Of a DNA stretch of 64,000 bases, positions 1 through 64,000 are shown one piece after another. The stretch spans positions 1 through 64,000 of the forward strand of contig JAUSGI010000008.1 of the NCBI GenBank assembly GCA_030649135.1, read 5' to 3'. The notes under the pieces are model-generated. The model had not been told where the DNA came from, ran no database searches, and saw only the letters and a program-made list of their open reading frames with translations. The stretch comes from a bacterium. Lineage in GTDB: Bacteria > Patescibacteriota > Minisyncoccia > Phycocordibacterales > Zambryskibacteraceae. The stretch's first letter is position 1. Every line of letters starts with the position of its first letter. The translations under genes and the position numbers were made by a program.

Positions 1-189
1 GTGACAGAACGGCTGAAAAAAGATATAATAAAACTCGTAATTGATGAAGTGGTGATCGAAGGCGAGAGCGTCAAGATTTTTGCCACCATCCCTCTGCCGA
101 ATAAGATTCACGAACGGGAAATGGACAAAACTGACATTCCCGGTACTTTTAATGCTGGGGCTACCCTAGGCCCGGTGAACGAAACGAAT

Positions 190-1293
190 ATGGCTAGAAT
201 TTGGAATAAACACAAACAATCAAATACCCCTCTTAAAAGAAAGGTCTTCGTCGGACTTTCCGGAGGGGTGGATTCTGCAGTCAGCGCGGCACTTCTGAAA
301 AAACGCGGGTTTGATGTCACGGGTGTCTTTATCAAGGTTTGGCAGCCGGATTTTTTACCTTGCGGTTGGAGAGACGAGCGGCGTGATGCGATGAAAGTAG
401 CTATCATGCTTGATATTCCGTTTCTTTTCTTTGATTTTGAGGAAGAGTATAAAAAGGGTGTCGTTGATAAAATGATAGCCGAATATGAGATTGGCCGAAC
501 CCCAAATCCTGACGTGCTTTGCAACAAAGAAGTTAAGTTCGGGGCGTTTTGGAAGAAAGCCAGGGAAATGGGAGCAGATTATATTGCGACAGGTCACTAC
601 GCGAATATTGAAGATGGGAAAATGAAAGAAGGGAAAGATAAAGACAAGGACCAATCCTATTTCCTCTGGACCCTCAAGCAAAACGACCTTTCACATATTC
701 TTTTCCCGGTCGGTAATTTGAAAAAAAGTGAAGTGCGTAAGCTTGCCCGAAAATATAATCTGCCGGTTTCCGAAAAGAAGGACAGTCAGGGTATCTGTTT
801 TATCGGGGACGTTAGGATGGACGAATTCCTTGCCCATTTTATCTCGACTAAACCGGGCGATGTTTTGAATACTCGAGGCGAAATTGTGGGAACTCACAGC
901 GGGGCTTTACTCTACACTATAGGAGAAAGGCACGGCTTTGAAGTTCTCAAGAAACAATCGGAAGATGGGGCTTACTACATATTATCCAAGAATATGAAAG
1001 CAAATACCATTACGGTGTCAAACAAAGAACCGGAAATATTGGCACTTTCGCCAACCAAAATTACAGTCAAGAATGTTAACTGGATTACCGAACCTTTGGG
1101 ACCTTCGCTTACTGCAAGAATTCGGTACCGAGGAGAAAAACTGCCCGCCATACTCTCGCTCGAAGGTTCTCATATTGTAGTGGAATTCAGAAAACCGGTG
1201 CGGGGCCTTTCTCTCGGCCAGTCGATAGTTTTCTACAATGGCGATATTTGCCTTGGCGGGGGAGTGATGGATAAAGTTGTGCCAATAAAATAG
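190..1293 (+). CDS. mnmA: tRNA-specific 2-thiouridylase MnmA. The ORF is open in frame from base 1 to the window edge, so an N-terminal extension or upstream fusion is possible.
   Basis: PP-loop SGGVDSAVSA near the N-term; MnmA-like C-terminal part; ATG at 190 gives the typical ~367 aa. Confidence 0.8.
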   Translation: MARIWNKHKQSNTPLKRKVFVGLSGGVDSAVSAALLKKRGFDVTGVFIKVWQPDFLPCGWRDERRDAMKVAIMLDIPFLFFDFEEEYKKGVVDKMIAEYEIGRTPNPDVLCNKEVKFGAFWKKAREMGADYIATGHYANIEDGKMKEGKDKDKDQSYFLWTLKQNDLSHILFPVGNLKKSEVRKLARKYNLPVSEKKDSQGICFIGDVRMDEFLAHFISTKPGDVLNTRGEIVGTHSGALLYTIGERHGFEVLKKQSEDGAYYILSKNMKANTITVSNKEPEILALSPTKITVKNVNWITEPLGPSLTARIRYRGEKLPAILSLEGSHIVVEFRKPVRGLSLGQSIVFYNGDICLGGGVMDKVVPIK

Positions 1294-1319
1294 GCCTGCG
1301 GTTTGGTGCCGCAGGCCTA
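1292..1319. terminator. bidirectional hairpin terminator between mnmA and purD
   Basis: AGGCCTGCGG-ttt-GGTGCCGCAGGCCT inverted repeat directly after the mnmA stop. Confidence 0.6.
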
Positions 1320-1348
1320 GCTGAATTCCGAACGAAGAACTGTGCAAC

Positions 1349-2644
1349 CTACTTATTGAGAGACTTTGCGCCGATGTCCTTCCGGTACTGCATTCCCTCG
1401 AAGGAGATGCACTTGACGCCGGCATACGCACGATAGATCGCTTCCTTGAGAGTCGCACCAACCGCTGTCACGTAGAGCACTCGCCCGCCAGAAGTGACCA
1501 GTTGGCCATTGACCATTTGGGTTCCGGCATGGAACACCACGACTCCCGGCAGGCTTTGCGCTTTGTCGATACCGGTAATCGGCATACCCTTCTTGTAGTC
1601 GGGAGAGGGGTATCGGGCTGATGCCATTGTAATGCATGCTGCGTAGCCTGGATTCCACTTGATCTTGGTTTCGCGGAGTCTGCCGTCCACACACGCCCAA
1701 AGAGTCTTTAGGAGGTCTGATTCCCACAGACGCATGTAAACTTGCGCTTCCGGGTCACCGAACCGGGCATTAAACTCGAGTACCACCGGCCACCCCTCCC
1801 TCATCTTGAGTCCGGGGTAGAGCAGGCCGACGAACGGGTGACCATCCCTTTGCATACCAGCAAGAATCGGCTCGATGATACACTGGCGGACGAAGTCATG
1901 GTGGTTGAACCACGGTACGGGAGCGATGGTGCCCATGCCGCCGGTATTCGGACCCTCATCGCCATCATATATCGGCTTGTGGTCCTGTGCCGACGGAAAC
2001 AACTCATACGACGTACCATCACATAAGGCGTGAACGGATATCTCTTGCCCATCCACGAACTCTTCCGCAACGACCTTGTCACCCGCACTGCCGTGGATGC
2101 GCTGTATCATGAGCTCATCGAGTGCGTGCAGTACCTCTTTGTAACTGCGGCAGACGTAGGCTCCTTTGCCGAGCGCAAGTCCTGATGCCTTGAGCACGAT
2201 TGGCCGTAAATTCTTGTTGCCGAAGTGTTCTTGTGCCAGGACTACAGCGTTGGGGTAGTTGTCGAGGACCGTGAATGGCGCTGTTGGCACTCGGACTGAT
2301 CTCATGAGCTCTTTCGAATACACCTTGGATGACTCAATCCTAGTGGCCATTTTTGATGGCCCTAAGATACGCAGTTTGTGGCTTTGAAACAAGTCGACGA
2401 TACCTAGGGCTAGTGGATCGTCTTGTCCGACGATGGTGAACTCAATGCCTTCCTTGAGAGCGAAGGCTGCGAGCGCCAGGATGTTTGTTGCTTTGATCGG
2501 GACGTTTCTGACTTTGGTTAAGCCCTCCGTTCCCGCGTTTCCAGGAGCAACATAGAGCTCACTTATTTCCGGCGACTGACAAAGCTTCCACGCCAGTGCG
2601 TGTTCACGGCCACCACCACCAACGAGCAGCACTTTCTTCCCCAT
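1349..2644 (-). CDS. purD: phosphoribosylamine--glycine ligase; GC-rich gene
   Basis: MGKKVLLVGGGGREHALAWKL N-term; ATP-grasp body; start at MGKK rather than the upstream ORF extension. Confidence 0.9.
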   Translation of the reverse strand: MGKKVLLVGGGGREHALAWKLCQSPEISELYVAPGNAGTEGLTKVRNVPIKATNILALAAFALKEGIEFTIVGQDDPLALGIVDLFQSHKLRILGPSKMATRIESSKVYSKELMRSVRVPTAPFTVLDNYPNAVVLAQEHFGNKNLRPIVLKASGLALGKGAYVCRSYKEVLHALDELMIQRIHGSAGDKVVAEEFVDGQEISVHALCDGTSYELFPSAQDHKPIYDGDEGPNTGGMGTIAPVPWFNHHDFVRQCIIEPILAGMQRDGHPFVGLLYPGLKMREGWPVVLEFNARFGDPEAQVYMRLWESDLLKTLWACVDGRLRETKIKWNPGYAACITMASARYPSPDYKKGMPITGIDKAQSLPGVVVFHAGTQMVNGQLVTSGGRVLYVTAVGATLKEAIYRAYAGVKCISFEGMQYRKDIGAKSLNK

Positions 2645-2706
2645 GGTTTGGTCTCCTTGTCTTTGTTTGAGGTTCAGGTCTAGCCATAAGGTATAATAAA
2701 AAGACA

Positions 2707-3546
2707 ATGCGGACAACAACCGAGCAAATCACGGTTCTGAAGGCGAACGGCAGACGCGAGGCCTTTGAAATAGAAAAGCTTACCGCTTCGCTTCTACACT
2801 CTGGCGCCACCGAAGAGGCCACCGAGAAAGTTATATCGCACGTCTTGCCGGAACTTCGCGACGGCATGACTACCGATGATATTTATAAGCATGCTTTCTC
2901 CATTCTTCAAGAAATAAGCAAACCGGTTGCCAGAAGTTATTCTCTCCGCCGCGCTGTCATGGATCTGGGACCCTCGGGCTTTCCCTTCGAAGATTTCGTG
3001 GCCGAAATTCTTAAGGCCAAGGGATTTGAGTGCGAGACTCGCCAGACTGTGCTTGGCGGATGTGTGCCACACGAAGTGGATGTGGTGGCCTATAACAAAA
3101 AGAAACTAATTATGGTTGAGGCCAAGTTCCATAACGAGCTGGGTACCAAGTCGGACTTGAAGGTAGTGCTTTACATCAAAGCGCGATTTGACGACCTCCA
3201 GGAAAACGTCTTCAACTACGGTGGAAATAACAGACATATTACCGACTGTTGGCTTATCACCAATACCAAATTCTCCAGTACGGCTATTCACTACGGCGTT
3301 TGTAAAAATCTGACTATGATAGGATGGAATTATCCGGAGAAAGGTAGTTTGCAAGACATGATTGAAGATGAGGCGCTCCACCCCGTAACCTGTCTCGCCT
3401 CTCTCTCGGCTGCCGATAAGAAAACGCTTCTCGGCAAAAGGATAGTGCTTTGTTCGGATATCAAGAAAAATCCGAAATTGCTGACTGAATTATTGGGCAA
3501 TAGTTTTGATATTACTCCGGTTATTAATGAAATAAACGAATTATAA
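2707..3546 (+). CDS. ATP-cone domain fused to an Mrr-like PD-(D/E)xK restriction endonuclease domain
   Basis: N-term ITVLKANGRREAFEIEKL (ATP-cone); C-term FEDFVAEILKAKGFE...HEVDVVA...MVEAKF (Mrr_cat-like D...E.K). Confidence 0.7.
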   Translation: MRTTTEQITVLKANGRREAFEIEKLTASLLHSGATEEATEKVISHVLPELRDGMTTDDIYKHAFSILQEISKPVARSYSLRRAVMDLGPSGFPFEDFVAEILKAKGFECETRQTVLGGCVPHEVDVVAYNKKKLIMVEAKFHNELGTKSDLKVVLYIKARFDDLQENVFNYGGNNRHITDCWLITNTKFSSTAIHYGVCKNLTMIGWNYPEKGSLQDMIEDEALHPVTCLASLSAADKKTLLGKRIVLCSDIKKNPKLLTELLGNSFDITPVINEINEL

Positions 3547-3974
3547 TGGAACTCTTCTCTCTTTTGGTCGTGGCTCTGATTCTTGGTTCTACTTTGGGAC
3601 TGGAACGGTCTTTGGCCGGTAAGACTGCCGGTGTGCGTACTTTCGGTCTGGTCTCTATGGGTTCCTGTCTTTTCATTCTCATCGCGCGATTTGTTATCCC
3701 GACTTTTGAAGCGGTTAATTATGACCCATTGAGGATGGCGGCTGGGGTGGTGATGGGTATAGGTTTTCTTTGCGGTGGCGTAATTGTTTTCAAAGATTCC
3801 ACTTTAACTGGTTTGACCACGGCTGCCGGATTATGGGTAGCCGCCGGTATCGGTATGGCGGTTGGTTACGGACTTCTACCCTTGGCACTTTTCGCCACGG
3901 TAGCGACTCTCCTGGTCTTTACCGTCTTTTGGTTTATCGAACACAAAGTTATTCCTAATGGAAAAAATGAGTGA
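3546..3974 (+). CDS. MgtC/SapB family membrane protein
   Basis: LGSTLGLERSLAGKTAGVRTFGLVSMGSCLF motif; 4 TM helices. Confidence 0.8.
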   Translation: MELFSLLVVALILGSTLGLERSLAGKTAGVRTFGLVSMGSCLFILIARFVIPTFEAVNYDPLRMAAGVVMGIGFLCGGVIVFKDSTLTGLTTAAGLWVAAGIGMAVGYGLLPLALFATVATLLVFTVFWFIEHKVIPNGKNE

Positions 3975-4551
3975 GAGAGACGAGGCTCTGAAGAAAATCA
4001 AAGAAGAGGTAATCGGCCTAGGCGCCTCGCCGCTCTATGCCGAGAGGATGAGGAATAAATATTTTCCGGTGATAGGGGAGGGTAGTCACTCGGCTGAAAT
4101 AATGTTTATCGGCGAGGCGCCGGGGGAAAATGAAGCGAAGACCGGCAGGCCGTTTTGCGGGCGGGCGGGGAAAGTGCTTGATGACCTCTTGATTTCTGTC
4201 GGCATAGAAAGAAAAGATGTCTACGTGACCAATATCGTCAAAGACCGCCCGCCCGGCAATCGTGACCCATTACCGGATGAGATAGCGATTTATGCGCCGT
4301 TTCTTGACCGCCAGATTGAAATCATCAAGCCCAAAATAGTGGCCACGCTGGGGCGTTTCTCGATGCAGTATGTGATGACGCGCTACGGCCTCGAATGGGA
4401 ATTGGATTCTATCAGCAAGCTTCATGGCAAAGTCTTTAGCGCAAAAGATTTCCAATTTATTCCCCTGTACCATCCCGCCGCCGCCATTTACAATCAGCAT
4501 CTGCTGGGCACTCTCAAAGAAGATTTCAAAGCGCTTAGGACTCTAATTTAA
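3958..4551 (+). CDS. uracil-DNA glycosylase, family 4
   Basis: GEAPGENEAKTGRPFCGRAGKVLDDLL motif. Confidence 0.85.
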   Translation: MEKMSERDEALKKIKEEVIGLGASPLYAERMRNKYFPVIGEGSHSAEIMFIGEAPGENEAKTGRPFCGRAGKVLDDLLISVGIERKDVYVTNIVKDRPPGNRDPLPDEIAIYAPFLDRQIEIIKPKIVATLGRFSMQYVMTRYGLEWELDSISKLHGKVFSAKDFQFIPLYHPAAAIYNQHLLGTLKEDFKALRTLI

Positions 4552-4570
4552 GTATGTTATATTGGCTTCA

Positions 4571-5830
4571 ATGAAATCTGAAGAAATCAGGCGGCGATTC
4601 CTGGCATTTTTTGAGAAGCGCGGACACGCCGTTATTCCTTCTGCCTCGCTTGTACCAGAAAATGATTCTTCGGTCCTCTTCACCACTGCCGGGATGCAGC
4701 CTCTGGTGCCGTATTTAATGGGTAAGAAACATCCTCAAGGTAAGCGCTTGGTCAATATTCAGAAATGCGTACGTACTCAAGACATAGAAGAAGTGGGCGA
4801 CAATACTCACGATACTTTTTTTGAAATGCTAGGCAACTGGTCTCTCGGTGATTATTTTAAAGAAGATGCGATTAAATGGAGTTTCGAGCTCCTGACTTCC
4901 GAGTCGGAAGGTTTTGGTCTTGACCCTAGCCGTCTATATATAACGGTATTCGAAGGGGATGAAAATGCTCCTCGCGATGTGGAGTCTTTTGAAACTTGGA
5001 AAAAATATATGCCGGAGAATCGAATATTTTTTCGGGGCGCAAAATCAAATTGGTGGAGTGTGGGAGAGAGTGGCCCCTGTGGCCCCGATACGGAAATGTT
5101 CTACGATATCACCAAGGAAGGTCTCGGCGATATGAGTAAAGAAGAATACATAGCGGCCGATGAAAGGCAAAACGTGGTCGAAATATGGAACGACGTCTTT
5201 ATGGAATATGAGAAGAAAGATGGTCGGGTAGTCGGCAAGCTTTCCCAAAAAAATGTGGATACCGGCGCGGGTTTGGAGCGTTTGACTACGGCTCTGCAAA
5301 ATAAAGACAATATTTTCGACACAGATTTGTTTGCCCCGATGATGGCGGCTCTCTCAAGCGTATCTTTTCCAGATGTTCGCTCTGCACGCATTGTTACTGA
5401 CCATATCCGTACTTCGGTCTTTATGATTGCAGATGGCGTCACACCTTCCAATACCGACAGGGGATATGTTTTACGCAGATTGCTGCGCCGTTCCTATATA
5501 TATGCGAGAAAAATGGGAGCGGATATCGATATTTTGCACGCTGTGGCGAATATAGTGCTTGAGCATCCAAGTTATAAAGGACTTTATACTTTTAATGTCG
5601 ATACTGTAAAGTTAGTTACTGAAGAAATAGAGAAATTTAAAAAAACACTCGAAGCGGGTCTGAAGCAAATCGAGAAAGGCGAGGATCCATTTACGCTTTT
5701 TACCAGCTACGGATTGCCATTGGAGATTATCGAAGAAGTTGTGCCGGTCGACAGAGTAAAATTTCAACAACAAATGGAACAACACAAACAAATTTCCAGT
5801 GTGGCTGGGGAGAATAAATTTAAAAACTAA
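4571..5830 (+). CDS. alaS: alanyl-tRNA synthetase, catalytic and tRNA-recognition domains only (~419 aa; no editing or C-Ala domain)
   Basis: FTTAGMQPLVPY, class II motifs, GYVLRRLLRR, TSYGLPLEIIEE; ORF stops at ~420 aa and the next gene is unrelated. Confidence 0.85.
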   Translation: MKSEEIRRRFLAFFEKRGHAVIPSASLVPENDSSVLFTTAGMQPLVPYLMGKKHPQGKRLVNIQKCVRTQDIEEVGDNTHDTFFEMLGNWSLGDYFKEDAIKWSFELLTSESEGFGLDPSRLYITVFEGDENAPRDVESFETWKKYMPENRIFFRGAKSNWWSVGESGPCGPDTEMFYDITKEGLGDMSKEEYIAADERQNVVEIWNDVFMEYEKKDGRVVGKLSQKNVDTGAGLERLTTALQNKDNIFDTDLFAPMMAALSSVSFPDVRSARIVTDHIRTSVFMIADGVTPSNTDRGYVLRRLLRRSYIYARKMGADIDILHAVANIVLEHPSYKGLYTFNVDTVKLVTEEIEKFKKTLEAGLKQIEKGEDPFTLFTSYGLPLEIIEEVVPVDRVKFQQQMEQHKQISSVAGENKFKN

Positions 5831-5845
5831 GTTATAATATAAAGG

Positions 5846-7168
5846 ATGCCGAAAAAAATTGAAGATATTATTGTACCGGTAAGAAAAAGGAGTATCAGAG
5901 ATGTTCCTATTCCGGAAAGCCGTAGAAAGAATGAAGATATCTCCGACTCTTCTCTGCCGAGAGAACATAATTTTCCGGAAGTGGGGCACCGCGATATCGA
6001 CTTGCGCCGAGAAAACAGGAGGTTTCCCAAATTTTTTGGTAAAAGCGTGTGGGTTGCTACCGGTGTGGCTATCATAGTGCTCATCTTCGCCGCGCTCTCC
6101 ATATTTAATGGGGCTACTTTGGCTTATGTCCCCAAGTCTCTGGCAATCTCTTTCGACAAAGATGTTTACACGGCGCATAAGTCCGGAGAAGGCAAACTTC
6201 TTTACAGCATTATCAAACTTTCTGGAGACAAGGGACTAGATGTGTCTGCATCTGGGGAAGAAGAGATTCGAAGGAAGGCCAGCGGTCTCATCATTGTCTA
6301 CAACACAGGCGCCAAACAACAGAGATTAAGGGCGACTACGCGCTTCGAGACTCCGGATGGCAAAACTTATCAGGTCCAAGATGCCATCGTCGTGCCGGGT
6401 CAGAAGATAGTGCGCGGTGTCGAGGAACCGGGTGTCATAGAAGTCAAGGTTTATGCGGAAAATCCCGGAGAAGAATTTAATATTGGTCTAACAGATTTCT
6501 CCCTACCGGGTTTGAAAGGCACATCGCTCTTCTCGTCTGTGTACGCTCGCTCTAAGACAGAGATGTCGGGCGGGTTTATGGGTGTGGAAAAAGTGGTCAA
6601 CAACCAAGAGAAGGCGCAAGTGAGGGTGCGTCTCGAGACGACATTAAGAGACGAGCTTATCTCCGAAGCCAGAGCCCAAGTGCCGGAAGATTTCATCTTG
6701 TTCCCGTCTCTCTCTCGTGTGACTTTCGAGGACCTGCCCCAGACAGGCTCTCTAAGTAAAGATAGCGCGACTGTCAACATACGGGGTAATTTACAGGGGG
6801 TCATGTTCAAGAAAAGTGATTTAACTAATCACCTGGCTCTCGGTAAAATTACGCGTGTGGCCGGCGAGACAATAGACCTTGTGGCGCTAGATTCCCTTAA
6901 TTTTATTTTCGTGAATACTTCACCGGCGGATTTATTACTGGTGGATGAGATTAAGTTTATTGTGACGGGAGAAGTAACGGCGGTATGGCGCACCGATGAG
7001 GTGGCTCTGAAGGCTGACTTAGCCGGGAAGCATAAAAGAGATATTTCTTCCATCCTCAATAACTATCCAACCGTGCTGTCTGCCACCACCACCATCCGGC
7101 CGTTTTGGAAAAGCTCTTTCCCATCGGACGGCGCGCGCATATCAATGAAGAAACTACCTGTCAATTAA
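5846..7168 (+). CDS. hypothetical membrane-anchored protein (cytoplasmic N-tail, one TM, large extracytoplasmic domain)
   Basis: ORF with a single hydrophobic segment (VWVATGVAIIVLIFAALSIF); no recognisable domain. Confidence 0.5.
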   Translation: MPKKIEDIIVPVRKRSIRDVPIPESRRKNEDISDSSLPREHNFPEVGHRDIDLRRENRRFPKFFGKSVWVATGVAIIVLIFAALSIFNGATLAYVPKSLAISFDKDVYTAHKSGEGKLLYSIIKLSGDKGLDVSASGEEEIRRKASGLIIVYNTGAKQQRLRATTRFETPDGKTYQVQDAIVVPGQKIVRGVEEPGVIEVKVYAENPGEEFNIGLTDFSLPGLKGTSLFSSVYARSKTEMSGGFMGVEKVVNNQEKAQVRVRLETTLRDELISEARAQVPEDFILFPSLSRVTFEDLPQTGSLSKDSATVNIRGNLQGVMFKKSDLTNHLALGKITRVAGETIDLVALDSLNFIFVNTSPADLLLVDEIKFIVTGEVTAVWRTDEVALKADLAGKHKRDISSILNNYPTVLSATTTIRPFWKSSFPSDGARISMKKLPVN

Positions 7169-7171
7169 TAT

Positions 7172-7405
7172 ATGCCACAAAGCAAAGCTTTGGATGTAGA
7201 GAGAATGGGTGTTGTGGTTGAGTCTCTGCCCAATATCATGTTCCGGGTGAAGCTTGATGACTCGCCGGCTAGCGGAGAGGATACGATTCTTTCCTATCTG
7301 TCCGGCAAGATGCGTCTGCATCGTATTCGGGTCTTGGTGGGGGATAAGGTATTACTCGAGCTCGAACCCTATGGCGGTAAGGCTCGTATTATCAAGCGAC
7401 TCTAG
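7172..7405 (+). CDS. infA: translation initiation factor IF-1
   Basis: S1-like 77 aa; [16 protein letters not shown]. Confidence 0.9.
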
Positions 7406-7442
7406 ACAAAAAAAGGAAGTTAAGCTAGAATGCAAACCTGTT

Positions 7443-7559
7443 ATGAAGGTAAAAGCGGCGGTTAGAAAGCTATGCGCAAAGTGCCAAATAGTCCGTAGAA
7501 AGGGCTATGTTTACGTAACTTGCAAAGCAAATCCTAGACATAAGCAAAGACAAGGCTAG
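7443..7559 (+). CDS. rpmJ: ribosomal protein L36
   Basis: [38 protein letters not shown]. Confidence 0.9.
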
Positions 7560-7937
7560 ATGAGAATATTAGGCATAACTATCCCGGAGGAAAAGCGTCT
7601 TGAAATTGGTCTCACGGCCATTTTCGGCATTGGTCGTCCTCGCGCCAGAACCATCCTCACCAAGGCCGGTGTGCCTCTGGGCAAGAAATCAAAGGAGGTC
7701 AGTATAGAAGAGGAAAATAAAATTCGTTCGGTTATCGAAAGTCTGACTTTAGAAGGTGATTTGAAAAGGGAAGTGGCGGGCAATATTAAACGGCTTAAAG
7801 ATATCAAGACTTACCGAGGCGTGCGCCATATGCGTAATCTGCCTGTCCATGGTCAGCGCACCAAGTCCAATGCGCGAACGAAACGAGGCGCGAGAAAGAC
7901 CATGGGTACGGGACGCAAAGTAGCGGAAAAGAAATAA
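7560..7937 (+). CDS. rpsM: ribosomal protein S13
   Basis: MRILGITIPEEKRLEIGLTAIFGIGRPRA. Confidence 0.95.
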   Translation: MRILGITIPEEKRLEIGLTAIFGIGRPRARTILTKAGVPLGKKSKEVSIEEENKIRSVIESLTLEGDLKREVAGNIKRLKDIKTYRGVRHMRNLPVHGQRTKSNARTKRGARKTMGTGRKVAEKK

Positions 7938-7943
7938 AATATA

Positions 7944-8396
7944 ATGGGTAAGAAAAGAATAGTAAAGACAGAAGAAGAAGCCGTCAAAAGCACAGATGGC
8001 AGTATTGCGGGTGTGGAAAAAAAGGAGGAGGTGAAGGTGTCGCGCAGACACTTCGACTCCGGTATTCTCTACGTCGAGTCTACATACAACAATACCAAGC
8101 TGACACTCACCGACAGCAAGAGTAATACTCTTGCGTGGTCTTCAAGCGGTAGTCTCGGATTCAGAGGGGCTAAGAAGGGTACACCATTTGCCGCCGCAAA
8201 AGTGGGCGAAACACTGTCACTTAAGGCCCAAACTCTGGGTATCAAAGAGGTCAAAGTGATAGTCAAGGGCGTGGGTTCCGGTCGGGAGTCGGCTATCCGA
8301 GGGTTTATTTCTAAAGGCATTAATTTGACCACTATCCAAGATAAGACTCCAGTGCCCCACAATGGTCCGAAACCACCTAAGCCGAGGAGAACTTAA
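7944..8396 (+). CDS. rpsK: ribosomal protein S11
   Basis: S11 core TLTDSKSNTLAWSSSGSLGFRGAKKGTPFAA. Confidence 0.95.
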   Translation: MGKKRIVKTEEEAVKSTDGSIAGVEKKEEVKVSRRHFDSGILYVESTYNNTKLTLTDSKSNTLAWSSSGSLGFRGAKKGTPFAAAKVGETLSLKAQTLGIKEVKVIVKGVGSGRESAIRGFISKGINLTTIQDKTPVPHNGPKPPKPRRT

Positions 8397-8401
8397 CAAA
8401 T

Positions 8402-9010
8402 ATGAAAATAGGACCTAAATATAAAATAGCGAGACGCTTGGGTGCACCAATATTTGAAAAAACCCAAACCCCGAAATACGCACTGTCGCTGGCTCGCAAA
8501 GAGAGAAGTGACCGCAAGGGTCGTAAAAAGCCGAAAAGCGAATTCGGTATCGCGCTTGTGGAAAAGCAGAAAGCTCGTTTCAGCTACGGCATCGGCGAGA
8601 AACAATTCAGAAATTATGTTAGCAAGGCGTTGCGCTCCCTGGATCCTATACAAGGATTGTTTGCCACTCTTGAGAGTCGACTCGACAATGTGCTCTTCCG
8701 TGCCGGGCTGGCCAAAACGCGCGCGCAGGCCCGTCAGATTGCCGGCCATGGTCACACCTTGATTAACAACGCTCGGGTGACCGTACCATCAATTCTATTG
8801 TCGCAGGGCGATACCGTCAGTCTGCGCGCCGGTTCCGCCGGAAGTCCTCTGTTTGGAGAGGTAGAGGAGAGGATGAAGACCTTGGCAGCGCCGGCATGGC
8901 TTAAGGTTGACCCGGCCAGCAAGTCTGTGACTGTGCTGGAGAAGCCGGTGTACGTGGGGAAGGAACATGTCTTCGATCTTGGAATAGTGATTGAATTCTA
9001 TAACAGATAG
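8402..9010 (+). CDS. rpsD: ribosomal protein S4
   Basis: MKIGPKYKIARRLGAPIFEKT; S4 domain. Confidence 0.95.
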   Translation: MKIGPKYKIARRLGAPIFEKTQTPKYALSLARKERSDRKGRKKPKSEFGIALVEKQKARFSYGIGEKQFRNYVSKALRSLDPIQGLFATLESRLDNVLFRAGLAKTRAQARQIAGHGHTLINNARVTVPSILLSQGDTVSLRAGSAGSPLFGEVEERMKTLAAPAWLKVDPASKSVTVLEKPVYVGKEHVFDLGIVIEFYNR

Positions 9011-9045
9011 TGTTATAATTAAAACTTAATTTTTTTATATTTTTT

Positions 9046-10026
9046 ATGGCTGATTACACAATACTTTTACCTTCAAAACCAAAGGTAATTTCCGAAAAAG
9101 GAGAGAGCGGCGTCTTCGAGATTGAGGGGCTTTATCCGGGTTATGGCCACACTCTTGGCAACAGTCTGCGTCGCATCATCCTCTCGTCTTTGCCCGGGGT
9201 AGCTATCACTTCGGTCAAAATTGCCGGTGTTAGCCATGAATTCTCCGTCTTGGATGGAGTGAAAGAAGATATTGTCACTATCCTGCTCAATCTCAAGAGA
9301 ATTCGTATGCGCTTCACTACCGATGAACCGCAGACTCTGTATCTCAAAGCGAAGGGTCTCTCTGCGCAGGACGGGGAAAAGGTGATTCGAGCTTCTGACC
9401 TGGAGGTGCCGGGTCAAGTAGAAATTCTCACACCGGATGAAATTATCGCCACCATCATTGGCAAAAACACGGTGCTCGATATGGAAATCAAGGCGGAAAA
9501 AGGTCTCGGTTTCATGCCCAAAGAAATGATAGAAAAAAATCGCGTGGATATCGGGACTATCGCTTTGGACGGTATCTTCACTCCAATTAGGCGCGCGAGT
9601 TATGAGGTGGAGAACATGCGTGTCGGGGACAGAACCGATTTTAACAAATTAAGAATGTCTATCGAGACTGACGGCACCGTTTCTCCTTCGGTGGCTCTCT
9701 CTTCCGCCATTGAGATTATGATAGGACAACTCAAGGCGATTATAGGTTTTCGAGAAGATGAGCCGGTAGCCGAAGAAAAACCGGCTCGAGAAGGTCGAGG
9801 TTCAGTCTCGAAGTCGGTGGCCGACCCTGAAGTGCTTAAGACTCGCGTGGAATCTCTGGAAGTTTCTCCCCGCACCAGCCATGCGCTTGCCCTTGCCAAT
9901 ATTCGCACGGTAGGTGGTTTGGCCCGCAAGAAAGAGAAGGACTTGCTAGAAATTGACGGTCTCGGAGCCAAGGGTATCCAGGAGATTAAAAAAGCCCTCG
10001 GAGAGTTCGGCATCACTTTAAAGTAA
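9046..10026 (+). CDS. rpoA: DNA-directed RNA polymerase alpha subunit
   Basis: N-terminal dimerisation domain and C-terminal aCTD helix-hairpin-helix. Confidence 0.9.
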   Translation: MADYTILLPSKPKVISEKGESGVFEIEGLYPGYGHTLGNSLRRIILSSLPGVAITSVKIAGVSHEFSVLDGVKEDIVTILLNLKRIRMRFTTDEPQTLYLKAKGLSAQDGEKVIRASDLEVPGQVEILTPDEIIATIIGKNTVLDMEIKAEKGLGFMPKEMIEKNRVDIGTIALDGIFTPIRRASYEVENMRVGDRTDFNKLRMSIETDGTVSPSVALSSAIEIMIGQLKAIIGFREDEPVAEEKPAREGRGSVSKSVADPEVLKTRVESLEVSPRTSHALALANIRTVGGLARKKEKDLLEIDGLGAKGIQEIKKALGEFGITLK

Positions 10027-10028
10027 TC

Positions 10029-10376
10029 ATGCGACATCATAATGCCAACAGAAAATTCGGCCGTGAAAGAAATCAGAGAGTCGCTCTCATGCGTTCCCTC
10101 GCGTATTCGCTGGTGCTCAAGGGCAAAATTAAAACCACCGAACCCAAAGCCAAGTCACTCCGGCCATATATGGAAAAACTTGTCACTTTAGGCAAGAAAC
10201 AAACTCTGGCTTCCCGCCGCGTGCTCGAGAGCCGAATTGGCGTAGAGGCCGCGAAAAAAATCGCGGGCACACTTTCGGCAACGTATAAAGACAGGGCCGG
10301 TGGCTACACTCGCATTACCAAAATGGGACCACGGGCTACCGATGCCAGTCCTATGGCTATCATCGAATTCGTATAG
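10029..10376 (+). CDS. rplQ: ribosomal protein L17
   Basis: MRHHNANRKFGRERNQRVALMRSLA. Confidence 0.95.
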   Translation: MRHHNANRKFGRERNQRVALMRSLAYSLVLKGKIKTTEPKAKSLRPYMEKLVTLGKKQTLASRRVLESRIGVEAAKKIAGTLSATYKDRAGGYTRITKMGPRATDASPMAIIEFV

Positions 10377-10395
10377 TTCGATAAACTCACCATAA

Positions 10396-10743
10396 ATGAA
10401 AACTCATATCATAGACGCCAAGGGTAGAGTGCCGGGACGGATAGCTACGGAGATAGCGGTCATTTTAATGGGTAAAGATAGAACGGATTTTGCCAGAAAT
10501 CGTATCCCGGACGTTTTAGTGGAAGTCATTTCAAGCTCTCAAATGTCGCTGAGTACTAAAAAATTAAGGGAAAAAATGTATGTCAGCCACTCCGGTTACC
10601 CGGGCAGTCTCCGACAAGAATCGCAAGGCCACGTAGTCGATACTAAAGGACCGCAGGAAGTGCTTCGCCGTGCTGTCTATGGCATGCTTCCCAAAAATAA
10701 ATTACGCGCCCAGATGATGAAGAATCTTAAGATAAAAAAATAA
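10396..10743 (+). CDS. rplM: ribosomal protein L13
   Basis: L13 N-terminal signature MKTHIIDAKGRVPGRIAT. Confidence 0.85.
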   Translation: MKTHIIDAKGRVPGRIATEIAVILMGKDRTDFARNRIPDVLVEVISSSQMSLSTKKLREKMYVSHSGYPGSLRQESQGHVVDTKGPQEVLRRAVYGMLPKNKLRAQMMKNLKIKK

Positions 10744-10744
10744 T

Positions 10745-11143
10745 ATGGCTGATACTAAAGAGAGGTACATAGAAGCGGTAGGCAGAAGGAAGACTTCCGT
10801 GGCACGGGTGCGCATTACCCCGGCTTCCAAGATTTCCGTATCGGTCAACGACAAGGAATTTGAGAAATATTTTCCGACTCCCGCGCTTAGAATGACTGTT
10901 TTATCCGTCTTTAACGATACTCCGGAGAAGTTTCTGGTAACGGCCAAACTTAATGGCGGAGGCATCTCTTCACAGGCCGAAGCTCTACGGCATGGTTTGG
11001 CGAGAGCTTTAGTCTCTCACGAGCCTGGTCTACGCATCAAGCTTAAGGTGAAAGGCTTTCTCAAGCGCGACCCGCGTGCCAAGGAACGCAGGAAGTTCGG
11101 TCTCAAGAAAGCGCGCAAGGCCCCGAAGTGGAGTAAGCGTTAA
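10745..11143 (+). CDS. rpsI: ribosomal protein S9
   Basis: C-term RDPRAKERRKFGLKKARKAPKWSKR. Confidence 0.95.
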   Translation: MADTKERYIEAVGRRKTSVARVRITPASKISVSVNDKEFEKYFPTPALRMTVLSVFNDTPEKFLVTAKLNGGGISSQAEALRHGLARALVSHEPGLRIKLKVKGFLKRDPRAKERRKFGLKKARKAPKWSKR

Positions 11144-11156
11144 GTCATCCAGTAAT

Positions 11157-11675
11157 ATGAAAGAGGAAAACAACGACATCGTAATAGAAGACGATCCGGA
11201 TTCGATAGCTTCGACCGAAGTGCTCAAGAAGCTTAGAGAAAAACTTAAGCAAGCGGAGACTAAGGCCAAGGAATATCTGGACGGATGGCAGAGGGCGCAA
11301 GCGGATTTTGCCAATCTGCGTCGGCGCGATGAGGAGGCCAAGGCCGAGTTTCTTAAATTTGCCCGGTTTTCTCTGGTGGCGGAATTGATTCCCGTGCTCG
11401 ATAGTTTTAATATAGCTTTGTCCCAGGGCCACAAAGACTTGGAACCGCTATATAATCAGTTACTGGCAGTGCTCAAAACCAATGGTCTGGAAGTGCTTGA
11501 CCCGCTTGGAGAAACTTTCAGCCCGCACGAACACGAAGCCATTGCCACAATTCATACGGAAAAGCATGAGGAAGACCACAAAGTACTTGAGGTTCTGCAG
11601 AAAGGGTATAAATTGAATAGCAAGATAGTGCGACCAGCGAAAGTGAAGGTGGGAGAATTTATTAATAAAAACTAA
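11157..11675 (+). CDS. grpE: nucleotide exchange factor GrpE
   Basis: coiled-coil N-term plus GrpE C-domain; ATG at 11157 avoids overlap with rpsI. Confidence 0.85.
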
Positions 11676-11682
11676 AAACAAT

Positions 11683-13593
11683 ATGGCAAAAATCATTGGC
11701 ATCGATCTTGGTACGACAAACTCCGCTGTTGCGGTGATGGAAGCCGGCCAGCCGAAAATTATCGAGAATGCCGAGGGTGCGCGTACCACTCCCTCTATCG
11801 CGGCTATTTCCAAAACCGGCGACCGCTTGGTCGGACTCCTTGCCAAACGTCAGGCGGTGACCAATCCTCAAAATACCATTTTCGGCATCAAGCGTTTTAT
11901 CGGACACACCTTCTCTGACCCCGCGGTTCAGAAGGACAAGGCCACCGTACCATTCGCGGTGCTTGCCGCTTCCGATGGTTCGGTGATGGTCAAGATGGGT
12001 GACAAAGATAATCGCCCGGAAGAAATTTCCGCCATGATTCTTCAGAAGCTTAAGGCGGACGCGGAAGCCAAGCTTGGTGAAAAAATTACGGAAGCCATTA
12101 TTACCGTGCCGGCCTATTTCAACGATGCTCAAAGAAAGGCGACCAAAGATGCCGGTCAGATTGCGGGACTCGACGTCAAACGTATCATCAACGAACCGAC
12201 TGCCGCCGCCCTGGCTTATGGATTTAATAAAAAAAAGAATGAGAAAATTGCCGTTTTCGACTTTGGCGGCGGCACTTTCGACATCTCCATCCTTGAAGTG
12301 GGGGATGATGTGGTCGAGGTAAAGTCCACCGATGGCGATTCGCACTTGGGGGGTAAAGATATTGACCAGAAGGTGCTTAACTACATCGCCGAGGAGTTCA
12401 AGAAGGAGTCCGGTATAGACGTTAGAAAAGATGCTCTGGCCCTTCAGCGTCTGGATGAGGCCGCCGAGAAGGCCAAGATTGAACTCTCCACCGCGACCGA
12501 AACGGAAATCAATATTCCGTTCATCACTTCCGATTCATCGGGCCCGAGACATTTGCTGTTAAAACTTTCCAGAGCGAAGCTCGAAGAACTTTCCAGAGAA
12601 TTTCTGGATCGAGCCATGGAAATTACCAAACGCGCCATGGAAGCCTCTCCGTTTAAAGTCGGTGACTTGCAGGAAGTTATTTTGGTGGGAGGGCAGACAC
12701 GCATGCCGATGATTGTGGAAGTAGTTAAAAAATTCTTTGGCAAGGAACCGAACAAGTCCATTAATCCTGACGAAGTGGTGGCACTAGGCGCCGCTATTCA
12801 AGGTGGGATTCTTGCCGGTGATGTCAAAGATGTGCTTCTGCTCGATGTTATTCCTCTCTCACTCGGTATTGAGACTATGGGTGGCGTTGCTACCAAGTTG
12901 ATTGAGAAAAATACCACCATTCCATCGGCAAAGTCGCAGGTCTTCTCCACAGCCGCCGATAATCAAACCTCGGTGGAAATTCATATCGTGCAAGGCGAGC
13001 GTGCCATGGCGACGGACAACAAATCTCTTGGTCGGTTTATCCTGGACGGTATTCCTCCGGCGCCGCGCGGCATGCCCCAGATTGAAGTGACTTTCGATGT
13101 TGACGCTAACGGCATTCTCAATGTGAAGGCTAAAGATAAAACTTCCGGCAAAGAACAATCTATCAGAATAGAGGCAAGGTCGAGTTTGTCGAAAGAAGAA
13201 ATCGAGAGGATGCAAAAGGATGCGGAGGCTCACGCCACAGAAGACCAAAAGAAAAAAGATTTGGTTGATGCTAAAAATCTTGCTGAACAACTTATTTACA
13301 CAGCTGAAAAATCTCTGAAGGATGCGCCTAGTATTCCGGATGATATTAAAACCGCAGTCAACGATAAAATAGCCGGGCTTAAGAAAGAAAAGGATAGCGG
13401 TACTGTTGAATCAATTAAATCCGCCACAGAGGCACTCTCTACCGAGATGCAGAAGATAGGGGAGTATCTTAGTAAGAATCCACCGGCAGGCGAAGCCGCC
13501 TCCGCTGGAAGCTCCGGCGAGCCACAGCCGGAAGTTAAAGATGCGGAAGTAAAAGAAGAACCAAAGAAAGACGATTCGGAACCAAAAGTTTAG
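11683..13593 (+). CDS. dnaK: chaperone DnaK (Hsp70)
   Basis: [18 protein letters not shown]; full-length Hsp70. Confidence 0.97.
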
Positions 13594-13633
13594 TGGATTT
13601 AAATAAAAACCCTTCGACAAGCTCAGGGTAAAC

Positions 13634-13675
13634 AAAACCCCGTCCAGACAGGCACGGGGCCTGTCTGAAACGGGG
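13634..13675 (-). terminator. GC-rich nested hairpin; on the minus strand it is followed by a T-rich run, so it terminates the 13682-14068 gene
   Basis: CCCCGT/ACGGGG outer stem and CAGACAGG/CCTGTCTG inner stem; minus strand reads ...GGGGTTTTGTTTACC. Confidence 0.55.
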
Positions 13676-13681
13676 CGGCGG

Positions 13682-14068
13682 TTAGAGAAGCTCGAGATCT
13701 CCGAAGAACATCTCGTGCAGGTTGATGTCGGGTTTGCCCTCGCCGTCGTTGTGGTAGAAAATGATACTCCAAGGGGCAGGCTGTCTGTTGATTCCGAATG
13801 AGATCGACGGTGTCACGGTATCCCTCGTCCACTGTCGGGGAAGTTGACTCGTGATCAGTGTGAATCCATTGGAATTGCCGTGTAGCTCGATCCCGTGGAT
13901 TGTACCGCTGATTCGAACGAGCCCTTCTTCTCCCCATCCTTTGGGTACTACCATTTCGTATGTGAAGGCGAACTTGCGGCCGATGAGCTCACGCTCTTCG
14001 GGTAAGCCCGCTTCAGTGAGGAGAGACTGCAGTTTCCTGCCCAACGCCTCCCTGGCTTGCGGATCCAT
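13682..14068 (-). CDS. hypothetical protein; GC-rich orphan inserted between dnaK and dnaJ
   Basis: ORF with SD GGAAGAGG upstream of the internal ATG at 14068; own terminator; no recognisable domain. Confidence 0.5.
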   Translation of the reverse strand: MDPQAREALGRKLQSLLTEAGLPEERELIGRKFAFTYEMVVPKGWGEEGLVRISGTIHGIELHGNSNGFTLITSQLPRQWTRDTVTPSISFGINRQPAPWSIIFYHNDGEGKPDINLHEMFFGDLELL

Positions 14069-14144
14069 TTCGAACCTCTTCCTGCATCTCTCGATGCACT
14101 GAAATCGCACAACTCTGGGGCTACGATACTATATTTGTGAGTTT

Positions 14145-14381
14145 ATGTCAAGTATACTTAAAGTCAAAAAATCTTATAATAAGTACATGCAAATTCTGGA
14201 TATAAAGTTGCACAAACAAGTTAAAATGGTTTCCAAAAGGCTTGGCTTAAATCCTCGTGAGGTTATAAATCGCGCAGTTTCTTCTTACCTCGGTAGTATG
14301 AAAGAACTCACAGACCTTCAGAAAGAGCTTCATCTGTGGGATGTTTTGTCTGCACAAACAATGCAAAAATATAAGTTCTAG
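14145..14381 (+). CDS. ribbon-helix-helix (CopG/MazE-like) antitoxin
   Basis: 78 aa; LDIKLHKQVKMVSKRLGLNPREVINRAVSSYL; sits 3 nt upstream of the MazF-like ORF. Confidence 0.6.
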   Translation: MSSILKVKKSYNKYMQILDIKLHKQVKMVSKRLGLNPREVINRAVSSYLGSMKELTDLQKELHLWDVLSAQTMQKYKF

Positions 14382-14383
14382 AT

Positions 14384-14707
14384 ATGAAACCGGGTGATGT
14401 ATATATTGTTCGTATTCCCGAACTCGGTACTCACGAACAGAGTGGAACAAGACCTGTAGTGGTCATTGCTCGAGTTACAAAAACCATCGTTACAATCATC
14501 CCTTGCACTGGAAATAAACTTGCTCTTCGTTTCCCATACACATATGAGATAGAAGCAACAAAAAGGAACGGTCTATCTGTCAATTCTGTAGCACTCGTAT
14601 TTCATATTCGCGCTCTTGACTCCTCTTTTCTTAAGGATAAAATAGGCGAACTCGATAAGAAAGTACTTGCAAATATACGAAAACAAGCAAGACAACTTAT
14701 TGGATAA
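14384..14707 (+). CDS. MazF/PemK-family endoribonuclease toxin
   Basis: PGDVYIVRIPELGTHEQSGTRPVVVIA (PemK/MazF N-terminal signature); 107 aa. Confidence 0.75.
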   Translation: MKPGDVYIVRIPELGTHEQSGTRPVVVIARVTKTIVTIIPCTGNKLALRFPYTYEIEATKRNGLSVNSVALVFHIRALDSSFLKDKIGELDKKVLANIRKQARQLIG

Positions 14708-14773
14708 ATTTTACAATGAAAGATTATTACCCCAGTAGCATAGCAAAGCTAGCTACGGGGCAGGCAAAATTCT

Positions 14774-15661
14774 ATGAAAGATTACTATAAGATACTCGGT
14801 ATAAGTCGTGATGCTTCAGAGGAGGAAATAAAAAAGGCCTTTCGTAAGCTCGCGCACGTTCATCATCCGGATAAATCTGGCGGCAACGAAGCGAAGTTTA
14901 AGGAAGCAAGCGAGGCCTACTCCGTGCTCTCCGACAAAAAGAAGCGTGCCCAATATGATGCCCCCGGTTTCGCGGGCTTTCAAGGCAGTCAAGCCGGCGG
15001 GGCAGGATTTGACCCATCCGGGTTTGGTTTCGATTTCTCCGGTTTCGGCAACGCCGGTTTCGATACGTCTGACTTGGGTGATATTCTTTCAAGCATTTTT
15101 GGTGGACGCCGTGTGCGCCGCGGTCGTGACATCGCTGTAGATATTGAGCTCTCTTTCCAAGAATCTATCTTCGGCGCGGAGAGAAAAGTGGTCATTAACT
15201 CAAAGTTTGTAAAGCAGAAGGAAGTTTCAATAGGCGTACCGCCCGGCATTGATGACGGTCAGATGGTTCGTCTCACCGGTCAGGGCGAAATTCTTGAGGG
15301 CGGGGTGCCAGGCGACTTGTATGTCAAAGTTCATGTTCGTAAGCATCCGTATCTGCGCAAAGAGGGATATAACCTGATAATGGATTTGGAAATTAAACTG
15401 ACCGAGGCACTCCTGGGCGCAGAAAAAATTATTCATACTCTAGACGGGGAAATTACTTTGAAAATTGCGGCCAGCACCAAACATGGCAGTATCTTGCGGG
15501 TTAAAGGGAAGGGAGTGCCAACCGGAGGTCGCCCCGCCTTCGCTGAAGCTTCGGCGGGTAAAAGAGGCGACCTCTACATACGCATCTCTGTCCAAATCCC
15601 AGAAAAACTTTCCCCAGATGCCCGCAGGACGGTTGAGGAATTGAAGAAACTGGGGTTGTAA
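14774..15661 (+). CDS. dnaJ: DnaJ-family co-chaperone lacking the Cys-rich Zn-finger (CbpA-like)
   Basis: J-domain with HPD, G/F-rich linker, C-terminal substrate domains; no CxxCxGxG repeats. Confidence 0.85.
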   Translation: MKDYYKILGISRDASEEEIKKAFRKLAHVHHPDKSGGNEAKFKEASEAYSVLSDKKKRAQYDAPGFAGFQGSQAGGAGFDPSGFGFDFSGFGNAGFDTSDLGDILSSIFGGRRVRRGRDIAVDIELSFQESIFGAERKVVINSKFVKQKEVSIGVPPGIDDGQMVRLTGQGEILEGGVPGDLYVKVHVRKHPYLRKEGYNLIMDLEIKLTEALLGAEKIIHTLDGEITLKIAASTKHGSILRVKGKGVPTGGRPAFAEASAGKRGDLYIRISVQIPEKLSPDARRTVEELKKLGL

Positions 15662-15670
15662 TTGTTTAAA

Positions 15671-15698
15671 TTGACAGGGTATCTGTTTGGGGTAGAAT
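15671..15698 (+). promoter_or_regulatory. sigma70-like promoter (TTGACA-N16/17-TAGAAT) for the small Zn-ribbon gene
   Basis: TTGACAgggtatctgtttggggTAGAAT, then GGGAGGAGGTG SD and the ATG. Confidence 0.5.
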
Positions 15699-15716
15699 TT
15701 CGGGAGGAGGTGAACT

Positions 15717-15917
15717 ATGAGCCTTTGTGCGTCTTGTGGTCTCCAGCTTTCCGGCGAAGCCGGGCTATGCCCACACCATCATTGCGTTTATGGCGACGAC
15801 TGGGCTGTTGCCAACCGGCTGATGTGCGACCTGCTTCACCGCCGGCGGGTACCACCGCGTTTGTCGGTAACCGAGCGTGACGACGACTTCTGGGGGGCGA
15901 CTGGCGACGCGGCCTAG
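15717..15917 (+). CDS. small GC-rich Cys/His-rich (zinc-ribbon-like) protein, 66 aa
   Basis: very strong SD GGAGGAGGTG 7 nt before the ATG; CASCG...CPHHHC; own promoter and terminator. Confidence 0.55.
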   Translation: MSLCASCGLQLSGEAGLCPHHHCVYGDDWAVANRLMCDLLHRRRVPPRLSVTERDDDFWGATGDAA

Positions 15918-15949
15918 AATCACTAAGGCCGTCTTCGGACTCGTGCCGC

Positions 15950-15991
15950 GCGGGCGACTTCGGTCGTCGCCCGTGCGGTGTTTTATTTTTA
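15950..15991 (+). terminator. rho-independent terminator
   Basis: GGGCGAC-ttcggtc-GTCGCCC followed by TGTTTTATTTTT. Confidence 0.65.
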
Positions 15992-16008
15992 TATGGTCAA
16001 TAAAAATC

Positions 16009-16041
16009 GACCCTCGGTTCGCGCGAGCGAGACCGAGGGTT
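16009..16041. repeat. copy A of a repeated GC-stem hairpin (ACCCTCGGT...ACCGAGGGT); terminator-like for the minus gene 16060-16401
   Basis: 9-bp perfect stem; near-identical copy at 56003-56035; the minus strand has a T-run after the stem. Confidence 0.6.
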
Positions 16042-16059
16042 GGGTCCATTCTCTGTTGT

Positions 16060-16401
16060 TCAGACTTGCTTGAGAGCGGCAGGGTGGCGTTTCCGCCAAA
16101 CGTTGTGGAGCTTCCACCGCACCACGATTACTCGTTTTTCCGTGGCGCTCCAGACCAGACAGGCGACGCTAGGATCGCCTGGCGATCCTCCCTGAGAGTT
16201 CCAGAGAGAAACCACTTTCTTCTTGAGCTTCTTTTGGTAAGAAGACGGGTTGACGAGCCAACCTTTGACCCGCTCGTCCTCGAGGGAATAGCATTGCTTG
16301 ATGAGGCCTGTCTCCGTGAGATGTTTCCGGAGGTCGTAGCCCCAGATCCATCCGTCCACCTTCTTCTGCTTGTCGTGGAGGTAGAGATTAATCTTGTTCA
16401 C
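16060..16401 (-). CDS. hypothetical GC-rich protein, 113 aa
   Basis: GTG start preceded by AAGGAGAG; terminator hairpin downstream; no recognisable domain. Confidence 0.5.
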   Translation of the reverse strand: MNKINLYLHDKQKKVDGWIWGYDLRKHLTETGLIKQCYSLEDERVKGWLVNPSSYQKKLKKKVVSLWNSQGGSPGDPSVACLVWSATEKRVIVVRWKLHNVWRKRHPAALKQV

Positions 16402-16523
16402 CTTTTCTCTCCTTAAGTGCGCGATTTGTCCTTTTTAAACGTACATTACATTATATTGTCTGTCAATAATTTTATAAAAATAGGCTTTAGCTATCCCGAA
16501 AAAATCTGCTTTAATTAATATTG

Positions 16524-16553
16524 ACATTTTGGCCTGTTTTGTGCTATAATTAG
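16524..16553 (+). promoter_or_regulatory. consensus sigma70 promoter (TTGACA-N18-TATAAT)
   Basis: TTGACAttttggcctgttttgtgcTATAAT; the short leader contains the TCTCTCTAGAGAGA palindrome next to the SD. Confidence 0.55.
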
Positions 16554-16592
16554 AGTAGACACATCGATCTCTCTAGAGAGGAGATATAAGCT

Positions 16593-16925
16593 ATGTTTTG
16601 GTTTCTCGTCATTTGCGCGGGATTCGTTGGCGCAGTAGCTGATGTGCTGATCAGCTACTGGAGCCAGACAAATCGACTGGTGTGGTGGCTGGCCGGTGCG
16701 GCGGGAAGTCTCGGATTTGTAACAGGACTTGGCCTGATCATCCGGCTGGGCGTGATCGGCGGGCATACCCTAACGGTCGCGCTGGTGCTCGTGGTCCTCG
16801 TCAATGTCGCTTTCGTGGCGGCATGGGACGTCATCTACAACGTAGCAGGACCAACCACACTGCAGTGGTTGGGAATCGTCCTAGCTCTCGGGGCAGTAGT
16901 CTGCCTCGAGCTTGGGCGGAAATGA
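16593..16925 (+). CDS. SMR/DMT-like four-TM small multidrug or guanidinium-type exporter (110 aa)
   Basis: four hydrophobic helices; acidic residue in TM1 (AVADVL); very GC-rich. Confidence 0.5.
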   Translation: MFWFLVICAGFVGAVADVLISYWSQTNRLVWWLAGAAGSLGFVTGLGLIIRLGVIGGHTLTVALVLVVLVNVAFVAAWDVIYNVAGPTTLQWLGIVLALGAVVCLELGRK

Positions 16926-17009
16926 AAGGGGGTAAACGCCCGGGAATCCAAGGATTCCCGGGCATCTTTGCTTGTGCGCATTGCAGATATTTGTTAATCT
17001 TTTTTAAAC

Positions 17010-17519
17010 ATGACGAATCTTTTGCCCAAGTTCGCTTTTTTTGTAGCCGGTACTGGCCGGCACCATGATCGTCTCCAAGCCTTCGATCGAGCTCTTCTTA
17101 GCGCCGGTCCCTTTGCGCATAATTTGGTTTCAGTATCAAGTATCATACCGTCAGAGTGTAAAATTATTTCTGCAGAAGAAGGTTTTAAAATGCTGATCCC
17201 GGGTCAAATAGTTTTCTGCATCATGGCTAGACAAGATACCAATACTAGTGGCCATACCGCTTCATCAGCAGTAGGTATTGTGCAATCGGGAAAATTTACA
17301 AATTTTGGCTATATTTCCGAATACCATGGAAGTGCTTCCAGTAAAGATGAGGCGGAAAATATAGCGAAAAAACTGGCGCGAGAAATGTTTTCGTTAAAGG
17401 TTGGCGTTATGCTTGAAGAACTTGATATAAAATTTCTTGATGCTATCGGAGCATCTATCGAGAACTTTGGTGATGACCAATGGACATGTGCTGTTTCTTT
17501 GTGTGTTTTCGTAATCTAG
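17010..17519 (+). CDS. pdaD: pyruvoyl-dependent arginine decarboxylase (PdaD/PvlArgDC family)
   Basis: FFVAGTG...AFDRALLSAG...NLVSVSSIIP (Ser-Ser self-cleavage motif), ~165 aa. Confidence 0.65.
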   Translation: MTNLLPKFAFFVAGTGRHHDRLQAFDRALLSAGPFAHNLVSVSSIIPSECKIISAEEGFKMLIPGQIVFCIMARQDTNTSGHTASSAVGIVQSGKFTNFGYISEYHGSASSKDEAENIAKKLAREMFSLKVGVMLEELDIKFLDAIGASIENFGDDQWTCAVSLCVFVI

Positions 17520-19248
17520 AATAGGGGCCCTTTTCTTTCCCTACAAGATATTCACCGATTGCCAAGTGGTCCATTTTTGTTCTCATAAATGTTTTTATCG
17601 CGTCCTCCGGCGAGCACACAATAGGTTCGTTATCGTTAAATGAAGTATTTAGCACTAGGGGTACTCCAGTCTGCTTTAAAAAACTAGTAATAAGCTTGTG
17701 ATATAGGGGATTAGTGTTCTTGTTTACCACTTGTGCGCGGCTTGTATTGTCTTTGTGGGTGACTGCTGGAATTTTACCGTGTTTGTCTTTACTCACGTCA
17801 AAATTTATTTCCATAAACTCTGTGGAAATAGATCTGCAATCTGGTGAGATACTAAACCAATTTTGTACTTGTTCTCTCAATACACTCGGAGCAAATGGTC
17901 TAAATGGCTCGCGCTTCTTAATACGAATATTAAGAAGATTCTTCATTCTCTGCGAGCGTGGGTCAGCGAGAAGCGAGCGGTTACCCAAGGCACGTGGTCC
18001 CCACTCACTCCTACCCTGAAACCACCCAATAATGTTACCCTCTGCCAAACGTGCCGCCACATCGTGGACGAGGTTCTTAGCTTTCTCATATTTTAATCCT
18101 GCGCGATCTAGGGCTTCCCGTATTTCTTTGTCAGTATATTCTGGACCCCAGTATGCGTGCTCCATGACAAAAGATCTCTTGCCACCTAACATTTGGTTCC
18201 AAATATAATATGCAGCACCCAGAGCTGTCCCGGCATCATTGGCAGCCGGCTGTACGTATATATTTCTAAATAGCGAGCTATTCATCAGCATTTGATTGGA
18301 TACGCAATTTAGTGCTACGCCACCAGCCAAACACAAATTTCCGGATATTGTTTTCTGTTGAATGAACTCTGCCAAATGTAGAATAACATCATTGGTTATT
18401 TTCTGTAGCCCTGCAGATATATCTTCTTGATCCTTTCCGATCTCGTTTGGAGTATTGATTTTTCTAACACCAAATAAGCTCTCTAACTGGCTGAAATCAT
18501 CTATGCGAAAGCGCATGGCGCTGTTATTGATTAAGAACTCACCATTTGGCAGAAGACTAACTAATGTTTGAAATTGTTTATAAAATCGGTCAGGATTACC
18601 GTAAGCAGCAAGCCCCATTACTTTTGATGAATCATATTCTGTAAATCCTAAATACTTGCTGATTTTTTCCCATAAAAAACCAACAGAATTGGGATAGTTA
18701 ACTTCTTTAATAACTCTTATCTTATTATCTTGACCGATTCCCATCCATGTAGAAGAAAATTCACCTATGCCATCAATAGAGATAATGGCGGATTTTTTGA
18801 AAGGAGAGACGAAGAAAGCACTGCTCGCATGGCAAATATGATGCGGTATCCAGTGAATTTTTTTTGAAATATCTTGGCCAGCTATTTTATTAAGCATCAT
18901 GGGTATGCGCTTTATTTTTTTATAAAACAGCTTTTCTCCCTCCTCGCTGCCCCAGTCTCCTTTGTTGAAATATTTGTCGGTACCGATGTTCTTTAAACGA
19001 TCTTCTGGCAGAAAAGAAAGACCGATATAGTCGATTTTATTAAGTGTTATACCGCCTACCTTAAGGCAGTATTCTATTGATTTCAAAGGCAGGGTATCCG
19101 GGTTACCTACTAGTGATTTTTTACCTCTTTTTATGCGAGAAAATCTTTCTTCCTCTACGGCTGCCAGAAGCTTGCCATCTTTCACAAGACATGCTGACAG
19201 CTCGTGGTAAGCAAAATTTAACCCTAGTATGTAAAGCGGCTTCCTCAT
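17455..19248 (-). CDS. NodU/CmcH/TobZ-family carbamoyltransferase
   Basis: N-term YILGLNFAYHELSACLVKDGKLLAAVEEERFSRIKRGK; ~597 aa two-domain architecture. Confidence 0.75.
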   Translation of the reverse strand: MRKPLYILGLNFAYHELSACLVKDGKLLAAVEEERFSRIKRGKKSLVGNPDTLPLKSIEYCLKVGGITLNKIDYIGLSFLPEDRLKNIGTDKYFNKGDWGSEEGEKLFYKKIKRIPMMLNKIAGQDISKKIHWIPHHICHASSAFFVSPFKKSAIISIDGIGEFSSTWMGIGQDNKIRVIKEVNYPNSVGFLWEKISKYLGFTEYDSSKVMGLAAYGNPDRFYKQFQTLVSLLPNGEFLINNSAMRFRIDDFSQLESLFGVRKINTPNEIGKDQEDISAGLQKITNDVILHLAEFIQQKTISGNLCLAGGVALNCVSNQMLMNSSLFRNIYVQPAANDAGTALGAAYYIWNQMLGGKRSFVMEHAYWGPEYTDKEIREALDRAGLKYEKAKNLVHDVAARLAEGNIIGWFQGRSEWGPRALGNRSLLADPRSQRMKNLLNIRIKKREPFRPFAPSVLREQVQNWFSISPDCRSISTEFMEINFDVSKDKHGKIPAVTHKDNTSRAQVVNKNTNPLYHKLITSFLKQTGVPLVLNTSFNDNEPIVCSPEDAIKTFMRTKMDHLAIGEYLVGKEKGPYSRLRKHTKKQHMSIGHHQSSR

Positions 19249-19257
19249 TCAGTCTGA

Positions 19258-19271
19258 TTATTGTGCAATAA
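19258..19271. promoter_or_regulatory. palindrome TTATTG-TG-CAATAA in the divergent intergenic region; candidate operator
   Basis: perfect 6+6 inverted repeat between the carbamoyltransferase start and the membrane-sensor gene. Confidence 0.35.
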
Positions 19272-19333
19272 CAATACGTGTATAGTACAATAAAAAACGT
19301 AAAGATGGTAGAATTGATGAAAGTAAGCTAAAG

Positions 19334-20149
19334 ATGAATATAGTAAAAAAGTTGTTGATATTGGACTACATTCTAGCTCTAGGGGTGGTTATTTGGTTGT
19401 CTCTATCAAACATCACCAGTTCTGTTGTCATCGATCTCTATGGGGTACTTTTTCTAGGATTAATTCCTATGTTAGGTGGTATCACGGGACTTATAATTGC
19501 AAAGCAATGGGGTGCCTTCAGAAGTGCTGTAGGAAGAGCAATTATCTTCCTGTCTCTGGGCTTAATCTCTTGGGGCTTAGGAACGTACATATTCTCCGGC
19601 GTATACAATTTTCTACTACAAGTGGAAGTACCTTATCCTTCTCTGGCTGATGTCGGCTATATATTGAGTTTGCCTCTTTGGGTCATTGGTATAATCCAAC
19701 TTTCCCGTGCCACGGGGGCAAAATACGGCCTGCGATCTTTTAATGGTAAGCTGGTATTTCTCACTATACCAGTCATTGTAATCCTGCTTTCATATTATCT
19801 GTTAGTTGTGGTTGCTCGCGGAGGACATATTGATTTATCGAATAGCGGTATTCTGAAGATCTTCTTCGATCTTGCGTATCCGGTAAGCGATGTCATCATT
19901 CTGACACTTGCCACGTTAATTTATGGATTATCGTTTAATTATTTTGGAGGGGTCTACAAGAAGGCTGTTTACTTTATGCTTGCCGGATTTCTCATTATGT
20001 ACTGCGCGGATTTCCTATTCTCCTATACGACGACTCTTGGGACTTGGCGTCCGGCGAATTGGGTAGACTTATTATTTACTACAGCCGTGTTTATTTTATC
20101 TATGGGCGTTGTGATGTTTGATCAAAGAAAGGTGTCAAGCGCCAATTAA
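19334..20149 (+). CDS. polytopic membrane protein (putative sensor module)
   Basis: ~7 hydrophobic helices; no catalytic domain; lies upstream of a soluble histidine kinase. Confidence 0.55.
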   Translation: MNIVKKLLILDYILALGVVIWLSLSNITSSVVIDLYGVLFLGLIPMLGGITGLIIAKQWGAFRSAVGRAIIFLSLGLISWGLGTYIFSGVYNFLLQVEVPYPSLADVGYILSLPLWVIGIIQLSRATGAKYGLRSFNGKLVFLTIPVIVILLSYYLLVVVARGGHIDLSNSGILKIFFDLAYPVSDVIILTLATLIYGLSFNYFGGVYKKAVYFMLAGFLIMYCADFLFSYTTTLGTWRPANWVDLLFTTAVFILSMGVVMFDQRKVSSAN

Positions 20150-20438
20150 AAACATGACTACTATCGACCAAATTGCCGGGACAATCATCAAAGAACAGGA
20201 GCTTATTATAGGTCCTCTGGCGTGGCAAGAAGCCGGAAAAGTAAGTGGCGTGCACATTATTGATGCGAGGTCTGGTTCTGTTACTGTGGGGAATGGAGAC
20301 AGTAAACTTGTCATTGATAAATTGGTCAGTCAGTACGAGCGTCTATTTGGGCGAGCTTCTCGTGAAGTGTGCAGGGAGGCGGCAACGCCATTTCTGTCAA
20401 ATCTTGCTCCAGCAGAGATACCTTTAAGTTTACAGTAA
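20118..20438 (+). CDS. hypothetical small protein (real start probably the ATG near 20154)
   Basis: ORF between the membrane protein and the kinase; no recognisable domain. Confidence 0.35.
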   Translation: MIKERCQAPIKNMTTIDQIAGTIIKEQELIIGPLAWQEAGKVSGVHIIDARSGSVTVGNGDSKLVIDKLVSQYERLFGRASREVCREAATPFLSNLAPAEIPLSLQ

Positions 20439-20442
20439 AACT

Positions 20443-21273
20443 ATGGCGGACAGTGACATGAATAACCAGATTTCTAGCGAGGAATATAAAAAAGTTACAG
20501 AGGAACTGTACAAACAAAATCTTGAGGTAGTCCGATTGTATAAACAGGTCGAGAACTTGAATAGCGAACTCGAGATTGCTAATGAGGGGCAGGCAAATTT
20601 AATACACATCATTAACCACCAAATCAAAGGCTATTTAGCTAAGGCGAGAAACATTTTCTCCGAATTGCTCTCCGAACCGTCCTACGGTCCGGTTACTCCC
20701 ACCGCTAAACCCATGCTCGAGGAAGGATTCAACTCGCTCACCGAAGGAGTCACCTTTGTCACGGACTTTTTAACCGCCTCCAATATTGAGAAAGGAACTT
20801 TCGTCTATGATATGCAATCTGTGGACTTTAAAACAATAGTAACCGAAGTGGCCGAGAAACAAAAAGAGACGGCAAAGGAAAAAGGTCTCTCCTTCGAGCT
20901 CACGGCTATTCCCGGCGACTATAACATGAAAGGGGACGCGAGTCAGCTTGGTCAGGCAGTAAAAAACTTGATTGACAATTCCGTCCGCTATACACCGAAG
21001 GGTGGTCTGGTCGTTAATCTGTCACACCCCAACGACAAAATTCTTCTCGCGGTTAATGATACCGGTGTGGGCATCTCGGAGGAACTCAAACCCAGGCTCT
21101 TCACCAAAGGCGGCAGGGACAAGGATTCGCTCAAGGTCAATGTAAACTCGACCGGCTTCGGCTTGTCCTTCGTGAAGGGTGTGGTAGAAGCGCACAAGGG
21201 TCGCGTCTGGGCCGAATCCGCCGGTCCCGACAAAGGCTCTACTTTCTACATGGAGTTACCGGTTAATTCTTGA
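20443..21273 (+). CDS. soluble histidine kinase core (coiled coil, HisKA, HATPase_c)
   Basis: H-box IINHQIKGYLAKARN; N-box NLIDNSVRYT; G-boxes DTGVGI and GFGLSFVKG. Confidence 0.75.
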   Translation: MADSDMNNQISSEEYKKVTEELYKQNLEVVRLYKQVENLNSELEIANEGQANLIHIINHQIKGYLAKARNIFSELLSEPSYGPVTPTAKPMLEEGFNSLTEGVTFVTDFLTASNIEKGTFVYDMQSVDFKTIVTEVAEKQKETAKEKGLSFELTAIPGDYNMKGDASQLGQAVKNLIDNSVRYTPKGGLVVNLSHPNDKILLAVNDTGVGISEELKPRLFTKGGRDKDSLKVNVNSTGFGLSFVKGVVEAHKGRVWAESAGPDKGSTFYMELPVNS

Positions 21274-21288
21274 TACTATAGGGTTAAT

Positions 21289-22242
21289 ATGGCCGATAAG
21301 AAAATACTGCTTTCGGGGGTTAAACCTACCGGCAGGCCACACATAGGGAATTATTTTGGCGCCATGAAGCGATTTGTTGAGATGCAAGGTTCATACGAGA
21401 GCTATGTATTTATTGCAGACTCGCATGCTTTGACCAGCCTCCAAAATAAACAAGAACTTAAGAGCAATACTCTTGGGGTGTTACTAGATTACATGGCTAT
21501 TGGTCTTAATCCGCAAAAGGTTACTCTTTACAAGCAGTCTGATGTGCCTCAAGTGACGGAACTAACTTGGATTTTCAATTGTCTTACTACAGTGCCGTAT
21601 TTAATGCGAGCACATGCATATAAGGATGCAGTCGCTAATGGCAAAGAACCAACAGTTGGTCTTTTCGATTACCCTTTACTTATGGCGGCTGATATTCTCA
21701 TCCAGGGTGCCGATGTGGTACCGGTGGGGCAGGACCAGAAACAACATGTCGAGATTGCCCGCGACACAGCTCAAAAGTTTAATAATGTATTTGGGGGAAC
21801 TTTTAAATTACCGGAGTCAATAATTCTCGAAAGCGTTGCTACTGTACCAGGAACAGACGGCAGAAAGATGTCTAAAAGCTATGGCAATACTATTCCAATT
21901 TTTGCCACTGACGAAGAAATTGAGAAAGCAGTCATGAGTATTGTCACGGACTCCTCTTCTGGTATACCGGAGAATGTCTATGCCATCCATACTCTCCTGC
22001 GTGAGAAGGGAGATTTGGATAAACTTTATGCCGAAAAGAAAGGTCAATACAAAGAACTGAAAGAAGCGCTTATTGAAGACTTGAAGAAGTTTATCGGACC
22101 CATGCGTGAAAAGAGACAGGCGCTTGAAAAAGATAAAGGGGTCGTACTCGAAGTGCTTAAAGCGGGCGGCCAAGTAGCTCGGGAAAGGGCAGAAAAGAAA
22201 ATGGAAGAGGTGAGAGAAAAAATAGGCCTAAAAATATCATGA
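21289..22242 (+). CDS. trpS: tryptophanyl-tRNA synthetase
   Basis: GVKPTGRPHIGNY (HIGH), KMSKS. Confidence 0.9.
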   Translation: MADKKILLSGVKPTGRPHIGNYFGAMKRFVEMQGSYESYVFIADSHALTSLQNKQELKSNTLGVLLDYMAIGLNPQKVTLYKQSDVPQVTELTWIFNCLTTVPYLMRAHAYKDAVANGKEPTVGLFDYPLLMAADILIQGADVVPVGQDQKQHVEIARDTAQKFNNVFGGTFKLPESIILESVATVPGTDGRKMSKSYGNTIPIFATDEEIEKAVMSIVTDSSSGIPENVYAIHTLLREKGDLDKLYAEKKGQYKELKEALIEDLKKFIGPMREKRQALEKDKGVVLEVLKAGGQVARERAEKKMEEVREKIGLKIS

Positions 22243-23483
22243 TCCAAGGATTCGTACATGCTCTGCGGGTGCAGTCGAAGATTATTTTCATCATTGTAAG
22301 GAATCTCAAAGGGTTGACGCAGGTGGTTGTGACGGCCGATAATTCCGAGTTTGAAACGGCCAAGAACTTGTCTCTCGAGTCAGTCATCAGGGCGACGGGA
22401 GAAATGAAAGAAGAGAAGAATGCACCGGGTGGTAGTGAAATGCATCCAACGAAGATAGAAGTGCTCTCGGCGGCTTTACCGGAACTGCCTATGCCTGTCG
22501 TAATCAAGGGTTCAGACGAAGAGACAGAAGCGCCGATACGTTTCGATTACCGCTGGCTTGATTTGAGGAAGCCAGAGAAAGCAAGGATTTTCAAAGTCTG
22601 GACAGAGTTTGAGAAAGGCTGGCGTCAGTATTGGAGTAACAATAATTTTATTCAACTTTATCCACCGGCTTTGATGTCCACGCCCTCCGAAGGCGGGGCG
22701 GAAGTTTTCGAAGTCAATTACTTTGACCGCAAGGCTTATCTTGCCCAGTCTCCGCAATTCTACAAACAAATGGCTATGGCTGCCGGTTTCGAAAAAGTTT
22801 TCATGACGTCTTCCGTGTTTCGCGCCGAGCCGTCCTTCACCACTCGCCATCTGACAGAATTTACCGGGTGGGATTTCGAGATTTCTTATATAGAGAATTA
22901 TCATGATGTGATGGATGCTCTCGAAGGTATGGTTGTTGCGGGGTTCAAACAGCTTCTGGAAGTGTTCCCAGACCTCAACATCAGTATGCCTGCTCGGCCA
23001 TTTCCCAGACTTACAATGGTAGAGGCTAAAAAGATATTGCTTGATTTAAATGTGCCAAGTCCGGAAGAACACGATTTGTCTCCGGAAGAAGAGCGTGCCA
23101 TTTCGGATTATGTCAAAAAAGAACACAATCACGAATTTGTCTTCATTACCGAATATCACAAATCCAAAAGCGCTTTTTATCACATGCGTTTAGCAGATGA
23201 TAACCCTGAGCGCAGTCGAAGGGCTGATTTACTATACCGCGGTATCGAAGTCACAACCCTGGCTCAGCGGGAACATAGACCCGAAATTCTGGAAAAACAA
23301 GCCAAGGAAAAAGGTGTAGATTTGGAACCACTAAAGGACTATCTCAATTTCTTCCGCTACGGCTGTCCGCCGCATGGCGGGGCTGGTATCGGCCCAGGCC
23401 GCTTCATCATGAAAATCCTGGACTTACCTAACGTCCGCGAAGCTACTTATTTACCCCGGGACGTCAAACGCTTGAATCCGTAA
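22239..23483 (+). CDS. class IIb aspartyl/asparaginyl-tRNA synthetase
   Basis: N-terminal OB fold; motif 2 FRAE; motif 3 GCPPHGGAGIGPGRFIM. Confidence 0.8.
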   Translation: MIQGFVHALRVQSKIIFIIVRNLKGLTQVVVTADNSEFETAKNLSLESVIRATGEMKEEKNAPGGSEMHPTKIEVLSAALPELPMPVVIKGSDEETEAPIRFDYRWLDLRKPEKARIFKVWTEFEKGWRQYWSNNNFIQLYPPALMSTPSEGGAEVFEVNYFDRKAYLAQSPQFYKQMAMAAGFEKVFMTSSVFRAEPSFTTRHLTEFTGWDFEISYIENYHDVMDALEGMVVAGFKQLLEVFPDLNISMPARPFPRLTMVEAKKILLDLNVPSPEEHDLSPEEERAISDYVKKEHNHEFVFITEYHKSKSAFYHMRLADDNPERSRRADLLYRGIEVTTLAQREHRPEILEKQAKEKGVDLEPLKDYLNFFRYGCPPHGGAGIGPGRFIMKILDLPNVREATYLPRDVKRLNP

Positions 23484-23485
23484 AG

Positions 23486-24121
23486 ATGAGAGTAGAATTT
23501 GCCTACGATCTTGATAAGGATGTTGAAAACTTTGCTAAGACGCTTAACTCAGTAAATAATAAGGAACATACAGCTTTTCATAGACTCTACATTGAAAAAC
23601 GTGGTCAAGATTTCAAACCAGATTTAGTAAAAAAGTTTATCAAAGAACATACGATAAACATCGATATTCCAGCTGTTATTGCTGAAATTGAGAATAACTG
23701 GTTACCTATTCATGAAAAGTTTATTGAAAGAGCAGAAAAGATCTTTGGCATTAAATATCCCCTTGAGAAAATCACTGCTTATCTAACCACAAATAATCGC
23801 TGTTCTTACAATACAAAAGAGAATTATTTTTTTGTTTATCTAAAGAACAAATCTTCTAATAGAACTATTATGCATGAGATTTTCCATTTTTATACTTGGC
23901 ATTTATTTTACAAAAAGTTGTTTGATCAAGGAGTTTCAAAAGAAAAATACAATGATATAAAAGAGTCTCTCACTGAACTGTTAAATCTTGAATTCTCTGA
24001 TTTGTTGGACGGAGCAGTCGATTATGGTTATCAACGACATCAAGAAATGCGAGCCAAGGTCCGCGATATGTGGAACTCCGACAAAAATTTACACAAGATA
24101 ATTAATGTACTAATAAAATAA
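23486..24121 (+). CDS. hypothetical protein with an HExxH motif (putative metallopeptidase-like); AT-rich
   Basis: MHEIFHFYTWH; ~32% GC by eye. Confidence 0.45.
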   Translation: MRVEFAYDLDKDVENFAKTLNSVNNKEHTAFHRLYIEKRGQDFKPDLVKKFIKEHTINIDIPAVIAEIENNWLPIHEKFIERAEKIFGIKYPLEKITAYLTTNNRCSYNTKENYFFVYLKNKSSNRTIMHEIFHFYTWHLFYKKLFDQGVSKEKYNDIKESLTELLNLEFSDLLDGAVDYGYQRHQEMRAKVRDMWNSDKNLHKIINVLIK

Positions 24122-24216
24122 TTAAAGACCTCCTCCTCCCGAGAAAAAAATATGTTGAAGTAAGCAAACAATATGGAGAAAGTCCATTTACTTTTGAAAT
24201 CGAGAAGTCAGAACAG

Positions 24217-24900
24217 GTGTTGTTTTACTTTGGCGCTAATCACTCTCATGACCCGAATAATCATCAATACCCGATACTACGGGAATATTGGGAAAAGTTT
24301 TTAAAAACAACGGAAGGTAAAGAAAAAATAGTTTTAATAGAAGGTGGTTCTCGTAGTATAGAAAAAGATGATGAAACAGCTATAAGACATGGGTCTGAAG
24401 CTGGTCTCATAACTCTACTTGCTCATAATTTAAATATTCTAGTAGTGTCCCCAGACCCAAGTCTTGAGAGGCTTGCTGAGCAATTTCCCGAGATTCCAAA
24501 AGAAGAAGTATTGTTGATGAGGTTCATAAACAAAGTAGATAGTTACCAGCGTCATAATATTATTGGCACTTTTGAAGAGGTTATGGAGGAGTGGAGCCGA
24601 CAAAGAAAAGGATTAAAAACATGGGAGGATATTGAGATCTCCCTATCTACAATGGAAAAGATTTATAAAAAGGTTCTGGGTAAAAATTTTGATTTGAAAG
24701 ACAATATGAATCAACTGGCAGACCCTAATAAAACGGGGACACGAATGAATGAGGTTGCTGCTATTTTAACCGATGCTCGCGAAGTAAGTATAGTCTCTGA
24801 AATTGAGAGGTGTTGGAGAGAGGGAAAGAGTATTTTTGTTATTTTTGGCAGTGGACACCTTATTGCTCAAAGGCCAGCGTTAGAAAAATTACTTAAATAA
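24217..24900 (+). CDS. hypothetical protein; AT-rich
   Basis: ORF only; no recognisable domain. Confidence 0.4.
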   Translation: MLFYFGANHSHDPNNHQYPILREYWEKFLKTTEGKEKIVLIEGGSRSIEKDDETAIRHGSEAGLITLLAHNLNILVVSPDPSLERLAEQFPEIPKEEVLLMRFINKVDSYQRHNIIGTFEEVMEEWSRQRKGLKTWEDIEISLSTMEKIYKKVLGKNFDLKDNMNQLADPNKTGTRMNEVAAILTDAREVSIVSEIERCWREGKSIFVIFGSGHLIAQRPALEKLLK

Positions 24901-24942
24901 ATCTATTCTCATGTTCTCAAGAACACCAGAATAAACTATTCT

Positions 24943-24961
24943 CCTATTCGCGCGAATTAGA
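24943..24961. repeat. palindromic motif CTATTCGCGCGAATTAGAC; near-copy at 31742-31760
   Basis: ATTCGCGCGAAT core palindrome; 17/19 match to the second copy at the boundary of another inserted cassette. Confidence 0.45.
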
Positions 24962-25022
24962 CTAACTTAGCTAAACATTAAGCTAATTTTGTGCTATAGT
25001 GCCAATTCCGTAATAATTTTAT

Positions 25023-26804
25023 ATGAACAGTCCCAATGTTCCAAAAGTTGGATTGTCTGATGTACTGAAGGCTTTCTGGCAAGCAATACGACCGCGGCAA
25101 ATCTCAATGTATTTCGCGATATTCGCTTACTCTGTTGTGAGCGTATTGGATTTGATAGTGCCATTGGTATACAAACAATTTTTTGATGTTCTCGCTACAG
25201 AGGGAAATAGGAATTTTCTGGCACCACAACTTGTCAAATTTCTGCTCATTATCCTTATAATCCATGGGATAGTATGGATTTTTTTCAGGACGGCTATGTT
25301 TGTACTGAATGATTTTGAGTCTAAAACTATGGCTCAACTAAAGCAAATGTCTTTCGACTACATGATTAATCACTCTCACTCCTTCTTTGCCAATAGCTTC
25401 ACCGGAGCTTTGGTTCAAAGAGTCAGTCGGTTCAGTAGGTCATTCGAAAAACTTTTCGATACCTTGGTATTCAATATCATTCCTCTTTTTATCAATATAG
25501 TGGGAGTGATAATTATAGTCTGGTTCCATGAACCAATAATTTCTTACATTATTTGTGTGTGGATAGTTGTTATTATGATATTTAACTTCTTCTTTTCCAG
25601 ATGGAAATTGAAATACGATTTGGAGTCTGCCAAAGCCGACTCGGCTACCACAGCTCTCTTGGCTGACGCTGTAACGAATCAAAGTGCCATTACCCACTTT
25701 ACCAATTTCTATAGTGAGTCCCTGTCTTTCAAAGATGCCACCCACAACCAAGCCAAGATTCAAAGATTCACTTGGAATCTCGGCAACATCGTTGATGGTG
25801 TGCAGGGCGGGCTCATCGTCATCGTGGAGTTCCTTATTTTTTACTACGCTGTACAATTTTGGCAAAGAAACTTGATAACTCTCGGTACTTTCGTGCTGAT
25901 TCAGGTTTACATCTTGAGTATCGCTCACCGACTCTGGGATTTCGGTAAAATCATAAGAAATCTCTACGAAAGCCTTGCGGATTCCAAAGAGATGGTGGAA
26001 ATCTTAGCGACACCTCATGAGGTGAAAAATTTGCCAGCCGCTACCATTCTTGAAGTTCAAGAGGGGAAAGTAGAGTTTAAAGAAGTATCGTTTAGCTTCA
26101 ACAAAACACGAGGTTTGATCGATAACTTGAATCTGTCTATTGGCAGAGGGGAAAAGGTGGCGCTTATCGGCCCTTCTGGTGCCGGCAAGTCGACGATAGT
26201 CAAACTTCTACTGAGAACATATGACCTAACATCCGGTTCCATTCTGATAGATAACCAGAATATCCAACGTGTAACTCAAGAAAGTTTGCGGCAAAACATC
26301 AGTCTGGTGCCACAAGACCCGGTCTTATTTCACAGAACTCTGTTGGAAAATATTCGATATGGACGACTGGATGCGACGGACATTGAAGTTGTAGAGGCGG
26401 CAAGGTTGGCGCATTGCGATGAATTTATAGAAACGCTTCCTCTCAAATACGATACTTTTGTGGGAGAAAGGGGGGTAAAACTTTCTGGAGGCGAACGTCA
26501 GAGAGTGGCTATTGCCAGGGCCATCCTCAAGAACGCACCCATCCTAATACTTGACGAAGCAACCTCGAGCCTCGACTCGTATTCCGAGTCTTTAATACAA
26601 GACGCTCTTGAAAAACTTATGAAAGGTAAAACCAGTATCGTTATTGCGCATCGCTTGTCTACCGTTCGCAAGATGGATAGGATTATTGTCATTGAGGCGG
26701 GTCAAATAGTAGAGGATGGCAGTCATGATGACCTATTGGTAAAAGAAAAAGGTCTTTACAAGAGATTATGGAGTTTACAGGCGGGTGGTTTTATTTCAGA
26801 ATAA
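25023..26804 (+). CDS. ABC transporter, fused permease/ATPase (exporter, MsbA-like)
   Basis: 6 TM helices + Walker A GPSGAGKST, LSGGERQRVAIAR signature, Walker B ILILDEATS. Confidence 0.9.
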   Translation: MNSPNVPKVGLSDVLKAFWQAIRPRQISMYFAIFAYSVVSVLDLIVPLVYKQFFDVLATEGNRNFLAPQLVKFLLIILIIHGIVWIFFRTAMFVLNDFESKTMAQLKQMSFDYMINHSHSFFANSFTGALVQRVSRFSRSFEKLFDTLVFNIIPLFINIVGVIIIVWFHEPIISYIICVWIVVIMIFNFFFSRWKLKYDLESAKADSATTALLADAVTNQSAITHFTNFYSESLSFKDATHNQAKIQRFTWNLGNIVDGVQGGLIVIVEFLIFYYAVQFWQRNLITLGTFVLIQVYILSIAHRLWDFGKIIRNLYESLADSKEMVEILATPHEVKNLPAATILEVQEGKVEFKEVSFSFNKTRGLIDNLNLSIGRGEKVALIGPSGAGKSTIVKLLLRTYDLTSGSILIDNQNIQRVTQESLRQNISLVPQDPVLFHRTLLENIRYGRLDATDIEVVEAARLAHCDEFIETLPLKYDTFVGERGVKLSGGERQRVAIARAILKNAPILILDEATSSLDSYSESLIQDALEKLMKGKTSIVIAHRLSTVRKMDRIIVIEAGQIVEDGSHDDLLVKEKGLYKRLWSLQAGGFISE

Positions 26805-26845
26805 TCCCCGCAAACGTTGAAAATAGGGCTTACAAAAGGGTATAA

Positions 26846-27598
26846 TTGCCCAGAATGGATAAATCCCAATATACCGTTAAAACGGCGGCGTTTGAAGGTC
26901 CTTTGGACCTTCTTCTTGACTTAGTGACCAAAAGGAAGCTTTTTGTTAATGACGTTTCGCTTGCTCAAGTGACGGATGACTTCATCCACTATCTTGAAGG
27001 GCATGAAGAATTTCCGCTAGGTGAGTCGGCCGAGTTTATTGTCGTGGCCTCAACCTTGATGCTTATCAAATCTCGGTCGCTGTTACCGATGATTGATTTT
27101 ACTCTGGAAGAAGAAGAAAGCATTCACGATTTGGAGAATCGCCTTGTCCTCTACGCCCGAGTCAAGGAGCTCTCCTTGGGATTGAAACAAATTTTTGGCA
27201 AAAATATCATATTCGAAAAGGTTCCCGGTAAGAATCCGACCATAATTTTCTCCCCCGATGCCCACACCAATACCGAGAATCTTCTGCTGGCTCTCGGGAA
27301 AGTGATGGAGGCCTTACCAAGGAAGGAAATGTTGCCGACAGTGACTGTCAGGAAAGTCATTAGTCTCGAGGAGATGATAGAGAGGTTGGCAGAGCGTATT
27401 AGTAAAGCAAGCAAACTGAACTTCAACGAGTTCCAAAGTGCTAAGGGAGGCATGACTTATGAGAAAAAGGTTTCTATCATAGTAGGATTTCTCGCAATGC
27501 TTGAACTTATTAAACGGGGCGCTATCCGTGTGACGCAGGATGGTCGGGGAAATATCGAAATGGAGAGCGAGAAGGTGGGTGTGCCGAATTACGCCTGA
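26846..27598 (+). CDS. scpA: segregation and condensation protein A
   Basis: FEGPLDLLLDLVTKRKL N-term. Confidence 0.85.
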   Translation: MPRMDKSQYTVKTAAFEGPLDLLLDLVTKRKLFVNDVSLAQVTDDFIHYLEGHEEFPLGESAEFIVVASTLMLIKSRSLLPMIDFTLEEEESIHDLENRLVLYARVKELSLGLKQIFGKNIIFEKVPGKNPTIIFSPDAHTNTENLLLALGKVMEALPRKEMLPTVTVRKVISLEEMIERLAERISKASKLNFNEFQSAKGGMTYEKKVSIIVGFLAMLELIKRGAIRVTQDGRGNIEMESEKVGVPNYA

Positions 27599-27615
27599 AT
27601 AACGCATAGAAAATA

Positions 27616-28161
27616 ATGAACCTGGAATCAAAAATAGAAGCAATACTTTTTTTCAAGAATGAGCCGGTCTCTATTGCCGAGCTGGGGAAGTGGCTCGGAG
27701 AAAAACCGGATGCTGTCAAGAAAGCGCTCTCGAATCTAGAGGGTTCTTACAAAAATCGCGGAATAGTGCTAATCTCTCTTGGAGAGTCGGTTAGTCTTGG
27801 CACGCATCCGAACACCTGCGAAATTATAGAAAGTTTGCAGAAAGAAGAATTATCCCGCGAGCTGGGTCGAGCCGGTCTCGAGACCCTCTCTGTCATTCTC
27901 TATAAAGGACCGATTTCTCGCCGAGAGATTGACCATATTCGGGGGGTCAATTCCGGTTTTATTCTGCGTTCTCTTCTCATCCGTGGATTGATAGAACGCG
28001 CGGAAGGTGTTTCCGGCGACAGAAGTTATAGTTACAAAGCAACCATCAAGCTTTTGGAATATCTCGGCGTTACTCGCCTAAAAGATTTGCCGGACTACGA
28101 AAACGCTTTTAAGAGCATCGAAGGATTTATCAAAACAACGCCTGCCGCACAAAATGAATAA
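27616..28161 (+). CDS. scpB: segregation and condensation protein B
   Basis: tandem winged-helix ScpB pattern; adjacent to scpA. Confidence 0.8.
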   Translation: MNLESKIEAILFFKNEPVSIAELGKWLGEKPDAVKKALSNLEGSYKNRGIVLISLGESVSLGTHPNTCEIIESLQKEELSRELGRAGLETLSVILYKGPISRREIDHIRGVNSGFILRSLLIRGLIERAEGVSGDRSYSYKATIKLLEYLGVTRLKDLPDYENAFKSIEGFIKTTPAAQNE

Positions 28162-29098
28162 CCAGCCATTCATTATCCGCAATACTGAAATCAGACTTTT
28201 TGTGATTTTGGCCACGACCCTATTTGTCCTGCTGATTCTCTCCTTTGTGTTCGGTTTGAAAGTAGAGAGGAAGGATAGTTCGGTCCCTTCGAAGGCGGCT
28301 TTCAAGCCGTTTTCAACGGTGGTCCTCAAGGCCAAGGCGGCTTACGTCTACGATGTTCGTACTAAAACTATCTTGTTTGCCCAAAATGAGAATACTCGCC
28401 TGCCACTTGCTTCTCTATCCAAGATTATGTCGGCCTTGGTGGCCCAAGACTCAAGTCCCTTGTATGGCACCGTGACGGTCGGTAATGAGGCGCTACAGGC
28501 GGAGGGGGACAGCGGTCTCTACCGAGATGAGAAATGGTCGCTCAAGAATTTACTCGATTTTTCTTTGGTTACTTCTTCCAACGATGGCATGCGCGCGGTG
28601 GCTCTCTCGCTTGGAGCACTCTCTAGAGCCGGCGCCAGTTCAGAAGAGATTATCAATGATTTTGTTGGAGAGATGAATAGTAAGGCGAGCCAGATTGGTC
28701 TAAAGAATACCTATTTCTGGAATGAGACCGGACTTGATGAGTCGGCTGTTAAGGGCGGTGCCTACGGCACCGCCCGAGACATGGCATTACTTTTAGAATA
28801 TATTCTCGCGCATTATCCTGACCTGTTCTCAGCCACCAGAGAGGTCAGTATGACGCTCCGGTCTCTCGATAATCGTTTGCATGTGGCTACAAATACCAAT
28901 AGTATTATTGCCGAGATTCCCGGACTCTTGGCTTCTAAGACTGGTTTGACCGATACGGCAGGAGGCAACTTGGTGATAGCCTTTGACCCGGAGTTGGGTC
29001 GGCCCATTATCATCTCGATACTTGGCTCTACCGAAGAGGGTCGGTTTATTGATGCGCGTATGCTCGTCGGCGCTGTCATGGAATATATCAAAAATTAG
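28154..29098 (+). CDS. D-alanyl-D-alanine carboxypeptidase (S11/PBP5-like)
   Basis: SxxK (LSKIM), SxN (SSNDG), KTG (SKTGLT); N-terminal TM/signal. Confidence 0.8.
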   Translation: MNNQPFIIRNTEIRLFVILATTLFVLLILSFVFGLKVERKDSSVPSKAAFKPFSTVVLKAKAAYVYDVRTKTILFAQNENTRLPLASLSKIMSALVAQDSSPLYGTVTVGNEALQAEGDSGLYRDEKWSLKNLLDFSLVTSSNDGMRAVALSLGALSRAGASSEEIINDFVGEMNSKASQIGLKNTYFWNETGLDESAVKGGAYGTARDMALLLEYILAHYPDLFSATREVSMTLRSLDNRLHVATNTNSIIAEIPGLLASKTGLTDTAGGNLVIAFDPELGRPIIISILGSTEEGRFIDARMLVGAVMEYIKN

Positions 29099-29101
29099 GA
29101 T

Positions 29102-30148
29102 ATGGATATTCTAAAAATCATTTTCCCAACTGTTCTGACATTTTTTATCGGTCTTTCCATCACGCCATTTTTCTCCAGATACTTCTACCGATATCGAATG
29201 TGGAAAAAGTTACCGAGAACCGAGGCAGACACCTCTGAGACTTTCAACAAGATTCATAACACTACTTCCGAGACCAGTACCCCGCGTGTGGGCGGGGTCA
29301 TTATCTGGTCTGCGGTCCTCTTTACCGTCTGTGTGATTTATTTTCTTTCCCTGATATTCCCGTCTGACTTGACTCTCAAACTCAACTTCTTCTCGAGGTC
29401 GCAGACCTTGGTGCCTTTGGGAGCCTTTTTCTTCGCCGCCTTCGTAGGACTAATCGATGACATGTTGCAGATTACCGGATGGGGGACTTACGCTCGAGAC
29501 GCACTTGTCTACCGCAAAGTTAAAATCATGTTGGTAATCCTTATCGGCATTGTCATCAGTCTGTGGTTCTACTACAAGCTCGACTTCAGTTCCATCCACA
29601 TTCCTTTCGGAGGCAACCTCGAACTCGGTATTGTCTTTATTCCTTTTTTCATCATAGTCATGCTCGCCACTTTCTCGACCTCCGTCATTGACGGTATCGA
29701 TGGTCTGGCCGGCGGAGTGCTTACGTCCGTTTTCTCCGCCTTTGCCGTTATCGCTTTCATCAATAATCAGATTGATATTTCCGCTCTCTCGGGCGCTATC
29801 GCCGGCGGGATTCTTGCCTTCTTGTGGTTTAATGTTCCGCCCGCGCGTTTCTACATGGGAGAAACGGGGATACTGGCTCTGACTGTGGTGCTCGCGGTTA
29901 TTGCCTTTCTTACCGATACGGTTCTCTTATTGCCAGTCATTGCCTTTCCTTTGGTTATAACTGCGTTATCAGACATCATACAGATGGTTTCTTACAAATT
30001 CTTCAATAAGCATAGGGTTTTCAAAGTGGCTCCGCTTCACCATCACTTCCAAGCAATAGGCTGGTCGAGAGAAAAGGTGGTCATGCGCTACTGGATAGTC
30101 TCTATCATCTCTGCCATCACGGGCGTGATTCTAGTGTTGATAAGTTAA
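29102..30148 (+). CDS. mraY: phospho-N-acetylmuramoyl-pentapeptide transferase
   Basis: GLIDDML, IDGIDGLAGG, PLHHHFQAIGW motifs. Confidence 0.8.
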   Translation: MDILKIIFPTVLTFFIGLSITPFFSRYFYRYRMWKKLPRTEADTSETFNKIHNTTSETSTPRVGGVIIWSAVLFTVCVIYFLSLIFPSDLTLKLNFFSRSQTLVPLGAFFFAAFVGLIDDMLQITGWGTYARDALVYRKVKIMLVILIGIVISLWFYYKLDFSSIHIPFGGNLELGIVFIPFFIIVMLATFSTSVIDGIDGLAGGVLTSVFSAFAVIAFINNQIDISALSGAIAGGILAFLWFNVPPARFYMGETGILALTVVLAVIAFLTDTVLLLPVIAFPLVITALSDIIQMVSYKFFNKHRVFKVAPLHHHFQAIGWSREKVVMRYWIVSIISAITGVILVLIS

Positions 30149-30160
30149 CTCTTCAGTAAC

Positions 30161-31117
30161 ATGAAAAACATTCTCGTTACAGGCGGGGCCGGCTACATCG
30201 GCAGTGTCACGGTCAGAGGATTGCTTAATAGCGGGCACAAAGTGACTGTTCTGGACAATCTCTATAAGGGGAGGAGAGAACTGATAGATAAAAGGGCTGT
30301 TTTCCACAAACTGGATGTTATCAATTTGCCGGCTTTAGAGAGGTTTTCCAGAGGCAAGAAATTTGATGTGATTGTACATTTTGCCGCCTTGAAAGATGCC
30401 GGTGAATCTATGGTCAGGTCGGATTGGTATCAGGACAACATCACAGGGGTGATGAATCTCCTTAAAATTGCTCCGAAATTGAAGGTCAAGCAATTTGTCT
30501 TCTCCTCTTCAGCGGCTGTTTACGGTGAGCCGGGAACGAGGGTTATTGACGAAGACCATTCATGCCATCCTACCAACTTTTATGGCTATACCAAACTTGC
30601 GGGAGAGGAACTCTTGGAATGGGCAAGGAAACTAAAGGGAATAGAATATGTGGCGCTTAGATATTTTAATGTTGCAGGTGACGGGGGGCTCAATTATATA
30701 GACCCCAAGGCCCGAAATATCTTTAATGTTATTGGCGAGGTCCTGTGTGGCAGGAAAAAGGTGTTGGAAATATTCGGAGGTGACTATCATACTAAGGACG
30801 GGACGGGTATCCGAGACTACATTCATGTTACCGATTTGGCCAAGGCTCACGAAAAAGCTTTAAAGGTGAAAGGTTCCCATTTTATCAATCTTGGTAGTGA
30901 AAAGGGGTATTCGGTGCTGGAAATTGTCAAAGAATTTGAGAGAGTTTCCGGTGAAAAAGTGCCGTATAAGATAATCAAGAGACGGGCGGGAGATCCCGCC
31001 TCTCTAATTGCCACTTCCGCTAAGGCAAAGTCGATTCTCAAGTGGGTTCCTAAACTAGGGCTTAGAGAAATGGTTGAAAGTACCTGGCGGGCTTATAGAA
31101 AAACCAGCGAAGTGTAA
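30161..31117 (+). CDS. galE: UDP-glucose 4-epimerase (NAD-dependent epimerase)
   Basis: ILVTGGAGYIGS; YxxxK region. Confidence 0.85.
   Translation: MKNILVTGGAGYIGSVTVRGLLNSGHKVTVLDNLYKGRRELIDKRAVFHKLDVINLPALERFSRGKKFDVIVHFAALKDAGESMVRSDWYQDNITGVMNLLKIAPKLKVKQFVFSSSAAVYGEPGTRVIDEDHSCHPTNFYGYTKLAGEELLEWARKLKGIEYVALRYFNVAGDGGLNYIDPKARNIFNVIGEVLCGRKKVLEIFGGDYHTKDGTGIRDYIHVTDLAKAHEKALKVKGSHFINLGSEKGYSVLEIVKEFERVSGEKVPYKIIKRRAGDPASLIATSAKAKSILKWVPKLGLREMVESTWRAYRKTSEV
31029..31097 (+). repeat. direct repeat copy 1 (functional galE 3' end)
   Basis: 69 bp; 65/69 identical to 31763-31831. Confidence 0.8.
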
Positions 31118-31175
31118 TAATCACAATCTTCATACGGCTAGATTTAGTTGACAATACTGGTAGTATGAGTACTAT

Positions 31176-31406
31176 ATGAACCTCAAGCTAACCCGGCATT
31201 TCCAGGACATGATACAGCATCGGGGAATAGAGCTGGATGATGTCAAAAGGGCACTTAGCTCATCGGACGAAACAGTAGATGCCCATGATGGGGCTTTAAA
31301 GGTAACAAAACAAATTGGGGATAAAAAAATCGAGGTGATATACTGTAGGGAGACATTCAAAGATAGAAAAGACGAATACTTAATAATCACGGCATATTAT
31401 TTGTAA
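31176..31406 (+). CDS. DUF4258-like small protein (putative toxin-like component)
   Basis: 76 aa; promoter-like TTGACA at 31146. Confidence 0.5.
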   Translation: MNLKLTRHFQDMIQHRGIELDDVKRALSSSDETVDAHDGALKVTKQIGDKKIEVIYCRETFKDRKDEYLIITAYYL

Positions 31407-31409
31407 AAT

Positions 31410-31643
31410 ATGAAAATAGATTACGACAAAGTAGCAGATGCAATTTATTTCACTGTTAAAAGTGATAAAGTTGCTAAGTCTATAAAAGTAGACGACAGGC
31501 TTGTCGTCGACCTTTCCGCGTCGGGTGATATCGTCGGAATGGAACTATTAGATGCATCTTCAAAACAAGGGCAAGAACTTGAAAACAATATAAAGCAAGG
31601 AGTTCCCATAAATATTATCTCTGCCACACCGGTAACAGCTTAA
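31410..31643 (+). CDS. DUF2283-like small protein
   Basis: MKIDYDKVADAIYFTV (YDxxxDAxY motif); 77 aa. Confidence 0.55.
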   Translation: MKIDYDKVADAIYFTVKSDKVAKSIKVDDRLVVDLSASGDIVGMELLDASSKQGQELENNIKQGVPINIISATPVTA

Positions 31644-31646
31644 TCA

Positions 31647-31677
31647 CAGAAGCCCCGCAAGGGGGTCTTCTGTTTTG
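31647..31677 (+). terminator. rho-independent terminator
   Basis: CAGAAGCCCC-gcaa-GGGGGTCTTCTG then TTTTGGG. Confidence 0.6.
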
Positions 31678-31741
31678 GGCACACTATAAATAAAATAATG
31701 ACAACCCCCATGAAGACAATGCCCCCGTTCCCGTTATTCTA

Positions 31742-31760
31742 CCATTCGTGCGAATTAGCC
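31742..31760. repeat. palindromic motif CCATTCGTGCGAATTAGCC (copy 2)
   Basis: see 24943-24961; directly abuts the galE 3' duplicate. Confidence 0.45.
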
Positions 31761-31762
31761 AT

Positions 31763-31831
31763 AGTCGATTCTCAAGTGGGTTCCTAAACTAGGGCTTAAA
31801 GAAATGGTTGAGAGCACATGGCGGGCTTATA
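31763..31831 (+). repeat. direct repeat copy 2: displaced alternative galE 3' end (encodes ...SILKWVPKLGLKEMVESTWRAYKSVR*)
   Basis: 94% identical to 31029-31097, then diverges. Confidence 0.8.
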
Positions 31832-32052
31832 AATCGGTTAGATAAAGGACAATCTAAAGGACATTTAGACTTTCTAATGCAGAGGCCTTGGCTGGACGGA
31901 TTTTTCTTGCGTATTAGGAAAAAGTTATGCACAAGCTGTGAACAGGTTAATTAACATTGTCAACTTGACGGCCAGAAGGTGGGGTGTAGTGTTGCCGCAT
32001 ACTGTACTTGTCCTGTTAGCTTATATTACACAATAAAAAAAATTTAAAAAAA

Positions 32053-35000
32053 ATGACAAAACTCATGGGGGTAATTCTTAGCTTAGTGCTAATGGCCGGG
32101 TCGGTCCAAGCGGCCACCTTAGATGACATAGTATTTACAGAAATAATGGCGACTCCCAATGCTGTGGCTGATGCCGACGGCGAGTGGATTGAAGTTCAGA
32201 ACAATTCTTTAAGCCCAGTAGATATTGGAGGTTGGATATTAAACGATGGTTCAGATCACACTATTTCCGGACCTTATTCTATACCAGCGGGTGAGAAAGC
32301 GGTAATCTGTCGCGACAATGATTCCTCTGTAAATGGAGGAGTTAAATGCCATTATCAATCAGTTATGGTCCTAACTGACATTGGTAAAACTCTGCAACTT
32401 CTTGAGGGGGTGACCACTATAAACGAGGCTACATACGGAGACACTGCTGGAAATTCGGGAAAATCAGTTTATATTCCTAGTGGAAGTTTCGAGTCTGTTA
32501 GTCAATTTGGAAATGGCGATTATGGAACTCCGGCTGGGAATGGTGCATCAATTGGAACTCATTCCTACGCTTCGATTCAGATTGCAATTGATGCGGCAAT
32601 TTCCGGTAACACGATAGATGTTGGAGCGGGGACTTACGCGGAGAATGTTTCGCTTGACGGAAAGACAAATCTTACAATTCAAGGCGCTGGAGAGGCAACC
32701 ATTATTGAACCAGCAAGCGGAATTGGTTTTGCAATTAAAAATTCAAGCGGCATAACAATAAAGAATCTTAAAATACATACCACAGGAACCAATGCCCATG
32801 GTGTCTGGGTTGCGGGAACTCCGAATGGCGGAGCAACGGCGGTAACTGGTCTTACCGTACAAGATGACACCATAGTTGTTGACGGTTATTCCAGCGGCAT
32901 TTACGCCGAACAAGTTGATACAACACCTCATTCTGGCTGGCTAATAACAGGGAACACTATAACTGTAAATCCTGGCGCTGGTGTTACTGGTGATGGAATG
33001 GACTTGCACGATGTGTCGGGTTCGGAGGTAAGCTACAACACAATAATTCTGAATACTCCGACTGATAGCACAAATGTTCTCTGGACAAGCGAATTGTCAA
33101 ATCTTTCTAGTCTCATATTCTCCAATAACACCATCAGTGGCTCAAGCGGTAGTGAGATAGCAATCCTAACTGATTTTCTGGATGCTCTAGCAGATACATC
33201 AATTACCACCGTAACAGTAAGTGGAAACACGTTCAGTAATTGGGGTTCTAGGGCCCTAAGAGTCGGGACGGCTAACGGAACCGGAGCGGTGACGGAAATC
33301 GCAGTAAATTCAAACATATTCCAAATGGCCGCCGACACAACAGAAGTTATCGGCGGCACGGCTGCGTCAAGTGCGACTGGTAGCGGCAATATCTTCAATG
33401 TTAGTGGGACAGCAAAAATTCAAAAAGCGGTAGACGGGGCATTTTCTGGCGACACGATAAATGTCGCAGCGGGGACTTATGACGAACAGGTCGTAATAGA
33501 TGGAGAAGACCTGATATTACAAGGTGTTGGTGATACAACTATCATCCGACCATCTGCACCCGCAACGCTTACCCAGACTTATACCTTCCCAGCCGGAACT
33601 TTTTGGTCTGGCACAACTGCATCAAGTATTATCCTAGTGGAAAATGCCAGCGCTGTTACTATAAAAGATCTTAAAGTAGACGGTATTAATGTTACCAGTT
33701 TGCCCTTAACAGGTTCGCCTGACAGACTCGTCGGAGTTCTTTTGGGAGTATCTTCAGGTACCATTGATAATGCTACGGTCACTTCCATTAAAACAGCTGG
33801 CTATGCAAACCGTACATATGGCATTGAAGTAAGTGGCGCTGATAGTGGCACTTACAGCGTTGAAGTTAAAAGTTCTCATATAACAGACTGGGCTCGTAAT
33901 GGGATTGTTGCAGATGGAACTAATCTTACGGCCAACATCAATCACAACACGCTTGTAGGTCCTGGTACTATCTCTGGGCAGGTCGCTAACGGCATTCTTT
34001 TCATTGGTGGAGCTGCTGGTAACACTACAAGTAATACTATCAGCGGAATGCACTACAACGCAGATCCAGTATCTCGCAGTGCCGGTATCTTGATTTATGG
34101 CGCAACCACGGCCGGAATCTTGATAGACCAAAATGACATTTCCGATACGGATGATGGAATAAATTTGTCGGCCAGTTCTCATAACGCGACTGTCAGCAAC
34201 AACAATCTGCATAATAATCTAGAAGTAGGTATACAACTAGAAAACGGGACAGCAAACAACGCCATAACTGGGAACACAATTGTTAATAATACAATGGCTG
34301 GTATACGTTTTGGCGGTGCAGGTGATCCGGTTCCCGCGGAAGCGGATACTCCACCTGGGGCAGGTAATGTTGCTAATGATAAAAATACGATTACTGGTAA
34401 CGCGAACGGTATAGTAAATTACGATACGGGTCTTGGACAGATATTTGATGCCGCCAACAACTGGTGGGGCAACGTGAGCGGACCGTTCAACACTACAAGC
34501 AATCCTTTGGGAACCGGTGATTCTATTTCCGACAATGTAAACTTTGTTCCGTGGTATTCCACTAGCGGAATGACGACGCTTGTTTCCGCAAACATGATTG
34601 CTTACAATACCGCCTTGGATGCCGTTAGTCAGACGGACTACACGACTGCAAGCTGGTCTGCCTACCAAGCAATTGTGACTGCCAATACGAGGACCGACCA
34701 AAACACTCAAACTGAAGTTGATGACGCGACGGCCGCAATCACTACCGCGCAACTTGATCTGATTGCTATTGCCGACCTCACTGATTACAACACCGCTTTA
34801 GACGCAGTTGTTGAAAGCGATTATACGACCGAAAGCTGGGCAACGTATCAAGCTATTGTGGACGCCAATGTGGTAACCGACCAACATACCCAAGCTGAAG
34901 TTGATACAGCAATCGATAATATTACCATCGCGCAAGATGATTTAGTGGCAACACTGGACGTAGCAAAAACAACGGCACATGAAGCTCTTACAACTGCTCG

Positions 35001-35985
35001 CGCGTTATATACAGATACAAACTACACCGCTGAAAATCTAGTGGTCTTAAACGGATTCAAGTCGGATGGCGATATCGCGATTGACTCCGCTTCAGACTTA
35101 GCCGGAGTGTCCACAGCGCAGAACACAGCTACTGCTGGAATGGCCGGTGTGTTAAAAAATACACAAACAGCTCCTGACGATGACGGAAATGCGACAATGG
35201 ACTCTGACACAACGGAAGTGGTTATCACAGACCCGGATCAACCTGTTGACATTACAATTGAAAGTGGCACAGAAAATCCGACAATTGATGTTAGTGCATT
35301 TATTACCGATGGAATAGGAATATTGCCGGAGATTACAATCAATTCCGACGTAGCGGATGTTATAATTCCGGATAGTACGACAGTGACTGGCCCGACTGAT
35401 TGGGATGGGGTCATTAGCGTACCAACGGCTACCACTACTACTGGCACTGCCCCAGCTGGGTTTAGCGTTGGCGGTACTGTTATCTCGGTCGGTTCGTCTC
35501 AAGGAACATTAACCTTCAGTAATCCCGTTACGATATTACTTGCAGGTGTTACTGGAACAGTTGGCTACAAACCAGCTGGTTCAGATACTTGGCAGACGAT
35601 AACCAATGTTTGTGCCGACCCGTATGCAACTCCAGGCAACCCTCCAGCCGGTAGCGAATGCGCAATATCAAATGGTACTGATACTAAAATTGTCACCTTC
35701 CACTTCACGGAATTTGGAGAATTAGATTCTATTCCAGCTACGCCTATCCCTCCTCGTTCAAGCAGGGCAGGAGACTTTTCTCCGGCCGCGCGCAGAGCAA
35801 TCTTGGCAGCGACACCCAATGCATCAGCAGTATCGGTTGTAGGTCAAGTCCTTGGAGCCTTCACTGAAGATGAAAGACAGGCTCAAATTGTGTCCGTCCG
35901 CGGGCAACTTATAGAGAAGATAAATCAACTAATCGGTCTCTTGCGGGTGCAACTTGCAGCGGCCATAACAGCAGGCGATCAATAA
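32053..35985 (+). CDS. 1310-aa secreted surface protein: signal peptide, lamin-tail domain, long right-handed beta-helix (PbH1/NosD-like), three FIVAR-like repeats, C-terminal conserved module
   Basis: signal peptide; LTD VFTEI...GEWIEVQN...GGWILND; GAGTYAENV, NNWWGNVSGPFN; YTxxSWxxYQxxVxxANxxTDQxTQxEVD repeats. Confidence 0.85.
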   Translation: MTKLMGVILSLVLMAGSVQAATLDDIVFTEIMATPNAVADADGEWIEVQNNSLSPVDIGGWILNDGSDHTISGPYSIPAGEKAVICRDNDSSVNGGVKCHYQSVMVLTDIGKTLQLLEGVTTINEATYGDTAGNSGKSVYIPSGSFESVSQFGNGDYGTPAGNGASIGTHSYASIQIAIDAAISGNTIDVGAGTYAENVSLDGKTNLTIQGAGEATIIEPASGIGFAIKNSSGITIKNLKIHTTGTNAHGVWVAGTPNGGATAVTGLTVQDDTIVVDGYSSGIYAEQVDTTPHSGWLITGNTITVNPGAGVTGDGMDLHDVSGSEVSYNTIILNTPTDSTNVLWTSELSNLSSLIFSNNTISGSSGSEIAILTDFLDALADTSITTVTVSGNTFSNWGSRALRVGTANGTGAVTEIAVNSNIFQMAADTTEVIGGTAASSATGSGNIFNVSGTAKIQKAVDGAFSGDTINVAAGTYDEQVVIDGEDLILQGVGDTTIIRPSAPATLTQTYTFPAGTFWSGTTASSIILVENASAVTIKDLKVDGINVTSLPLTGSPDRLVGVLLGVSSGTIDNATVTSIKTAGYANRTYGIEVSGADSGTYSVEVKSSHITDWARNGIVADGTNLTANINHNTLVGPGTISGQVANGILFIGGAAGNTTSNTISGMHYNADPVSRSAGILIYGATTAGILIDQNDISDTDDGINLSASSHNATVSNNNLHNNLEVGIQLENGTANNAITGNTIVNNTMAGIRFGGAGDPVPAEADTPPGAGNVANDKNTITGNANGIVNYDTGLGQIFDAANNWWGNVSGPFNTTSNPLGTGDSISDNVNFVPWYSTSGMTTLVSANMIAYNTALDAVSQTDYTTASWSAYQAIVTANTRTDQNTQTEVDDATAAITTAQLDLIAIADLTDYNTALDAVVESDYTTESWATYQAIVDANVVTDQHTQAEVDTAIDNITIAQDDLVATLDVAKTTAHEALTTARALYTDTNYTAENLVVLNGFKSDGDIAIDSASDLAGVSTAQNTATAGMAGVLKNTQTAPDDDGNATMDSDTTEVVITDPDQPVDITIESGTENPTIDVSAFITDGIGILPEITINSDVADVIIPDSTTVTGPTDWDGVISVPTATTTTGTAPAGFSVGGTVISVGSSQGTLTFSNPVTILLAGVTGTVGYKPAGSDTWQTITNVCADPYATPGNPPAGSECAISNGTDTKIVTFHFTEFGELDSIPATPIPPRSSRAGDFSPAARRAILAATPNASAVSVVGQVLGAFTEDERQAQIVSVRGQLIEKINQLIGLLRVQLAAAITAGDQ

Positions 35986-35998
35986 CTCCCAAACGCTC

Positions 35999-36514
35999 CT
36001 ACGCGTGGTTGTATAACAGTTTAAGTTTCTCAAGCCCTCGGTGTGCTTGCACGGCCATAGCATTCTTTGATTGTCCGGTGATAAGAGCCATTTCTTTGAG
36101 TGACAGATTTTGCACGTACCGCATGCGTATCACTTTCTGGTATTTTGTCGGAAGATGTTGAATTAATAGGAGTGCCGCTTTCCCGTCTAGGGTGTTGAAA
36201 AGAAGTTCGGAATGTTCAACGCTCGGCTCGTAGCCTTTTTCAAGTAGGACATCAAGGGAAGTGGTTTTGTGCTTCCGATATTCATCAATGATAAGATTAT
36301 TGAGGACGTGGTAGAGAAAAGCTTTCATGACATCAATCTTCCCTCCTTTCACGAGGTAGGCCCATGTTTTCATGAAGGTGTCTTGTACTAAGTCTTCGCC
36401 CCTAGCATGGTCGTGTATCTTGAAAAAGGCATGTGCATTGAGTCCCTTTTCGTAGTCATTGTGTGCTAGGGTTAATACTGTCTGTTGGCGCACCTTCTGT
36501 TTGGGGGTCATCAT
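35999..36514 (-). CDS. ECF-type sigma-70 family sigma factor
   Basis: region 2 (DLVQDTFMKTW) and region 4 (LSLKEMALITGQSKNAMAVQAHRGLEKL). Confidence 0.8.
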   Translation of the reverse strand: MMTPKQKVRQQTVLTLAHNDYEKGLNAHAFFKIHDHARGEDLVQDTFMKTWAYLVKGGKIDVMKAFLYHVLNNLIIDEYRKHKTTSLDVLLEKGYEPSVEHSELLFNTLDGKAALLLIQHLPTKYQKVIRMRYVQNLSLKEMALITGQSKNAMAVQAHRGLEKLKLLYNHA

Positions 36515-36768
36515 ATATTAAGCATTAAGCCGAATCTCGGCGTGTCTTATTACAAAATTATTACAATCTGACTGCGACAAAGAGAGAAATAACCATATCT
36601 ATAGGCCTTAAATACCGTTAGGTCTGACCCTTTTTCTCTACACAGATATTACAGTAAGTATAACATACTTGGGATATCAGTGCGTTATGTAATAAATAGA
36701 GCTTTCTAGCGGCCTTATTGGTATAGAAACGACTTAATCCCACCGTTGACATTTCTGGATTAAATATC

Positions 36769-37152
36769 ATGCAAACACCCAAAACAATACTAATCATAGA
36801 AGATGAGAAAAGTCTTCGCGATGCCATCGTGGACATTCTACGTCTCAAAAACTTCTTGTCTCTTGAGGCAAAAAATGGTAGAGAGGGGGTGGAGCTCGCG
36901 CTCTCCAAACACCCTGACCTCATTTTGCTTGACCTTATTATGCCGGAGATGGACGGTATAATTGCGCTCAAAAATATTCGAGAAGATGCTTGGGGGAAAA
37001 AAGTTCCCATTATTATTCTAACGAATTTGAGTGCGACCAATGAACAGTTTGGGGATGATAAGGCGACGCTTAAGGCAACGCATTATTTAATTAAATCGGA
37101 TTGGAAGCTGCATGATATCGCAAAGAAGATCGAAGAAATATTGGAAACTTAA
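36769..37152 (+). CDS. stand-alone response-regulator receiver (CheY-like)
   Basis: ILIIEDEKSLRD...LILLDLIMPEMDG. Confidence 0.85.
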   Translation: MQTPKTILIIEDEKSLRDAIVDILRLKNFLSLEAKNGREGVELALSKHPDLILLDLIMPEMDGIIALKNIREDAWGKKVPIIILTNLSATNEQFGDDKATLKATHYLIKSDWKLHDIAKKIEEILET

Positions 37153-37160
37153 AATACTCC

Positions 37161-39182
37161 ATGAATAAAAAAACTATCATCTCTGCGTCCGATGATATAA
37201 TCCTAAATCTCAAAGTTTCGGCTAAGGAAAAAGAAATTGTCAGGCGCAAACTTGCTGTAACAGCAGAGAGGCTTGCTGCGACGGCAGTGAAACTTGCCAT
37301 AACAGCTAAGGAAAGAGAAAGTGTGAGGATTAAGCTAGCGGTGACTGCCGAAGAAAAGGAACATGTCAGGCTTAAGTTAGTGGTGACCGCAGAGAAGCTT
37401 GCTGTAATCGCAGAGAAGCTTGCTGTGACTGCCGAGGAAAAGGAAAGTGTCAGGCGCAAACTTGCCGTGACGGCAGCCAAACTTGCAGTAACGGCAGCTA
37501 AACTCTCCGCAACTACTGAGGAAAAAGAAAGTGTGAGACGCAAGAAGCTAGTCGCGACAGCAGCTAAGCTTGCTGTAACAGCAGAGAAGCTTGCTGCGAC
37601 CGCCAAAGAAAAGGAGAGTGTCAGGCGCAAACTTGCTGTGACCGCAGCCAAACTTGCTGTGACAGCAGAGAAGCTTGCCGCGACGGCCAAGGAAAAAGAA
37701 ATTGTTAGGCGTAAACTCGTCGTGACGGCAGAAAAGCTAGTCGTGACGGCAGCCAAACTCGCCGTGACAGCAGAGAAGCTTGCCGCGACGGCAGCCAAAC
37801 TCGCAGTAACTGCTAAGGAAAAAGAAATTGTTAGGCGTAAACTTGCAGCGACTGCTAAGGAAAAAGAAAGTGTCAGGCGCAAGCTGGTAGTGACTGCTAA
37901 GGAAAAAGAAAGTGTCAGGCGTAAGCTGGTGGTGACAGCCAAGGAAAAGGAGAGCGTCAGGCGTAAGCTGGTGGTGACAGCAGCTAAACTTGCTGTAACT
38001 GCAGCGAAACTCAAAAAGTCGTACGAAACACTCGAGAAGAAAGTGCTTGAACGAACCAAGAGTCTAGAAATGTCCAGAGCAAAGGAAGAGGCGGTTTTGC
38101 TCTCGATTGGTGACGGACTTCTTGTGACTAATGAAAAAGGAAATGTTATTATTATAAATAAGACAGCTGAAAAACTACTCGGTATTAAGAGTAAAGAAGC
38201 TATGGGAAAGGTCTTTTCCGAAGCCGTTCTTTTGGTAGATGAAAAAGGGGTGCCTATTCCGTCAGAGAAACATCCCGTAAGGATGGCTCTAGTAAGCGGC
38301 ATTACTACTGCCACTACTATTGTAGGTTCCACTTACTATAATGTGCGGAAAGATAAAACGAAATTTCCTGTGGCAATTATGGTCACGCCCGTTATTCTTG
38401 ACGGGAAGGTGATTGGAACAATTGAAGTTTTTCGAGATATTACCGCCGAGCGGGAAATTGATAAAGCCAAAACCGAATTTGTTTCCCTTGCTTCACACCA
38501 GCTCCGCACCCCGCTTTCTACGGTCAATTGGTACGCGGAAATGCTTCTGGCCGGAGATGTGGGGGAGTTGAATGAAAAACAAAAGAAATATTTAGATGAG
38601 GTATATCGCAGTAATCAGCGAATGGTTGAATTGGTAAACGCCCTTTTGGATGTCGCTTCTCTTGAAATTGGTACCTTTGTGGTTGAGCCGGAACCAACCG
38701 ATATAATCGAACTAGCGCAAAGTGTCATAGACGAACAAAAACCGCAGATTGAGGCCAAAAAAATAGTATTTTCTTTTTCATTCGGGAAAAATATTTCACT
38801 TATGCAGGCCGACCCCAAACTCCTGCGAATGATAGTGCAAAATATCTTGTCAAATGCGGTAAAATATACTCATGAAGGCGGGAAAATCGATATGTCGATT
38901 TCCTTAGCGGACAAAAATAATATTCTTCTGAAAGTCGATGATACGGGCTACGGCATACCCCAAAATCAGCAAGATAAAATATTTACCAAGCTGTTTCGGG
39001 CCGATAATGTCAGAGATAAAGACACGGACGGCACGGGCCTCGGGCTCTATATTGTAAAGTCAGTCGTTGAAAATTCTGGCGGGAAAATCTGGTTTAAGTC
39101 CGTGGGCGGGGAAGAAAATAAAGGCACCACCTTTTATGTATCGCTGCCTTTGGATGGGGCGAAAAAGCCGGCTAATATATAA
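37161..39182 (+). CDS. sensor histidine kinase: N-terminal repetitive coiled coil, PAS, HisKA, HATPase_c
   Basis: heptad KEKESVRRKLAVTAAKLAVTAEKLAAT repeats; PAS; H-box SLASHQLRTPL; HATPase N/G boxes. Confidence 0.85.
   Translation: MNKKTIISASDDIILNLKVSAKEKEIVRRKLAVTAERLAATAVKLAITAKERESVRIKLAVTAEEKEHVRLKLVVTAEKLAVIAEKLAVTAEEKESVRRKLAVTAAKLAVTAAKLSATTEEKESVRRKKLVATAAKLAVTAEKLAATAKEKESVRRKLAVTAAKLAVTAEKLAATAKEKEIVRRKLVVTAEKLVVTAAKLAVTAEKLAATAAKLAVTAKEKEIVRRKLAATAKEKESVRRKLVVTAKEKESVRRKLVVTAKEKESVRRKLVVTAAKLAVTAAKLKKSYETLEKKVLERTKSLEMSRAKEEAVLLSIGDGLLVTNEKGNVIIINKTAEKLLGIKSKEAMGKVFSEAVLLVDEKGVPIPSEKHPVRMALVSGITTATTIVGSTYYNVRKDKTKFPVAIMVTPVILDGKVIGTIEVFRDITAEREIDKAKTEFVSLASHQLRTPLSTVNWYAEMLLAGDVGELNEKQKKYLDEVYRSNQRMVELVNALLDVASLEIGTFVVEPEPTDIIELAQSVIDEQKPQIEAKKIVFSFSFGKNISLMQADPKLLRMIVQNILSNAVKYTHEGGKIDMSISLADKNNILLKVDDTGYGIPQNQQDKIFTKLFRADNVRDKDTDGTGLGLYIVKSVVENSGGKIWFKSVGGEENKGTTFYVSLPLDGAKKPANI
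37200..38010 (+). repeat. in-frame tandem repeats, 21-bp periodicity with 42- and 84-bp higher-order units
   Basis: e.g. three 42-bp units GCTAAGGAAAAAGAAAGTGTCAGGCGCAAGCTGGTAGTGACT at 37854-37979. Confidence 0.85.
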
Positions 39183-39190
39183 TTAATCAT

Positions 39191-39661
39191 ATGTCCAACA
39201 AATCTGTGAAAAAGCAAACCATTCTGGTAATAGAGGATGAGAAACCTCTGCTTGAGGCCATTAATGACAAACTTGAAAAAAGCGGTTTCGGTGTGATTGC
39301 GGCCCGTAGTGTGGAGCAAGCGTTCAACGCGAATATCGCGAAAAACGGCCTAGGTGTCATAAATGTTCGAAGCATCGAGCAAGCGCTTAATTATCTTGAA
39401 AGTTTGGAACGAGTAGACGCAATTTGGCTGGACCATCACCTTTTGGGCAAAGAAGATGGTCTTGATTTTGTAAAAAAATTTAAAGCAAATGGCGGGCGCT
39501 GGAGTAAAATTCCTGTCTTCGTAGTTTCGAATGCCGCCAGTCCCAAAACTGTCAAGTCTTATGTAGATTCCGGTGTGAGCAAGTACTATGTCAAATCCGA
39601 CCATCGACTCGATGAAATTATCAAAGACATTCAATCTTTTTTAGACCATTCGGCGAAATAA
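39191..39661 (+). CDS. stand-alone response-regulator receiver with an internal partial duplication
   Basis: ILVIEDEKPLLEAI...; duplicated ARSVEQAFN / VRSIEQALN segment. Confidence 0.75.
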   Translation: MSNKSVKKQTILVIEDEKPLLEAINDKLEKSGFGVIAARSVEQAFNANIAKNGLGVINVRSIEQALNYLESLERVDAIWLDHHLLGKEDGLDFVKKFKANGGRWSKIPVFVVSNAASPKTVKSYVDSGVSKYYVKSDHRLDEIIKDIQSFLDHSAK

Positions 39662-39763
39662 ACCGGTTGTAATATTTCCGTCTCTGGAACGGCATTTATG
39701 GCAAGGGTAGGTAGTAAACTCAACTATTCGCTCAAGTCATTAATTAAATAACTAGTAAAACAT

Positions 39764-41692
39764 ATGGAAAAATCTAATAAGGGTTCAATTATACTAACCG
39801 TGCTGACCGTCTCCCTTGTAATCGGTTTTCTGGGGTCAATGGTCGCGTATGCATTCGTAAGTCCAGCGACAGTCAATCTTGGAACAGCGGCTGATTTTGC
39901 GATTCTCTCGAAAGCGGGAATCACTAACGTTCCCACCTCTGTCATTACTGGGAATATCGGAACAAGTTTAGATGAAGCCAGTACTGATACTGCTTTCGCA
40001 GGTATCACGTGTGGCCAAGTGACGGGGTCAATATACTCGTTCAACTCGACAGGTCCTCTCCCTTGTGTGTTAGCTGACTCTGTATTGGCTACAACTGTAG
40101 TAAGTACGGCCGTAGGCGATATGGAAACTGCAATAACCGATGCCAACAGCCGAACACCTGATGATATCGACCTTGCATTCAATGCGGGCGTAGGATGTGC
40201 TCTTGGCACTTGTGACCTCGCGGGGCTTACTCTCGCTCCCGGCGTCTATACATTCACAGCTCCTGGCAATGTCATCATCACAAACGATGTTACCCTCTCG
40301 GGTAGCCCAAGTGATATTTGGATATTCATCATCCCGGGGACTCTTGATATCAGCTCTGCCAAGAAGGTTCTTCTAACCGGCGGCGCAGTATCTGACAATG
40401 TCTTCTGGTCAGTTGCTGGCGCGACTCAACTTCAAACATCTTCTACGTTCGAGGGAAATATCCTTGAAGCAGGAACGCCTCTTGCGATGCTCTCCGGTGC
40501 TACACTACACGGAAGAGCACTGTCGAAATTCGCAGTTACGCTCGATGCCAATACCGTTACGACTCCTTCCGCCACACCACCTCCGACAACCGGTCCGGTT
40601 TTCGTGGAAGAGGGGGTTGCGAACGGTACTCTTGATTTAGGAGAACTATTCTTCAACACCGTTCAATCAGCAATCGATGACGCAGGTACTCTTTCCGGCG
40701 ACACCATTCACGTTACCGCAGGAACTTACAACGAAAGTATCGTAGTTAACAAATCATTAACGCTCAATTCCGTGGGAGCAGTCATAAACGGCTCGGCGGG
40801 ACAAAATGGTGTTTCTATCGGGGCAAGTGATGTTACGGTTAACGGCTTCGAAGTTACTTCTAGCGGTCTTAGTGGAGTCTACGGTATCGCTGAAACAACG
40901 CCTGTCAGTAACACAGTTATTACCCACAACGTCGTTCACGGCTTTCCCGCATTGGGTATTGCGTTGGCGGCTGGTTCTGTCAATGCAGAAGTTACAACTA
41001 ACGAAGTCTACGATGTGTACGGAGGCATCTATCTTTCTACCGGCGCAATCGGTGCACTTGTAGACGGTAACGATGTTCACGACTTAGTAAGCGGTGCTGG
41101 TCCTGACCAGGGAGCCGCGGTCGCGTTTGAAGGAAACAACACAGATGTTTCGGTAACCAACAACACTCTCACAAATAACGCTTTCGGTCTCTATGTGTGG
41201 TCTGCGTTCGGTTCTGACTTTACCGGCACTGTAGTTGAGCATAACAAATTTGTAGGCAACACAGACGGTGTGGAAAATACCAATACTGGTATTATCAACG
41301 CTTCTCCGAACTGGTGGGGAGCTGTCACAGGTCCGACTCATGCCACCAACCCTAGCGGTCTAGGCGATGCGGTGAGCGACAATGTTACTTTTGACCCATG
41401 GTATGTGGACGAGGCTATGACCACGCTGTCAAATGCCCCGGCTCCAGCTCCCGCTCCAGCACCAGAACCAGAACCAGAATCAAGGGGTTCAAGGTCCGGT
41501 GACTCACGAAGAGTTTCTGCTCAAACTGCCAATGTAGTGGTGGGCGAAATCCTCGGCATCTTTACCGAAGCTGAAAGACTGGCACAGATTGCGACTGTTA
41601 AGGTTCAACTGTCCTCTCTTATCCGCCAACTGATCGGTTTATTACAGGCCCAATTGATTACGGCGCTTCAGACAGAGATTCGGAACTATTAA
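39764..41692 (+). CDS. 642-aa surface protein: DUF3494 (ice-binding-like) N-domain, Thr/Pro linker, PbH1 beta-helix, C-terminal conserved module
   Basis: LGTAADFAILSKAGITNVPTSVITGNIG; GTYNESIV, SPNWWGAVTGP; C-term GIFTEAERLAQI...QLIGLL. Confidence 0.8.
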   Translation: MEKSNKGSIILTVLTVSLVIGFLGSMVAYAFVSPATVNLGTAADFAILSKAGITNVPTSVITGNIGTSLDEASTDTAFAGITCGQVTGSIYSFNSTGPLPCVLADSVLATTVVSTAVGDMETAITDANSRTPDDIDLAFNAGVGCALGTCDLAGLTLAPGVYTFTAPGNVIITNDVTLSGSPSDIWIFIIPGTLDISSAKKVLLTGGAVSDNVFWSVAGATQLQTSSTFEGNILEAGTPLAMLSGATLHGRALSKFAVTLDANTVTTPSATPPPTTGPVFVEEGVANGTLDLGELFFNTVQSAIDDAGTLSGDTIHVTAGTYNESIVVNKSLTLNSVGAVINGSAGQNGVSIGASDVTVNGFEVTSSGLSGVYGIAETTPVSNTVITHNVVHGFPALGIALAAGSVNAEVTTNEVYDVYGGIYLSTGAIGALVDGNDVHDLVSGAGPDQGAAVAFEGNNTDVSVTNNTLTNNAFGLYVWSAFGSDFTGTVVEHNKFVGNTDGVENTNTGIINASPNWWGAVTGPTHATNPSGLGDAVSDNVTFDPWYVDEAMTTLSNAPAPAPAPAPEPEPESRGSRSGDSRRVSAQTANVVVGEILGIFTEAERLAQIATVKVQLSSLIRQLIGLLQAQLITALQTEIRNY

Positions 41693-41723
41693 CACCGATA
41701 CTCTCACTCTGGACTGATTAAAA

Positions 41724-41759
41724 GAACCACCCCGGCATCACGCCGGGGCGGTTCTTTAT
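41724..41759 (+). terminator. rho-independent terminator
   Basis: GAACCACCCCGGC-atca-CGCCGGGGCGGTTC then TTTAT. Confidence 0.65.
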
Positions 41760-41783
41760 CCTCACTAAATAAGGTAAAATGAC

Positions 41784-42716
41784 ATGATGCGCCGAAAACT
41801 AAAGAATACCTTTATACCGCATCGCGGTAATCACCACCACCCCCATATACTGCGGCATAAGTCTCTCTCTGCCGTCTTGACTGTCGTAGTGCTCCTCGAG
41901 TTTACGATGCTTCTAAGTCCATTCGTGTGGCCGCGTCTTGGTATAGAGCTTGCGACGGTATTGCCCTCTGTGGTTACCCTTCTTACCAATAATGCCCGCG
42001 CGGAGGGCCACATCGCGAATGTAAAAGTGAACGATATTTTGACTCTCGCCGCGCAGGCCAAAGCCGATGACATGGCCTCCAAGGGATATTTTTCCCATAT
42101 AGGTCCAGATGGTACCAAACCGTGGTACTGGTTTAAGCAGGCAGGGTATCAGTATCAGTATGCCGGTGAAAATTTGGCGGTGAACTTCGCTAATTCGGAG
42201 GGGGTAGTAAAGGCTTGGCAGAATTCTCCCATGCATAATCTTAATCTTCTTGGCCCGCGCTATACCGAGACCGGAGTAGGTATTGCCACCGGTATGTACA
42301 AGGGTAGAGAGGCTGTGTTTGTGGTGCAGTTTCTCGCTTCATCACAGAAGACAGAGGCGGGTGTAGTAAATGCTACCTCCACCTTGCCTAAAGTATCTGG
42401 TATTCCCAGCCCTCTGAATATGGTGAATCCATTGGTGCTCGGCGTATCCACGGAGGATACCGGCAACCAATCCATATGGTTGCGCATTATCTCATCGCCA
42501 CGAACCTATGGCACGTATGCACTTTTCGTACTCACCTTCCTGTTCTTACTGGTACTTCTTACCGGTTGGGGCAGGCATCGTCCTAGGGCGTTAGTGTATG
42601 GAGTAATGATGGTGGGGCTACTGGCTGGAGTAATATTTATGAACAAGTATCTGACATTTCCGCAACCGGAACTCTCGGAAGATACTCAGAATGGGGCATC
42701 ATTTAACTCGCGGTAA
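41784..42716 (+). CDS. CAP/SCP/PR-1-like extracellular domain protein with TM segments
   Basis: GYFSHIGPDG...GENLAVNF...AWQNSPMH...TETGVGIA. Confidence 0.7.
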   Translation: MMRRKLKNTFIPHRGNHHHPHILRHKSLSAVLTVVVLLEFTMLLSPFVWPRLGIELATVLPSVVTLLTNNARAEGHIANVKVNDILTLAAQAKADDMASKGYFSHIGPDGTKPWYWFKQAGYQYQYAGENLAVNFANSEGVVKAWQNSPMHNLNLLGPRYTETGVGIATGMYKGREAVFVVQFLASSQKTEAGVVNATSTLPKVSGIPSPLNMVNPLVLGVSTEDTGNQSIWLRIISSPRTYGTYALFVLTFLFLLVLLTGWGRHRPRALVYGVMMVGLLAGVIFMNKYLTFPQPELSEDTQNGASFNSR

Positions 42717-42718
42717 TT

Positions 42719-43819
42719 ATGGCAAGCGGCAGGAAAGTGGATAAACAGTTTTTGCTCATCTCCGTCGTTTTGATAGTGGTCGGTTTTTTTATCTTCAGCT
42801 CGGCCTCCCTTGCTCTACTGGCCAAAGAAAGTTCGAATTATTCAAGCGTAGCTTTCTCTCAAACGGTTTTCGGGCTTTTTCTCGGTACGGTGGCCATGAT
42901 AGTGGTCTCGCGTTTGGACTCTAAAAACTGGAAGAAAATGGCTTTCTGGCTTTTATTGGGCGCTATCATTCTCAATGTTTTGGTATTGGTGCCGGGGATC
43001 GGGTTCGAGCACGCCGGCGCCAGGCGTTGGATTATACTCGGTGGTATTTCTTTCCAGACATCAGAAATATTAAAATTGGCTTTCATTATCTACTTCGCGG
43101 CCTGGGCCGCCGGAGTCAAGGAGAAGATGAAAACTTTTGCCTGGGGTTTCTTGCCCCTCCTCGTTCTTTTTGCCGTCTCGGCCATTCTGCTCTTGAAACA
43201 GCCGGATACCGATAATCTTATTCTGATTATCTTCGCGGGCATGGCTATGTTTATCGCCGCGGGAGGGAAGTGGCGATACGTTTTTATGATTATACTGGCC
43301 GGCGTGGTGGGGCTTACCCTTCTGGCTTTTATGCGGCCGTACGTGATGCAGCGCATTACCACTTTCTTTGACCCGCAGACGGATGCCCAAGGTGCCAGCT
43401 ACCAAGTCCAGCAGTCTCTCATTGCTGTCGGTTCCGGTGGCCTTTTCGGTCGCGGATTCGGTCAAAGTGTTCAGAAATTCACCTATCTTCCCGAGCCGGT
43501 CGGGGACTCGGTTTTTGCCGTGGCGGCCGAGGAGTTCGGTTTCGTGGGTTCCGTTTTCTTGTTGTTAATCTTTGTCCTTTTCGCTACCAGAGGCCTCAAG
43601 ATTGCATCCGGGACGACAAGCGTCTTTGCTAGACTCACGGTGGTTGGAATTGTTATAATGATTGTCTCCCAAGCATTCGTCAATATCGGCGCCATGCTCG
43701 GAGTGATTCCACTCTCCGGTATTACTTTGCCTTTTGTTAGCCATGGGGGCACCTCCCTTTTTGTCACTCTTGTGGAAGTGGGTATCGTGCTCTCTATCTC
43801 TAGAACTCGAGGGTCTTAA
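42719..43819 (+). CDS. ftsW: SEDS-family peptidoglycan glycosyltransferase FtsW/RodA
   Basis: 10-TM SEDS pattern; QPDTDNL, conserved C-terminal block. Confidence 0.85.
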   Translation: MASGRKVDKQFLLISVVLIVVGFFIFSSASLALLAKESSNYSSVAFSQTVFGLFLGTVAMIVVSRLDSKNWKKMAFWLLLGAIILNVLVLVPGIGFEHAGARRWIILGGISFQTSEILKLAFIIYFAAWAAGVKEKMKTFAWGFLPLLVLFAVSAILLLKQPDTDNLILIIFAGMAMFIAAGGKWRYVFMIILAGVVGLTLLAFMRPYVMQRITTFFDPQTDAQGASYQVQQSLIAVGSGGLFGRGFGQSVQKFTYLPEPVGDSVFAVAAEEFGFVGSVFLLLIFVLFATRGLKIASGTTSVFARLTVVGIVIMIVSQAFVNIGAMLGVIPLSGITLPFVSHGGTSLFVTLVEVGIVLSISRTRGS

Positions 43820-43829
43820 ATCCTAAATC

Positions 43830-44975
43830 ATGCGTATTCTATTTACAGGTGGTGGCTCTGGAGGACATTTCTATCCGATAGTCTCTATTGCCGAAGAACT
43901 AAACTCTCTTGCGAAGGAGAAGAAACTTCTTGGGCTTGAACTTTTTTTTATGTCTCCTACTCCTTATAACCCGGGAGTACTTTTCGAGAACGGTATTATT
44001 TATAAGAAAAATAGCGCCGGCAAATTACGTCGCTCCGCCAATTGGTGGACCTTTCTGCCTAACTTCTTGGATTTATTTAAAACAGGGTGGGGGATTATCT
44101 CTTCGCTTTATATGGTCTACATGCTCTACCCCGATGTCATCTTCGGCAAAGGTGGCTATGCGAGTTTCCCGGTACTGGTGGCGGCTCGTCTCCTGCGTAT
44201 TCCCGTGGTTATCCATGAATCGGATACTGTTCCGGGCAGAGTAAATTTGTGGGCTGGTAAATTTGCCGCCATCGTCGCCGTTTCTTATAAGGAGGCGGCG
44301 AAATATTTCCCGGCTACTATAGTGGCTCATACCGGCCAACCGGTACGCAAAGATGTGGCTTTGCCCATTACTTCCGGCGCCCGTGAATTTCTAAAAATTG
44401 AAAACGATGTGCCGGTTATCCTGGTCTTGGGCGGCTCACAAGGAGCGCAAAAGATAAATGATATCGTCCTGGAGGGTCTCAAGGAATTGGTGGAGAAGTA
44501 TGCGATTATCCACCAGACCGGTAAAAATAATATCGCAGAAGTCAGAGCCACCGGGGAGGCCGTACTACTTAGCTCTATTCATAAAGACAGATACAAAGCG
44601 TTCGATTATCTTAATGTTTTGGCGCTTCGGATGGCAGCCGGAGTCGCCTCCGTGGTTATCTCGCGCGCGGGCTCCACAATCTTTGAGATTGCGGCGTGGG
44701 GGCTGCCTTCCATCATTATTCCTATCAGCGAAAAAGTTAGTCGAGACCAGCATTCCAACGCTTTTGCCTATGACCGCGCCGGCGCTTGCGAGGTGATAGA
44801 AGAAAATAATCTCACTACCAATATTCTTGCTTCGGAGATTGCGCGTCTGGTTTCCAATGAGTCCGAGCGGGCGAAGATGAAAGCGGCGGCCAAGGCATTC
44901 TACAAACCAGACGCCGCGCGTTTGGTGGCCGAAGAAATTCTTAAAATTGCTCTAGGGCATGAAATTGAAAAATAA
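43830..44975 (+). CDS. murG: undecaprenyldiphospho-muramoylpentapeptide beta-N-acetylglucosaminyltransferase
   Basis: ILFTGGGSGGHFYP N-term; GT28 C-domain. Confidence 0.85.
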   Translation: MRILFTGGGSGGHFYPIVSIAEELNSLAKEKKLLGLELFFMSPTPYNPGVLFENGIIYKKNSAGKLRRSANWWTFLPNFLDLFKTGWGIISSLYMVYMLYPDVIFGKGGYASFPVLVAARLLRIPVVIHESDTVPGRVNLWAGKFAAIVAVSYKEAAKYFPATIVAHTGQPVRKDVALPITSGAREFLKIENDVPVILVLGGSQGAQKINDIVLEGLKELVEKYAIIHQTGKNNIAEVRATGEAVLLSSIHKDRYKAFDYLNVLALRMAAGVASVVISRAGSTIFEIAAWGLPSIIIPISEKVSRDQHSNAFAYDRAGACEVIEENNLTTNILASEIARLVSNESERAKMKAAAKAFYKPDAARLVAEEILKIALGHEIEK

Positions 44976-46161
44976 TAATGCAGCCACCGCTAGTAGCGGG
45001 GTCCCGCCAAAGGCGGTGATAGTACGAATAGCGCCTTCACCGACAGGGAATCTACATGTCGGTACCGCTCGTACCGCGCTATTTAATTTTCTCTTCGCCA
45101 AGCACAATGGCGGTAAGTTTCTCATTCGTATAGAAGATACTGATTTAGAAAGGTCAAAAAAAGAATATGAAAAAGATATTCTGGAAGGGCTCGAATGGCT
45201 AGGTATCACATCCGATGAGCCTGTGATGCGACAAAGTGATCGGCTGGAGATTTATGGGAAATATGCTAAGCAATTGATAGCCAAAAATCTTGCCTCCGAA
45301 GTGGATGGCGCCGTAATCTTGAAAAATGCTCAAACAGAAATCTCTTTTAACGACCTTATAAGAGGAGAAATCAAATTTGAAGATGTGCCTAGTGAACTGG
45401 TTATTCTAAAGTCAGACGGTACCCCAACTTATAACTTTGCCGTTGTTATTGATGATTACGAAATGGGCATTACTCATGTCATAAGAGGGGAGGACCATAT
45501 TTCTAATACACCAAGACAAATATTGGTGATAGAGGCGCTTGGGTTTAATCGTCCGCAGTATATACATATACCGATGATTCTTGCTCCTGACCGCTCTAAA
45601 TTATCAAAAAGACATGGGGCAACTTCACTTCTGGAATATCGAGAAAAAGGATATCTCCCTCAAGCGATGTTCAACTATCTGGCTCTTCTGGGCTGGAATC
45701 CCGGCACGGAACAGGAAATATTTAGCATGGCAGAACTGATTAAAGTTTTTGATATTGCCAAAATTCACAAAGGCGGGGCGATTTTCGATGAGAAGAAACT
45801 GGAATGGGTGAATAAGCAACATATAAACCTGCTTTCTCCGGAAGAGAAGATAAAAATTATTGCCCAAGAGTTTGATGTCAAAAAGATTCCGGAACTCGAT
45901 ACAGAAAAAATTTGCTGGAAAGATACTAGCTCGGAAGAAACGCTCGAACATCTCATTGAGTCGAAAAAAATTATTGAAAATGGTGATGACCTGATGCCTT
46001 ATGCCGAGAGGGAAGGGAAGGGTAATGTGTTGTGGCCAGTACGCTATGCTCTGTCGGGCGAGGAAAAGTCTCCGGACCCGTTTACCCTCATCGCTATTCT
46101 TGGCAAAGATGAGTCAGTCAAAAGGATAGAAAAAGCTATTGAATCTTTAAGTCAAAAATGA
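44959..46161 (+). CDS. gltX: glutamyl-tRNA synthetase (compact, ~400 aa)
   Basis: RIAPSPTGNLHVGTARTALFN (HIGH), KLSKR. Confidence 0.85.
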   Translation: MKLKNNNAATASSGVPPKAVIVRIAPSPTGNLHVGTARTALFNFLFAKHNGGKFLIRIEDTDLERSKKEYEKDILEGLEWLGITSDEPVMRQSDRLEIYGKYAKQLIAKNLASEVDGAVILKNAQTEISFNDLIRGEIKFEDVPSELVILKSDGTPTYNFAVVIDDYEMGITHVIRGEDHISNTPRQILVIEALGFNRPQYIHIPMILAPDRSKLSKRHGATSLLEYREKGYLPQAMFNYLALLGWNPGTEQEIFSMAELIKVFDIAKIHKGGAIFDEKKLEWVNKQHINLLSPEEKIKIIAQEFDVKKIPELDTEKICWKDTSSEETLEHLIESKKIIENGDDLMPYAEREGKGNVLWPVRYALSGEEKSPDPFTLIAILGKDESVKRIEKAIESLSQK

Positions 46162-47435
46162 AGAAAGTCATTTTAGCATTCGCATTATTTTTGGCTACTA
46201 TTCCGGTGATGAGTATGGCTGCCAACACAGGCGAGTTGGAACGGCAGATTGAACAAGTGAGGAAGGAGCGGGAAGTTCTCTTAGAAGAGCAGAAGAAACT
46301 TCAGACAGAGCTCGAAGCTGTCAATAAAGAAAGCCAGACTCTGGGAAGCGCCGTTAAGTCGCTTAACGCCACGAAGTTGAAGCTAGCCAAAGACATTAGT
46401 ATTACCCAGTCGAGAATCACTTCGACCAACCTAACCATACGGTCGCTCGAAAACACCATGAGCGAGAAAGAGCGACAAATAGTCGCTCATCGCAAAGCTA
46501 TCGCGCAGACTCTCTCCACGCTTTCGGAATATGATTCCCGCCCGCTAGTACTAAACCTGCTTGCTTCCACCGAACTCTCGGACCTTTGGAAGGATAGAAG
46601 CCAACTTGAAGGATTGAACAGTCATCTGGCGGAAGAGATTCTCGCCCTGCGCGAGACTCGCAAAATGCTTAGTCAAGAAAAAGAAAAAAAGGAAAGGGTG
46701 AAGGAAGAGCAGGAGAATCTCAAGGGGCAATTAAGTGGACAAAAATCAGTAGTCGAAGAGAATAAAAAAGCCAAAGAAATTATTCTCGCGGAGACCAAAA
46801 ATAAAGAATCTGAATATCAGAAAATGCTTGCCGAAAATCTGGCCAGGCAGAAAGAGTTTGAGGAGGATTTGTTCCGGCTTGAATCTGAACTTAATATCAC
46901 TCTTGACCCCTCGCTTATTCCCGTACCGCGAAAAGGCACTCTGTCCTGGCCGGTGGAAAATGTCTTTATCACCAGTCCGTTTGGCATGCGCTCGGCGGGA
47001 TTTCATGGCGGGACAGACTTCAGAGCTTCTGTGGGTACCCCAATTTTGGCTATAGCCGGTGGCACAGTCGAGGGGGCGGCCAATTCCGATGACCAAAAAG
47101 GATGTTACTCTTTCGGTCGGTGGATTCTTATCAGACATTTCAACGGACTTTCGAGCGTTTATGCGCATCTTTCCGCTTCATTGGTTAAGGCCGGACAGAA
47201 AGTGGGGAGTGGGCAGATTATCGGATATTCTGGAGGGTATCCTAGGGCGTACGGTTCCGGTAATTCCAGAGGACCGCATCTTCATCTCGGACTCTTTTCT
47301 TCCCAAGGTGTGGAAATTCGCTCTTTCACTTCGCAAAGATACAGAGATACCGGCTCGGGGTGTCATAATGTTCCTATTCCGGTTTCCGACATCAAGGCCT
47401 ATCTTGACCCGCTTGCTTACTTACCGGTTCTTTAA
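46158..47435 (+). CDS. M23-family peptidase with N-terminal coiled coil (EnvC-like)
   Basis: signal peptide; long coiled coil; HxxxD and HLH M23 motifs near the C-term. Confidence 0.8.
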   Translation: MKKVILAFALFLATIPVMSMAANTGELERQIEQVRKEREVLLEEQKKLQTELEAVNKESQTLGSAVKSLNATKLKLAKDISITQSRITSTNLTIRSLENTMSEKERQIVAHRKAIAQTLSTLSEYDSRPLVLNLLASTELSDLWKDRSQLEGLNSHLAEEILALRETRKMLSQEKEKKERVKEEQENLKGQLSGQKSVVEENKKAKEIILAETKNKESEYQKMLAENLARQKEFEEDLFRLESELNITLDPSLIPVPRKGTLSWPVENVFITSPFGMRSAGFHGGTDFRASVGTPILAIAGGTVEGAANSDDQKGCYSFGRWILIRHFNGLSSVYAHLSASLVKAGQKVGSGQIIGYSGGYPRAYGSGNSRGPHLHLGLFSSQGVEIRSFTSQRYRDTGSGCHNVPIPVSDIKAYLDPLAYLPVL

Positions 47436-47485
47436 TTCACCCCGCCTCAATTGATATTAAATCAGTGGCGGGGTAAAATATAATC

Positions 47486-47710
47486 ATGAAAAAAGATAAA
47501 GGCTTTATCAGTTGGTTAGTACTGATTATTATTGCCTTAGCGTTATTGAAATATTTCTTCGGTTGGTCTATTTTTGACGCGGCCAGTACGGAACAGGGGA
47601 GAGGTACCATTGCTTATATTAAAGATGTGTTGAGTTTCGTCTGGTATTATCTCAAGGTACCCGTGCTTTTCCTCTGGCGTATCATTTTTGACCTTTTGCC
47701 TTCTCGTTAA
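47486..47710 (+). CDS. small membrane protein (74 aa)
   Basis: two hydrophobic helices. Confidence 0.4.
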   Translation: MKKDKGFISWLVLIIIALALLKYFFGWSIFDAASTEQGRGTIAYIKDVLSFVWYYLKVPVLFLWRIIFDLLPSR

Positions 47711-47716
47711 AACTAT

Positions 47717-47839
47717 ATGAAAGTTTTGATGAAAATGATTAGACTGCTTGCTTTCTTTCTTTTGGCGCCGATTTATGTGCCGGCATATCTCTTGATGACC
47801 TTCACCTTCAAATGGTGGTCATCCCTTTTGGATAAATAG
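47717..47839 (+). CDS. tiny membrane peptide (40 aa), in tandem with the previous ORF
   Basis: MKVLMKMIRLLAFFLLAPIYVPAYLLMTFTFKWW. Confidence 0.3.
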   Translation: MKVLMKMIRLLAFFLLAPIYVPAYLLMTFTFKWWSSLLDK

Positions 47840-47880
47840 AAATTGGTTGATTTGCTACCTTTTTTCGGCTAGTATAGCCG

Positions 47881-48681
47881 ATGGAAACGGTATTATTTCG
47901 CGAGGCATATCAACCACAGGAGGGGAACATGGGTGGTACAAAGCTATTAAAGCCAGCGGAACGACTAGTTGTTGGGGTTGAATCTAAGCCCAACCCGAAG
48001 CGTGGTCAGAACCGCGATTGGGCGGTGGGTCAAGTCATCAATCTCGCCCACAAGCTCAAGGGCACCGAGGTCTACATCAAGGTCGAATCCACACTCGTAG
48101 CTTGCGGTTATGACCTTATCGCTGTGATTCACAGTTGTGGCCTTAAGGTCTTCGCAGACACCAAGCTCTCCGGTATGCCCGAGAAGCTCTCGGCCCACGG
48201 CGTACTCCTCAATGAGTACAAACCCGAGCTCGTTACGGTGATGTGTGCCACCGGGGTTACCGGGATGAAGGCGCTTAAGGCCGAACTGCCGAACACGGAA
48301 GTGCTCGGCGTACCGGTCCTTACAAGCTTCAAGGATACCGATGCGGATGAGGTATTCGACCGTTCGGTTGATGAGGCGGTCATACGATTTGCCCGGCTGG
48401 CAGATGACGCCGCCATCGATGGCCTCATCCTGGCACCAGGAGAAGTACAGATGATTCGGAAGAACTTCGGTGAAGTGATGACCTTAAACTGTCCTGGCGT
48501 TCGTTCGGACTGGATGGTCATCCGGGACGATGACCAGAATTATGGGCGTGTTATGACACCAGCGATGGCTATCAGGGCCGGCGCCGACCGTGTCATCGTG
48601 GAACGAGCGGTGACGCAGTCACTGCATCCGTATGAGGTGGTCATGCGCCTCATCGAGGAGATCGCCTCCATCAGACCGTGA
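47881..48681 (+). CDS. pyrF: orotidine-5'-phosphate decarboxylase-like (OMPdecase fold); GC-rich
   Basis: VGVESKPN..IKVES..FADTKL..; C-term MTPAMAIRAGADRVIVERAVTQS. Confidence 0.6.
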   Translation: METVLFREAYQPQEGNMGGTKLLKPAERLVVGVESKPNPKRGQNRDWAVGQVINLAHKLKGTEVYIKVESTLVACGYDLIAVIHSCGLKVFADTKLSGMPEKLSAHGVLLNEYKPELVTVMCATGVTGMKALKAELPNTEVLGVPVLTSFKDTDADEVFDRSVDEAVIRFARLADDAAIDGLILAPGEVQMIRKNFGEVMTLNCPGVRSDWMVIRDDDQNYGRVMTPAMAIRAGADRVIVERAVTQSLHPYEVVMRLIEEIASIRP

Positions 48682-48757
48682 GTCTGCGGTCAAAATCGCT
48701 GCCTGGCCCAGGCTCCTAACTAGAGCTCGGGCCATTTTCTTTACATACAAATAAAAA

Positions 48758-48785
48758 GGGCCCACTGCCTTGCGACAGTGGGCCC
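48758..48785 (-). terminator. GC-clamped hairpin followed by T-run on the minus strand; terminator for the pyrE-like gene
   Basis: GGGCCCACTG-ccttgcga-CAGTGGGCCC; minus-strand TTTTTATTTG follows. Confidence 0.65.
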
Positions 48786-48795
48786 GAGGGCCATC

Positions 48796-49452
48796 TTACT
48801 TGGCAAACCGATAGGCTTGAATCTCTTCATAGATGTTGAGGGGAATGGTGTCCATGTCACGGTAGAGCCGGAGGAGCTCGGAAACACTTAGCGCAGCGTG
48901 AAGCAACAGGCCATGGGCGTTGAGGTTGTTCCGGCCCCCTTCTTCGCGGTCGATGAGCACGAAGACGTCTCGCACTTTAAGTCCGTAGAGTCCGTGAGCT
49001 CTGAGCACTTTGGCAGCAGTGAGTATGCTACCTGCCCTGTTGATGACTCCATCGAACAAGAGCACACTTGCTCCTGACGACCAAACACCGTCGATGTCAC
49101 CACCACCACCGTAGCTCTTCGGTGCTTTCGGAGTGATCATTGGGAATTCGGTACGATCCGAAAGCGAAGATACGACAGGTGTAATGGCAGTGGGGACATC
49201 GGCCAGAATCTCGCAGTCGAATGGTTCTATCATTTCCTCGAAGATGTCCACGGCCGTGGCTTTGGCTCCGGTCGGGTACGACCGCAGGACTGCTAGGTCG
49301 AGATAGTAAGGGGATAGCGGGGCGTCTGGTTCTGTTAGGTGCCTGTGAAGCTGGAATCCATTTCCACCGGGTGACTTACCCCTGTCCTTAAATGCCCCGC
49401 ACTGGTACAGCTCCTCCGCGAATTGTTTCTTGAGGTTGTCTAACCTGCTCAT
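48796..49452 (-). CDS. pyrE: orotate phosphoribosyltransferase-like (type I PRTase); GC-rich
   Basis: PRPP-binding VLLFDGVINRAGSILTAAKVLRAHG. Confidence 0.65.
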   Translation of the reverse strand: MSRLDNLKKQFAEELYQCGAFKDRGKSPGGNGFQLHRHLTEPDAPLSPYYLDLAVLRSYPTGAKATAVDIFEEMIEPFDCEILADVPTAITPVVSSLSDRTEFPMITPKAPKSYGGGGDIDGVWSSGASVLLFDGVINRAGSILTAAKVLRAHGLYGLKVRDVFVLIDREEGGRNNLNAHGLLLHAALSVSELLRLYRDMDTIPLNIYEEIQAYRFAK

Positions 49453-49755
49453 GCTGCCTCCCCTTCAGGCTATTTAATTCCCGCTGTCTGGCGTTACCTT
49501 AATACAAATATCAATAAAATCAAGTTTGGAAACTTCCCTATTATGGTCAAAAAATAGGGGAGGGGTGGGGGCGTAATTTTCAATAACATCCAATTTTGTT
49601 AAATGTTTAGTAGATAGTAGGGAAGATTGAGTGATAATTAAATTATCCAGTTATCAGAATTCTTGGTCAGTAAGAGCCTAGCCTAAGGTCGCAAAGGTAT
49701 ATTGTGCGACACACATCTAAAGCCAGAAAGTCCTCTCCCCTCCTCATGTCGCTAA
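49453..49755 (-). promoter_or_regulatory. unusually long (~300 nt) leader/intergenic region upstream of the pyrE-like gene with SD/anti-SD complementarity
   Basis: SD GAAGGGGAGG; upstream CCCCACCCCTCCCCTATTTTTT and further upstream GAGGAGGGGAGAGG (minus-strand reading). Confidence 0.35.
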
Positions 49756-50367
49756 TTATTTTTGAGCGATGACTTGTATCCAATTTGTCCTGCCGGCAGG
49801 TGAAATATTTTCGTATACCATCCTACCAAAACCCGAATCCATCAAATATTTTTTAATTTCATCAATTGTGTAATAACTGAAAAATCGCTCGTAAGGATAC
49901 CCATAGTCATTTTCTGCCACTATTTCCTCCTCTGCCCTATCGGACCGTCTCTCCTTAACTGCGATGTAAAAATAGCCACCTGATTTAAGTTTGTCTCCGA
50001 TTTTTTCAATTACTTTCTGAGCCTCGTGTTTAGGCACATGAAGTAAAACTGCCTGCATGAAAACAGCGTCGAAAACACCATCCAGCTTATCTATATCTTT
50101 AAGGTCTAGAGTTTGGAACTTTCCTTCCGGAACTTCTCGCTTTGCAATCTCTATCATCTTTTCGGAGAAATCAATACCTGTGACGTCGAATCCTTTTTGT
50201 ATCAAATATTTTGACTCTATGCCGCTGCCACAACCGACATCGAGCACCGAATCACCCGGGTTCAAAAGCGATATGAATTTATCCGTTCCCTCAACCCACC
50301 AGTCATCTGGTTTGTGGTCTTGGTGCCAATCCTCGGCAATTCTGTTGTAAGTCTCCTTTAAATCCAT
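49756..50367 (-). CDS. class I SAM-dependent methyltransferase
   Basis: VLDVGCGSGIESKYL motif I; type 11 MTase layout. Confidence 0.8.
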   Translation of the reverse strand: MDLKETYNRIAEDWHQDHKPDDWWVEGTDKFISLLNPGDSVLDVGCGSGIESKYLIQKGFDVTGIDFSEKMIEIAKREVPEGKFQTLDLKDIDKLDGVFDAVFMQAVLLHVPKHEAQKVIEKIGDKLKSGGYFYIAVKERRSDRAEEEIVAENDYGYPYERFFSYYTIDEIKKYLMDSGFGRMVYENISPAGRTNWIQVIAQK

Positions 50368-50417
50368 ATAAACCCAATTCTACAACAGTTTGACTTCTCT
50401 TATTCCCTAGAGCAGAC

Positions 50418-51281
50418 TTGACGCCAGACACAACCAACTTCCTTGCGGAGGGCTATATGCCTAAGAAGGGCTCACTCCTGGCTGAAGGTAAGACCAAGAA
50501 GATCTGGCGCGACGCACACACGACCTCTGGAGTTCTCATCGAGAGTAAGGATGAAGTAACTGCGGGCGATGGTGTCCGGCGGAAAGAATTCGAGGGCAAA
50601 GGCGCCTACTCGACCGCCACCACCGCAAAGTGCTTCGAGCTTTTGACGGCTCACGGCATCCCCAACCACTTTCTCAGGGGCTTCGACGCAACAACCTTCT
50701 GTGCACGGAAGCTCAGGATGATCAAGAAGGAGGTAGTTGTTCGACGTGTGGCAACCGGCTCCTACCTCAACCGCCGGCCTGATGTCGAGGAGGGCACGCT
50801 ATTCAAACCAGTGGTCGTCGAGTTCTTCGCCAAGATCGATGAAGAGCACGACCCGCTGGTGATCCACGACTTTGTCAGCGAGCGCATTCTCCTCTTCCAT
50901 GCGAGGAAACCTCTGGCAGAGGGCTATCTACGTGAGGTAGCCATGGCAGATGGACGGGCCACGGAATGGTTCGCTCTGCGCGAGATGGTCTCGCTCGCTG
51001 AACAGACCTTCGCTGCTCTCGAGGCGGCGTGGGCTACACAGGACGTCATGCTCGTCGATCTCAAGATCGAGTGTGGTAGGGACGATACTGCTAGTGGTAG
51101 AATCGTCGTCGGCGACGTTATCACCAACGACGAGTGGCGTATCTGGCCTGGTGGCGACAAGTCTCGCCAGCTGGACAAGCAGGTTTTCCGGGAGACGCCG
51201 GAGGCTACCCACGAAGCGATGAAGGCTCTCAAGGCCAACTACGCTAAGGTGGCGGAGATGGTGGAGAAGTTCCCGGTCTGA
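50418..51281 (+). CDS. purC: phosphoribosylaminoimidazole-succinocarboxamide synthase (SAICAR synthetase); GC-rich; start may be the ATG at 50457
   Basis: LLAEGKTKKIW, AHGIPNHF, KKEVVVRRVATGSYLNR. Confidence 0.8.
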   Translation: MTPDTTNFLAEGYMPKKGSLLAEGKTKKIWRDAHTTSGVLIESKDEVTAGDGVRRKEFEGKGAYSTATTAKCFELLTAHGIPNHFLRGFDATTFCARKLRMIKKEVVVRRVATGSYLNRRPDVEEGTLFKPVVVEFFAKIDEEHDPLVIHDFVSERILLFHARKPLAEGYLREVAMADGRATEWFALREMVSLAEQTFAALEAAWATQDVMLVDLKIECGRDDTASGRIVVGDVITNDEWRIWPGGDKSRQLDKQVFRETPEATHEAMKALKANYAKVAEMVEKFPV

Positions 51282-51288
51282 CAGCAAC

Positions 51289-51327
51289 GCGCGGGCTCCC
51301 CTTCTGGGAGCCCGCGCTTTTCGTTTG
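51289..51327 (+). terminator. rho-independent terminator of purC
   Basis: GCGCGGGCTCCC-cttct-GGGAGCCCGCGC then TTTTCGTTTG. Confidence 0.75.
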
Positions 51328-51343
51328 TTAAATATTAAACAAC

Positions 51344-51370
51344 AAACCCGCCCCTAACCGGCGCGGGTTT
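51344..51370 (-). terminator. hairpin terminator for the minus-strand SLT gene
   Basis: AAACCCGC...GCGGGTTT stem; T-rich after it on the minus strand. Confidence 0.5.
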
Positions 51371-51379
51371 GTCTAAGAG

Positions 51380-51787
51380 TTACCTCTTAGCGATTTCAGA
51401 TTTGCTGAATTTTGCCCAACAAGCCGAAGAGGACATCCACGGCTTAGCGCCCTGCTTCTCGTAGAGGTAACGCGCGTAAGCAACGTTGTCATCGAGGTCA
51501 TGGACGTCTAAACCGAGCTTGTCCGCGGTTTGGGCGTGATAGAAGAGGTTAATCTGCATCACTCCTGTGTCACGGCGGTCCCTTCTCCCTTTTAACACGT
51601 TCCCTTCTGAATTGAATTGGCGGTAACGTGATTCACACTTGGCAATTTCGGCGAGAATAGGAATGTCGGCAAAGTAGTCGTTGATGAATTTCTCAACATT
51701 CTTCGAGTCTGTAATCGGTTGATAGTCTTCGGCTCGCACTTCTTTAGGCATTGGTTCTACCGTTGCCCTCATTTCCCCGGTTGGCAT
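51380..51787 (-). CDS. SLT/lysozyme-like lytic transglycosylase domain protein (Rpf-like features); the N-terminus may extend upstream with a non-ATG start
   Basis: IAKCESRYRQFNS...DTGVMQIN...AYARYL; Cys near both ends of the domain; hydrophobic in-frame stretch upstream of the ATG. Confidence 0.55.
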   Translation of the reverse strand: MPTGEMRATVEPMPKEVRAEDYQPITDSKNVEKFINDYFADIPILAEIAKCESRYRQFNSEGNVLKGRRDRRDTGVMQINLFYHAQTADKLGLDVHDLDDNVAYARYLYEKQGAKPWMSSSACWAKFSKSEIAKR

Positions 51788-52008
51788 TATAAGCGATGGT
51801 ATCGCAGGTAATACGGCAACGGCGGAAGTTGAGAAGCTAAGGAGAAGACTAATGGTTGTGAGCTGTAAGATAACAGTAGGATAAACTTCTAATTTTAGGT
51901 GTCCGTATCCGTAAGGGCTCCCCTAAATGAAAAAGCCAGCTCTTGCTGACTTACCTACATACTATCACATTCAGCTATTGCTGTCAAGCAATTTAAATGG
52001 TGAAATAT

Positions 52009-52623
52009 TTATGAAGTGGCTCTGTTGAGCCATGGAATTGGATACTGCTTAAAGTCATCCAGACCCGGTTTGTTATAGATTAAACGATAGAGGGCCTCAT
52101 ACTCCCAAATAGCGCCGTTTAGGGCAATATGCGGCTTCGGTTCCGGTGGAATTCCCACGTATATCATAATGGCATCTGAATCTAATGCACTCCTTCTGTC
52201 TTTTACCGGCGGAATGATTCCCCTCTTGAGCATGTGGAATACAGCGATAGAGTGCTGGTCAAAGATACGTCTTTGTAGTTTCTCCTTACTTCTCGCTCGT
52301 CTAGCAGCCGCTTCTACGAATTGGACATCTACATAACAATTTTGGCCGGCTACTGTAATGTCAATCTTGTTACGTAACCAATCAAAAAATTTTAAGGTAA
52401 CTTCTGCCTCGGACTTCTTGCCCGGGTCTCTTATATCCTCTTCCGTATAGCCGTTTCTTAGGAGGGCTTCCGGTTTGACTTCAGCGCCATCCCAAATACG
52501 GCACTCTTCATAGAATCTGTCTTGGGGATTGGAGAAATCAAGGGCTCCTATGGAGACTAAAGAATTTTTCTCCGGATTAAGCCCAGTTGTTTCTACATCA
52601 AGTACAATCATTTTGGCGAGCAA
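52009..52623 (-). CDS. DEDD-family 3'-5' exonuclease (DnaQ-like)
   Basis: Exo I motif VLDVETTGL; H..D motif near the C-term. Confidence 0.7.
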   Translation of the reverse strand: MLAKMIVLDVETTGLNPEKNSLVSIGALDFSNPQDRFYEECRIWDGAEVKPEALLRNGYTEEDIRDPGKKSEAEVTLKFFDWLRNKIDITVAGQNCYVDVQFVEAAARRARSKEKLQRRIFDQHSIAVFHMLKRGIIPPVKDRRSALDSDAIMIYVGIPPEPKPHIALNGAIWEYEALYRLIYNKPGLDDFKQYPIPWLNRATS

Positions 52624-53006
52624 TTAGCTGCCAGGGTGTAGCCTGCGGCTAGGGCGTCAGCGGCTGTCGGGAAAACAATTTTATTGCCCTCTTTTATCTG
52701 TTTGGCACCCGAACAATAAAGGTAGTGGTAGCGAGTACCGTTCTTGGATACTACCACCCCGCCGTCGCTACTACTTGGCGGGGCAAGCTTCCCTACTGCG
52801 TTCATAACAGATGCGGTTTCTTCTACAAGACTCTGGTCATATTCAATTCGTATCGGTTCCCTATTCCCTACCACGCTAAGTCTACCGATACCGAAAGAAA
52901 GCAAAGCAACCAAGATAATAGTGAGGGAAAGAAATAATTTCTGGAACAGAGGAAAGCGCTCAATTTTACCCTCCTTGTCATAAGAGACCACTTCTGTTAT
53001 ATTCAT
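52608..53006 (-). CDS. membrane-anchored protein with a C-terminal Ada-like (YHxxxC...AAGY...C) domain
   Basis: N-terminal TM; C-term GTRYHYLYCSGAKQIKEGNKIVFPTAADALAAGYTLAANCSPK; internal ATG chosen to avoid the rpmA start. Confidence 0.45.
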   Translation of the reverse strand: MNITEVVSYDKEGKIERFPLFQKLFLSLTIILVALLSFGIGRLSVVGNREPIRIEYDQSLVEETASVMNAVGKLAPPSSSDGGVVVSKNGTRYHYLYCSGAKQIKEGNKIVFPTAADALAAGYTLAANCSPK

Positions 53007-53047
53007 AACCGTAATTATACGGTTCGACAAGCTCACCGTAAACAGCC

Positions 53048-53326
53048 ATGGCAACGAAAAAAGCAGGAGGTGCATCCAAAAACGGTCGGGATTCCAACCC
53101 GAAACATCTTGGTATTAAGGTCTCTCCGGGCGGTTCTGCCCGGGTAGGCTCTGTCCTCGTACGCCAGCGCGGCTCCGATGTGTTGGCTGGTAAAAATGTC
53201 TCAATGGGTAAAGACCATACTCTCTTTGCCATCAAAGATGGCGTAGTCTCTATTAGTTACAAACGCCTAGTTCACTTTGATAACTCTGTTATAAAAAAGA
53301 AAGTTATGAGTGTTGTGCCTTCCTAA
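53048..53326 (+). CDS. rpmA: ribosomal protein L27
   Basis: [24 protein letters not shown]. Confidence 0.95.
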
Positions 53327-53570
53327 ATTTTTCAAGCGCTTCGTGCTTTTCTTGACGTTTGGCTAACTTTTCATTCACCTCTTTCTCTTCTATTGCTCTA
53401 CTTTTCTCACTCTGTTCTTTCATTTGTCTTATCATATTTAAAGAAGTCGGATTTACAGGCATTGCTAGATTTTTGGGAATTAAGAAATTATTTGCGTAGC
53501 CGTCAGAGATATTTTTTTCTTCAAACTTCTTCCCCACCCCTTTGATATCTGTGAGTAAAATAACTTTCAT
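53304..53570 (-). CDS. rplI: ribosomal protein L9, N-terminal domain and linker only (88 aa)
   Basis: [36 protein letters not shown]; no C-terminal domain. Confidence 0.75.
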
Positions 53571-53573
53571 ATC

Positions 53574-54793
53574 CTATTGTGTTAGAATTTCAACAGCTTT
53601 TTGTAGTTGTGGGTCACGGCCCGCTTCCCTATCGGCTGTACTATATTTAACGAGAAATTGTGGCTCGATACCGTCTTGGGAAATAGAAAGGCCATTGGGG
53701 GTTAGCCAGCGGGCTATGGTAATCTTCAGAGAAGTTTCCGAAGTGATGTCCACTAATTCTTGGACGGACCCCTTACCGAAAGTCTTGTCCCCTACCAGAA
53801 TTGCTCTGCCGTGTTCCGCAAGAGCTCCAGCCAATATCTCGGATGCCGAAGCGGAGCCTCTGTCTACCAAAATCACAAATTTCAGCGCCTCGTTGAAGAT
53901 GTCGTAGCCCTTACTTCGATAAACTTTCTCTTCTCTTGATGGGCCGAAATCTTCTCTGACTACGACCTTGCTCGGAGGCAGAAACCAACTGGCCATGTCT
54001 ATCGCGGCCTCAAGGTACCCACCGGGATTGCCCCGTAGGTCAAGGAGAAGCTTATCGCTGTCAGAGAGGATAAATTCTCGCAGGGCAGCCCGGAAGAAGT
54101 TCGGAGATTGAGCCGAGAAGCTATAAAGTTCTATGACGAAAACACCCCCGGGCAATTCTCGGGTACTGAGGGTAGGAATATTTATTACTTCCCGAACCAC
54201 CTTAATATCAAGCGGCTCTTTGGCGCCGTTTCTGATAATAGTGAGCGCCACACTAGTGCCCTTTGGTCCGCGGATAATCTGGACGGCCTTCTCGGTAGAG
54301 AGGTTGGCTGTATCTTTGTTGTTGATTTTGACGATTCTGTCACCGGCCATGATACCGGCTCTCGAAGCTGGTGAGTCCTTGAGTGGTGCAATCACGATGA
54401 TGGCGCCATCTTTGGCGACTACTTCCATACCCACCCCTTCAAAGTTCCCTCGGATGTCGGATTCAAAAAGTGCAGATTCTACGGGGGGAAAAAATACTGT
54501 ATAAGGGTCGCCGAGTGATACCGTCAATCCTTGGATGGCTCCCCAAACTCTTTCCTGGTTGTCCACCTTCTGGGCGGTAGTACTGGCAGATACATACTTT
54601 TCATCGATGAGATTCCAAGCTTTCCAAAAGGGTGCGAAGTCCACATCAACTGGCTTGCCTTCGGTTTGGTTTTCTATTCCGGCCACTGTCGTGGACGGAC
54701 TGTTTTCTCCAGAGTTGAAGCCAAGGTTAAAAGAGCCGACAGCGATAATCACTCCGAGGACCAAGAGTGCGGCATGTCTCTTTAAAAATTCCA
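53574..54793 (-). CDS. ctpA: carboxyl-terminal processing protease (S41), PDZ-containing
   Basis: LDLRGNPGGYL; PDZ; signal peptide from MEFLKRHAALLVLGVI. Confidence 0.85.
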
Positions 54794-54822
54794 TTTTAGG
54801 TATTCTATCATATAATACAGAC

Positions 54823-56004
54823 GTGGCTATAAAACTACACAATACTCTGACAGGTTCGCTTGAGGCATTTGAGCCTCTCAAATCCGGTAAGGTCGGGATG
54901 TTTGTCTGTGGACCGACTGTCTACGATTTCTCACACTTAGGCCATGCGAAGACATACATTCAGTTTGACTTCCTCGCCCGTTATCTGGGTTACATGGGCT
55001 ATGAAGTGACGTATGTGCAAAATATTACTGATATAGACGACAAGATAATAGAGCGTGCTCGTGAAAAAAATGTCGAACCAAACATGTTGGCAGAGGAGTA
55101 TGAGAGATATTATCTCGAAGATATGGCGGCGCTCAATAATATTAGTGTCGATAAATACGCAAGGGCCCATGATTATATTCCGCAAATTGTCGACCAAGTG
55201 AAACGCCTATTGGCGAAGGATATGGCGTATCGCATTTCCGATGGATATTATTTTGATATCAAACAGTTCGAAGATTACGGAAGGTTATCGGGACGTTTAT
55301 CGTTGGAGCCCGGCGATGCGGTATCTAGAATTGATGAAAACCAGGAGAAAAGAAACCCCGGCGATTTTTGTCTCTGGAAGTTTCGAAAGGAAGATGACCC
55401 ATATTGGTCAACAGAACTTGGTGAAGGTCGCCCGGGCTGGCATATAGAAGATACGGCTATTACCGAAAGCGAACTTGGTCCCCAATACGATATCCACGGC
55501 GGCTCAATGGATTTAATTTTTCCGCACCATGAAGCGGAGATCGCTCAAATGGAATCGGCGTCGGGTCTGAAACCCATGGTTAAGTACTGGTTACATACAG
55601 GATTTCTGAATGTTAAAACCGAAAAAATGTCCAAAAGTTTGGGTAACTTCATTACCATTAGAGCGGTAACAGAGAAAGGTGTTTCCCCGTTGGCACTAAG
55701 ATATCTCTTTCTGCTATCTCACTACCGCACTCCGACCAACTTCAGCTTCGAAGCACTTGAAGCGGCGGAAAATGCCTATAACAGATTAAAGAAATTTGTA
55801 GCCGGCTTGTTGGGCACAGGAGTTGTAGACGAAAGTTACAAACAAAAATTTACGGAAAAGTTGGAAAACGATCTCAATACACCGCAGGCCTTGGCTGTAG
55901 TTTGGGGTCTAATTAAAGATAAAGACATCTCACCGGAGGATAAACTGGCCACTATTTTGGATTTCGATAAAGTACTTGGGCTGGGACTTGAATATAAAAA
56001 ATGA
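54823..56004 (+). CDS. cysS: cysteinyl-tRNA synthetase (compact; GTG start inferred)
   Basis: CGPTVYDFSHLGHAKT (HIGH), KMSKSLGN. Confidence 0.85.
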   Translation: MAIKLHNTLTGSLEAFEPLKSGKVGMFVCGPTVYDFSHLGHAKTYIQFDFLARYLGYMGYEVTYVQNITDIDDKIIERAREKNVEPNMLAEEYERYYLEDMAALNNISVDKYARAHDYIPQIVDQVKRLLAKDMAYRISDGYYFDIKQFEDYGRLSGRLSLEPGDAVSRIDENQEKRNPGDFCLWKFRKEDDPYWSTELGEGRPGWHIEDTAITESELGPQYDIHGGSMDLIFPHHEAEIAQMESASGLKPMVKYWLHTGFLNVKTEKMSKSLGNFITIRAVTEKGVSPLALRYLFLLSHYRTPTNFSFEALEAAENAYNRLKKFVAGLLGTGVVDESYKQKFTEKLENDLNTPQALAVVWGLIKDKDISPEDKLATILDFDKVLGLGLEYKK

Positions 56005-56035
56005 CCCTCGGTTCGCATGAGCGCAACCGAGGGTC
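56003..56035. repeat. copy B of the repeated hairpin (GACCCTCGGTT...AACCGAGGGTC); bidirectional terminator-like
   Basis: same stem sequence as 16009-16041; flanks match for another ~20 nt. Confidence 0.6.
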
Positions 56036-56065
56036 CAAATTCTTCTTCATTGTTGAGAATGGTTG

Positions 56066-56242
56066 CTACTTCTCGGGTGTGCTGAAGATAACCGCTCGAG
56101 CGATGCCGTTGCTATACGACGTGTCGGTGACCGAGTGAATTTCCACATTGGTGCCAAGATCTTCCTCAACCATCCTGTCGAGAATGGTGAGTGCTCGCGA
56201 CTCCCCATCGAATCGCCCCGCCCAGTATGTTTTTACTCGCAT
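56066..56242 (-). CDS. small GC-rich hypothetical protein (58 aa from the internal ATG; the ORF extends to 56341 with a TTG)
   Basis: GGGGGA SD before the ATG at 56242; hairpin terminator immediately downstream on the minus strand. Confidence 0.4.
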   Translation of the reverse strand: MRVKTYWAGRFDGESRALTILDRMVEEDLGTNVEIHSVTDTSYSNGIARAVIFSTPEK

Positions 56243-56363
56243 GGTCTGTCCCCCTAGGAGAAGTGCGTTGCATCTGGTAGAGTCATACGCCCAAAGCAGG
56301 TTTGTGTCAAGAATGCGGGTTCTCCACAACTTACACACCAACTTTTACACCTTTGTCAGCTTG

Positions 56364-56379
56364 CCCCGCCATGGCGGGG
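56364..56379. promoter_or_regulatory. perfect 16-bp palindrome CCCCGCCATGGCGGGG upstream of dnaB
   Basis: palindrome in the divergent intergenic region; no T-run on either strand, so operator-like rather than terminator. Confidence 0.35.
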
Positions 56380-56396
56380 GTTGCTACCATTGTGGT

Positions 56397-57815
56397 ATGC
56401 AGGTACTAACTCTCGACGACAAAACTGGTTTGCGGATTCCGCCACACAGCATGGAGGCGGAGATGGCGTTACTTGGTTCTATCATGCTTCGTCCTGACGC
56501 TATTTATGACGTGCTCGATATTGTTACGCCAGCTTCGTTTTATTTCGAGAAACACAAAACCATTTTTGAGACTATGCTTGAATTGTTCGGCAAGCACAAT
56601 CCGATAGACATTCTTTCTCTTTCTTCGAGACTCAAAGAAAAGGATTTGCTCGAACGCCTTGGTGGGACTACATACTTAACCGAACTTTCTTCTGCGGTGC
56701 CATCTTCGGCAAACGCTAAACATTACGCCGAAATCGTGATGAAAAAGTTTATGATGCGCCAGCTCATAGAGGCTTCCGAGCATCTTTCCCATCTCGGCTT
56801 CGATGAATCCGGCGACTTGGAGGAAATCCTCGACCAAGCGGAGAAAAAAGTTTTTGACATTACCGAACGCTTCGCCGGTTCTGCCCGTTTCAGAGATCTC
56901 GTGCCACTCTTGGCCGAAGCATTTGAACGCTTCGAAAAACTCTCTTCGGCGGAGCACGAACTACGTGGCGTGCCGACGGGTTTCAAGTCGCTTGATGACA
57001 TCTTGGGTGGTTTCCAGAACTCCGACCTTATCATTATCGCCGCCCGTCCCTCTGTCGGTAAGACGGCCTTGGCTCTTGATATTGCCAGGCGTACGGCCAG
57101 TCTCCACCAAACCCCTGTAGGCATTTTTTCTCTTGAGATGAGCTCTGACCAGCTTGTTGACCGTATTGTGGCGGCTCAATCACGCACAGACTCTTCTGTC
57201 ATTAGGAAAGGTATACGTACTCAAACCGGCACTTGGCGTGATGATGTTTTCAAAAATATTCGTGACGCGCTCGATGAACTCTCGCGCACGCCTATCTACA
57301 TTGATGACCAACCGGGTAACACCATTATGAAAATGCGTTCGGCGGCTCGTAAGCTGAAAATTGAAAAAGGGCTCAAACTTCTGGTCGTTGATTATCTCCA
57401 ACTCATGGCACCTTCCACAGCGCGCATGAATGACTCAATGGTCCAGCAAGTCACGGAGATTTCCCGCTCGCTGAAACATCTTGCTCGTGAACTCAATATC
57501 CCGGTAGTAGCACTTTCTCAGCTTTCCCGCGCAGTGGAAACTCGCGGCGGCAAGCCCAAGCTCTCCGACCTGCGGGATTCCGGGTCCATTGAACAGGATG
57601 CTGACTTGGTGATGTTCATTCATTCCAATGAGGATGATATTCGCGACGAGAATGGCAAGATGAAAGAGGTTCAAAGGAAGGAACTCATCATCGCCAAGCA
57701 TAGAAATGGCCCTCTAGGTGTTGCCACACTCGACTATCACACCCGCTTCAATACTTTCGTTGAAATAGATTACTCAAATTACGGTAAAGCCGAAGAAGAA
57801 TTTAATAATTTATAA
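56397..57815 (+). CDS. dnaB: replicative DNA helicase DnaB
   Basis: PPHSMEAEMALLGSIM N-term; Walker A ARPSVGKT; RecA-like C-domain; no intein. Confidence 0.9.
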   Translation: MQVLTLDDKTGLRIPPHSMEAEMALLGSIMLRPDAIYDVLDIVTPASFYFEKHKTIFETMLELFGKHNPIDILSLSSRLKEKDLLERLGGTTYLTELSSAVPSSANAKHYAEIVMKKFMMRQLIEASEHLSHLGFDESGDLEEILDQAEKKVFDITERFAGSARFRDLVPLLAEAFERFEKLSSAEHELRGVPTGFKSLDDILGGFQNSDLIIIAARPSVGKTALALDIARRTASLHQTPVGIFSLEMSSDQLVDRIVAAQSRTDSSVIRKGIRTQTGTWRDDVFKNIRDALDELSRTPIYIDDQPGNTIMKMRSAARKLKIEKGLKLLVVDYLQLMAPSTARMNDSMVQQVTEISRSLKHLARELNIPVVALSQLSRAVETRGGKPKLSDLRDSGSIEQDADLVMFIHSNEDDIRDENGKMKEVQRKELIIAKHRNGPLGVATLDYHTRFNTFVEIDYSNYGKAEEEFNNL

Positions 57816-57820
57816 ACCGG

Positions 57821-58423
57821 ATGAATTCGATAGATAAACTGTCAGAAATATTCGCCCGTTTTCCCGGTATCGGACCGAGACAGGCTAAACGCTTTGTTTA
57901 CTTTCTGCTTTCCAGAAATGGTGACTACAGTAGTGAATTGGTGAAAGCGGTCCAAAGTCTCAAGAAGGAAATTATCCAGTGCGAGGGATGCATGAGGTTC
58001 TTTGCAGGGAATGGTCAAGTCTCGAAGCTCTGCTCAATCTGCGCGGATGATGCCAGGGACAGTTCAATGCTTATGATTGTGCCGCGAGATATTGATTTTG
58101 AAGCGATCGAGCGGAGCGGCAGTTATAAGGGCTACTATTTTATTTTAGGCGGTGTTGTTCCCATACTTGAAAAAGAACCGGAGAAAAGAATCAGGATTAA
58201 GGAACTTGAAAAAAGAATCAAAAGCAGTGAAAACCTTAAGGAAATTATTTTAGCGATGAATGCTAATCTGGATGGCGAGAATACCGCCGAATTTATCAAA
58301 CAAAAATACCAAGGCATTGTCTTGGTATTTTCCACTTTGGGGAAGGGCCTTTCGACCGGTGCCGAGCTCGAGTATGCCGACCCCGAGACTCTCAAAAACG
58401 CCTTTTTGCATAGGACCAAGTAG
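57821..58423 (+). CDS. recR: recombination protein RecR
   Basis: HhH N-term, C4 zinc finger (CEGC...CSIC), Toprim. Confidence 0.9.
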   Translation: MNSIDKLSEIFARFPGIGPRQAKRFVYFLLSRNGDYSSELVKAVQSLKKEIIQCEGCMRFFAGNGQVSKLCSICADDARDSSMLMIVPRDIDFEAIERSGSYKGYYFILGGVVPILEKEPEKRIRIKELEKRIKSSENLKEIILAMNANLDGENTAEFIKQKYQGIVLVFSTLGKGLSTGAELEYADPETLKNAFLHRTK

Positions 58424-58433
58424 ACTGTTGACT

Positions 58434-58462
58434 TTTCTTCAAAAAGAGAGTATTATTCAGAT
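58434..58462 (+). promoter_or_regulatory. sigma70-like promoter TTGACT-N17-TATTAT
   Basis: precedes the GAGGAG SD and the ATG of the 58501 gene. Confidence 0.45.
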
Positions 58463-58500
58463 AGACGAAATGCATCTCCCCACTGACTGAGGAGACTCCG

Positions 58501-58944
58501 ATGACAGAGAGATTCTCTCCCCACTTTCACCCCTGTGGTGGTCACCACGTCCACCTTGTCACGGGGCCAGGTTTTGGTGCCTCGGCGCCCTTCGCTTCTA
58601 TCCCGGCAGGAGAGTGCGTCATCGAAGGGGCCACCGACCGGAACGACCCTCAAGATGTTGAAGATGCAGCTCGACTCAAGAAGGAGCTTGGTGGTCTTAA
58701 GCTCCGCGCCGAAAGAGGACGAGCCAGAGGACTCTACTCTCATGCCAAGTGGCCCGACCAACTCGTTCCATACTGGACGGACTTCATCAACAACAAGCTG
58801 GCACCTAGGGAGTCCGCCGTTTTTGGTACATTTGCCTGCGATTTCGTGGGCAGGTGCGTGCGGGAAACGGATGGTGGTGACCCGCAGGGAGTTCTGCGGG
58901 TCAAAAAGGTCAGTGAGGTGCTAAGGCCAAAGGTTTCGGTCTAG
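58501..58944 (+). CDS. hypothetical GC-rich protein (147 aa)
   Basis: promoter, SD and terminator all present; no recognisable domain. Confidence 0.5.
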   Translation: MTERFSPHFHPCGGHHVHLVTGPGFGASAPFASIPAGECVIEGATDRNDPQDVEDAARLKKELGGLKLRAERGRARGLYSHAKWPDQLVPYWTDFINNKLAPRESAVFGTFACDFVGRCVRETDGGDPQGVLRVKKVSEVLRPKVSV

Positions 58945-58970
58945 CATCTCGCAGGCGAGCGAGCCCCGAC

Positions 58971-59014
58971 AGAGCCCCGTGCAATCTGCACGACCTTTGC
59001 GCGGGGCTCTTTTA
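58971..59014 (+). terminator. rho-independent terminator
   Basis: AGAGCCCCG...CGCGGGGCTCT then TTTTATTT. Confidence 0.6.
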
Positions 59015-59404
59015 TTTAATCGAATCTATTTTAATTTCGAAGTAGGGTTGGCGGTGGCCGTATTTTTTGTAGTAGCGCGACTTCTGTTTGTATTTGATAA
59101 CGTCAATAGTTTTATATCTGGCTATTTTAGCTAAAGTAGCTTTTACTTCCGCACCCTTAATAAATGGTGTACCAATAGTGGCCTCGCTTGCGCCATCATC
59201 CACCAACAGCACTTTATCAAAGACGAGTTTGTCCCCTTCTTTATACTCATCACCAAGTTTCTCAATTTTGACCTTATCCCCCACTACCACGCGATATTGT
59301 TTGCCACCGGTAGTAAAGACGGCATAAAGAGCCTTGGTAGGCTTTTGGGGAGCCTTAGGGGTGGTTTTCTTAACTGCTTTTATAGGCGTTTTACTCTCTT
59401 CCAT
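59012..59404 (-). CDS. rplU: ribosomal protein L21 with a Lys/Pro-rich N-terminal extension
   Basis: LYAVFTTGGKQYRVVVGDKV...KQKSRYYKKYGHRQ. Confidence 0.9.
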   Translation of the reverse strand: MEESKTPIKAVKKTTPKAPQKPTKALYAVFTTGGKQYRVVVGDKVKIEKLGDEYKEGDKLVFDKVLLVDDGASEATIGTPFIKGAEVKATLAKIARYKTIDVIKYKQKSRYYKKYGHRQPYFEIKIDSIK

Positions 59405-59411
59405 AAGAAGC

Positions 59412-60461
59412 TTATTCTACTGAAGGTTTGTCCAATGTCAATGTTTCTAATCCTATTCCCTCACCAGAAATTCTTACTATATCCTTATCTATATTTCTGA
59501 ACTCTTTGTGAGAGGTATTGTAATGATTTACTACGACTCCTAAAGCATTTCCTAGCTTTCCATGCGCTTCTTGATAGGCGGCAAGGTGTCTCTGTAAATT
59601 CCCCACATTCTTTATGACGTCCTTTACGGTTTCCTCTATATGCAGAGCCTTTAAGCCTTGTAGTACAGTCTGGAGGTAAGCCAAGAAAGAGGTTGGTGAG
59701 ACGATGAGAACGTGGTGTTTGGAAGCGGCGCGCTGGATGAGCGACTCAGTATCTTCTTTGAGCATTCCAATTTTATTGACGATAAGGTCGTAATAAATTG
59801 CCTCGTGCGGAATGAACATAAAGGCAAAATCCATAGTCCCCTGCCCAGGCTGGATATATTTCGAAGTCTCGGTGATCCGGTTTTTGAGATCATTGACGAA
59901 TGATTTTTCCCGTTTTTCTTTTTCTATCGGGTCTTTCTCTTCTACGAGGCGGTTGTAGTTCTCGAGTGAGAATTTGGAATCGATTGGGATGATTTTATCT
60001 TTCACAAAAACCGCAGCATCGACGATTGTGCCGTCTGGAAAGGCGTATTGCATCTGGTAGCTGCCAGCAGGTAAAACGTTCTTAAGGAGCGTTTCGAGAT
60101 AATACTCACCAAGAACACCTCGCTGCTTAGGGTTCTTTAAGATTTCCTGGAGGCTTTGGAGCTGGTCGGCAAATGATACTACCTGCTTGTTTGTCTCATC
60201 GAGCTTGGTCAGTCCCTGAGTTACTTCTTTAATGAGCTTAGCGGATTCACCGAACTGGGCCCTAACAGAGTCATTCATTAGGCGGGTACTTTCGGACATC
60301 TTGTTATCTACCGTCCGGGAGAGTTCATTGAGCTGAGTCAGTAAAAGATTAAGTCCTTCACTTCCCTCCTTCTTTTTCTTGAGCTCTCGATAGAAGAAGA
60401 AAAGGGCTGTCGCATTCACCAAAACTAGAATAATGCCTGTGATTAGAGTGGAAGTGGTCAT
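59412..60461 (-). CDS. rmuC: DNA recombination protein RmuC
   Basis: N-terminal TM, coiled coil, C-terminal RmuC nuclease-like domain. Confidence 0.8.
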   Translation of the reverse strand: MTTSTLITGIILVLVNATALFFFYRELKKKKEGSEGLNLLLTQLNELSRTVDNKMSESTRLMNDSVRAQFGESAKLIKEVTQGLTKLDETNKQVVSFADQLQSLQEILKNPKQRGVLGEYYLETLLKNVLPAGSYQMQYAFPDGTIVDAAVFVKDKIIPIDSKFSLENYNRLVEEKDPIEKEKREKSFVNDLKNRITETSKYIQPGQGTMDFAFMFIPHEAIYYDLIVNKIGMLKEDTESLIQRAASKHHVLIVSPTSFLAYLQTVLQGLKALHIEETVKDVIKNVGNLQRHLAAYQEAHGKLGNALGVVVNHYNTSHKEFRNIDKDIVRISGEGIGLETLTLDKPSVE

Positions 60462-60535
60462 TTATAGTTTTTTAATTCTTTAATAAGTACGATACAGACT
60501 GCCAGGGCTATGATTAGCCCAATAACATAAGCCAT
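60458..60535 (-). CDS. tiny hydrophobic peptide ORF (25 aa) whose stop overlaps the rmuC start (ATGA)
   Basis: MAYVIGLIIALAVCIVLIKELKNYK; too short to verify. Confidence 0.2.
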   Translation of the reverse strand: MAYVIGLIIALAVCIVLIKELKNYK

Positions 60536-60735
60536 ATTTAACTTTGGTTAATTTCTCGTTATTAATCCCTCTCTCAAGGAAAATCGGCCTAAAACTTCGA
60601 TTGAGAGTATCACCCTTTCGCTTCTCGTACCCGGGTGCTCTCGTTCTTGGAGTTAATTTCAGCAGATTGTTGAGATTATGTTTACGGTATCATCAGACAG
60701 TTTCTTTTGCAAGTGGAAAAGGATAGAATGGAATC

Positions 60736-61194
60736 ATGTCACTGCACCAAGATATCAGAGAGCAAATGAAAGAGGCCATGAAAGCTCGCGACGCCTTACG
60801 TCTGAATGTTATTCGCGGTCTCTTGGCCTCCTTTACCAACGAGGCTGTTTCCAAGAAAAGGAAGCCCGACGAAGAACTTTCGGATGAGGAGGTTTTAACT
60901 GTCATAGGAAGGGCGGTCAAGCAGAGAAAAGATTCAATAGAACAATTTGAAAAAGGTGGCCGAACGGATTTGGCCGAAGTGGAGAAATCAGAACTCTCTA
61001 TTCTCGAGACTTATCTACCACAGCAAATGTCCAAGGATGAAATTGTGGCGTATGTGAAATCAAAACAGGCAGAACTTGGTATGACCGACCCTGCCAAAAA
61101 GAATCAATTCATGGGTACCATCATGAAAGAGTTGAAAGGCAAAGCTGACGGCACTTTGGTTAAAGAAGTGATTGACACTGTGATTGTTTCGTGA
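60736..61194 (+). CDS. GatB/YqeY domain protein
   Basis: GatB/YqeY-family signature LRLNVIRGLLASF. Confidence 0.8.
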   Translation: MSLHQDIREQMKEAMKARDALRLNVIRGLLASFTNEAVSKKRKPDEELSDEEVLTVIGRAVKQRKDSIEQFEKGGRTDLAEVEKSELSILETYLPQQMSKDEIVAYVKSKQAELGMTDPAKKNQFMGTIMKELKGKADGTLVKEVIDTVIVS

Positions 61195-61222
61195 TACTGT
61201 CGAATAAGAAGGAGGTGCTCCC

Positions 61223-61378
61223 ATGAGTCGTCTCCCGAAGAAAGCGAAGAAGGATGCTTCTACTACTCCCCCCGAGCAGGTCGATGACTACCTAACGAGG
61301 GGGGAAGATTACGCGGACGAGCTCGAGGAGTTCTTCCGCGAGCAAAGGAAGCGTAAGGAGGCGCTTCCCAAGAACTAG
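61223..61378 (+). CDS. small highly charged GC-rich protein (51 aa)
   Basis: AAGGAGGTG SD 7 nt upstream; hairpin terminator downstream. Confidence 0.45.
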   Translation: MSRLPKKAKKDASTTPPEQVDDYLTRGEDYADELEEFFREQRKRKEALPKN

Positions 61379-61389
61379 TTCACGTTATC

Positions 61390-61435
61390 GAGGGCGGGCG
61401 CCCCAAGCGCTCGCCCTCATCTGTCTATTTTAAAT
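61390..61435 (+). terminator. hairpin terminator
   Basis: GAGGGCG-ggcgccccaagcgct-CGCCCTC then a T-rich run. Confidence 0.5.
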
Positions 61436-61682
61436 ATCCTTCCTTTCTCAATCTCTCAATTTTAAAGACTGTCCCGTCTCTGTATCCGCCAATTTTCCCA
61501 TCCGAGCGTATCACCCTGTGGCACGGCACTTTGGGGTCCACATTTTTATTCAAAATATTCCCCACCGCCCGGTATGCCCTTGGCCTCCCTGCCCTCTTGG
61601 CCACGTCCTTATAAGTGAGCACTTTTCCTTTGGGAATAGTTTTGACTACAGTATAAACTTTCTCTTTTAAATTCATCATTAA
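61425..61682 (-). CDS. methylated-DNA--protein-cysteine methyltransferase, DNA-binding/active-site domain only (~85 aa)
   Basis: PCHRVI active-site motif; helix-turn-helix; no N-terminal domain. Confidence 0.75.
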   Translation of the reverse strand, partial: LMMNLKEKVYTVVKTIPKGKVLTYKDVAKRAGRPRAYRAVGNILNKNVDPKVPCHRVIRSDGKIGGYRDGTVFKIERLRKEGYLK

Positions 61683-61755
61683 CATATTACGTGTTGGTAT
61701 TGTAAAAGAAAAGGTCGGTCGCCCACGAAGGACGACCGACCACGACCGAATCCGA

Positions 61756-63417
61756 CTAGCCCCACTCGATAGTCGAGAATGGCTTGTCGGAAGTACGATA
61801 AACCATGGCGCCGATTCCTGGTACTTCGTTTCCGGCGCGACGAACGAAACGCTTGTGGAACTCAAACGGAAGCTCCATTGCCTGCGCAGTGAACCCGTTC
61901 ACGCTAGAGACTGCCCAGTAGGCGATTACTGGGCCACTGCCAGCATCATCGCCCTTGGTGGTAGTGTGCACTGACTGGGTGACAACGGCACCAGCCTGCC
62001 ACACCAATGGATAGAGTCCGGTGCTCCGGAGCTCTTCGATATAAATGCCGTCCAACTGGCTCTCCATGGCAAGTTTCTCACGAGTCACTTCCCCTTCGAT
62101 ACGTACAGCAAGCCCTGGACCAGGAAATGGATGACGGGTAAGAAGTTCTTCCGGGACACCAATTTGTCGCCCGATATCCCTTCCTCCGTCCTTGACGCAG
62201 TCGGCGAGTGGTGTCAGTTCCTGAAAACGGAAGTTAAGGTTTGTGTTGTGATGGATCTTTATCGTAGCTTTCCGCGCCCCGCTTGCGTATCCTCCTCCGC
62301 TCTCGGAGATGTCAGTGTTGAGTGTTCCTTGTGCGATGAGTACCTGGTACTTACCATTCTCGCTCAAGCGCTCGGCTTCTTCCTCGAGCACGGGTTTGTA
62401 AACACCACGCATTACTAAGCGCTTGGCGCGCATAGCAGTCGGTGCCTTGTTGATACCCAGCAAACGTTGCCACCATGACCGCCTGGGTGAGAGTGCCCCA
62501 AGAAACCTATCAGTGGCATCGACGATTATGAGGGTGATCCACGGTTGGTTCTCAAAGTAACGACGTACGAAAGCCTTATCGTCAGGCCGATCGAGACCAC
62601 CAAGGTAGACACCATAGAATTGCTCGCGCCCGCTTGTAGCCTCCTTGATCAGGTATGCAGAAGTGGCAGAGTCTGACCCACCGGAGAGGGCCAGTACAAC
62701 CCTCTTGTCACCGATTTGTTCACGTAGCTCTGCGATCTTGCGCTTCGCGATGTCTCCCGCCGGAAAGCGATCTCTCGCTTTGCAGATCAGGAAACAGAAG
62801 TTCTCCAATATTCGTGGACCATCTGTGGTTTCAGAAACTTCCGGGTGAAACTGCACTCCATGGAGATGTCTCCACGAAGCAGCTGCCAAAGCATTTTCGG
62901 TAAAGCCGTAGACCGTGTCGAAGCTTACTGGTCCGTTCCCTTGGATCTGGTCTCCATGACTTTGGAGCACTAGCATTTCCTTCGAACATCCGCGAAATAG
63001 TTTCTCGAAGGTACGGAGCTTTAACTCATGGGTGCTGAACTCTTTACGAGTGGCAGCAGAAACCTGGATACCGATGTGCTTGGCCCACATCTGGAAACCC
63101 AAACAGATACCGAGCACCGATATGCCGAGATCGAAAATTCTCGAGTCGAAGGGTGGTGGTTCCATATGAACGGAAGCTGGTCCACCCGACAAGACGATGC
63201 CGGTCGGTGAAAGTATGGTGACATCTTCAGCCGTGACTGATGCCGGGTCAGCGACCAGACAGTAGACGCCGAGTTTGGCGAGCGCCTGGAAGATGAGGTG
63301 ATCGAACTGACTGCCCATGGCAAAGAGTAGAAAGACTTCTCTAGTGTGGCGAATCAGCATCTCTTCGTGGACAGCATCCAGTGATTCTGAAGTTGCCCTC
63401 CGGAAAGTGTCGAGCAT
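61756..63417 (-). CDS. guaA: GMP synthase (glutamine-hydrolysing); GC-rich; start may lie a few codons in
   Basis: GATase LGICLGFQ; PP-loop SGGSDSA; C-terminal dimerisation domain. Confidence 0.9.
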   Translation of the reverse strand: MLDTFRRATSESLDAVHEEMLIRHTREVFLLFAMGSQFDHLIFQALAKLGVYCLVADPASVTAEDVTILSPTGIVLSGGPASVHMEPPPFDSRIFDLGISVLGICLGFQMWAKHIGIQVSAATRKEFSTHELKLRTFEKLFRGCSKEMLVLQSHGDQIQGNGPVSFDTVYGFTENALAAASWRHLHGVQFHPEVSETTDGPRILENFCFLICKARDRFPAGDIAKRKIAELREQIGDKRVVLALSGGSDSATSAYLIKEATSGREQFYGVYLGGLDRPDDKAFVRRYFENQPWITLIIVDATDRFLGALSPRRSWWQRLLGINKAPTAMRAKRLVMRGVYKPVLEEEAERLSENGKYQVLIAQGTLNTDISESGGGYASGARKATIKIHHNTNLNFRFQELTPLADCVKDGGRDIGRQIGVPEELLTRHPFPGPGLAVRIEGEVTREKLAMESQLDGIYIEELRSTGLYPLVWQAGAVVTQSVHTTTKGDDAGSGPVIAYWAVSSVNGFTAQAMELPFEFHKRFVRRAGNEVPGIGAMVYRTSDKPFSTIEWG

Positions 63418-63624
63418 TTGCTACCTCCTTGGTTGGTTGTTAGCCCTAGAACATACGGCTTGAGCTGCTCTCTAAATAGACTACACATTATTAAAAACTA
63501 AAGCCATACCCTTGCAAAATGGTCTTTTTTGTTTCGAGACTCGCTCTCCACAACTTTTTTCTTACCCAAAGAGGTTTGTCTGTACTATAATGTATCGACT
63601 ATTAAAAACATAACAGACCCACGC

Positions 63625-64000
63625 CATGAAAAAACCCGTCTCTCGCGCTAAACGCACACAAATTCTTTCCATCATCAAACGAGACGGTTCAGTAGTACCT
63701 TTTGATACTGGCAAAATTGCCCGCGCGGTAGAAAAAGCCATGCGCGCCGCCGGAGAGTTGGTAAATGGCGCGCCGGAGAGAATTGCGGAGGCCGTTTTCC
63801 AGAAAGTGCGCATGCCGAAAGAGGATAAGTCACTACCAACCCCAACTGTTGAGGGTGTGCAGGACTTGGTAGAAGCAGAACTCATGCTTCAGAAGTTTCT
63901 GGCCACCGCCAAGGCCTACATTCTCTACCGTGAAGAACGAACCAAGCTTCGTTACAAAGGTGTGGAAGTGCCGCAAAAAGTTAAAAAGCTTGCCACCGAC
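63625..64000 (+). CDS. ribonucleotide reductase, N-terminal ATP-cone (partial; runs off the window)
   Basis: ILSIIKRDGSVVPFDTGKIARAVEKA; open frame to the window end. Confidence 0.6.

Follow-up and report, generated by a model that had tools for sequence, protein, structure and literature searches.

Genes and features of the locus

The locus analyzed here lies in a 64-kb stretch of DNA (the window) from a bacterium of the Patescibacteria. It holds genes for a pyruvoyl-dependent arginine decarboxylase (pdaD), a carbamoyltransferase (CT) and a multi-pass membrane protein (m271), set between the backbone genes dnaJ and memb110, to the left, and those of p95 and a histidine kinase, to the right. 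Its features are:

16521..16550, plus strand: sigma-70-type promoter of memb110, TTGACA-18-TGcTATAAT (12/12 match, extended -10)
16569..16585, plus strand: 12-nt palindrome CTCTCTAGAGAG, then the Shine-Dalgarno GGAGA, both read from the sequence
16593..16925, plus strand: memb110, backbone gene for a 4-helix membrane protein of predicted SMR fold (110 aa)
16938..16963, plus strand: GC-rich hairpin between memb110 and pdaD, terminator-like on folding, with an 11-bp stem and a weak T-tract
17010..17519, plus strand: pdaD, pyruvoyl-dependent arginine decarboxylase proenzyme (169 aa; PF01862, TIGR00286)
17136-17141, plus strand: codons of the PdaD cleavage site S43/S44, from alignment to M. jannaschii
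17455..19248, minus strand: CT, TobZ/NovN/NodU-type carbamoyltransferase with a Kae1-like N domain and a YrdC-like C domain (597 aa)
19249..19333, no strand: divergent intergenic region between CT and m271, from the gene coordinates
19334..20149, plus strand: m271, multi-pass membrane protein, third cassette member by its co-variation with the cassette
20154..20438, plus strand: p95, conserved soluble protein of ~94 aa, backbone, after m271 in all loci
20443..21273, plus strand: soluble histidine kinase, DHp and HATPase_c, backbone (NCBIfam matches over residues ~100-275)

A sequence-only reading had described a cluster of memb110, pdaD and the CT. The three open reading frames are where it placed them (16593-16925 and 17010-17519 on the plus strand, 17455-19248 on the minus strand), and its interpretation is supported in part: PdaD and the CT are co-conserved; memb110 does not belong to the unit, and m271, p95 and the kinase on the right had been overlooked.

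PdaD matches the Pfam profile PF01862 (PvlArgDC) over residues 6-168 with 148 bits (cutoff 22.7) and TIGR00286 with 115 bits, above the cutoff of 106.95, in agreement with the identity first proposed for it. It comes from a divergent subclade, with 35-42% identity to archaeal enzymes, and its score against the NF009064 equivalog is below the cutoff (147 versus 207 bits), so that its arginine specificity is an assumption. The self-processing site seen earlier in the motif NLVSVSSI is borne out by alignment: S43/S44 correspond to S52/S53 of the M. jannaschii enzyme, and D26, N38 and E104 to its D35, N47 and E109, which places all the catalytic residues. The subclade members (24/24) all share N38, S43, S44 and E104, and position 26 is aspartate in 17 and glutamate in 7 of these. 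The roles of N47 and D35 in the M. jannaschii enzyme are presumably those known from the mutant entries 2qqd and 1n2m of the PDB; those of the Ser-Ser self-cleavage site and of Glu109 have been described for PvlArgDC (PMC2720952). By its sequence, PdaD is predicted to be competent for both self-cleavage and decarboxylation, with arginine as the substrate that its family membership would suggest. Cleavage between Ser43 and Ser44 would yield the pyruvoyl cofactor, with which arginine would be converted to agmatine.

The gene sits behind the hairpin with no visible Shine-Dalgarno and no promoter of its own in the window, and its 3' end overlaps that of the convergent CT by 65 nt (17455-17519), as had been noticed from the sequence. 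The CT, likewise assigned correctly at the outset to the NodU/CmcH carbamoyltransferases, scores 204 bits for Carbam_trans_N and 227 bits for Carbam_trans_C in Pfam. It has full-length matches to NovN, GdmN and TobZ with 288-299 bits (NovN residues 21-569 aligned), and carries the motifs H136-H137-x-x-H140, D159 and D338 in register with NovN; we take the metal ligands of TobZ to be such a Kae1-type site of HxxxH, Asp and Asp. The match to the NodU equivalog, which stands for 6-O-carbamoylation of Nod factors, is partial and far too weak (149 bits versus a cutoff of 1000). The CT resembles TobZ, NovN, GdmN and NodU in its Kae1-like and YrdC-like domains, its full-length similarity and its His/Asp metal motifs, but is located outside any antibiotic or Nod-factor cluster, is coupled to amino-acid decarboxylases and belongs to a slowly evolving subfamily found in Patescibacteria, Cardinium and cyanobacteria.

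Profile searches of Pfam, NCBIfam, PHROGs and the PDB returned no relative of m271 and no family match for p95. Across its homologues m271 has an invariant motif, E98-V-P-Y-P-S-L-A-D106, along with K175, D179 and D245. The histidine kinase has no membrane or sensor domain and follows p95 in nearly all loci.

The neighboring memb110 and its leader

At 58.3% GC (GC3 0.65), memb110 is, as had been remarked, markedly richer in GC than pdaD (41.6%) and the CT (40.4%). Its homologues are all equally GC-rich within loci of 40-48% GC, which rules out reading its composition as a sign of recent horizontal transfer; such a composition is characteristic of the gene family. The TTGACA-N18-TATAAT promoter that had been proposed for it is indeed perfect at 12/12 positions, with the true site 3 nt further to the left, and is the sole such match in the 64 kb (0/100 shuffles). 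A TTGACA-N17/18-TG(C/A)TATAAT element is kept upstream of the memb110 homologues in four related loci (L001, L002, L005 and L008). From this consensus promoter memb110 is predicted to be expressed strongly and separately.

The leader of ~35 nt had been suggested to harbor a guanidine-responsive element overlapping a 14-nt palindrome. The exact palindrome is a 12-mer at 16569-16580, which is not conserved in relatives and for which we find no evidence of a regulatory role. An Rfam scan of the leader at E <= 10 gave only chance snoRNA-like matches and no guanidine riboswitch, and the leader folds no better than its shuffles (z +0.76), and we accordingly discard the proposed element. The strong structure lies on the other side of the gene, where it had gone unnoticed: the hairpin at 16938-16963 has a folding energy of -27.9 kcal/mol (z -4.46), matched by none of 200 shuffles. 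With a promoter of its own and a terminator-like hairpin before pdaD, memb110 lends no support to the pathway shared with PdaD that had been envisaged. Nor is it co-conserved with PdaD: the two adjoin solely in the window genome, and all six relatives with memb110 have an AdoMet_dc-like gene beside it instead.

The earlier assignment of memb110 to the SMR/Gdx-type exporters holds for the fold and fails for sequence membership. An AF2 model built from 49 sequences (one from 6 sequences was discarded as poor, with a pLDDT of 58) predicts an SMR fold of four helices over ~105 aa, with Gdx as the closest solved structure. However, memb110 has no Pfam match at E <= 0.1 and no NCBIfam hit, and PF00893 does not occur among the 25 most frequent of the 78 families matched by its 49 relatives. 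The family profile aligns only weakly with EmrE (E 0.05-1; hhalign probability of 7.6%). The Tyr switch, the binding-site Trp and the GXG of TM3 are signatures of SMR proteins (PMC9574504); in the weak profile alignment (E 0.05) the memb110 residues opposite EmrE Y60, W63, G65 and G67 are V, V, L and N. It does have a conserved Asp17, which may stand in for the central membrane-embedded Glu in TM1 of SMR proteins, and the consensus D17-K25 has the same spacing of 8 as EmrE E14-K22. The family numbers ~50 representatives, the distant ones weakly matching EamA/UPF0060. On this model memb110 represents a small new family, possibly DMT-like, of predicted SMR fold without the canonical SMR residues. 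The idea that memb110 corresponds to one copied half of the EamA transporter in a further locus, L098, was not supported (phmmer E 1.5e-5 in a small set; hhalign insignificant). As compared with Gdx (SugE) and MdtIJ (PMC9574504), memb110 differs in having neither a PF00893 match nor a guanidine riboswitch and, unlike the gene pair MdtIJ, is a single gene. A guanidine riboswitch is common upstream of Gdx genes. By its modeled fold, memb110 would be a probably dimeric, proton-coupled exporter of small cations.

Conservation and exchange of the cassette

We term the PdaD-type arrangement cassette B and the AdoMet_dc-like type, present in close relatives of the window genome, cassette A. In the 8/8 species genomes of the PdaD subclade, PdaD is accompanied by the CT, an m271-type membrane protein of ~275 aa and the ~95-aa protein, and usually by the histidine kinase too. 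None of the 72 PdaD loci outside the subclade shows the CT/m271/p95 neighborhood; thus, the co-conservation of PdaD and the carbamoyltransferase in relatives, expected from the first reading, is firmly seen. Other Patescibacteria PdaD loci (L027, L028, L045 and L089) have no CT or m271 as neighbors, making the linkage specific to the subclade. Rather than being unusual for a reduced genome, as had been supposed, the cluster is typical of one Patescibacteria lineage. A membrane protein of ~196 aa (p196) likewise lies beside PdaD with the CT, m271 and p95 in 8/8 subclade genomes from several Patescibacteria lineages. It is SemiSWEET/PQ-loop-like, with borderline matches to SemiSWEET (E 0.049) and to itself as an internal repeat (E 0.011), and takes in the other cassette-B genomes the place of memb110 in the window, where no p196 homologue is found anywhere in the 64 kb. 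In L010 and L015 p196 overlaps or abuts the start of pdaD, to which it is translationally coupled. Standing in the place of p196, memb110 may move the substrate or the product, without being specific to PdaD.

The block stays intact despite differing flanks (L010 as against L012 and L014), and its divergent CT/m271 layout recurs in L010, L012, L014, L015 and L098. pdaD and the CT are convergent in most genomes, and so are not co-transcribed; in two Kaiserbacteria pdaD is inverted and still adjoins the CT, with which it is then co-directional. As the genomes compared are all related Patescibacteria, part of this co-occurrence is inherited synteny. The similarities of DnaJ, p95 and the kinase follow the relatedness of the species; that of m271, in contrast, follows the cassette type, the window protein being 72-76% identical to type-B homologues and only 43-53% to the type-A homologues of the closest relatives, which places m271 within the cassette.

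Cassette A occupies the same site with an AdoMet_dc-like pyruvoyl decarboxylase and a GntF-like amine N-methyltransferase, joined in some cases by a SET-domain protein. Its decarboxylase retains Ser, His and Cys, with T-S at the processing site. Giles and Graham are said to have found in 2008 that the crenarchaeal arginine decarboxylase derives from AdoMetDC. The cassette A enzyme is similar in being an AdoMet_dc-family pyruvoyl enzyme in the PdaD position, far below the AdoMetDC equivalog cutoff, but its CPR processing site is T-S rather than E-S. In L098 a PLP-dependent Orn/DAP/Arg-family decarboxylase with an EamA transporter lies beside a CT-m265-p89-histidine kinase array. Hence, three non-homologous decarboxylase families (PvlArgDC, AdoMet_dc-like and PLP Orn/DAP/Arg) are found at one position, and each variant has a small transporter-like membrane gene by it, be it memb110, p196 or EamA. 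The slot itself holds an ABC transporter in L001 and L015 and radical-SAM genes in L005 and L015. In the window it holds a GC-rich insert of 755 bp (15662-16416) with no homologues; a decayed ABC transporter or p196 was rejected as its origin, since a tblastn search with every ORF from the related loci gave no match.

It could be argued that the stretch from dnaJ to the p95-kinase pair is no more than a variable region that collects unrelated genes, among which the repeated decarboxylases are coincidental. The varied contents of the slot and the presence of the CT elsewhere without decarboxylases would fit such an absence of a functional link. However, the recurrence of three unrelated decarboxylase families at one position, the persistence of the block in unrelated flanks and after the inversion of pdaD, and the co-variation of m271 with the enzymes rather than the species make it quite unlikely. 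The pdaD-CT-m271 unit is conserved and swappable in a group of ultra-small Patescibacteria. With moderate confidence, we take these three genes to be the functional unit, in which PdaD, the CT and m271 would have the roles proposed in this work.

Proposed chemistry and its significance

By homology to TobZ, whose mechanism has been described (PMC4615747), the CT would use carbamoyl phosphate and ATP to form a carbamoyl-adenylate in its YrdC-like domain, and the Kae1-like domain would move the carbamoyl group onto an acceptor. In Cardinium the CT homologue has carA-carB after it, in support of carbamoyl phosphate as the likely donor. With respect to the acceptor, the CT subfamily retains 51-58% identity as far as Cardinium and cyanobacteria, and homologues 62-63% identical to the CT occur in L101 and L102 with no decarboxylase or m271 nearby (decarboxylase neighbors are missing throughout L100-L102). 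The slow divergence and the occurrence without the cassette point to an acceptor that is common rather than cassette-specific. To our knowledge, all characterized enzymes of the TobZ/NodU family carbamoylate hydroxyl groups and none amines. Nevertheless, we tentatively propose, as about a one-in-three chance, that the CT takes as its acceptor what the decarboxylase makes, or a derivative of it, and carbamoylates the primary amine to a ureido-guanidino compound; the sister-genome cassette, in which a pyruvoyl decarboxylase goes with an amine N-methyltransferase, is a parallel case. The product of the pathway is thus possibly a carbamoylated arginine-derived amine, for which m271, judging from its co-variation, may be the cassette-specific transporter, receptor or membrane enzyme.

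Two more conventional accounts of PdaD bear on this proposal. In one, the decarboxylase and a small transporter constitute an arginine:agmatine exchange module like the chlamydial AaxBC, and the CT and m271 serve something unrelated, such as envelope modification. memb110, p196 or EamA would then import arginine and/or export agmatine, and the proton consumed by PdaD would contribute to pH homeostasis or the proton-motive force of a fermentative cell. AaxABC is a documented combination of a PvlArgDC and an antiporter (PMC2720952), and the present locus is like it in that a reduced genome encodes a self-cleaving PvlArgDC together with a protein for membrane transport. The transporter-like neighbor of every decarboxylase variant and the coupling of p196 to pdaD would fit as well. 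However, instead of an APC-type antiporter (AaxC/AdiC-like) and a porin, neither of which adjoins pdaD in the window or was called in the related loci, we see memb110 or p196; SMR-fold proteins are proton-coupled exporters, not amino-acid or amine exchangers (PMC9574504); and memb110 also stands beside a cassette that is not of the arginine type. Further, the conserved unit here includes the CT and m271, whose 8/8 co-occurrence and, for m271, co-variation such a module leaves unexplained. We therefore see it as rather unlikely.

In the other, PdaD would supply agmatine to ordinary polyamine biosynthesis; enzymes with genes elsewhere would turn it into putrescine or spermidine, and the neighbors would reflect inherited gene order. 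PvlArgDC is, by its family annotation, the standard first step in many archaea and some bacteria, and the Kaiserbacteria locus L014 has a gene of the saccharopine-dehydrogenase family 2 kb upstream. Yet neither the ORFs scanned in the 64-kb window nor the genes called within ~6 kb in the related loci include an agmatinase, agmatine deiminase, N-carbamoylputrescine amidase or spermidine synthase, so the agmatinase and AguA sought on the earlier suggestion are both missing from the window, and the linkage of PdaD to the CT and m271 is particular to one subclade; we deem this account very unlikely. A known route to a carbamoylated diamine proceeds via agmatine deiminase with putrescine transcarbamylase or N-carbamoylputrescine amidase (NCPAH). 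Like the carbamoyl-transfer pathway proposed here, it connects agmatine to a carbamoylated diamine and to the chemistry of carbamoyl phosphate, but those three enzymes are absent at the locus, and the reaction of a TobZ-type enzyme costs ATP instead of generating it.

A broader generalization, which we judge decidedly unlikely, is that the locus is a plug-in site at which whole small-molecule cassettes are interchangeable, each made up of an amine-forming decarboxylase (PvlArgDC, AdoMet_dc-like or PLP-dependent), a transferase that caps the nitrogen with a carbamoyl or methyl group, and a matching multi-pass membrane protein. The site lies directly upstream of the p95-histidine kinase pair. 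Were it true, these episymbiotic bacteria would produce modified amines particular to their lineage, for example N-carbamoyl- or N-methyl-agmatine, and would both export and sense them, as signals or in interactions with the host, and the TobZ-type enzymes would include amine N-carbamoyltransferases.

Our literature search found no paper that joins PvlArgDC to a NodU-type enzyme, to Patescibacteria or to carbamoylagmatine. As the genomes of Patescibacteria/CPR are very small, a gene block that several of their lineages have retained probably matters to these bacteria. Its interest lies in tying arginine decarboxylation to carbamoyl transfer and m271, with chemically parallel cassettes in sister genomes, and in adding with memb110 a predicted SMR-fold family that is devoid of the canonical SMR residues. 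It may provide the first physiological context for a widespread and slowly evolving subfamily of carbamoyltransferases, and a clue to a new metabolite or signal derived from arginine.

The window locus and its expression signals

The three ORFs singled out by the sequence-only reading (memb110, pdaD and CT) are present where it placed them, and are accompanied by the following features:

16521-16550: promoter of memb110, exact TTGACA-18-TATAAT consensus plus an extended -10 (TG)
16593-16925, + strand: memb110, small membrane protein (110 aa)
16938-16963: GC-rich 11-bp hairpin, directly after the memb110 stop codon
17010-17519, + strand: pdaD, pyruvoyl arginine decarboxylase (PdaD; 169 aa)
17455-19248, - strand: CT, carbamoyltransferase (597 aa)
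19334-20149: m271, membrane protein
20154-20438: p95, ~95-aa protein
20443-21273: histidine kinase

As claimed in that reading, pdaD and CT converge with overlapping 3' ends; the 65-nt overlap arises from the non-conserved C-terminal tail of CT, and in relatives the overlap is 62 or 8 nt, or the two genes lie 11-12 nt apart. The perfect promoter, which it had also recognized, is the sole match of its kind in the 64 kb, is absent from 100 shuffles and is kept in four of six relatives. The hairpin, which had gone unmentioned, is highly stable (-27.9 kcal/mol, z -4.46; 0/200 shuffles equally stable). Between it and the pdaD start at 17010 (16964-17009) there is no recognisable Shine-Dalgarno or promoter-like site, and the window pdaD may be expressed by read-through transcription starting at the memb110 promoter. 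The idea of a guanidine-responsive leader upstream of memb110 finds no support, as this leader matches no Rfam family, is not conserved in relatives and shows no excess structure (z +0.76). The palindrome described there does exist, its actual form being the 12-mer CTCTCTAGAGAG at 16569-16580.

Between dnaJ and the memb110 promoter lies a 755-bp GC-rich (55.8%) segment (15662-16416), which looks like a small insertion; none of the related loci has a homologue of it, and in one of them, L008, only 68 nt lead from dnaJ to memb110. It contains:

15671-15698: near-consensus promoter (11/12)
15717-15917: Cys/His-rich ORF (66 aa)
about 15945-15979: very strong terminator hairpin (-30.6 kcal/mol, z -4.6)
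16060-16401, - strand: ORF (113 aa)

Further genes are inserted between dnaK and dnaJ, two genes that stand side by side in relatives L001 and L010:

13682-14110, - strand: ORF (142 aa)
14145-14381: small Arc/RHH-like antitoxin candidate
14384-14707: MazF/PemK toxin (PF02452, 68.5 bits)

Elsewhere, the N-terminal ~300 residues of a histidine kinase (37161-39182) consist of many near-identical repeats (KLAVTAEKLAATAKEKESVRRKL...), forming an unusually long, coiled-coil-like region.

PdaD and the carbamoyltransferase

The pdaD product matches PvlArgDC (PF01862, 148 bits; Pfam) and reaches the TIGR00286 cutoff (115 vs 106.95) and not the stricter NF009064 model (NCBIfam). Alignment with its M. 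jannaschii counterpart (PDB 1n2m, 2qqd) equates D35, N47, S52-S53 and E109 of that enzyme with D26, N38, S43-S44 and E104 of the window protein; across 24 subclade members N38, S43, S44 and E104 are invariant and the D26 position is always acidic. For this family, both the cleavage site, Ser53, and a role for Glu109 are documented (PMC2720952). As the catalytic and cleavage residues are kept, the original identification of a self-processing PdaD stands. On alignment, the window enzyme is intact, and its substrate would be arginine.

The NodU/CmcH-type assignment of CT likewise holds: it matches both Carbam_trans_N (204 bits) and Carbam_trans_C (227 bits; Pfam), without reaching the NodU equivalog cutoff (NCBIfam), aligns over its full length to the solved O-carbamoyltransferases NovN, GdmN and TobZ (288-299 bits), and retains the HHxxH, Asp159 and Asp338 motifs. 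In TobZ, the YrdC-like domain first converts carbamoyl phosphate to carbamoyl-adenylate, from which the carbamoyl group is then passed on by the Kae1-like domain (PMC4615747). A homologue in a Cardinium endosymbiont (L099:6001-12101; 58% identical) has carA-carB immediately downstream, which fits carbamoyl phosphate as the donor and suggests a dedicated supply of it for this subfamily. These Cardinium genes are flanked by transposases in a reduced endosymbiont genome. CT identity is 66-76% among genomes with the PdaD-CT-m271 cassette (type B), 58-65% to other Patescibacteria and 51-58% to Cardinium and cyanobacteria; judged by these values, the subfamily evolves slowly.

Cassettes exchanged within a common backbone

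In a survey of 80 PdaD loci, one genome per species, CT, m271, p95 and a ~196-aa membrane protein (p196) adjoin PdaD in all eight loci of the close subclade (labelled Paceibacterota, Staskawiczbacteria, Nomurabacteria, Kaiserbacteria and Saccharibacteria), as opposed to none of the remaining 72, four other Patescibacteria included. The closest homologues share the order p196 - PdaD - CT (convergent) - ~275-aa protein - ~95-aa protein - histidine kinase, which is constant with either dnaK-dnaJ (L010) or an unrelated flank (L012, L014) upstream. In two Kaiserbacteria pdaD alone is inverted, lying downstream of CT, co-directional and still adjacent. This adjacency, inversion included, bears out the proposed co-conservation of PdaD and the carbamoyltransferase. 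The p196 protein has ~6-7 helices and no Pfam match; its similarity to SemiSWEET (E 0.049) and its internal repeat (E 0.011) are borderline. In relatives pdaD is translationally coupled to p196, the stop of which overlaps or abuts the pdaD start in L010 and L015; the window has no p196 homologue.

The grouping of memb110 with PdaD, by contrast, did not survive. In six of six independent memb110-bearing relatives the next gene is a convergent ~127-aa AdoMet_dc-family gene, never PdaD, followed in most by an NNMT/PNMT/TEMT-type methyltransferase and in some accompanied by a SET-domain gene. This type A cassette lies between the memb110 and m271 homologues (L001, L002/3, L005/6, L007, L008, L009), and homologues of the window m271, p95 and kinase are downstream in every such relative. 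Its AdoMet_dc-like protein scores a mere 25 against the AdoMetDC equivalog cutoff of 75.65 (NCBIfam). It still has residues equivalent to Ser, His and Cys of the T. maritima enzyme, carries T-S at the processing site and may, by analogy with the crenarchaeal one, be an arginine decarboxylase. The methyltransferase passes the cutoff of GntF (83 vs 60), the NCBIfam model for the amine N-methyltransferase of guanitoxin biosynthesis, and in L001 is translationally coupled to m271.

A third variant retains the same backbone (m265 and p89 being the m271 and p95 counterparts) and couples a 60% identical CT with a PLP-dependent Orn/DAP/Arg-family decarboxylase (371 aa, lysA-like, below cutoff) and a full-length EamA transporter:

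L098:3329-10617: dnaJ - decarboxylase - EamA transporter - CT - m265 - p89 - GAF histidine kinase - response regulator

Thus, three non-homologous decarboxylase families occupy one slot, and each variant has a neighbour resembling a small-molecule transporter.

Identities to the window proteins delimit the exchanged unit. DnaJ is 79-80% identical to those of type-A L001 and L008 and type-B L015, as opposed to 34-52% for the remaining loci; p95 is 81-83% identical to those of type-A L005 and L009, and the kinase (20443-21273) 64-72% to those of L005, L008 and L015. For m271 the values are 72-76% to type-B homologues, L010 included despite a DnaJ only 51% identical, and 43-53% to type-A homologues, L001 included despite a DnaJ 80% identical. 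By these comparisons DnaJ, p95 and the kinase track species relatedness and m271 the cassette type, which defines the exchanged unit as decarboxylase, transferase and m271. The memb110, p95 and kinase genes belong to the backbone, and in the window genome cassette B, minus p196, is set into the memb110 backbone otherwise seen in its type-A sister genomes.

The memb110 protein has no Pfam family; a word-based search recovered only six relatives, and 50 came out of an exhaustive HMM search covering 1.84 billion representatives. Among 49 of them, 29 weakly match EamA and 12 UPF0060/YnfA, and the best PDB matches of the family profile are EmrE chains (E 0.05-1). Asp17 is conserved, and in the weak EmrE profile alignment aliphatic residues or Asn stand opposite Y60, W63, G65 and G67. 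Hence, of the proposed SMR/Gdx-type exporter the predicted SMR-like fold is retained, and SMR family membership is not: we provisionally place memb110 in a new small DMT-clan family, probably SMR-like in mechanism with one putative buried carboxylate in TM1. Its GC-richness, noticed at the outset, amounts to 58% (GC3 0.65); all homologues are equally high-GC in loci of 40-48% GC, making this a family trait. Those of L001-L009 combine a GC3 of 0.60-0.72 with the consensus promoter, the compositional anomaly being conserved family-wide.

The proposed pathway and the acceptor

In the pathway we propose, PdaD would make agmatine, CT would use carbamoyl phosphate and ATP, m271 would handle the product of the decarboxylase/CT pathway and memb110 would export a small cation; the window holds no downstream polyamine genes. 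An acceptor for CT related to the decarboxylase product seems to us possible, if somewhat unlikely. An amine acceptor is favoured mainly because cassette A pairs a pyruvoyl decarboxylase with an amine N-methyltransferase, the nearest named relative of which acts on a guanidino-amine. It is disfavoured because the characterised CT relatives are, to our knowledge, all O-carbamoyltransferases, and because CT occurs in decarboxylase-free contexts: neither a decarboxylase nor m271 lies near the homologues of L101 and L102 (62-63% identity) or L100 (53%), which counts against a strict CT-decarboxylase link. In L101:6001-8876 and L102:6001-8830 CT is followed by a ~348-aa conserved protein that weakly resembles LPG_synthase_C (aminoacyl-lipid synthase), possibly a different partner for this subfamily.

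The closest known systems are AaxABC, which resembles the locus in the decarboxylase family plus transporter, Gdx/MdtIJ, in the fold of memb110, and the TobZ-type enzymes; in the literature we found no paper tying PvlArgDC to a NodU-type enzyme, Patescibacteria or carbamoylated agmatine. The single enzymes are ordinary members of their families. What seems not to have been described before is the cassette, with the putative function given above, together with the alternatives it is swapped for and the memb110 family.

Follow-up and report, generated by a model that had tools for sequence, protein, structure and literature searches.

Insertion of a small DUF4258/DUF2283 cassette at the 3' end of galE in a Parcubacteria genome

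We analysed a 64-kb stretch of DNA (the window) from an uncultivated Parcubacteria (CPR) genome, in which the UDP-glucose 4-epimerase gene galE is followed by a small two-gene cassette and then by a second copy of the galE gene end (Table 1; related loci carry L numbers). The NCBI record of a protein identical to the window GalE is named GalE, and an exact-protein look-up for the window GalE and DUF2283 proteins matched no record. An earlier note on this DNA had described a 69-bp duplication of the galE end at 31763-31831, and this was borne out. The ungapped core (31029-31097 against 31763-31831) is identical at 65 of 69 positions and scores 110 bits, where the best of 30 shuffled sequences reached 23.8 bits. 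A repeat search extended the pair to 75 nt (31023-31097 against 31757-31831, 92%), and this is the sole repeat of its kind in the window.

Table 1 Features of the galE locus and blastn matches of the cassette core
Feature	Coordinates	Strand	Basis or detail
galE (UDP-glucose 4-epimerase), 318 aa	30161..31117	+	ORF; PF01370 Epimerase 173 bits; non-native tail RKTSEV-stop
Repeat copy 1, in-use galE codons S291-Y312	31029..31097	+	Repeat search extends start to 31023, 2 mismatches
New galE 3' tail, R-K-T-S-E-V-stop	31098..31117	+	First codon base at 31097
20-nt junction			GGGCTTATAGAAAAACCAGC
Conserved mobile core, about 540 bp: promoter, two genes, terminator	31113..31664	+	blastn
Promoter-like TTGACA-16-TACTAT	31148..31175	+	Kept in L093, L095, L099
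DUF4258 (BECR-fold, RelE/colicin-like) putative toxin, 76 aa	31176..31406	+	PF14076 25.4 bits (cutoff 25 bits)
DUF2283 (YuzE-like) putative antitoxin, 77 aa	31410..31643	+	PF10049 47 bits
Intrinsic terminator, GCCCC-GCAAG-GGGGT + T-run	31652..31675	+	Stem-loop search
98-nt passenger segment, insert right end	31665..31762	.	No match in other cassette loci
34-nt lineage-specific motif ending passenger	31731-31764		Core AATTCGCACGAATGGTAGAAT on minus strand
Repeat copy 2, orphaned native galE 3' segment	31763..31831	+	Repeat search, translation
Native galE tail KSVR (stop 31843-31845) and native downstream flank	31831..31865	+	L091 alignment
Join expected of a cassette-free or precisely excised allele			...GCTTATA joined straight to AATCGGTTAGATAA
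Match to L099	31113-31644		85%, blastn
Match to L093/L094	31126-31664		82%, blastn
Match to L100	31147-31669		81%, blastn
Match to L095/L096	31148-31644		75%, blastn

Copy 1 lies within the gene in use and translates as KSILKWVPKLGLREMVESTWRAYRKTSEV followed by a stop. Copy 2 translates as SILKWVPKLGLKEMVESTWRAYKSVR, also closed by a stop, with an in-frame TAG (31762-31764) abutting its 5' side, and its reading frame has neither frameshift nor internal stop. The copies differ at 31065, 31078, 31081 and 31084; three of the four differences are synonymous third-position changes and one exchanges R and K. Only 31065 and 31081 can be polarised with an outgroup, and at both it is the functional copy 1, rather than the orphan, that carries the derived state.

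Beyond copy 1, galE runs into a new tail. It is unique, with no second ...TSEV tail among the 120 GalE relatives listed, and its R-K-T start resembles the common GalE tails xKTK-stop and xKKK-stop. The last ~5 nt of the tail, TAA included, are cassette-homologous DNA, since similarity to L099 begins at 31113. The earlier note had spoken of a replacement gene end: the new tail is indeed in use, but it matches no conserved GalE end and takes its stop from the cassette side of the junction.

The closest relative (L091/L092; GalE 87% identical at the amino acid level, upstream genes syntenic) lacks the cassette. Window galE and L091 galE share 86% nucleotide identity up to 31099, and L091 galE ends in ...RSVR-stop, followed by the same downstream DNA that follows copy 2. 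The alignment of window 31769-31865 with L091 8875-8971 continues past the stop codon into the shared AAGGACAATCTAAAGGACATT, and the final stretch (31837-31865 against 8943-8971) is identical at 29/29 positions. Because the L091 gene end runs into the downstream DNA of copy 2, copy 2 is, on this alignment, the displaced native end of galE, and L091 is by the same comparison an empty site at roughly genus level, in a relative of 86% nucleotide identity. The alternative GalE C-terminus that the earlier note had read in the downstream copy is therefore the native one. The note had expected a cassette-free relative to end in a KSVR-type tail, as L091 does, and had taken a lack of any empty-site allele in relatives as counter-evidence; L091 and L092 supply such an allele. 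A metagenome scan with a GalE alignment returned only relatives at ≤43% identity and no empty site, the selected patterns being generic N-terminal NAD-binding ones.

The content of the spacer downstream of galE varies between relatives: the small cassette there is DUF4258/DUF2283 in the window, HicA-like in L001 and arsR-like in L091. Other indels near galE, namely a DUF5674 gene with a 109-aa ORF in L091 and asnB in L001, have no flanking repeats. Separately, sliding identity of galE against L091 was used to look for a donor mosaic; identity drops towards the 3' end (0.72 in 30971-31060), yet native copy 2 is equally diverged (75% vs 72%), and the profile therefore speaks neither for nor against a mosaic.

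The insert spans 31098-31762 (665 nt), and its GC content is 0.31-0.36 within the cassette, compared with flanks at about 0.42-0.50. The TTGACA, two small genes and terminator that had been placed between the copies were all found, and the two genes form a consistent DUF4258/DUF2283 pair, which has a promoter and a terminator to itself. The two ORFs are separated by 3 nt (31406/31410). PF14076 matches 7/7 DUF4258 homologues tested (best E 3.2e-8), and 42 homologues of the DUF2283 protein, up to 95% identical, occur in Parcubacteria/Paceibacterota contigs. The two proteins are a putative toxin and a putative antitoxin, respectively. An extended -10-like element, TGGTAGTAT, lies at 31158-31166, 9 nt 5' of the ATG, and from this position the cassette mRNA may be leaderless. 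Hairpins of differing sequence occupy the position equivalent to the terminator in L093, L095, L097 and L122. The motif that ends the passenger segment recurs in L091 (864-895 and 1657-1686) and at window 24938-24958, and has otherwise turned up only in intergenic regions of the lineage.

A single-sequence AF2 model of the DUF4258 protein (pLDDT 72.7) has the order helix-helix-strand-strand-strand, and a fold search with it found nothing in the PDB at E<0.001. Sequence searches of NCBIfam, PADLOC and the PDB returned nothing meaningful, and Rfam on 30900-32100 nothing credible. A 96-nt minus-strand stretch downstream of an orphan promoter-like motif was considered as a structured RNA and rejected, its folding being no better than that of shuffles (z = -1.5); a 23-codon ORF in the same stretch was unsupported.

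Elsewhere among the Parcubacteria, seven further sites, all unrelated, carry cassettes with 70-85% identity to the core in the window. These sites lie after a gene for a 146-aa protein, after rplB, beside a tRNA, after a surface-protein gene, after an NYN-domain gene and a 48-aa ORF, after a 5-FTHF cyclo-ligase gene and near smpB; galE or galE-like sequence was found at none of the seven. A DUF4258-like/DUF2283 pair is present in seven of the eight other DUF2283 contexts, with the toxin gene truncated in one of the seven; in the exception (L111-L120), DUF2283 follows an HTH_3-Peptidase_M78 gene. L122/L123 is a decayed copy in which the toxin gene is deleted and the partner intact, a pattern consistent with a putative toxin neutralised by its partner. 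The DUF2283 protein is up to 95% identical elsewhere, against a maximum of 87% for GalE. These sequence comparisons show that the cassette is mobile, and we read it as spreading horizontally. No relative of it was found in viral contigs, phage records or plasmid records.

The family also bears on whether the structure is a chimera of cassette-bearing and cassette-free strains formed during metagenome assembly. The contig is metagenome-assembled and a single record, and the two copies differ as two strain alleles might. Against this, the junctions are not k-mer overlaps, and unique DNA without galE homology precedes copy 2. The structures at other loci are identical in independent assemblies (L095 = L096, L091 = L092, L093 = L094 and L097 = L098, all 100%), and the L099 structure was found again in a second sample, L121. 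An assembly artefact is thus extremely improbable.

The direct repeat of a gene 3' end, bracketing low-GC foreign DNA beside an intact gene and with an empty site in L091/L092, is the classic signature of a genomic island, and toxin-antitoxin modules are common island cargo. An integrase could have acted on an attP mimicking the galE 3' end, with the 0.7 kb either mobilised in trans or left as the remnant of an island that lost its integrase. The search for a nearby integrase advised in the earlier note found no integrase, recombinase or transposase domain in the approximately 56 ORFs scanned across the 64 kb, and the window holds no tRNA. Nor was an integrase-family domain found among the genes called around relatives of the cassette, and the related copies share neither att sequence nor target. 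The flanking repeats of relatives, where present, are local target sequence, and no dif-like or att-like core shared across the repeats of different loci was seen by inspection. The repeat is target-derived and not a fixed att site, because it is local sequence that is duplicated around the cassette relatives. The tail, with its stop codon in cassette DNA, and the lack of a phage, plasmid or viral contig match also count against integration of this kind, which we regard as very unlikely. Of what the earlier note had proposed, insertion into the galE 3' end is therefore supported, and site-specific insertion in the manner of islands at tRNA 3' ends is not. As to a transposon or insertion sequence, there is no transposase domain among the ORFs scanned, the insert ends (GAAAAACCAGCG... 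and ...GAATTAGCCATAG) have no terminal inverted repeats by inspection, and the length of the duplication is not fixed.

Flanking duplications occur elsewhere in the family, and their lengths vary by locus. Beside the 69 nt at galE, L099/L121 has a 44-nt copy of the terminator of the upstream surface-protein gene (62 bits; shuffles reached at most 20), and L095/L096 a ~30-40-nt copy of the rplB end. Two different small cassettes have flanking repeats as well, a direct repeat of 53 nt (85%) around the HicA-like one behind galE in L001 and a repeat of 31 nt (97%) around the arsR-like gene in L091. At L095, the downstream rplB-like copy was considered as a native end and rejected; all 120 L2 relatives listed end in ...KVGKK-stop or a close variant (e.g. 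...KVGKR-stop), like the upstream copy in use, a comparison that marks the downstream copy as a duplicate that has decayed.

Duplications that vary in length and copy unrelated local sequence are what would be expected if the target were duplicated in situ. On this view galE would have broken, and illegitimate end-joining or replication template switching would have brought the cassette into the break. A pair of offset nicks, or a switch back 69 nt upstream, would then yield both copies from the recipient, and these would have diverged later at four sites. The near identity of L121 copy 2 to L099 copy 1 (46/47), the new tail that reads directly into insert DNA, and the failure to find a donor with the cassette beside galE (among the 120 GalE relatives listed and the contexts retrieved) also fit such an origin. 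Other observations do not: the orphan is free of frameshifts and stops, and those derived changes that can be polarised fall in the copy under selection, though a neutral orphan is expected to change faster. The insert ends vary by locus, five of the eight cassette contexts have no flanking duplication, and the L091 repeat contains a palindrome and may simply be a duplicated operator. We know of no bacterial mechanism that routinely yields 30-75-bp target duplications. We consider duplication in situ rather unlikely, yet the main rival.

We favour instead acquisition of the cassette from a related donor through host recombination, whether as a single crossover or through homology-facilitated illegitimate recombination, and give this account about an even chance of being right. 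The donor would be a related Parcubacteria genome with the cassette just after its galE, and its DNA would pair with the recipient galE by homology. A circularised fragment could then integrate by a Campbell-type single crossover through the ~70-bp galE homology. Alternatively, in homology-facilitated illegitimate recombination, the non-homologous right end would be joined at ...CCATAG/TCGATT..., 83 nt 5' of the recipient stop codon. The right junction has AG and an imperfect microhomology (AGGCAAAG vs AGCCATAG, 6/8), and on the left galE is continuous. Either route would fuse the donor-type galE end (copy 1 and RKTSEV-stop) to the gene and leave the recipient end (copy 2, KSVR-stop and downstream DNA) stranded beyond the insert, orphaned and untranslated. 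GalE would remain functional with the new tail, because residues past ...WRAY vary naturally. The cassette would then probably be kept by toxin-antitoxin addiction, and recombination between the 69-bp copies could excise it precisely. In E. coli lacZ, when circular DNA with a gene-end fragment integrates by a single crossover, the gene end is duplicated over 109-950 bp (PMC3240628).

A donor allele is hinted at by the polarised derived states in copy 1, the predominance of synonymous differences (3/4), the R-K-T start of the tail and the lineage motif in the passenger. Several points count against host recombination. Four differences are too few to tell donor and recipient alleles from divergence after duplication, a homology of 69 bp is short by the standards of RecA-dependent recombination, the empty site belongs to a relative at 86% nucleotide identity and not to a same-species genome, and the contexts lacking a flanking duplication weigh here too. 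The donor arrangement, galE with RKTSEV-stop and the cassette but no orphan, was not found among the 120 GalE relatives listed or the cassette contexts retrieved. Because the new tail stops within cassette-like DNA, the donor must itself have had an insertion in its galE tail, a first event that recombination with a donor leaves without explanation.

A further step, which we think unlikely, is that the repeat-flanked cassette is a recombinase-free mobile unit. Loop-out between the gene-end copies would give a circle with the toxin-antitoxin-like pair and one gene-end copy, and after uptake by a related cell the circle would re-integrate in Campbell fashion at the same gene, with this ~70-bp copy as the homology arm that it carries along, the integrated state being stabilised by addiction. 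Parcubacteria are thought to be naturally competent, and their genomes have few classical mobile elements. If this were true, the duplications around the cassette family (galE, rplB and the surface-protein terminator) and the L001 HicA-like cassette would mark a general route by which small selfish cassettes spread in reduced genomes. If the flanking duplications at other genes share one process, they would likewise point to recombinase-independent spread of cassettes.

The galE insertion is a real yet fairly ordinary gene-transfer footprint, and each component has precedent: DUF4258/DUF2283 pairs, displaced gene ends and crossover duplications. It is a clean, datable example of a CPR genome gaining a small selfish module, in which a toxin-antitoxin-like pair entered a housekeeping gene at its end and left it active, apparently by host recombination alone, and the orphaned gene end marks both the direction of the event and the ancestral allele.

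Comparison with known systems places the locus among several. In E. coli, e14 and phage 21 insert in the 3' end of icd, as islands do in tRNA genes, and supply a substitute end. The galE locus shares with these the direct repeat of a gene 3' end, foreign DNA between the repeats and a presumably functional gene with a slightly altered end, whereas they encode an integrase and use a constant att, and here there is no integrase in the window and many unrelated sites are occupied. The minimal mobile elements of Neisseria are variable cassettes between conserved flanking genes, exchanged by transformation and homologous recombination. The galE downstream spacer, with its different cassette in each relative, resembles them, but their replacement is clean at both flanks, without the duplicated gene end seen here.

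Like the Campbell-type integrations in lacZ (PMC3240628), the galE insert is bracketed by a duplication of the target gene end and would call for host recombination only; unlike those plasmid-borne experiments, it has only ~70 bp of homology, and the circular intermediate is hypothetical. The DUF4258 family (PF14076) is placed among the BECR-fold toxins of type II toxin-antitoxin modules (PMC11980606; bioRxiv 10.64898/2026.08.28.747851) and is listed without known activity (PMC11980606). The window pair conforms in having a ~76-aa PF14076 protein encoded in one half of a two-gene operon, the other half encoding a small partner that the decayed copy keeps. It differs in that the toxin comes first, where the reviewed family has the order antitoxin/toxin, and in that the partner is DUF2283 and not an MqsA/HTH-type antitoxin. 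Orphaned 3' ends in Rhs/CDI/T6SS effector-immunity arrays arise when incoming modules displace them, as proposed via homology-facilitated illegitimate recombination (PMC5361080). The galE locus shares with these arrays a homology anchor in a conserved upstream gene, a new gene end with a toxin/immunity-type pair, an orphaned ancestral 3' end and no dedicated recombinase. Unlike them, it involves a housekeeping epimerase and a module of two genes that stands alone and has a promoter to itself, and shows one displacement rather than an array, with an orphan of only 69 nt and the tail.

The galE gene of the window, which matches the NAD-dependent epimerase family and whose product is identical to a protein named GalE by NCBI, ends in a sequence that recurs downstream. 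A repeat search of the window gave a direct repeat of 75 nt (92%), the sole repeat of its type within the 64 kb. Its ungapped core is identical at 65 of 69 positions (110 bits, against a maximum of 23.8 bits in 30 shuffles of the downstream flank), confirming the duplication of the galE end described in the earlier note. Copy 1, the end in use, reads in frame KSILKWVPKLGLREMVESTWRAYRKTSEV followed by a stop codon; copy 2, the orphan, reads SILKWVPKLGLKEMVESTWRAYKSVR between two stops, with a TAG directly 5' of it, and its reading frame is still perfect. The copies differ at four positions (31065, 31078, 31081 and 31084), three of them synonymous at the third codon position and one an R/K difference. 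Two differences could be polarised using related contigs L091 and L001, and the derived state sits in the selected copy 1, not in the free-drifting copy 2.

We compared the locus with 120 GalE relatives. The closest (P0002, 87% identical, 316 aa) ends ...STWRTYRSVR; the SVR tail occurs in no other relative, and the TSEV tail of the window GalE is absent from all 120. P0002 lies on contig L091, of which L092 is an identical independent assembly, and L091 shares with the window the genes upstream of galE (ScpA, ScpB, D-Ala-D-Ala carboxypeptidase and a family-4 glycosyltransferase). By blastn, window positions 30160-31099 align with the L091 galE, and 31769-31865 align separately with the end of that gene, past the stop codon into AAGGACAATCTAAAGGACATT, with 29/29 identities over 31837-31865. 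Since the L091 galE end and its downstream DNA align to the copy 2 region, copy 2, its KSVR tail and the DNA behind it are the original end of galE, and the stretch between the copies is an insertion. The earlier note had proposed an insertion into the galE 3' end that would fail if no empty site existed; L091, where galE runs without a cassette into the DNA found behind copy 2, is such a site at roughly genus level, and bears the proposal out.

Positions of the features discussed, in the window and on contigs of other genomes
Sequence	Position	Feature
Window	30161-31117	galE ORF, 318 aa
Window	31023-31097; 31757-31831	75-nt direct repeat
Window	31029-31097	repeat core, copy 1 (end of galE)
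Window	31763-31831	repeat core, copy 2
Window	31098-31762	insert
Window	31115-31117	galE stop codon
Window	31113/31126 to 31644/31664	similarity to other cassettes
Window	31665-31762	passenger segment, 98 nt
Window	31731-31764; 24938-24958	~30-nt motif
L091	864-895; 1657-1686	~30-nt motif
Window	31926-31970	~45-nt element
L091	9426-9470	~45-nt element
L099	378-420	~45-nt element
L001	7055-7920	cassette in galE spacer, minus strand
L091	9059-9404	ArsR-type gene in galE spacer
L122	2422-2804	cassette with deleted DUF4258 gene
L123	2852-3234	cassette with deleted DUF4258 gene
L111	1825-3234	DUF2283 gene region, another lineage
L095	3697-8215	split S10 operon
Window	11683-13593	dnaK
Window	13682-14110	142-aa ORF, minus strand
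Window	14145-14707	MazEF-like pair
Window	14716-14729	repeat of dnaJ first codons (14774-14787)
Window	14774-15661	dnaJ
Window	37161-39182	histidine kinase
Window	37200-38030	tandem coding repeats
Window	16000-16040; 48751-48791; 55994-56034	~41-nt hairpins

All the elements that had been noted between the copies were found: a promoter-like site (TTGACA-16-TACTAT), DUF4258-like (76 aa) and DUF2283-like (77 aa, 47 bits) ORFs and a terminator with a hairpin and T-run, in DNA whose GC content drops to 0.31-0.36. The DUF4258 match is marginal alone (25.4 bits, cutoff 25) and is common to all seven cassette homologues tested. DUF4258 is listed with the BECR-fold toxin families of type II toxin-antitoxin modules, target unknown (PMC11980606), and a preprint reassigns it to a colicin-like branch overlapping Ntox49 (bioRxiv 10.64898/2026.08.28.747851). 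For a single-sequence structure model of the protein (pLDDT 72.7), the fold search had no significant hit. On two contigs (L122 and L123) the DUF4258 gene has lost ~140 nt, leaving a 35-aa stub beside an intact DUF2283 gene, which is how a toxin-antitoxin pair is expected to decay. The constant DUF2283 pairing, the cassette's own promoter and terminator, and this decayed copy keeping the partner only fit a putative toxin-antitoxin module, which probably persists by addiction.

DUF2283 homologues with 70-95% identity occur on many Parcubacteria/Paceibacterota contigs. This exceeds the conservation of GalE and points to the cassette spreading horizontally. We found the two-gene cassette in seven further, unrelated contexts: 3' of a 146-aa gene (L093/L094), 3' of rplB in the S10 operon (L095/L096), adjoining a tRNA gene (L097/L098), 3' of an orthologue of the window's large surface protein (L099/L121), 3' of an NYN-domain gene and a 48-aa ORF (L100), 3' of 5-formyltetrahydrofolate cyclo-ligase (L101-L110), and near smpB, with the internally deleted toxin gene (L122/L123). 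Nucleotide similarity to these cassettes runs from promoter to terminator, and this core of ~540 bp is the mobile unit. In another lineage (L111-L120), a 73%-identical DUF2283 gene lies without DUF4258 3' of an HTH_3 and Peptidase_M78 (ImmA/IrrE-like) gene, in a variable region where a DNA methyltransferase and a DpnI-like gene are present as well. On L095, a Parcubacteria MAG contig, the S10 operon is split between rplB and rpsS by ~4.5 kb containing the cassette, rplJ-rplL, a 203-aa ORF and a mechanosensitive-channel-like gene.

The earlier note likened the insertion to site-specific integration of islands at tRNA 3' ends, which is not supported by the sequences compared here. Pfam scans of ~56 ORFs across the whole window identified housekeeping genes, a two-component system, surface proteins and a MazF-like toxin, and no integrase, serine recombinase or transposase. 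The window has no tRNA, inspection of the insert showed no terminal inverted repeats, the cassette's relatives, all at unrelated sites, carry no galE-like sequence, and nothing resembling the cassette was found in phage, plasmid and viral collections. Duplicated local sequence brackets the cassette in two other contexts, and five have no flanking repeat. In L099, the terminator of the surface-protein gene 5' of the cassette lies in a 44-nt stretch that is repeated right behind the DUF2283 stop codon (62 bits, shuffle maximum 20), and L121, from a second sample and 95.5% identical overall, has the same arrangement. In L095/L096, part of the rplB end (~30-40 nt) reappears ~190 nt past the DUF2283 stop codon, marginal by score (29.5 bits versus 25.7), and the downstream copy encodes the conserved L2 motif FIVRRR. 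We rejected this copy as the native end; it is a decayed duplicate, and the upstream copy has the canonical ...KVGKK end, shared as such or as a close variant (...KVGKR) by 120/120 relatives. Repeats that are target-derived, variable in length and present at some insertions argue against a fixed att site and fit the host's own recombination or repair processes. Integrase-mediated integration is improbable.

The galE spacer holds other genes in related genomes. In L001 (GalE 81%) it contains a HicA-like gene (PF07927, 25 bits) and a 114-aa partner, bracketed by direct-repeat copies of 53 nt (85%) in which a promoter-like box, TTGACAATAA, is included; the L001 GalE tail is longer (...GEKKPIPSLYTDYAQV). 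In L091 an 87-aa ArsR-type (HTH_5) gene, which the window lacks, sits between direct repeats of 31 nt (97%) that contain the near-palindrome GAACAATTCCATAGAATTGTCC; they could represent either an operator that was duplicated or the footprint of an insertion. These differing contents mark the spacer as a turnover hotspot.

The new galE stop codon lies within DNA aligning to the cassette's left flank in L099. Thus, the replacement gene end of the earlier note exists, but as six read-through codons and not a conserved gene end. Such a tail is tolerable, since the GalE proteins of relatives differ freely from one another beyond ...AY; it begins R-K-T, resembling the family's common xKTK/xKKK tails. 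At the other side, the passenger segment lies outside the mobile core. It closes with a 34-nt motif comprising the palindrome ATTCGCGCGAAT and TGGTAGAAT, which resembles an extended -10 element; the motif recurs in L091 intergenic regions and at one further window site. As this is the lineage's own intergenic motif, the insert appears to have brought passenger DNA from a same-lineage genome. The ~30-nt motif, TTATTCTACCATTCG(T/C)GCGAATTAG(A)CCATAG, is the insert's final element before copy 2, and is probably an operator or promoter element, since in L091 it stands just 5' of NUDIX and TrpRS/TyrRS-type (PF00579) genes. A further element, of ~45 nt (TATGCACAAG...GTTAA...TTGAC), is also conserved. 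In the window it stands 5' of the gene for the large surface protein, and L091 has it at the equivalent site, with a 79-aa ORF ahead of the large surface-protein gene. In L099 it lies directly 5' of the cassette, and cassette-homologous DNA begins 3 nt past its TTGACC.

We favour, at about even confidence, recombination with a related donor already bearing the cassette 3' of galE. A circular fragment could have integrated by one crossover within the short galE homology, or the process could have been homology-facilitated illegitimate recombination. In E. coli, circular-fragment crossovers left 109-950-bp lacZ-end duplications and were commoner than true illegitimate events (PMC3240628); the second process has been proposed as the way in which gene 3' ends came to be displaced in T6SS and Rhs arrays (PMC5361080). 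A less likely alternative is that the duplication was made in situ during illegitimate capture of the cassette, by offset nicks or template switching. Both routes are known to bracket an insert with a duplicated gene end without an element-encoded enzyme. The donor route is preferred because the orphan frame is still perfect, the two polarisable derived states sit in copy 1, the tail starts R-K-T, the passenger DNA is lineage-specific and the right-joint microhomology is only imperfect (AGGCAAAG versus AGCCATAG). None of these arguments is strong, the copy differences being only four; no donor arrangement turned up among the 120 GalE relatives and the cassette contexts retrieved, and because the tail's stop codon falls in cassette DNA, this route has to assume that the donor had itself undergone a previous illegitimate event. 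An assembly artefact is very improbable, because independent assemblies of analogous loci are 100% identical and the junctions are not overlaps. Other explanations share the remaining probability. Recombination between the 69-bp copies could remove the cassette and restore a KSVR-type galE.

Elsewhere in the window, a MazE-like 78-aa ORF and a PemK/MazF toxin gene (PF02452, 68 bits) lie between dnaK and dnaJ. Just past them, ATGAAAGATTATTA repeats the first dnaJ codons, a short match that could be chance. The 142-aa ORF between dnaK and this pair has noticeably higher G+C and no Pfam match, and may be further foreign DNA. A PAS/HisKA/HATPase histidine kinase carries ~10 tandem 42-nt (14-aa) repeats in its N-terminal part, and two copies of a terminator-like hairpin family (ATAAAAA..GACCCTCGGTT...AACCGAGGGT) are 85% identical despite 40 kb separation.

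That repeat-flanked cassettes form a recombinase-free mobile unit, with a piece of host gene as a portable homology arm, is a speculative and rather unlikely reading. Precedents exist for every ingredient (the toxin-antitoxin family, gene ends that were displaced, duplications by crossover, and hotspots lying between conserved genes), and the galE cassette insertion adds a clear new case from an uncultivated lineage.

Follow-up and report, generated by a model that had tools for sequence, protein, structure and literature searches.

DalA, a CAP-like lipoprotein of Rhodobacter, binds peptidoglycan and is associated with the divisome (PMC10470522). In the window analysed here, a stretch of 64,000 nucleotides from a contig of an uncultured Zambryskibacteraceae (CPR) bacterium, a membrane CAP/YkwD-like protein with a hydrophobic helix at the N-terminus and two more at the C-terminus is encoded immediately ahead of ftsW, its stop codon lying 2 nt before the ftsW start (41784..42716; Pfam PF00188, 59.9 bits; genes and signals are on the forward strand unless noted). 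Its likeness to the described proteins is distant: the DalA model matches the CAP domain weakly, at 47.8 bits and far under its cut-off, and the YkwD model falls likewise far under its own. MraY (29102..30148; best model TIGR00445, 154.5 bits, under the cut-off of 192) and FtsW (42719..43819; TIGR02614, 346.7 bits against a cut-off of 337.5) border the region of interest. They are normally neighbours in this lineage, as had been expected: among 68 related Paceibacteria loci encoding MraY and then FtsW on one strand, taken from MAGs and metagenome contigs that vary in quality, the gap is at most 150 bp in 40, 150-1000 bp in 15 and more than 1 kb in 13, the widest being 9,056 bp. The window's separation of 12,570 bp (a 12.6-kb slot at 30149-42718) is thus exceptional among related loci. 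The borders themselves are conserved: MraY orthologues are 55-95% identical across 80 loci, a D-Ala-D-Ala carboxypeptidase gene (Peptidase_S11; 28154..29098; PF00768, 120.6 bits) precedes MraY in nearly all relatives, and MurG (43830..44975; best model TIGR01133, 227.5 bits, under its cut-off) follows FtsW in all of them. The window's local cell-wall cluster is a reduced set, Dac-MraY-FtsW-MurG-GltX-M23, in which none of murD (an anticipated member), ftsI and ftsZ is found.

An earlier note on this DNA had described a single accessory block with its own regulation, inserted between galE and ftsW. Pfam and NCBIfam searches confirmed all the genes it named in place, FIVAR being no more than a sub-threshold resemblance; the intervening DNA does appear accessory and rich in surface proteins within a core cell-wall operon, and relatives lack the window's gene order, which argues against a conserved core. 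The idea of one inserted block did not survive comparison. Of the 20 relatives closest by MraY (identity of 70% or more), 15 have an occupied slot, and what it contains differs among them: a DUF2914 protein, Redoxin plus DoxX, or a tail protein plus CAP. L001 and L083 (MraY 89% and 87% identical) have a slot without cargo, L084 (87%) carries DUF5674-hyp-HicB-GT2-large ORF, and the closest relative, L081 (95%), carries DUF5674-hyp-GalE-HTH-hyp-1612-aa S8/Ig protein-CAP-NYN. We read 30149-42718 as a replacement-type flexible genomic island, a recombination hot spot between highly conserved cell-wall genes at which Zambryskibacteria take up, lose and exchange surface-protein genes, and give this reading a probability of about 0.72. 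Comparison shows a mosaic assembled in several separable events rather than one insertion of foreign DNA, and relatives carry other cargo at the same spot; the direction of these events is assigned by parsimony from a few genomes.

The first layer of this mosaic is a backbone shared with L081, comprising galE, a tail-bearing surface protein, CAP and ftsW. GalE (UDP-glucose 4-epimerase; 30161..31117; TIGR01179, 318.8 bits against a cut-off of 262) is 87% identical in amino acid sequence to its counterpart in the slot of L081 and L082, no other locus having galE there, and the CAP protein is 81% identical in L081. Both genes occupy the same positions there, so that galE does not mark the border, nor CAP a part, of an insert, as had been proposed; each appears to be an older resident of the slot, outside the novelty.

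In a second layer, a self-contained cassette of about 0.5 kb (31113-31644) would have been added downstream of galE. It encodes a DUF4258 protein, the putative toxin (31176..31406; PF14076, 25.4 bits against a cut-off of 25), and a DUF2283 protein, the putative antitoxin (31410..31643; PF10049, 47.4 bits). The same cassette recurs in L176 downstream of a different tail-family gene, at 84% nucleotide identity, the two proteins being 79% and 95% identical, respectively. Direct repeats of 75 nt flank it: copy 1, towards the 3' end of galE as it now stands (31023..31097), is 92% identical to copy 2 (31757-31831), which lies within what probably remains of the 3' end of the ancestral galE (31757..31865). 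It is copy 2, not copy 1, that runs on into L081-like sequence found downstream of galE in that relative. With the arrival of the cassette, galE would have acquired a different 3' end, its former one persisting as the direct repeat; neither the repeat nor the altered end points to a particular mechanism.

The third layer concerns a 1310-aa secreted protein (32053..35985; Pfam LTD and Beta_helix) composed of a signal peptide, an LTD domain, two beta-helix blocks, repeats with a sub-threshold resemblance to FIVAR (17.6 bits against a cut-off of 29.2), a stalk and a C-terminal tail. We found no orthologue of it, the next-best match being 42% identical. Its residues 1041-1240 are nonetheless 67-70% identical to the 1612-aa protein of L081, with unrelated heads: the segment 32006..35168, delimited by blastn breakpoints and the L081 gene table, has no counterpart in L081, where an S8 peptidase/Ig-like/HYR head stands instead. 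The 1310-aa protein is thus a head-swapped allele of the L081 protein, the resident's head having probably been replaced and its stalk retained.

The fourth layer would be the placement of a module-bearing segment of 5.7 kb in the tail-coding region, around a conserved junction encoding GQVLGAFT. As judged from blastn coordinates, protein alignment and tail DNA identities, this 5.67-kb segment (35899..41568) falls inside the single tail-coding region of L081 and contains a divergent tail helix, a sigma factor gene, a REC-HK-REC operon and the body of a DUF3494/beta-helix protein. The two giants are collinear as far as 'SRAGDF'; beyond this point the terminal helix of the L081 giant is that of the window's DUF3494 protein (37/39 aa, and 85% nucleotide identity over the last 123 nt), whereas the window giant's own tail coding sequence is 53% identical to that of L081 over its last 123 nt. 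Placement of the segment would explain why the window now encodes two tail-bearing secreted proteins. Their tail coding sequences are just 55% identical in nucleotides, so no recent recombination footprint is left, and the junction would be explained equally well had the lineage of L081 lost the DNA between two tails; it is only the single tail gene before CAP in L002, L011 and L091 that favours insertion in the window.

This ambiguity bears on a broader alternative, that the arrangement is ancestral to the Zambryskibacteria subclade and that relatives with shorter slots have shed genes, for instance through a deletion joining the two direct tail repeats. Recombination between the tails would give exactly the L081 gene, with the stalk of one protein and the helix of the other, gene loss is common in reduced CPR genomes, and most of the closest relatives have kept some cargo. 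We nevertheless consider such an ancestry unlikely: MraY and FtsW are directly adjacent in deep-branching relatives (Nomurabacteria and Yonathbacteria-like loci) as well as in the close relatives L001 and L083, the three single-tail loci carry one tail gene before CAP, and the sigma module lies elsewhere in five further distinct loci. Under the preferred reading of a replacement island, exchange would have proceeded by homologous recombination anchored in conserved sequence, namely the tail junction and the 3' end of galE, without an integrase.

The sigma module consists of an ECF-type sigma factor (35999..36514, reverse strand; Sigma70_r2 and r4_2; TIGR02937, 54.8 bits against a cut-off of 42.9), whose gene is monocistronic with no anti-sigma gene adjoining; two single-domain response regulators, REC1 (36769..37152; PF00072) and REC2 (39191..39661; PF00072 and cREC_REC); a histidine kinase lacking a membrane segment (37161..39182); and a 642-aa secreted DUF3494 (Ice_binding-like) and beta-helix protein with the C-terminal tail (39764..41692; PF11999, 161 bits; Beta_helix). 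About 290 N-terminal residues of the kinase form 7/14-residue repeats (DNA 37206-37981), followed by PAS, HisKA and HATPase_c domains, and related kinases 60-77% identical to it occur widely in Paceibacterota. Sigma, REC1, kinase and REC2 together are 66-81% identical to the set in L088-L090 (sigma 66-74%, REC1 71-81%, REC2 79-81%). The five loci with the module elsewhere are L088, L089, L090, L171 and L174; gene order is the same in L171 and L174, and the flanks differ among loci, except that L088 and L090 have common neighbours. The set is a conserved Paceibacteria lineage module, apparently relocated to the slot in the window.

The tail shared by the two secreted proteins is rare: in a set of 1.84 billion proteins, no more than 52 representative clusters carry it, nearly always at the extreme C-terminus and behind adhesin-type heads. 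Its AlphaFold model is poor (mean pLDDT 47), the terminal helix excepted. In homologues of the giant's head, the same GQVLGA junction is followed by a terminal PG_binding_1, and the DUF3494 proteins of the module at other loci finish in PEVLGA...(F/L)PNAG, a membrane helix and basic residues, with a sortase gene adjoining. Judged by its position alone, the tail would serve as an envelope anchor: both beta-helix proteins may be exported and tethered to the envelope through their C-terminal helix, in place of the PG_binding_1 domain or sortase signal of their homologues.

Selection might instead have placed these genes in the operon as an integrated division-site surface system of tail proteins, CAP and FtsW-MurG, displaying, for example, septal or polar adhesins. 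A tail gene does stand upstream of CAP in the window, L002, L011, L081 and L091 (directly, or within about 0.7 kb in L091), CAP-ftsW linkage extends to at least nine loci with the tight spacing noted above, and the divisome link of DalA lends the idea some appeal, weak though the model match is. We regard it as doubtful, given that in L015, L023, L033 and L038 CAP precedes ftsW with no tail gene, that about 79 of 80 metagenome CAP relatives do not adjoin ftsW, that many relatives, close ones included, have neither gene, and that tail-family genes also occur away from the slot (L176). According to the replacement-island reading, the ancestral mraY-ftsW transcription unit would have been split, so that ftsW-murG may now be read with CAP.

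Import of one 11.6-kb foreign island by site-specific integration between galE and ftsW could account for the absence of the block from all 80 related genome loci, and some segments of the giant are 50-67% identical to proteins from Woesearchaeota and other Patescibacteria. Already contradicted for the whole block, this explanation is in our view very improbable. No tRNA was found in the window, no integrase or transposase domain in the scanned ORFs (every block ORF and some 30 larger flank ORFs), and no match in the viral contigs searched. GC content matches the flanks and GC3 lies within their range; a shift in tetranucleotide usage was seen, the correlation with the window's other DNA falling to 0.63-0.67 over 30-37.5 kb, but the giant gene alone deviates, which its biased amino-acid content can explain, the sigma-to-CAP part standing at 0.84 within a background range of 0.77-0.93. 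Composition that is not foreign suggests shuffling within the lineage rather than import from outside. The conservation of CAP in L081, the identity of the regulators to lineage orthologues, at the same level as core genes, and internal breakpoints indicating at least three separate events likewise oppose a single insertion. Least probable of all is an assembly or binning chimera of populations joined at repeats, conceivable for a MAG with repeats at 31023/31757 and in the tails, and the more so as the independent Logan contig L175 (SRR13727527) stops exactly at repeat copy 2, but opposed by the 100% identity of L175 to 31769-43702, including the giant-sigma, DUF3494-CAP and CAP-ftsW junctions, by homology of 31769-32005 to L081 sequence downstream of galE, which ties the giant to that neighbourhood, and by the same nearest relative for the genes of both flanks. 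The gene order is no assembly artefact over 31769-43702, the span covered by L175; the left junction (galE-TA-remnant) lies outside that coverage.

Regulation specific to the block, as the earlier note envisaged, is contradicted on two counts: the regulators belong to the module found elsewhere in the lineage, and the predicted promoter motif precedes module genes and the toxin-antitoxin cassette only. The motif, TGTAAT-N16-CG(G/T)C, is matched exactly at four places in the window, where 0.24 would be expected, and 0/100 shuffles reach four; all four are intergenic and correctly oriented, and the signal arises from the 16-nt spacer only. Module loci hold 36 matches in 164 kb, against 10 in 2.15 Mb elsewhere. 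In the window the exact matches, each with CGGC, lie upstream of the toxin gene (31113..31138), sigma (36529..36554, reverse strand), REC1 (36688..36713) and the DUF3494 gene (39668..39693); the window scan found none upstream of the 1310-aa gene, CAP or ftsW. The site ahead of sigma, predicted to mediate autoregulation, is kept in 6/6 module loci, the DUF3494 genes of L088, L090, L171 and L121 have the same motif upstream, and the L176 cassette has TGTAAT-N16-CGTT at the corresponding place. Promoter function, sigma regulon and signalling route are predictions from these conserved motifs, by which sigma would transcribe its own gene, REC-HK-REC, the DUF3494 gene and, probably, the cassette, and the soluble PAS kinase would signal by way of the two single-domain receivers rather than an anti-sigma factor. 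No known mechanism would let single-domain receivers control an ECF sigma. The toxin gene has, in addition, a sigma-70-like promoter, TTGACA-16-TACTAT (31148..31175; the best of the scan, 10/12 positions), which abuts its start codon and is kept in L176, and a GC-rich hairpin with seven G-C pairs (41730..41748) lies between the DUF3494 gene and CAP.

The separation of mraY (29102-30148) from ftsW (42719-43819), to which the earlier note had drawn attention, is indeed unusual: the intervening DNA, here termed the slot, measures 12,570 bp in the window, versus 150 bp or less in 40 of 68 relatives. These relatives derive from a scan with an MraY alignment, taking one genome per species, that retrieved 80 loci; the 68 in which MraY is followed by FtsW on one strand were used for gap statistics. 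Besides the 40 with gaps of up to 150 bp, 15 have gaps of 150-1000 bp and 13 exceed 1 kb, the largest being 9,056 bp. Among the 20 relatives closest by MraY identity (70% or more), 15 have an occupied slot, versus 13 of 48 more distant ones. MraY homologues place the window in Candidatus Zambryskibacteria (Paceibacterota, CPR), one match, on a MAG contig, being 100% identical. Comparison of the relatives showed that they do not share the gene order of the window and that cargo differs even between close relatives. The nearest, L081 (MraY 95%), carries DUF5674, a hypothetical gene, GalE, HTH_5, a second hypothetical gene, a 1612-aa S8/Ig/HYR protein, CAP and NYN; L084 (87%) carries DUF5674, a hypothetical gene, HicB, GT2 and a large ORF; and in L001 (89%) and L083 (87%) the slot is without cargo. 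Elsewhere the cargo scanned comprises a DUF2914 protein of about 360 aa (L009, L011, L012, L015), Redoxin with DoxX (L004, L010), and a surface protein with CAP (L002, L011); six further loci have ORFs comparable in size to the DUF2914 gene in its position. The proposal that a single surface-protein and signalling block of about 11.6 kb (31120-42716) had been inserted into the cell-wall locus is contradicted by this pattern, the site being a hypervariable slot with differing cargo. The same locus holds alternative cargo, ranging from none to the set found in the window, between conserved flanks, and it is best described as a replacement-type flexible island at the mraY|ftsW junction of Zambryskibacteria. 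In this genome the island now holds a giant protein gene with a swapped head, a small predicted toxin-antitoxin (TA) cassette, and a relocated module of an ECF sigma factor, a two-component system and a DUF3494 protein. An independently assembled Logan contig (L175; SRR13727527; 11,934 bp) reproduces window 31769-43702 with 100% identity and thus covers the giant gene through ftsW, so the gene order is not an artefact; its end falls at the second copy of a repeat derived from galE, as a de Bruijn assembler would give. A metagenome scan with the CAP protein did not enlarge the slot sample: apart from L091, the single truly orthologous locus, it retrieved about 79 paralogues of CAP whose surroundings are unrelated. 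Literature searches on DUF3494 with sortase, on Zambryskibacteria and on the Patescibacteria dcw cluster found no prior description.

Domain scans confirmed every gene that had been named in the region. Upstream of the slot lie Dac (S11; 28154-29098) and MraY, whose best equivalog model scores 154.5 bits, below the cut-off of 192. Within the slot, GalE (30161-31117) is followed by DUF4258 (31176-31406; PF14076, 25.4 bits vs 25) and DUF2283 (31410-31643; PF10049, 47.4 bits vs 23), the giant protein of 1310 aa with a signal peptide, LTD and beta-helix domains (32053-35985), the ECF sigma factor on the minus strand (35999-36514), a 127-aa receiver, REC1 (36769-37152), a PAS histidine kinase (37161-39182), a 156-aa receiver, REC2 (39191-39661), a 642-aa protein combining DUF3494 and a beta-helix (39764-41692), and a membrane CAP protein (41784-42716). 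FtsW scores above the TIGR02614 cut-off, while the best equivalog model of MurG (43830-44975) reaches 227.5 bits, below 250. The giant protein contains a 61-aa internal repeat; the FIVAR domain previously attributed to it is sub-threshold (PF07554, 17.6 bits vs a gathering score of 29.2). The roughly 30 larger ORFs scanned elsewhere in the window are housekeeping genes.

As in the canonical dcw cluster, mraY, ftsW and murG occur in that relative order, which is kept in 68 loci, and mapping by tblastn revealed an order strongly conserved across the class: TrpS-AspS-ScpA-ScpB-Dac-(AsnB)-MraY-FtsW-MurG-GltX-M23. This cluster differs from the canonical one in being reduced, lacking murD between mraY and ftsW (absent from this site across the whole lineage) as well as ftsI, murE, murF, ftsQ, ftsA and ftsZ; in being extended by scpAB, the D,D-carboxypeptidase, gltX and the M23 peptidase; and in having the contiguity of mraY(-murD)-ftsW-murG broken, by 12.6 kb in this genome. 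The order ftsW-murG-gltX-M23 is kept across the class, and GltX of the window (44959-46161) is short, at 400 aa, its gene overlapping murG and the M23 peptidase gene at their ends. Dac and MraY abut in the window (29098/29102), as they do in L002, L010, L028, L081, L083 and L084; in most relatives they are about 1.8 kb apart, and the one such gap scanned (L003, 5380-7215) encodes a 611-aa AsnB-type asparagine synthase (glutamine amidotransferase). Upstream of TrpS, NUDIX and HTH_5 genes present in L081, L083 and L084 are missing from the window (21273-21289), where a HATPase ORF ends 15 nt before TrpS. Farther upstream, a 422-aa ORF with an alanyl-tRNA synthetase catalytic domain (4562-5830) is directly followed by a 440-aa ORF with no Pfam match at 1e-4 (5846-7168), and the two may represent a split or frameshifted alaS. 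A carbamoyltransferase gene (17455-19248, minus strand) occupies a low-GC stretch (0.40) amid housekeeping genes.

Three genes are common to the window and L081 at the same positions, namely GalE (87% aa), CAP (81%) and FtsW (93%), and the differences between the two loci locate the breakpoints, which fall in the galE 3' end and in a tail-coding junction. At the first of these, the TA cassette is flanked by 75-nt direct repeats (31023-31097 and 31757-31831) that are 92% identical. Copy 2 continues into the sequence found 3' of galE in L081 and is therefore the original end of galE; copy 1 terminates in 20 novel nucleotides, which supply GalE with a new C-terminus. The cassette proper (31113-31644) recurs in L176 at 84% nucleotide identity, behind a different surface-protein gene, and bears promoter-like and hairpin (terminator-like) elements of its own. 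Scans of the window for generic sigma-70 promoters (29 sites vs 25.5 in shuffled sequence) and terminators (24 vs 17.1) showed no enrichment, and only individual sites by the TA cassette and the CAP gene are used here. Two-gene DUF4258/DUF2283 cassettes are predicted type II toxin-antitoxin systems. The window pair resembles these in consisting of neighbouring small genes, separated by 4 nt, whose products of about 76 aa each match the expected Pfam domain; it differs in having the putative toxin gene first, in bearing the promoter motif of the sigma module, and in adjoining surface-protein genes twice (window and L176). PADLOC identified no defence system in the window, returning only generic REC and HATPase domain matches. 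Just left of the galE remnant lies a 30-32-nt element (31731-31764), of which an inverted near-copy occurs in L081 between the HATPase and NUDIX genes (4630-4661; 96.9% over 32 nt, with an exact 22-nt core); neither the rest of the window nor 176 other loci contain a further copy.

The second breakpoint involves a C-terminal tail shared by the giant and DUF3494 proteins, consisting of the sequence SRxGD...GQVLGAFT and a helix. The head of the giant gene (32006-35168) has no counterpart in L081; identity to the L081 giant is 67-70% across residues 1041-1240. The two giants are collinear as far as 'SRAGDF', beyond which the terminal helix of the L081 protein matches that of the window DUF3494 protein (37 of 39 aa; 85% of the last 123 nt). 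The last 123 nt of the window giant's own tail-coding sequence are, by comparison, 53% identical to those of L081 and 55% to those of the DUF3494 gene. Since the L081 helix matches that of the DUF3494 protein and not that of the giant, the 5.67 kb from 35899 to 41568 lie inside what is one tail-coding region in L081. This arrangement could reflect insertion in the window lineage or deletion in that of L081; a single tail gene precedes CAP in L002, L011 and L091 as well, and this comparison of loci favours insertion. A recent integration of Campbell type, by recombination through tail homology, was downgraded on finding that the two tails share only 55% nucleotide identity.

A profile built from the two window tails, searched against 1.84 billion proteins, retrieved only 52 representative clusters, with the tail located nearly always at the extreme C-terminus of proteins spanning 54-5191 aa. 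Their heads are of adhesin type, with Bact_surface_Ig-like domains in 17 of 48 and Beta_helix in 11 of 48, others bearing Ice_binding, MBG_2, YDG or S8 domains. The giant itself has no orthologue; its best match is 42% identical and other matches cover only 20-33% of its length. Homologues of its head end in PG_binding_1 after the same G(Q/E/K)VLGA junction. DUF3494 proteins encoded with sister copies of the sigma module have two types of end, either PEVLGA...(F/L)PNAG followed by a hydrophobic helix and basic residues, with an adjoining sortase gene, or a PG-binding-like domain. By position, then, the tail would appear to stand in for known envelope-retention modules, an analogy drawn from where these domains occur. 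Neither tail protein of the window has a sortase-type signal and no sortase domain occurs in the window ORFs scanned; both beta-helix proteins would be exported, through predicted AXA-type signal peptides, and retained by the tail. Its position, matching that of PG-binding domains and sortase signals, suggests that this rare module provides a third route of envelope retention in CPR bacteria. An AlphaFold2 model of the C-terminal 178 aa of the giant, from an alignment of five sequences, has a mean pLDDT of 47, and only the terminal helix (about 38 residues) is confident. Ends of (F/L)PNAG with hydrophobic helix and basic residues occur at L088:13976-15826, L090:13837-15744 and L171:8176-11385, in DUF3494/SpaA-like proteins beside a sortase gene, and suggest a non-canonical sortase motif in these Paceibacteria.

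The signalling genes had been viewed as the block's own regulation. Inspection of other loci does not bear this out: the same order, with a sigma gene divergent from REC-HK-REC, occurs at five other distinct loci, and in L088, L090 and L171 it is followed by DUF3494 genes and sortase (L172 and L173 are further contigs of the L171 sequence and are not counted separately). Flanking genes are unrelated between loci, being Band_7 and T4SS pilins in L089, Transgly_assoc and prfA-ftsEX in L171 and a methyltransferase in L174, except that L088 and L090 share the neighbours rpsB-tsf and pheS. Sigma, REC1, the kinase and REC2 are 66-81% identical (aa) to their sister-module counterparts, versus about 40% for the DUF3494 domain. 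Given this shared order and identity, the module is a conserved unit of the lineage that has come to lie in the slot, not one devised for the island; Paceibacterota commonly encode homologues of the kinase, with 60-77% identity.

Autoregulated ECF sigma factors characteristically recognize bipartite promoters, with a generic GGAAC-N16-17-CGT architecture, and SigE-CseABC exemplifies an ECF sigma factor linked to a two-component system. The window protein conforms in having only sigma2 and sigma4 domains (Sigma70_r2, r4_2; TIGR02937, 54.8 bits vs 42.9), in adjoining a histidine kinase, and in that its own gene and those next to it are preceded by a bipartite motif whose spacer is fixed at 16 nt and whose -10 element contains CG; none of the models for specific ECF subgroups reaches its cut-off. 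It departs from the known pattern in several respects. The -35 element is TGTAAT. No anti-sigma gene was found, the sigma gene being monocistronic in the window, L088-L090, L171 and L174. Neither receiver has the DNA-binding output domain of a classical two-component system. The kinase, which has HisKA and HATPase domains, lacks a membrane segment and has a long, coiled-coil-like N-terminus of about 290 residues made up of degenerate 7/14-residue repeats. Finally, the predicted conserved target is a DUF3494 surface protein. The kinase repeats (37206-37981) follow the pattern KLAVTAE / KLAVTAKEKESVRR, with a DNA period of 42 nt, and homologues vary from 404 to 711 aa mostly through this repeat region. 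We propose that the soluble PAS kinase would feed two single-domain receivers that act on the sigma factor by protein contact, and the whole may constitute an anti-sigma-free form of ECF control.

The motif, TGTAAT-N16-CG(G/T)C, was found by aligning intergenic regions of module loci. The window contains four exact matches, versus 0.24 expected, a number reached in none of 100 shuffles, and only the 16-nt spacer gives a signal. They lie ahead of the toxin gene (31113-31138, plus strand), sigma (36529-36554, minus), REC1 (36688-36713, plus) and the DUF3494 gene (39668-39693, plus). In six loci TGTAAT-N16-CG(G/T/A)C precedes the sigma gene, and over all fetched DNA there are 36 motif matches in 164 kb of module loci versus 10 in 2.15 Mb elsewhere. 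One of those ten, TGTAAT-N16-CGGC at L121:6713-6738, is directly ahead of another DUF3494 gene; L121 was fetched for its CAP gene, and the only other window protein matched there was the DUF3494 protein. Allowing one mismatch adds a single site, inside dnaB, which leaves the giant gene, CAP and ftsW outside the set of predicted targets. With its fixed spacer and CG-containing downstream element the motif fits the architecture of ECF promoters, and it is here a predicted promoter. Direct repeats of TGTAAT might alternatively mark a site bound by a response regulator, a reading set aside since no regulator that binds DNA is encoded and the fixed N16-CG(G/T)C partner is more in keeping with a promoter. 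Acting at the predicted promoter, sigma would transcribe its own gene, the kinase operon and the DUF3494 gene, perhaps the TA cassette too, and across module loci the regulon may comprise DUF3494 or sortase-anchored surface proteins expressed from TGTAAT-N16-CGGC. This provides a predicted promoter and regulon for an ECF sigma factor of an uncultured lineage, of which full-text literature searches found no prior description.

The product of the DUF3494 gene has, like other ice-binding-like proteins, a full-length N-terminal Ice_binding domain after a signal sequence (PF11999, 161.1 bits vs 28.7; profile positions 1-208 of 208), and differs from them in its fusion to a right-handed beta-helix and a lineage-specific tail. 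The sortase-type or PG-binding ends and sortase gene of sister loci are missing in the window, and nothing points to ice binding for this protein. The CAP domain is likewise well supported (PF00188, 59.9 bits vs 21.1). DalA is a divisome-associated lipoprotein of Rhodobacterales; the Rhodobacter protein binds peptidoglycan and associates with the divisome (PMC10470522). Both the YkwD and DalA family models match the window CAP domain, whose gene adjoins ftsW, with scores far below their cut-offs (92.5 vs 171 and 47.8 vs 200 bits), so that membership is not reached. The window protein also differs in being anchored by membrane helices rather than a lipobox, its N-terminus being a membrane helix that lacks one, and in its host, a monoderm-type CPR bacterium. 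The recurrent place of CAP before ftsW and its weak match to the DalA model would suggest a part in wall or division biology, as a lead and not as family membership. A GC-rich hairpin precedes the CAP gene, whose stop codon lies 2 nt from the ftsW start; this spacing would place CAP at the head of an ftsW-murG-gltX-M23 unit, with which it would now be transcribed.

The GC content (0.42-0.50) and GC3 of the block fall within the range of the flanks. Tetranucleotide correlation with the remaining window drops to 0.63-0.67 at 30-37.5 kb alone, where the T/S/G/A/N-rich giant gene lies; at 35-42.5 kb it reaches 0.84, and the background range is 0.77-0.93. No tRNA was found in the window, and neither the ORFs of the block nor the roughly 30 larger flank ORFs scanned encode an integrase or transposase domain. 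A phage origin was dropped, since neither the antitoxin nor the DUF3494 protein had a relevant match in scans of viral contigs. This composition together with homologues internal to the lineage argues for shuffling within the lineage, probably through recombination anchored where sequence is conserved, in the flanks, at the end of galE and at the tail junction.

Replacement flexible islands are loci at which genes for surface structures are exchanged between conserved flanks, such as the O-antigen locus between galF and gnd and the pneumococcal cps locus between dexB and aliA. The Zambryskibacteria locus resembles them in its constant position and differing cargo, in its highly conserved core flanks, in the lack of an integrase and in a largely native composition; its cargo also consists of surface components, with signal peptides and LTD, Beta_helix, Ice_binding and CAP domains. 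It differs in that both flanks belong to a single operon of cell-wall and division genes (mraY|ftsW), that the cargo comprises giant modular proteins, not glycan-synthesis genes, that one recombination anchor seems to fall within coding sequence, at the conserved junction of the C-terminal tail, and that the host has a reduced CPR genome. The locus is a hot spot within an operon that ranks among the most conserved of the lineage, and giant adhesin-like proteins would be exchanged there domain by domain. CPR bacteria (Patescibacteria) are thought to live attached to hosts, with tiny, streamlined genomes. The slot may serve as a dedicated expression site for exchangeable proteins of the surface or of host attachment; the tail, with its amphipathic helix of about 38 residues, may together with CAP form an undescribed, division-tied means of envelope retention; and the tail-coding junction may double as the site at which heads are swapped. 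That all of this forms a linked pair, the slot an expression site with its tail/CAP retention system and the module a novel form of ECF control, we regard as unlikely. These observations do not overturn current views, offering a clear, well-delimited example rather than a surprise; the slot could serve population metagenomics as a strain-level marker of surface variation, and the pairing of tail and CAP and an ECF sigma factor apparently controlled without an anti-sigma are leads to test.

A second variable slot occurs between AspS and ScpA (23486-26804), which are adjacent in L081. In the window it holds a 211-aa ORF with no Pfam match, an ORF weakly resembling TraB/PrgY, and an ABC exporter; GC content reaches its minimum for the window here (0.37-0.38, at 23-26 kb). 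The ABC gene of L083 is 93% identical to that of the window, exceeding the identity of its MraY (87%), a difference in sequence that hints at mosaic ancestry.
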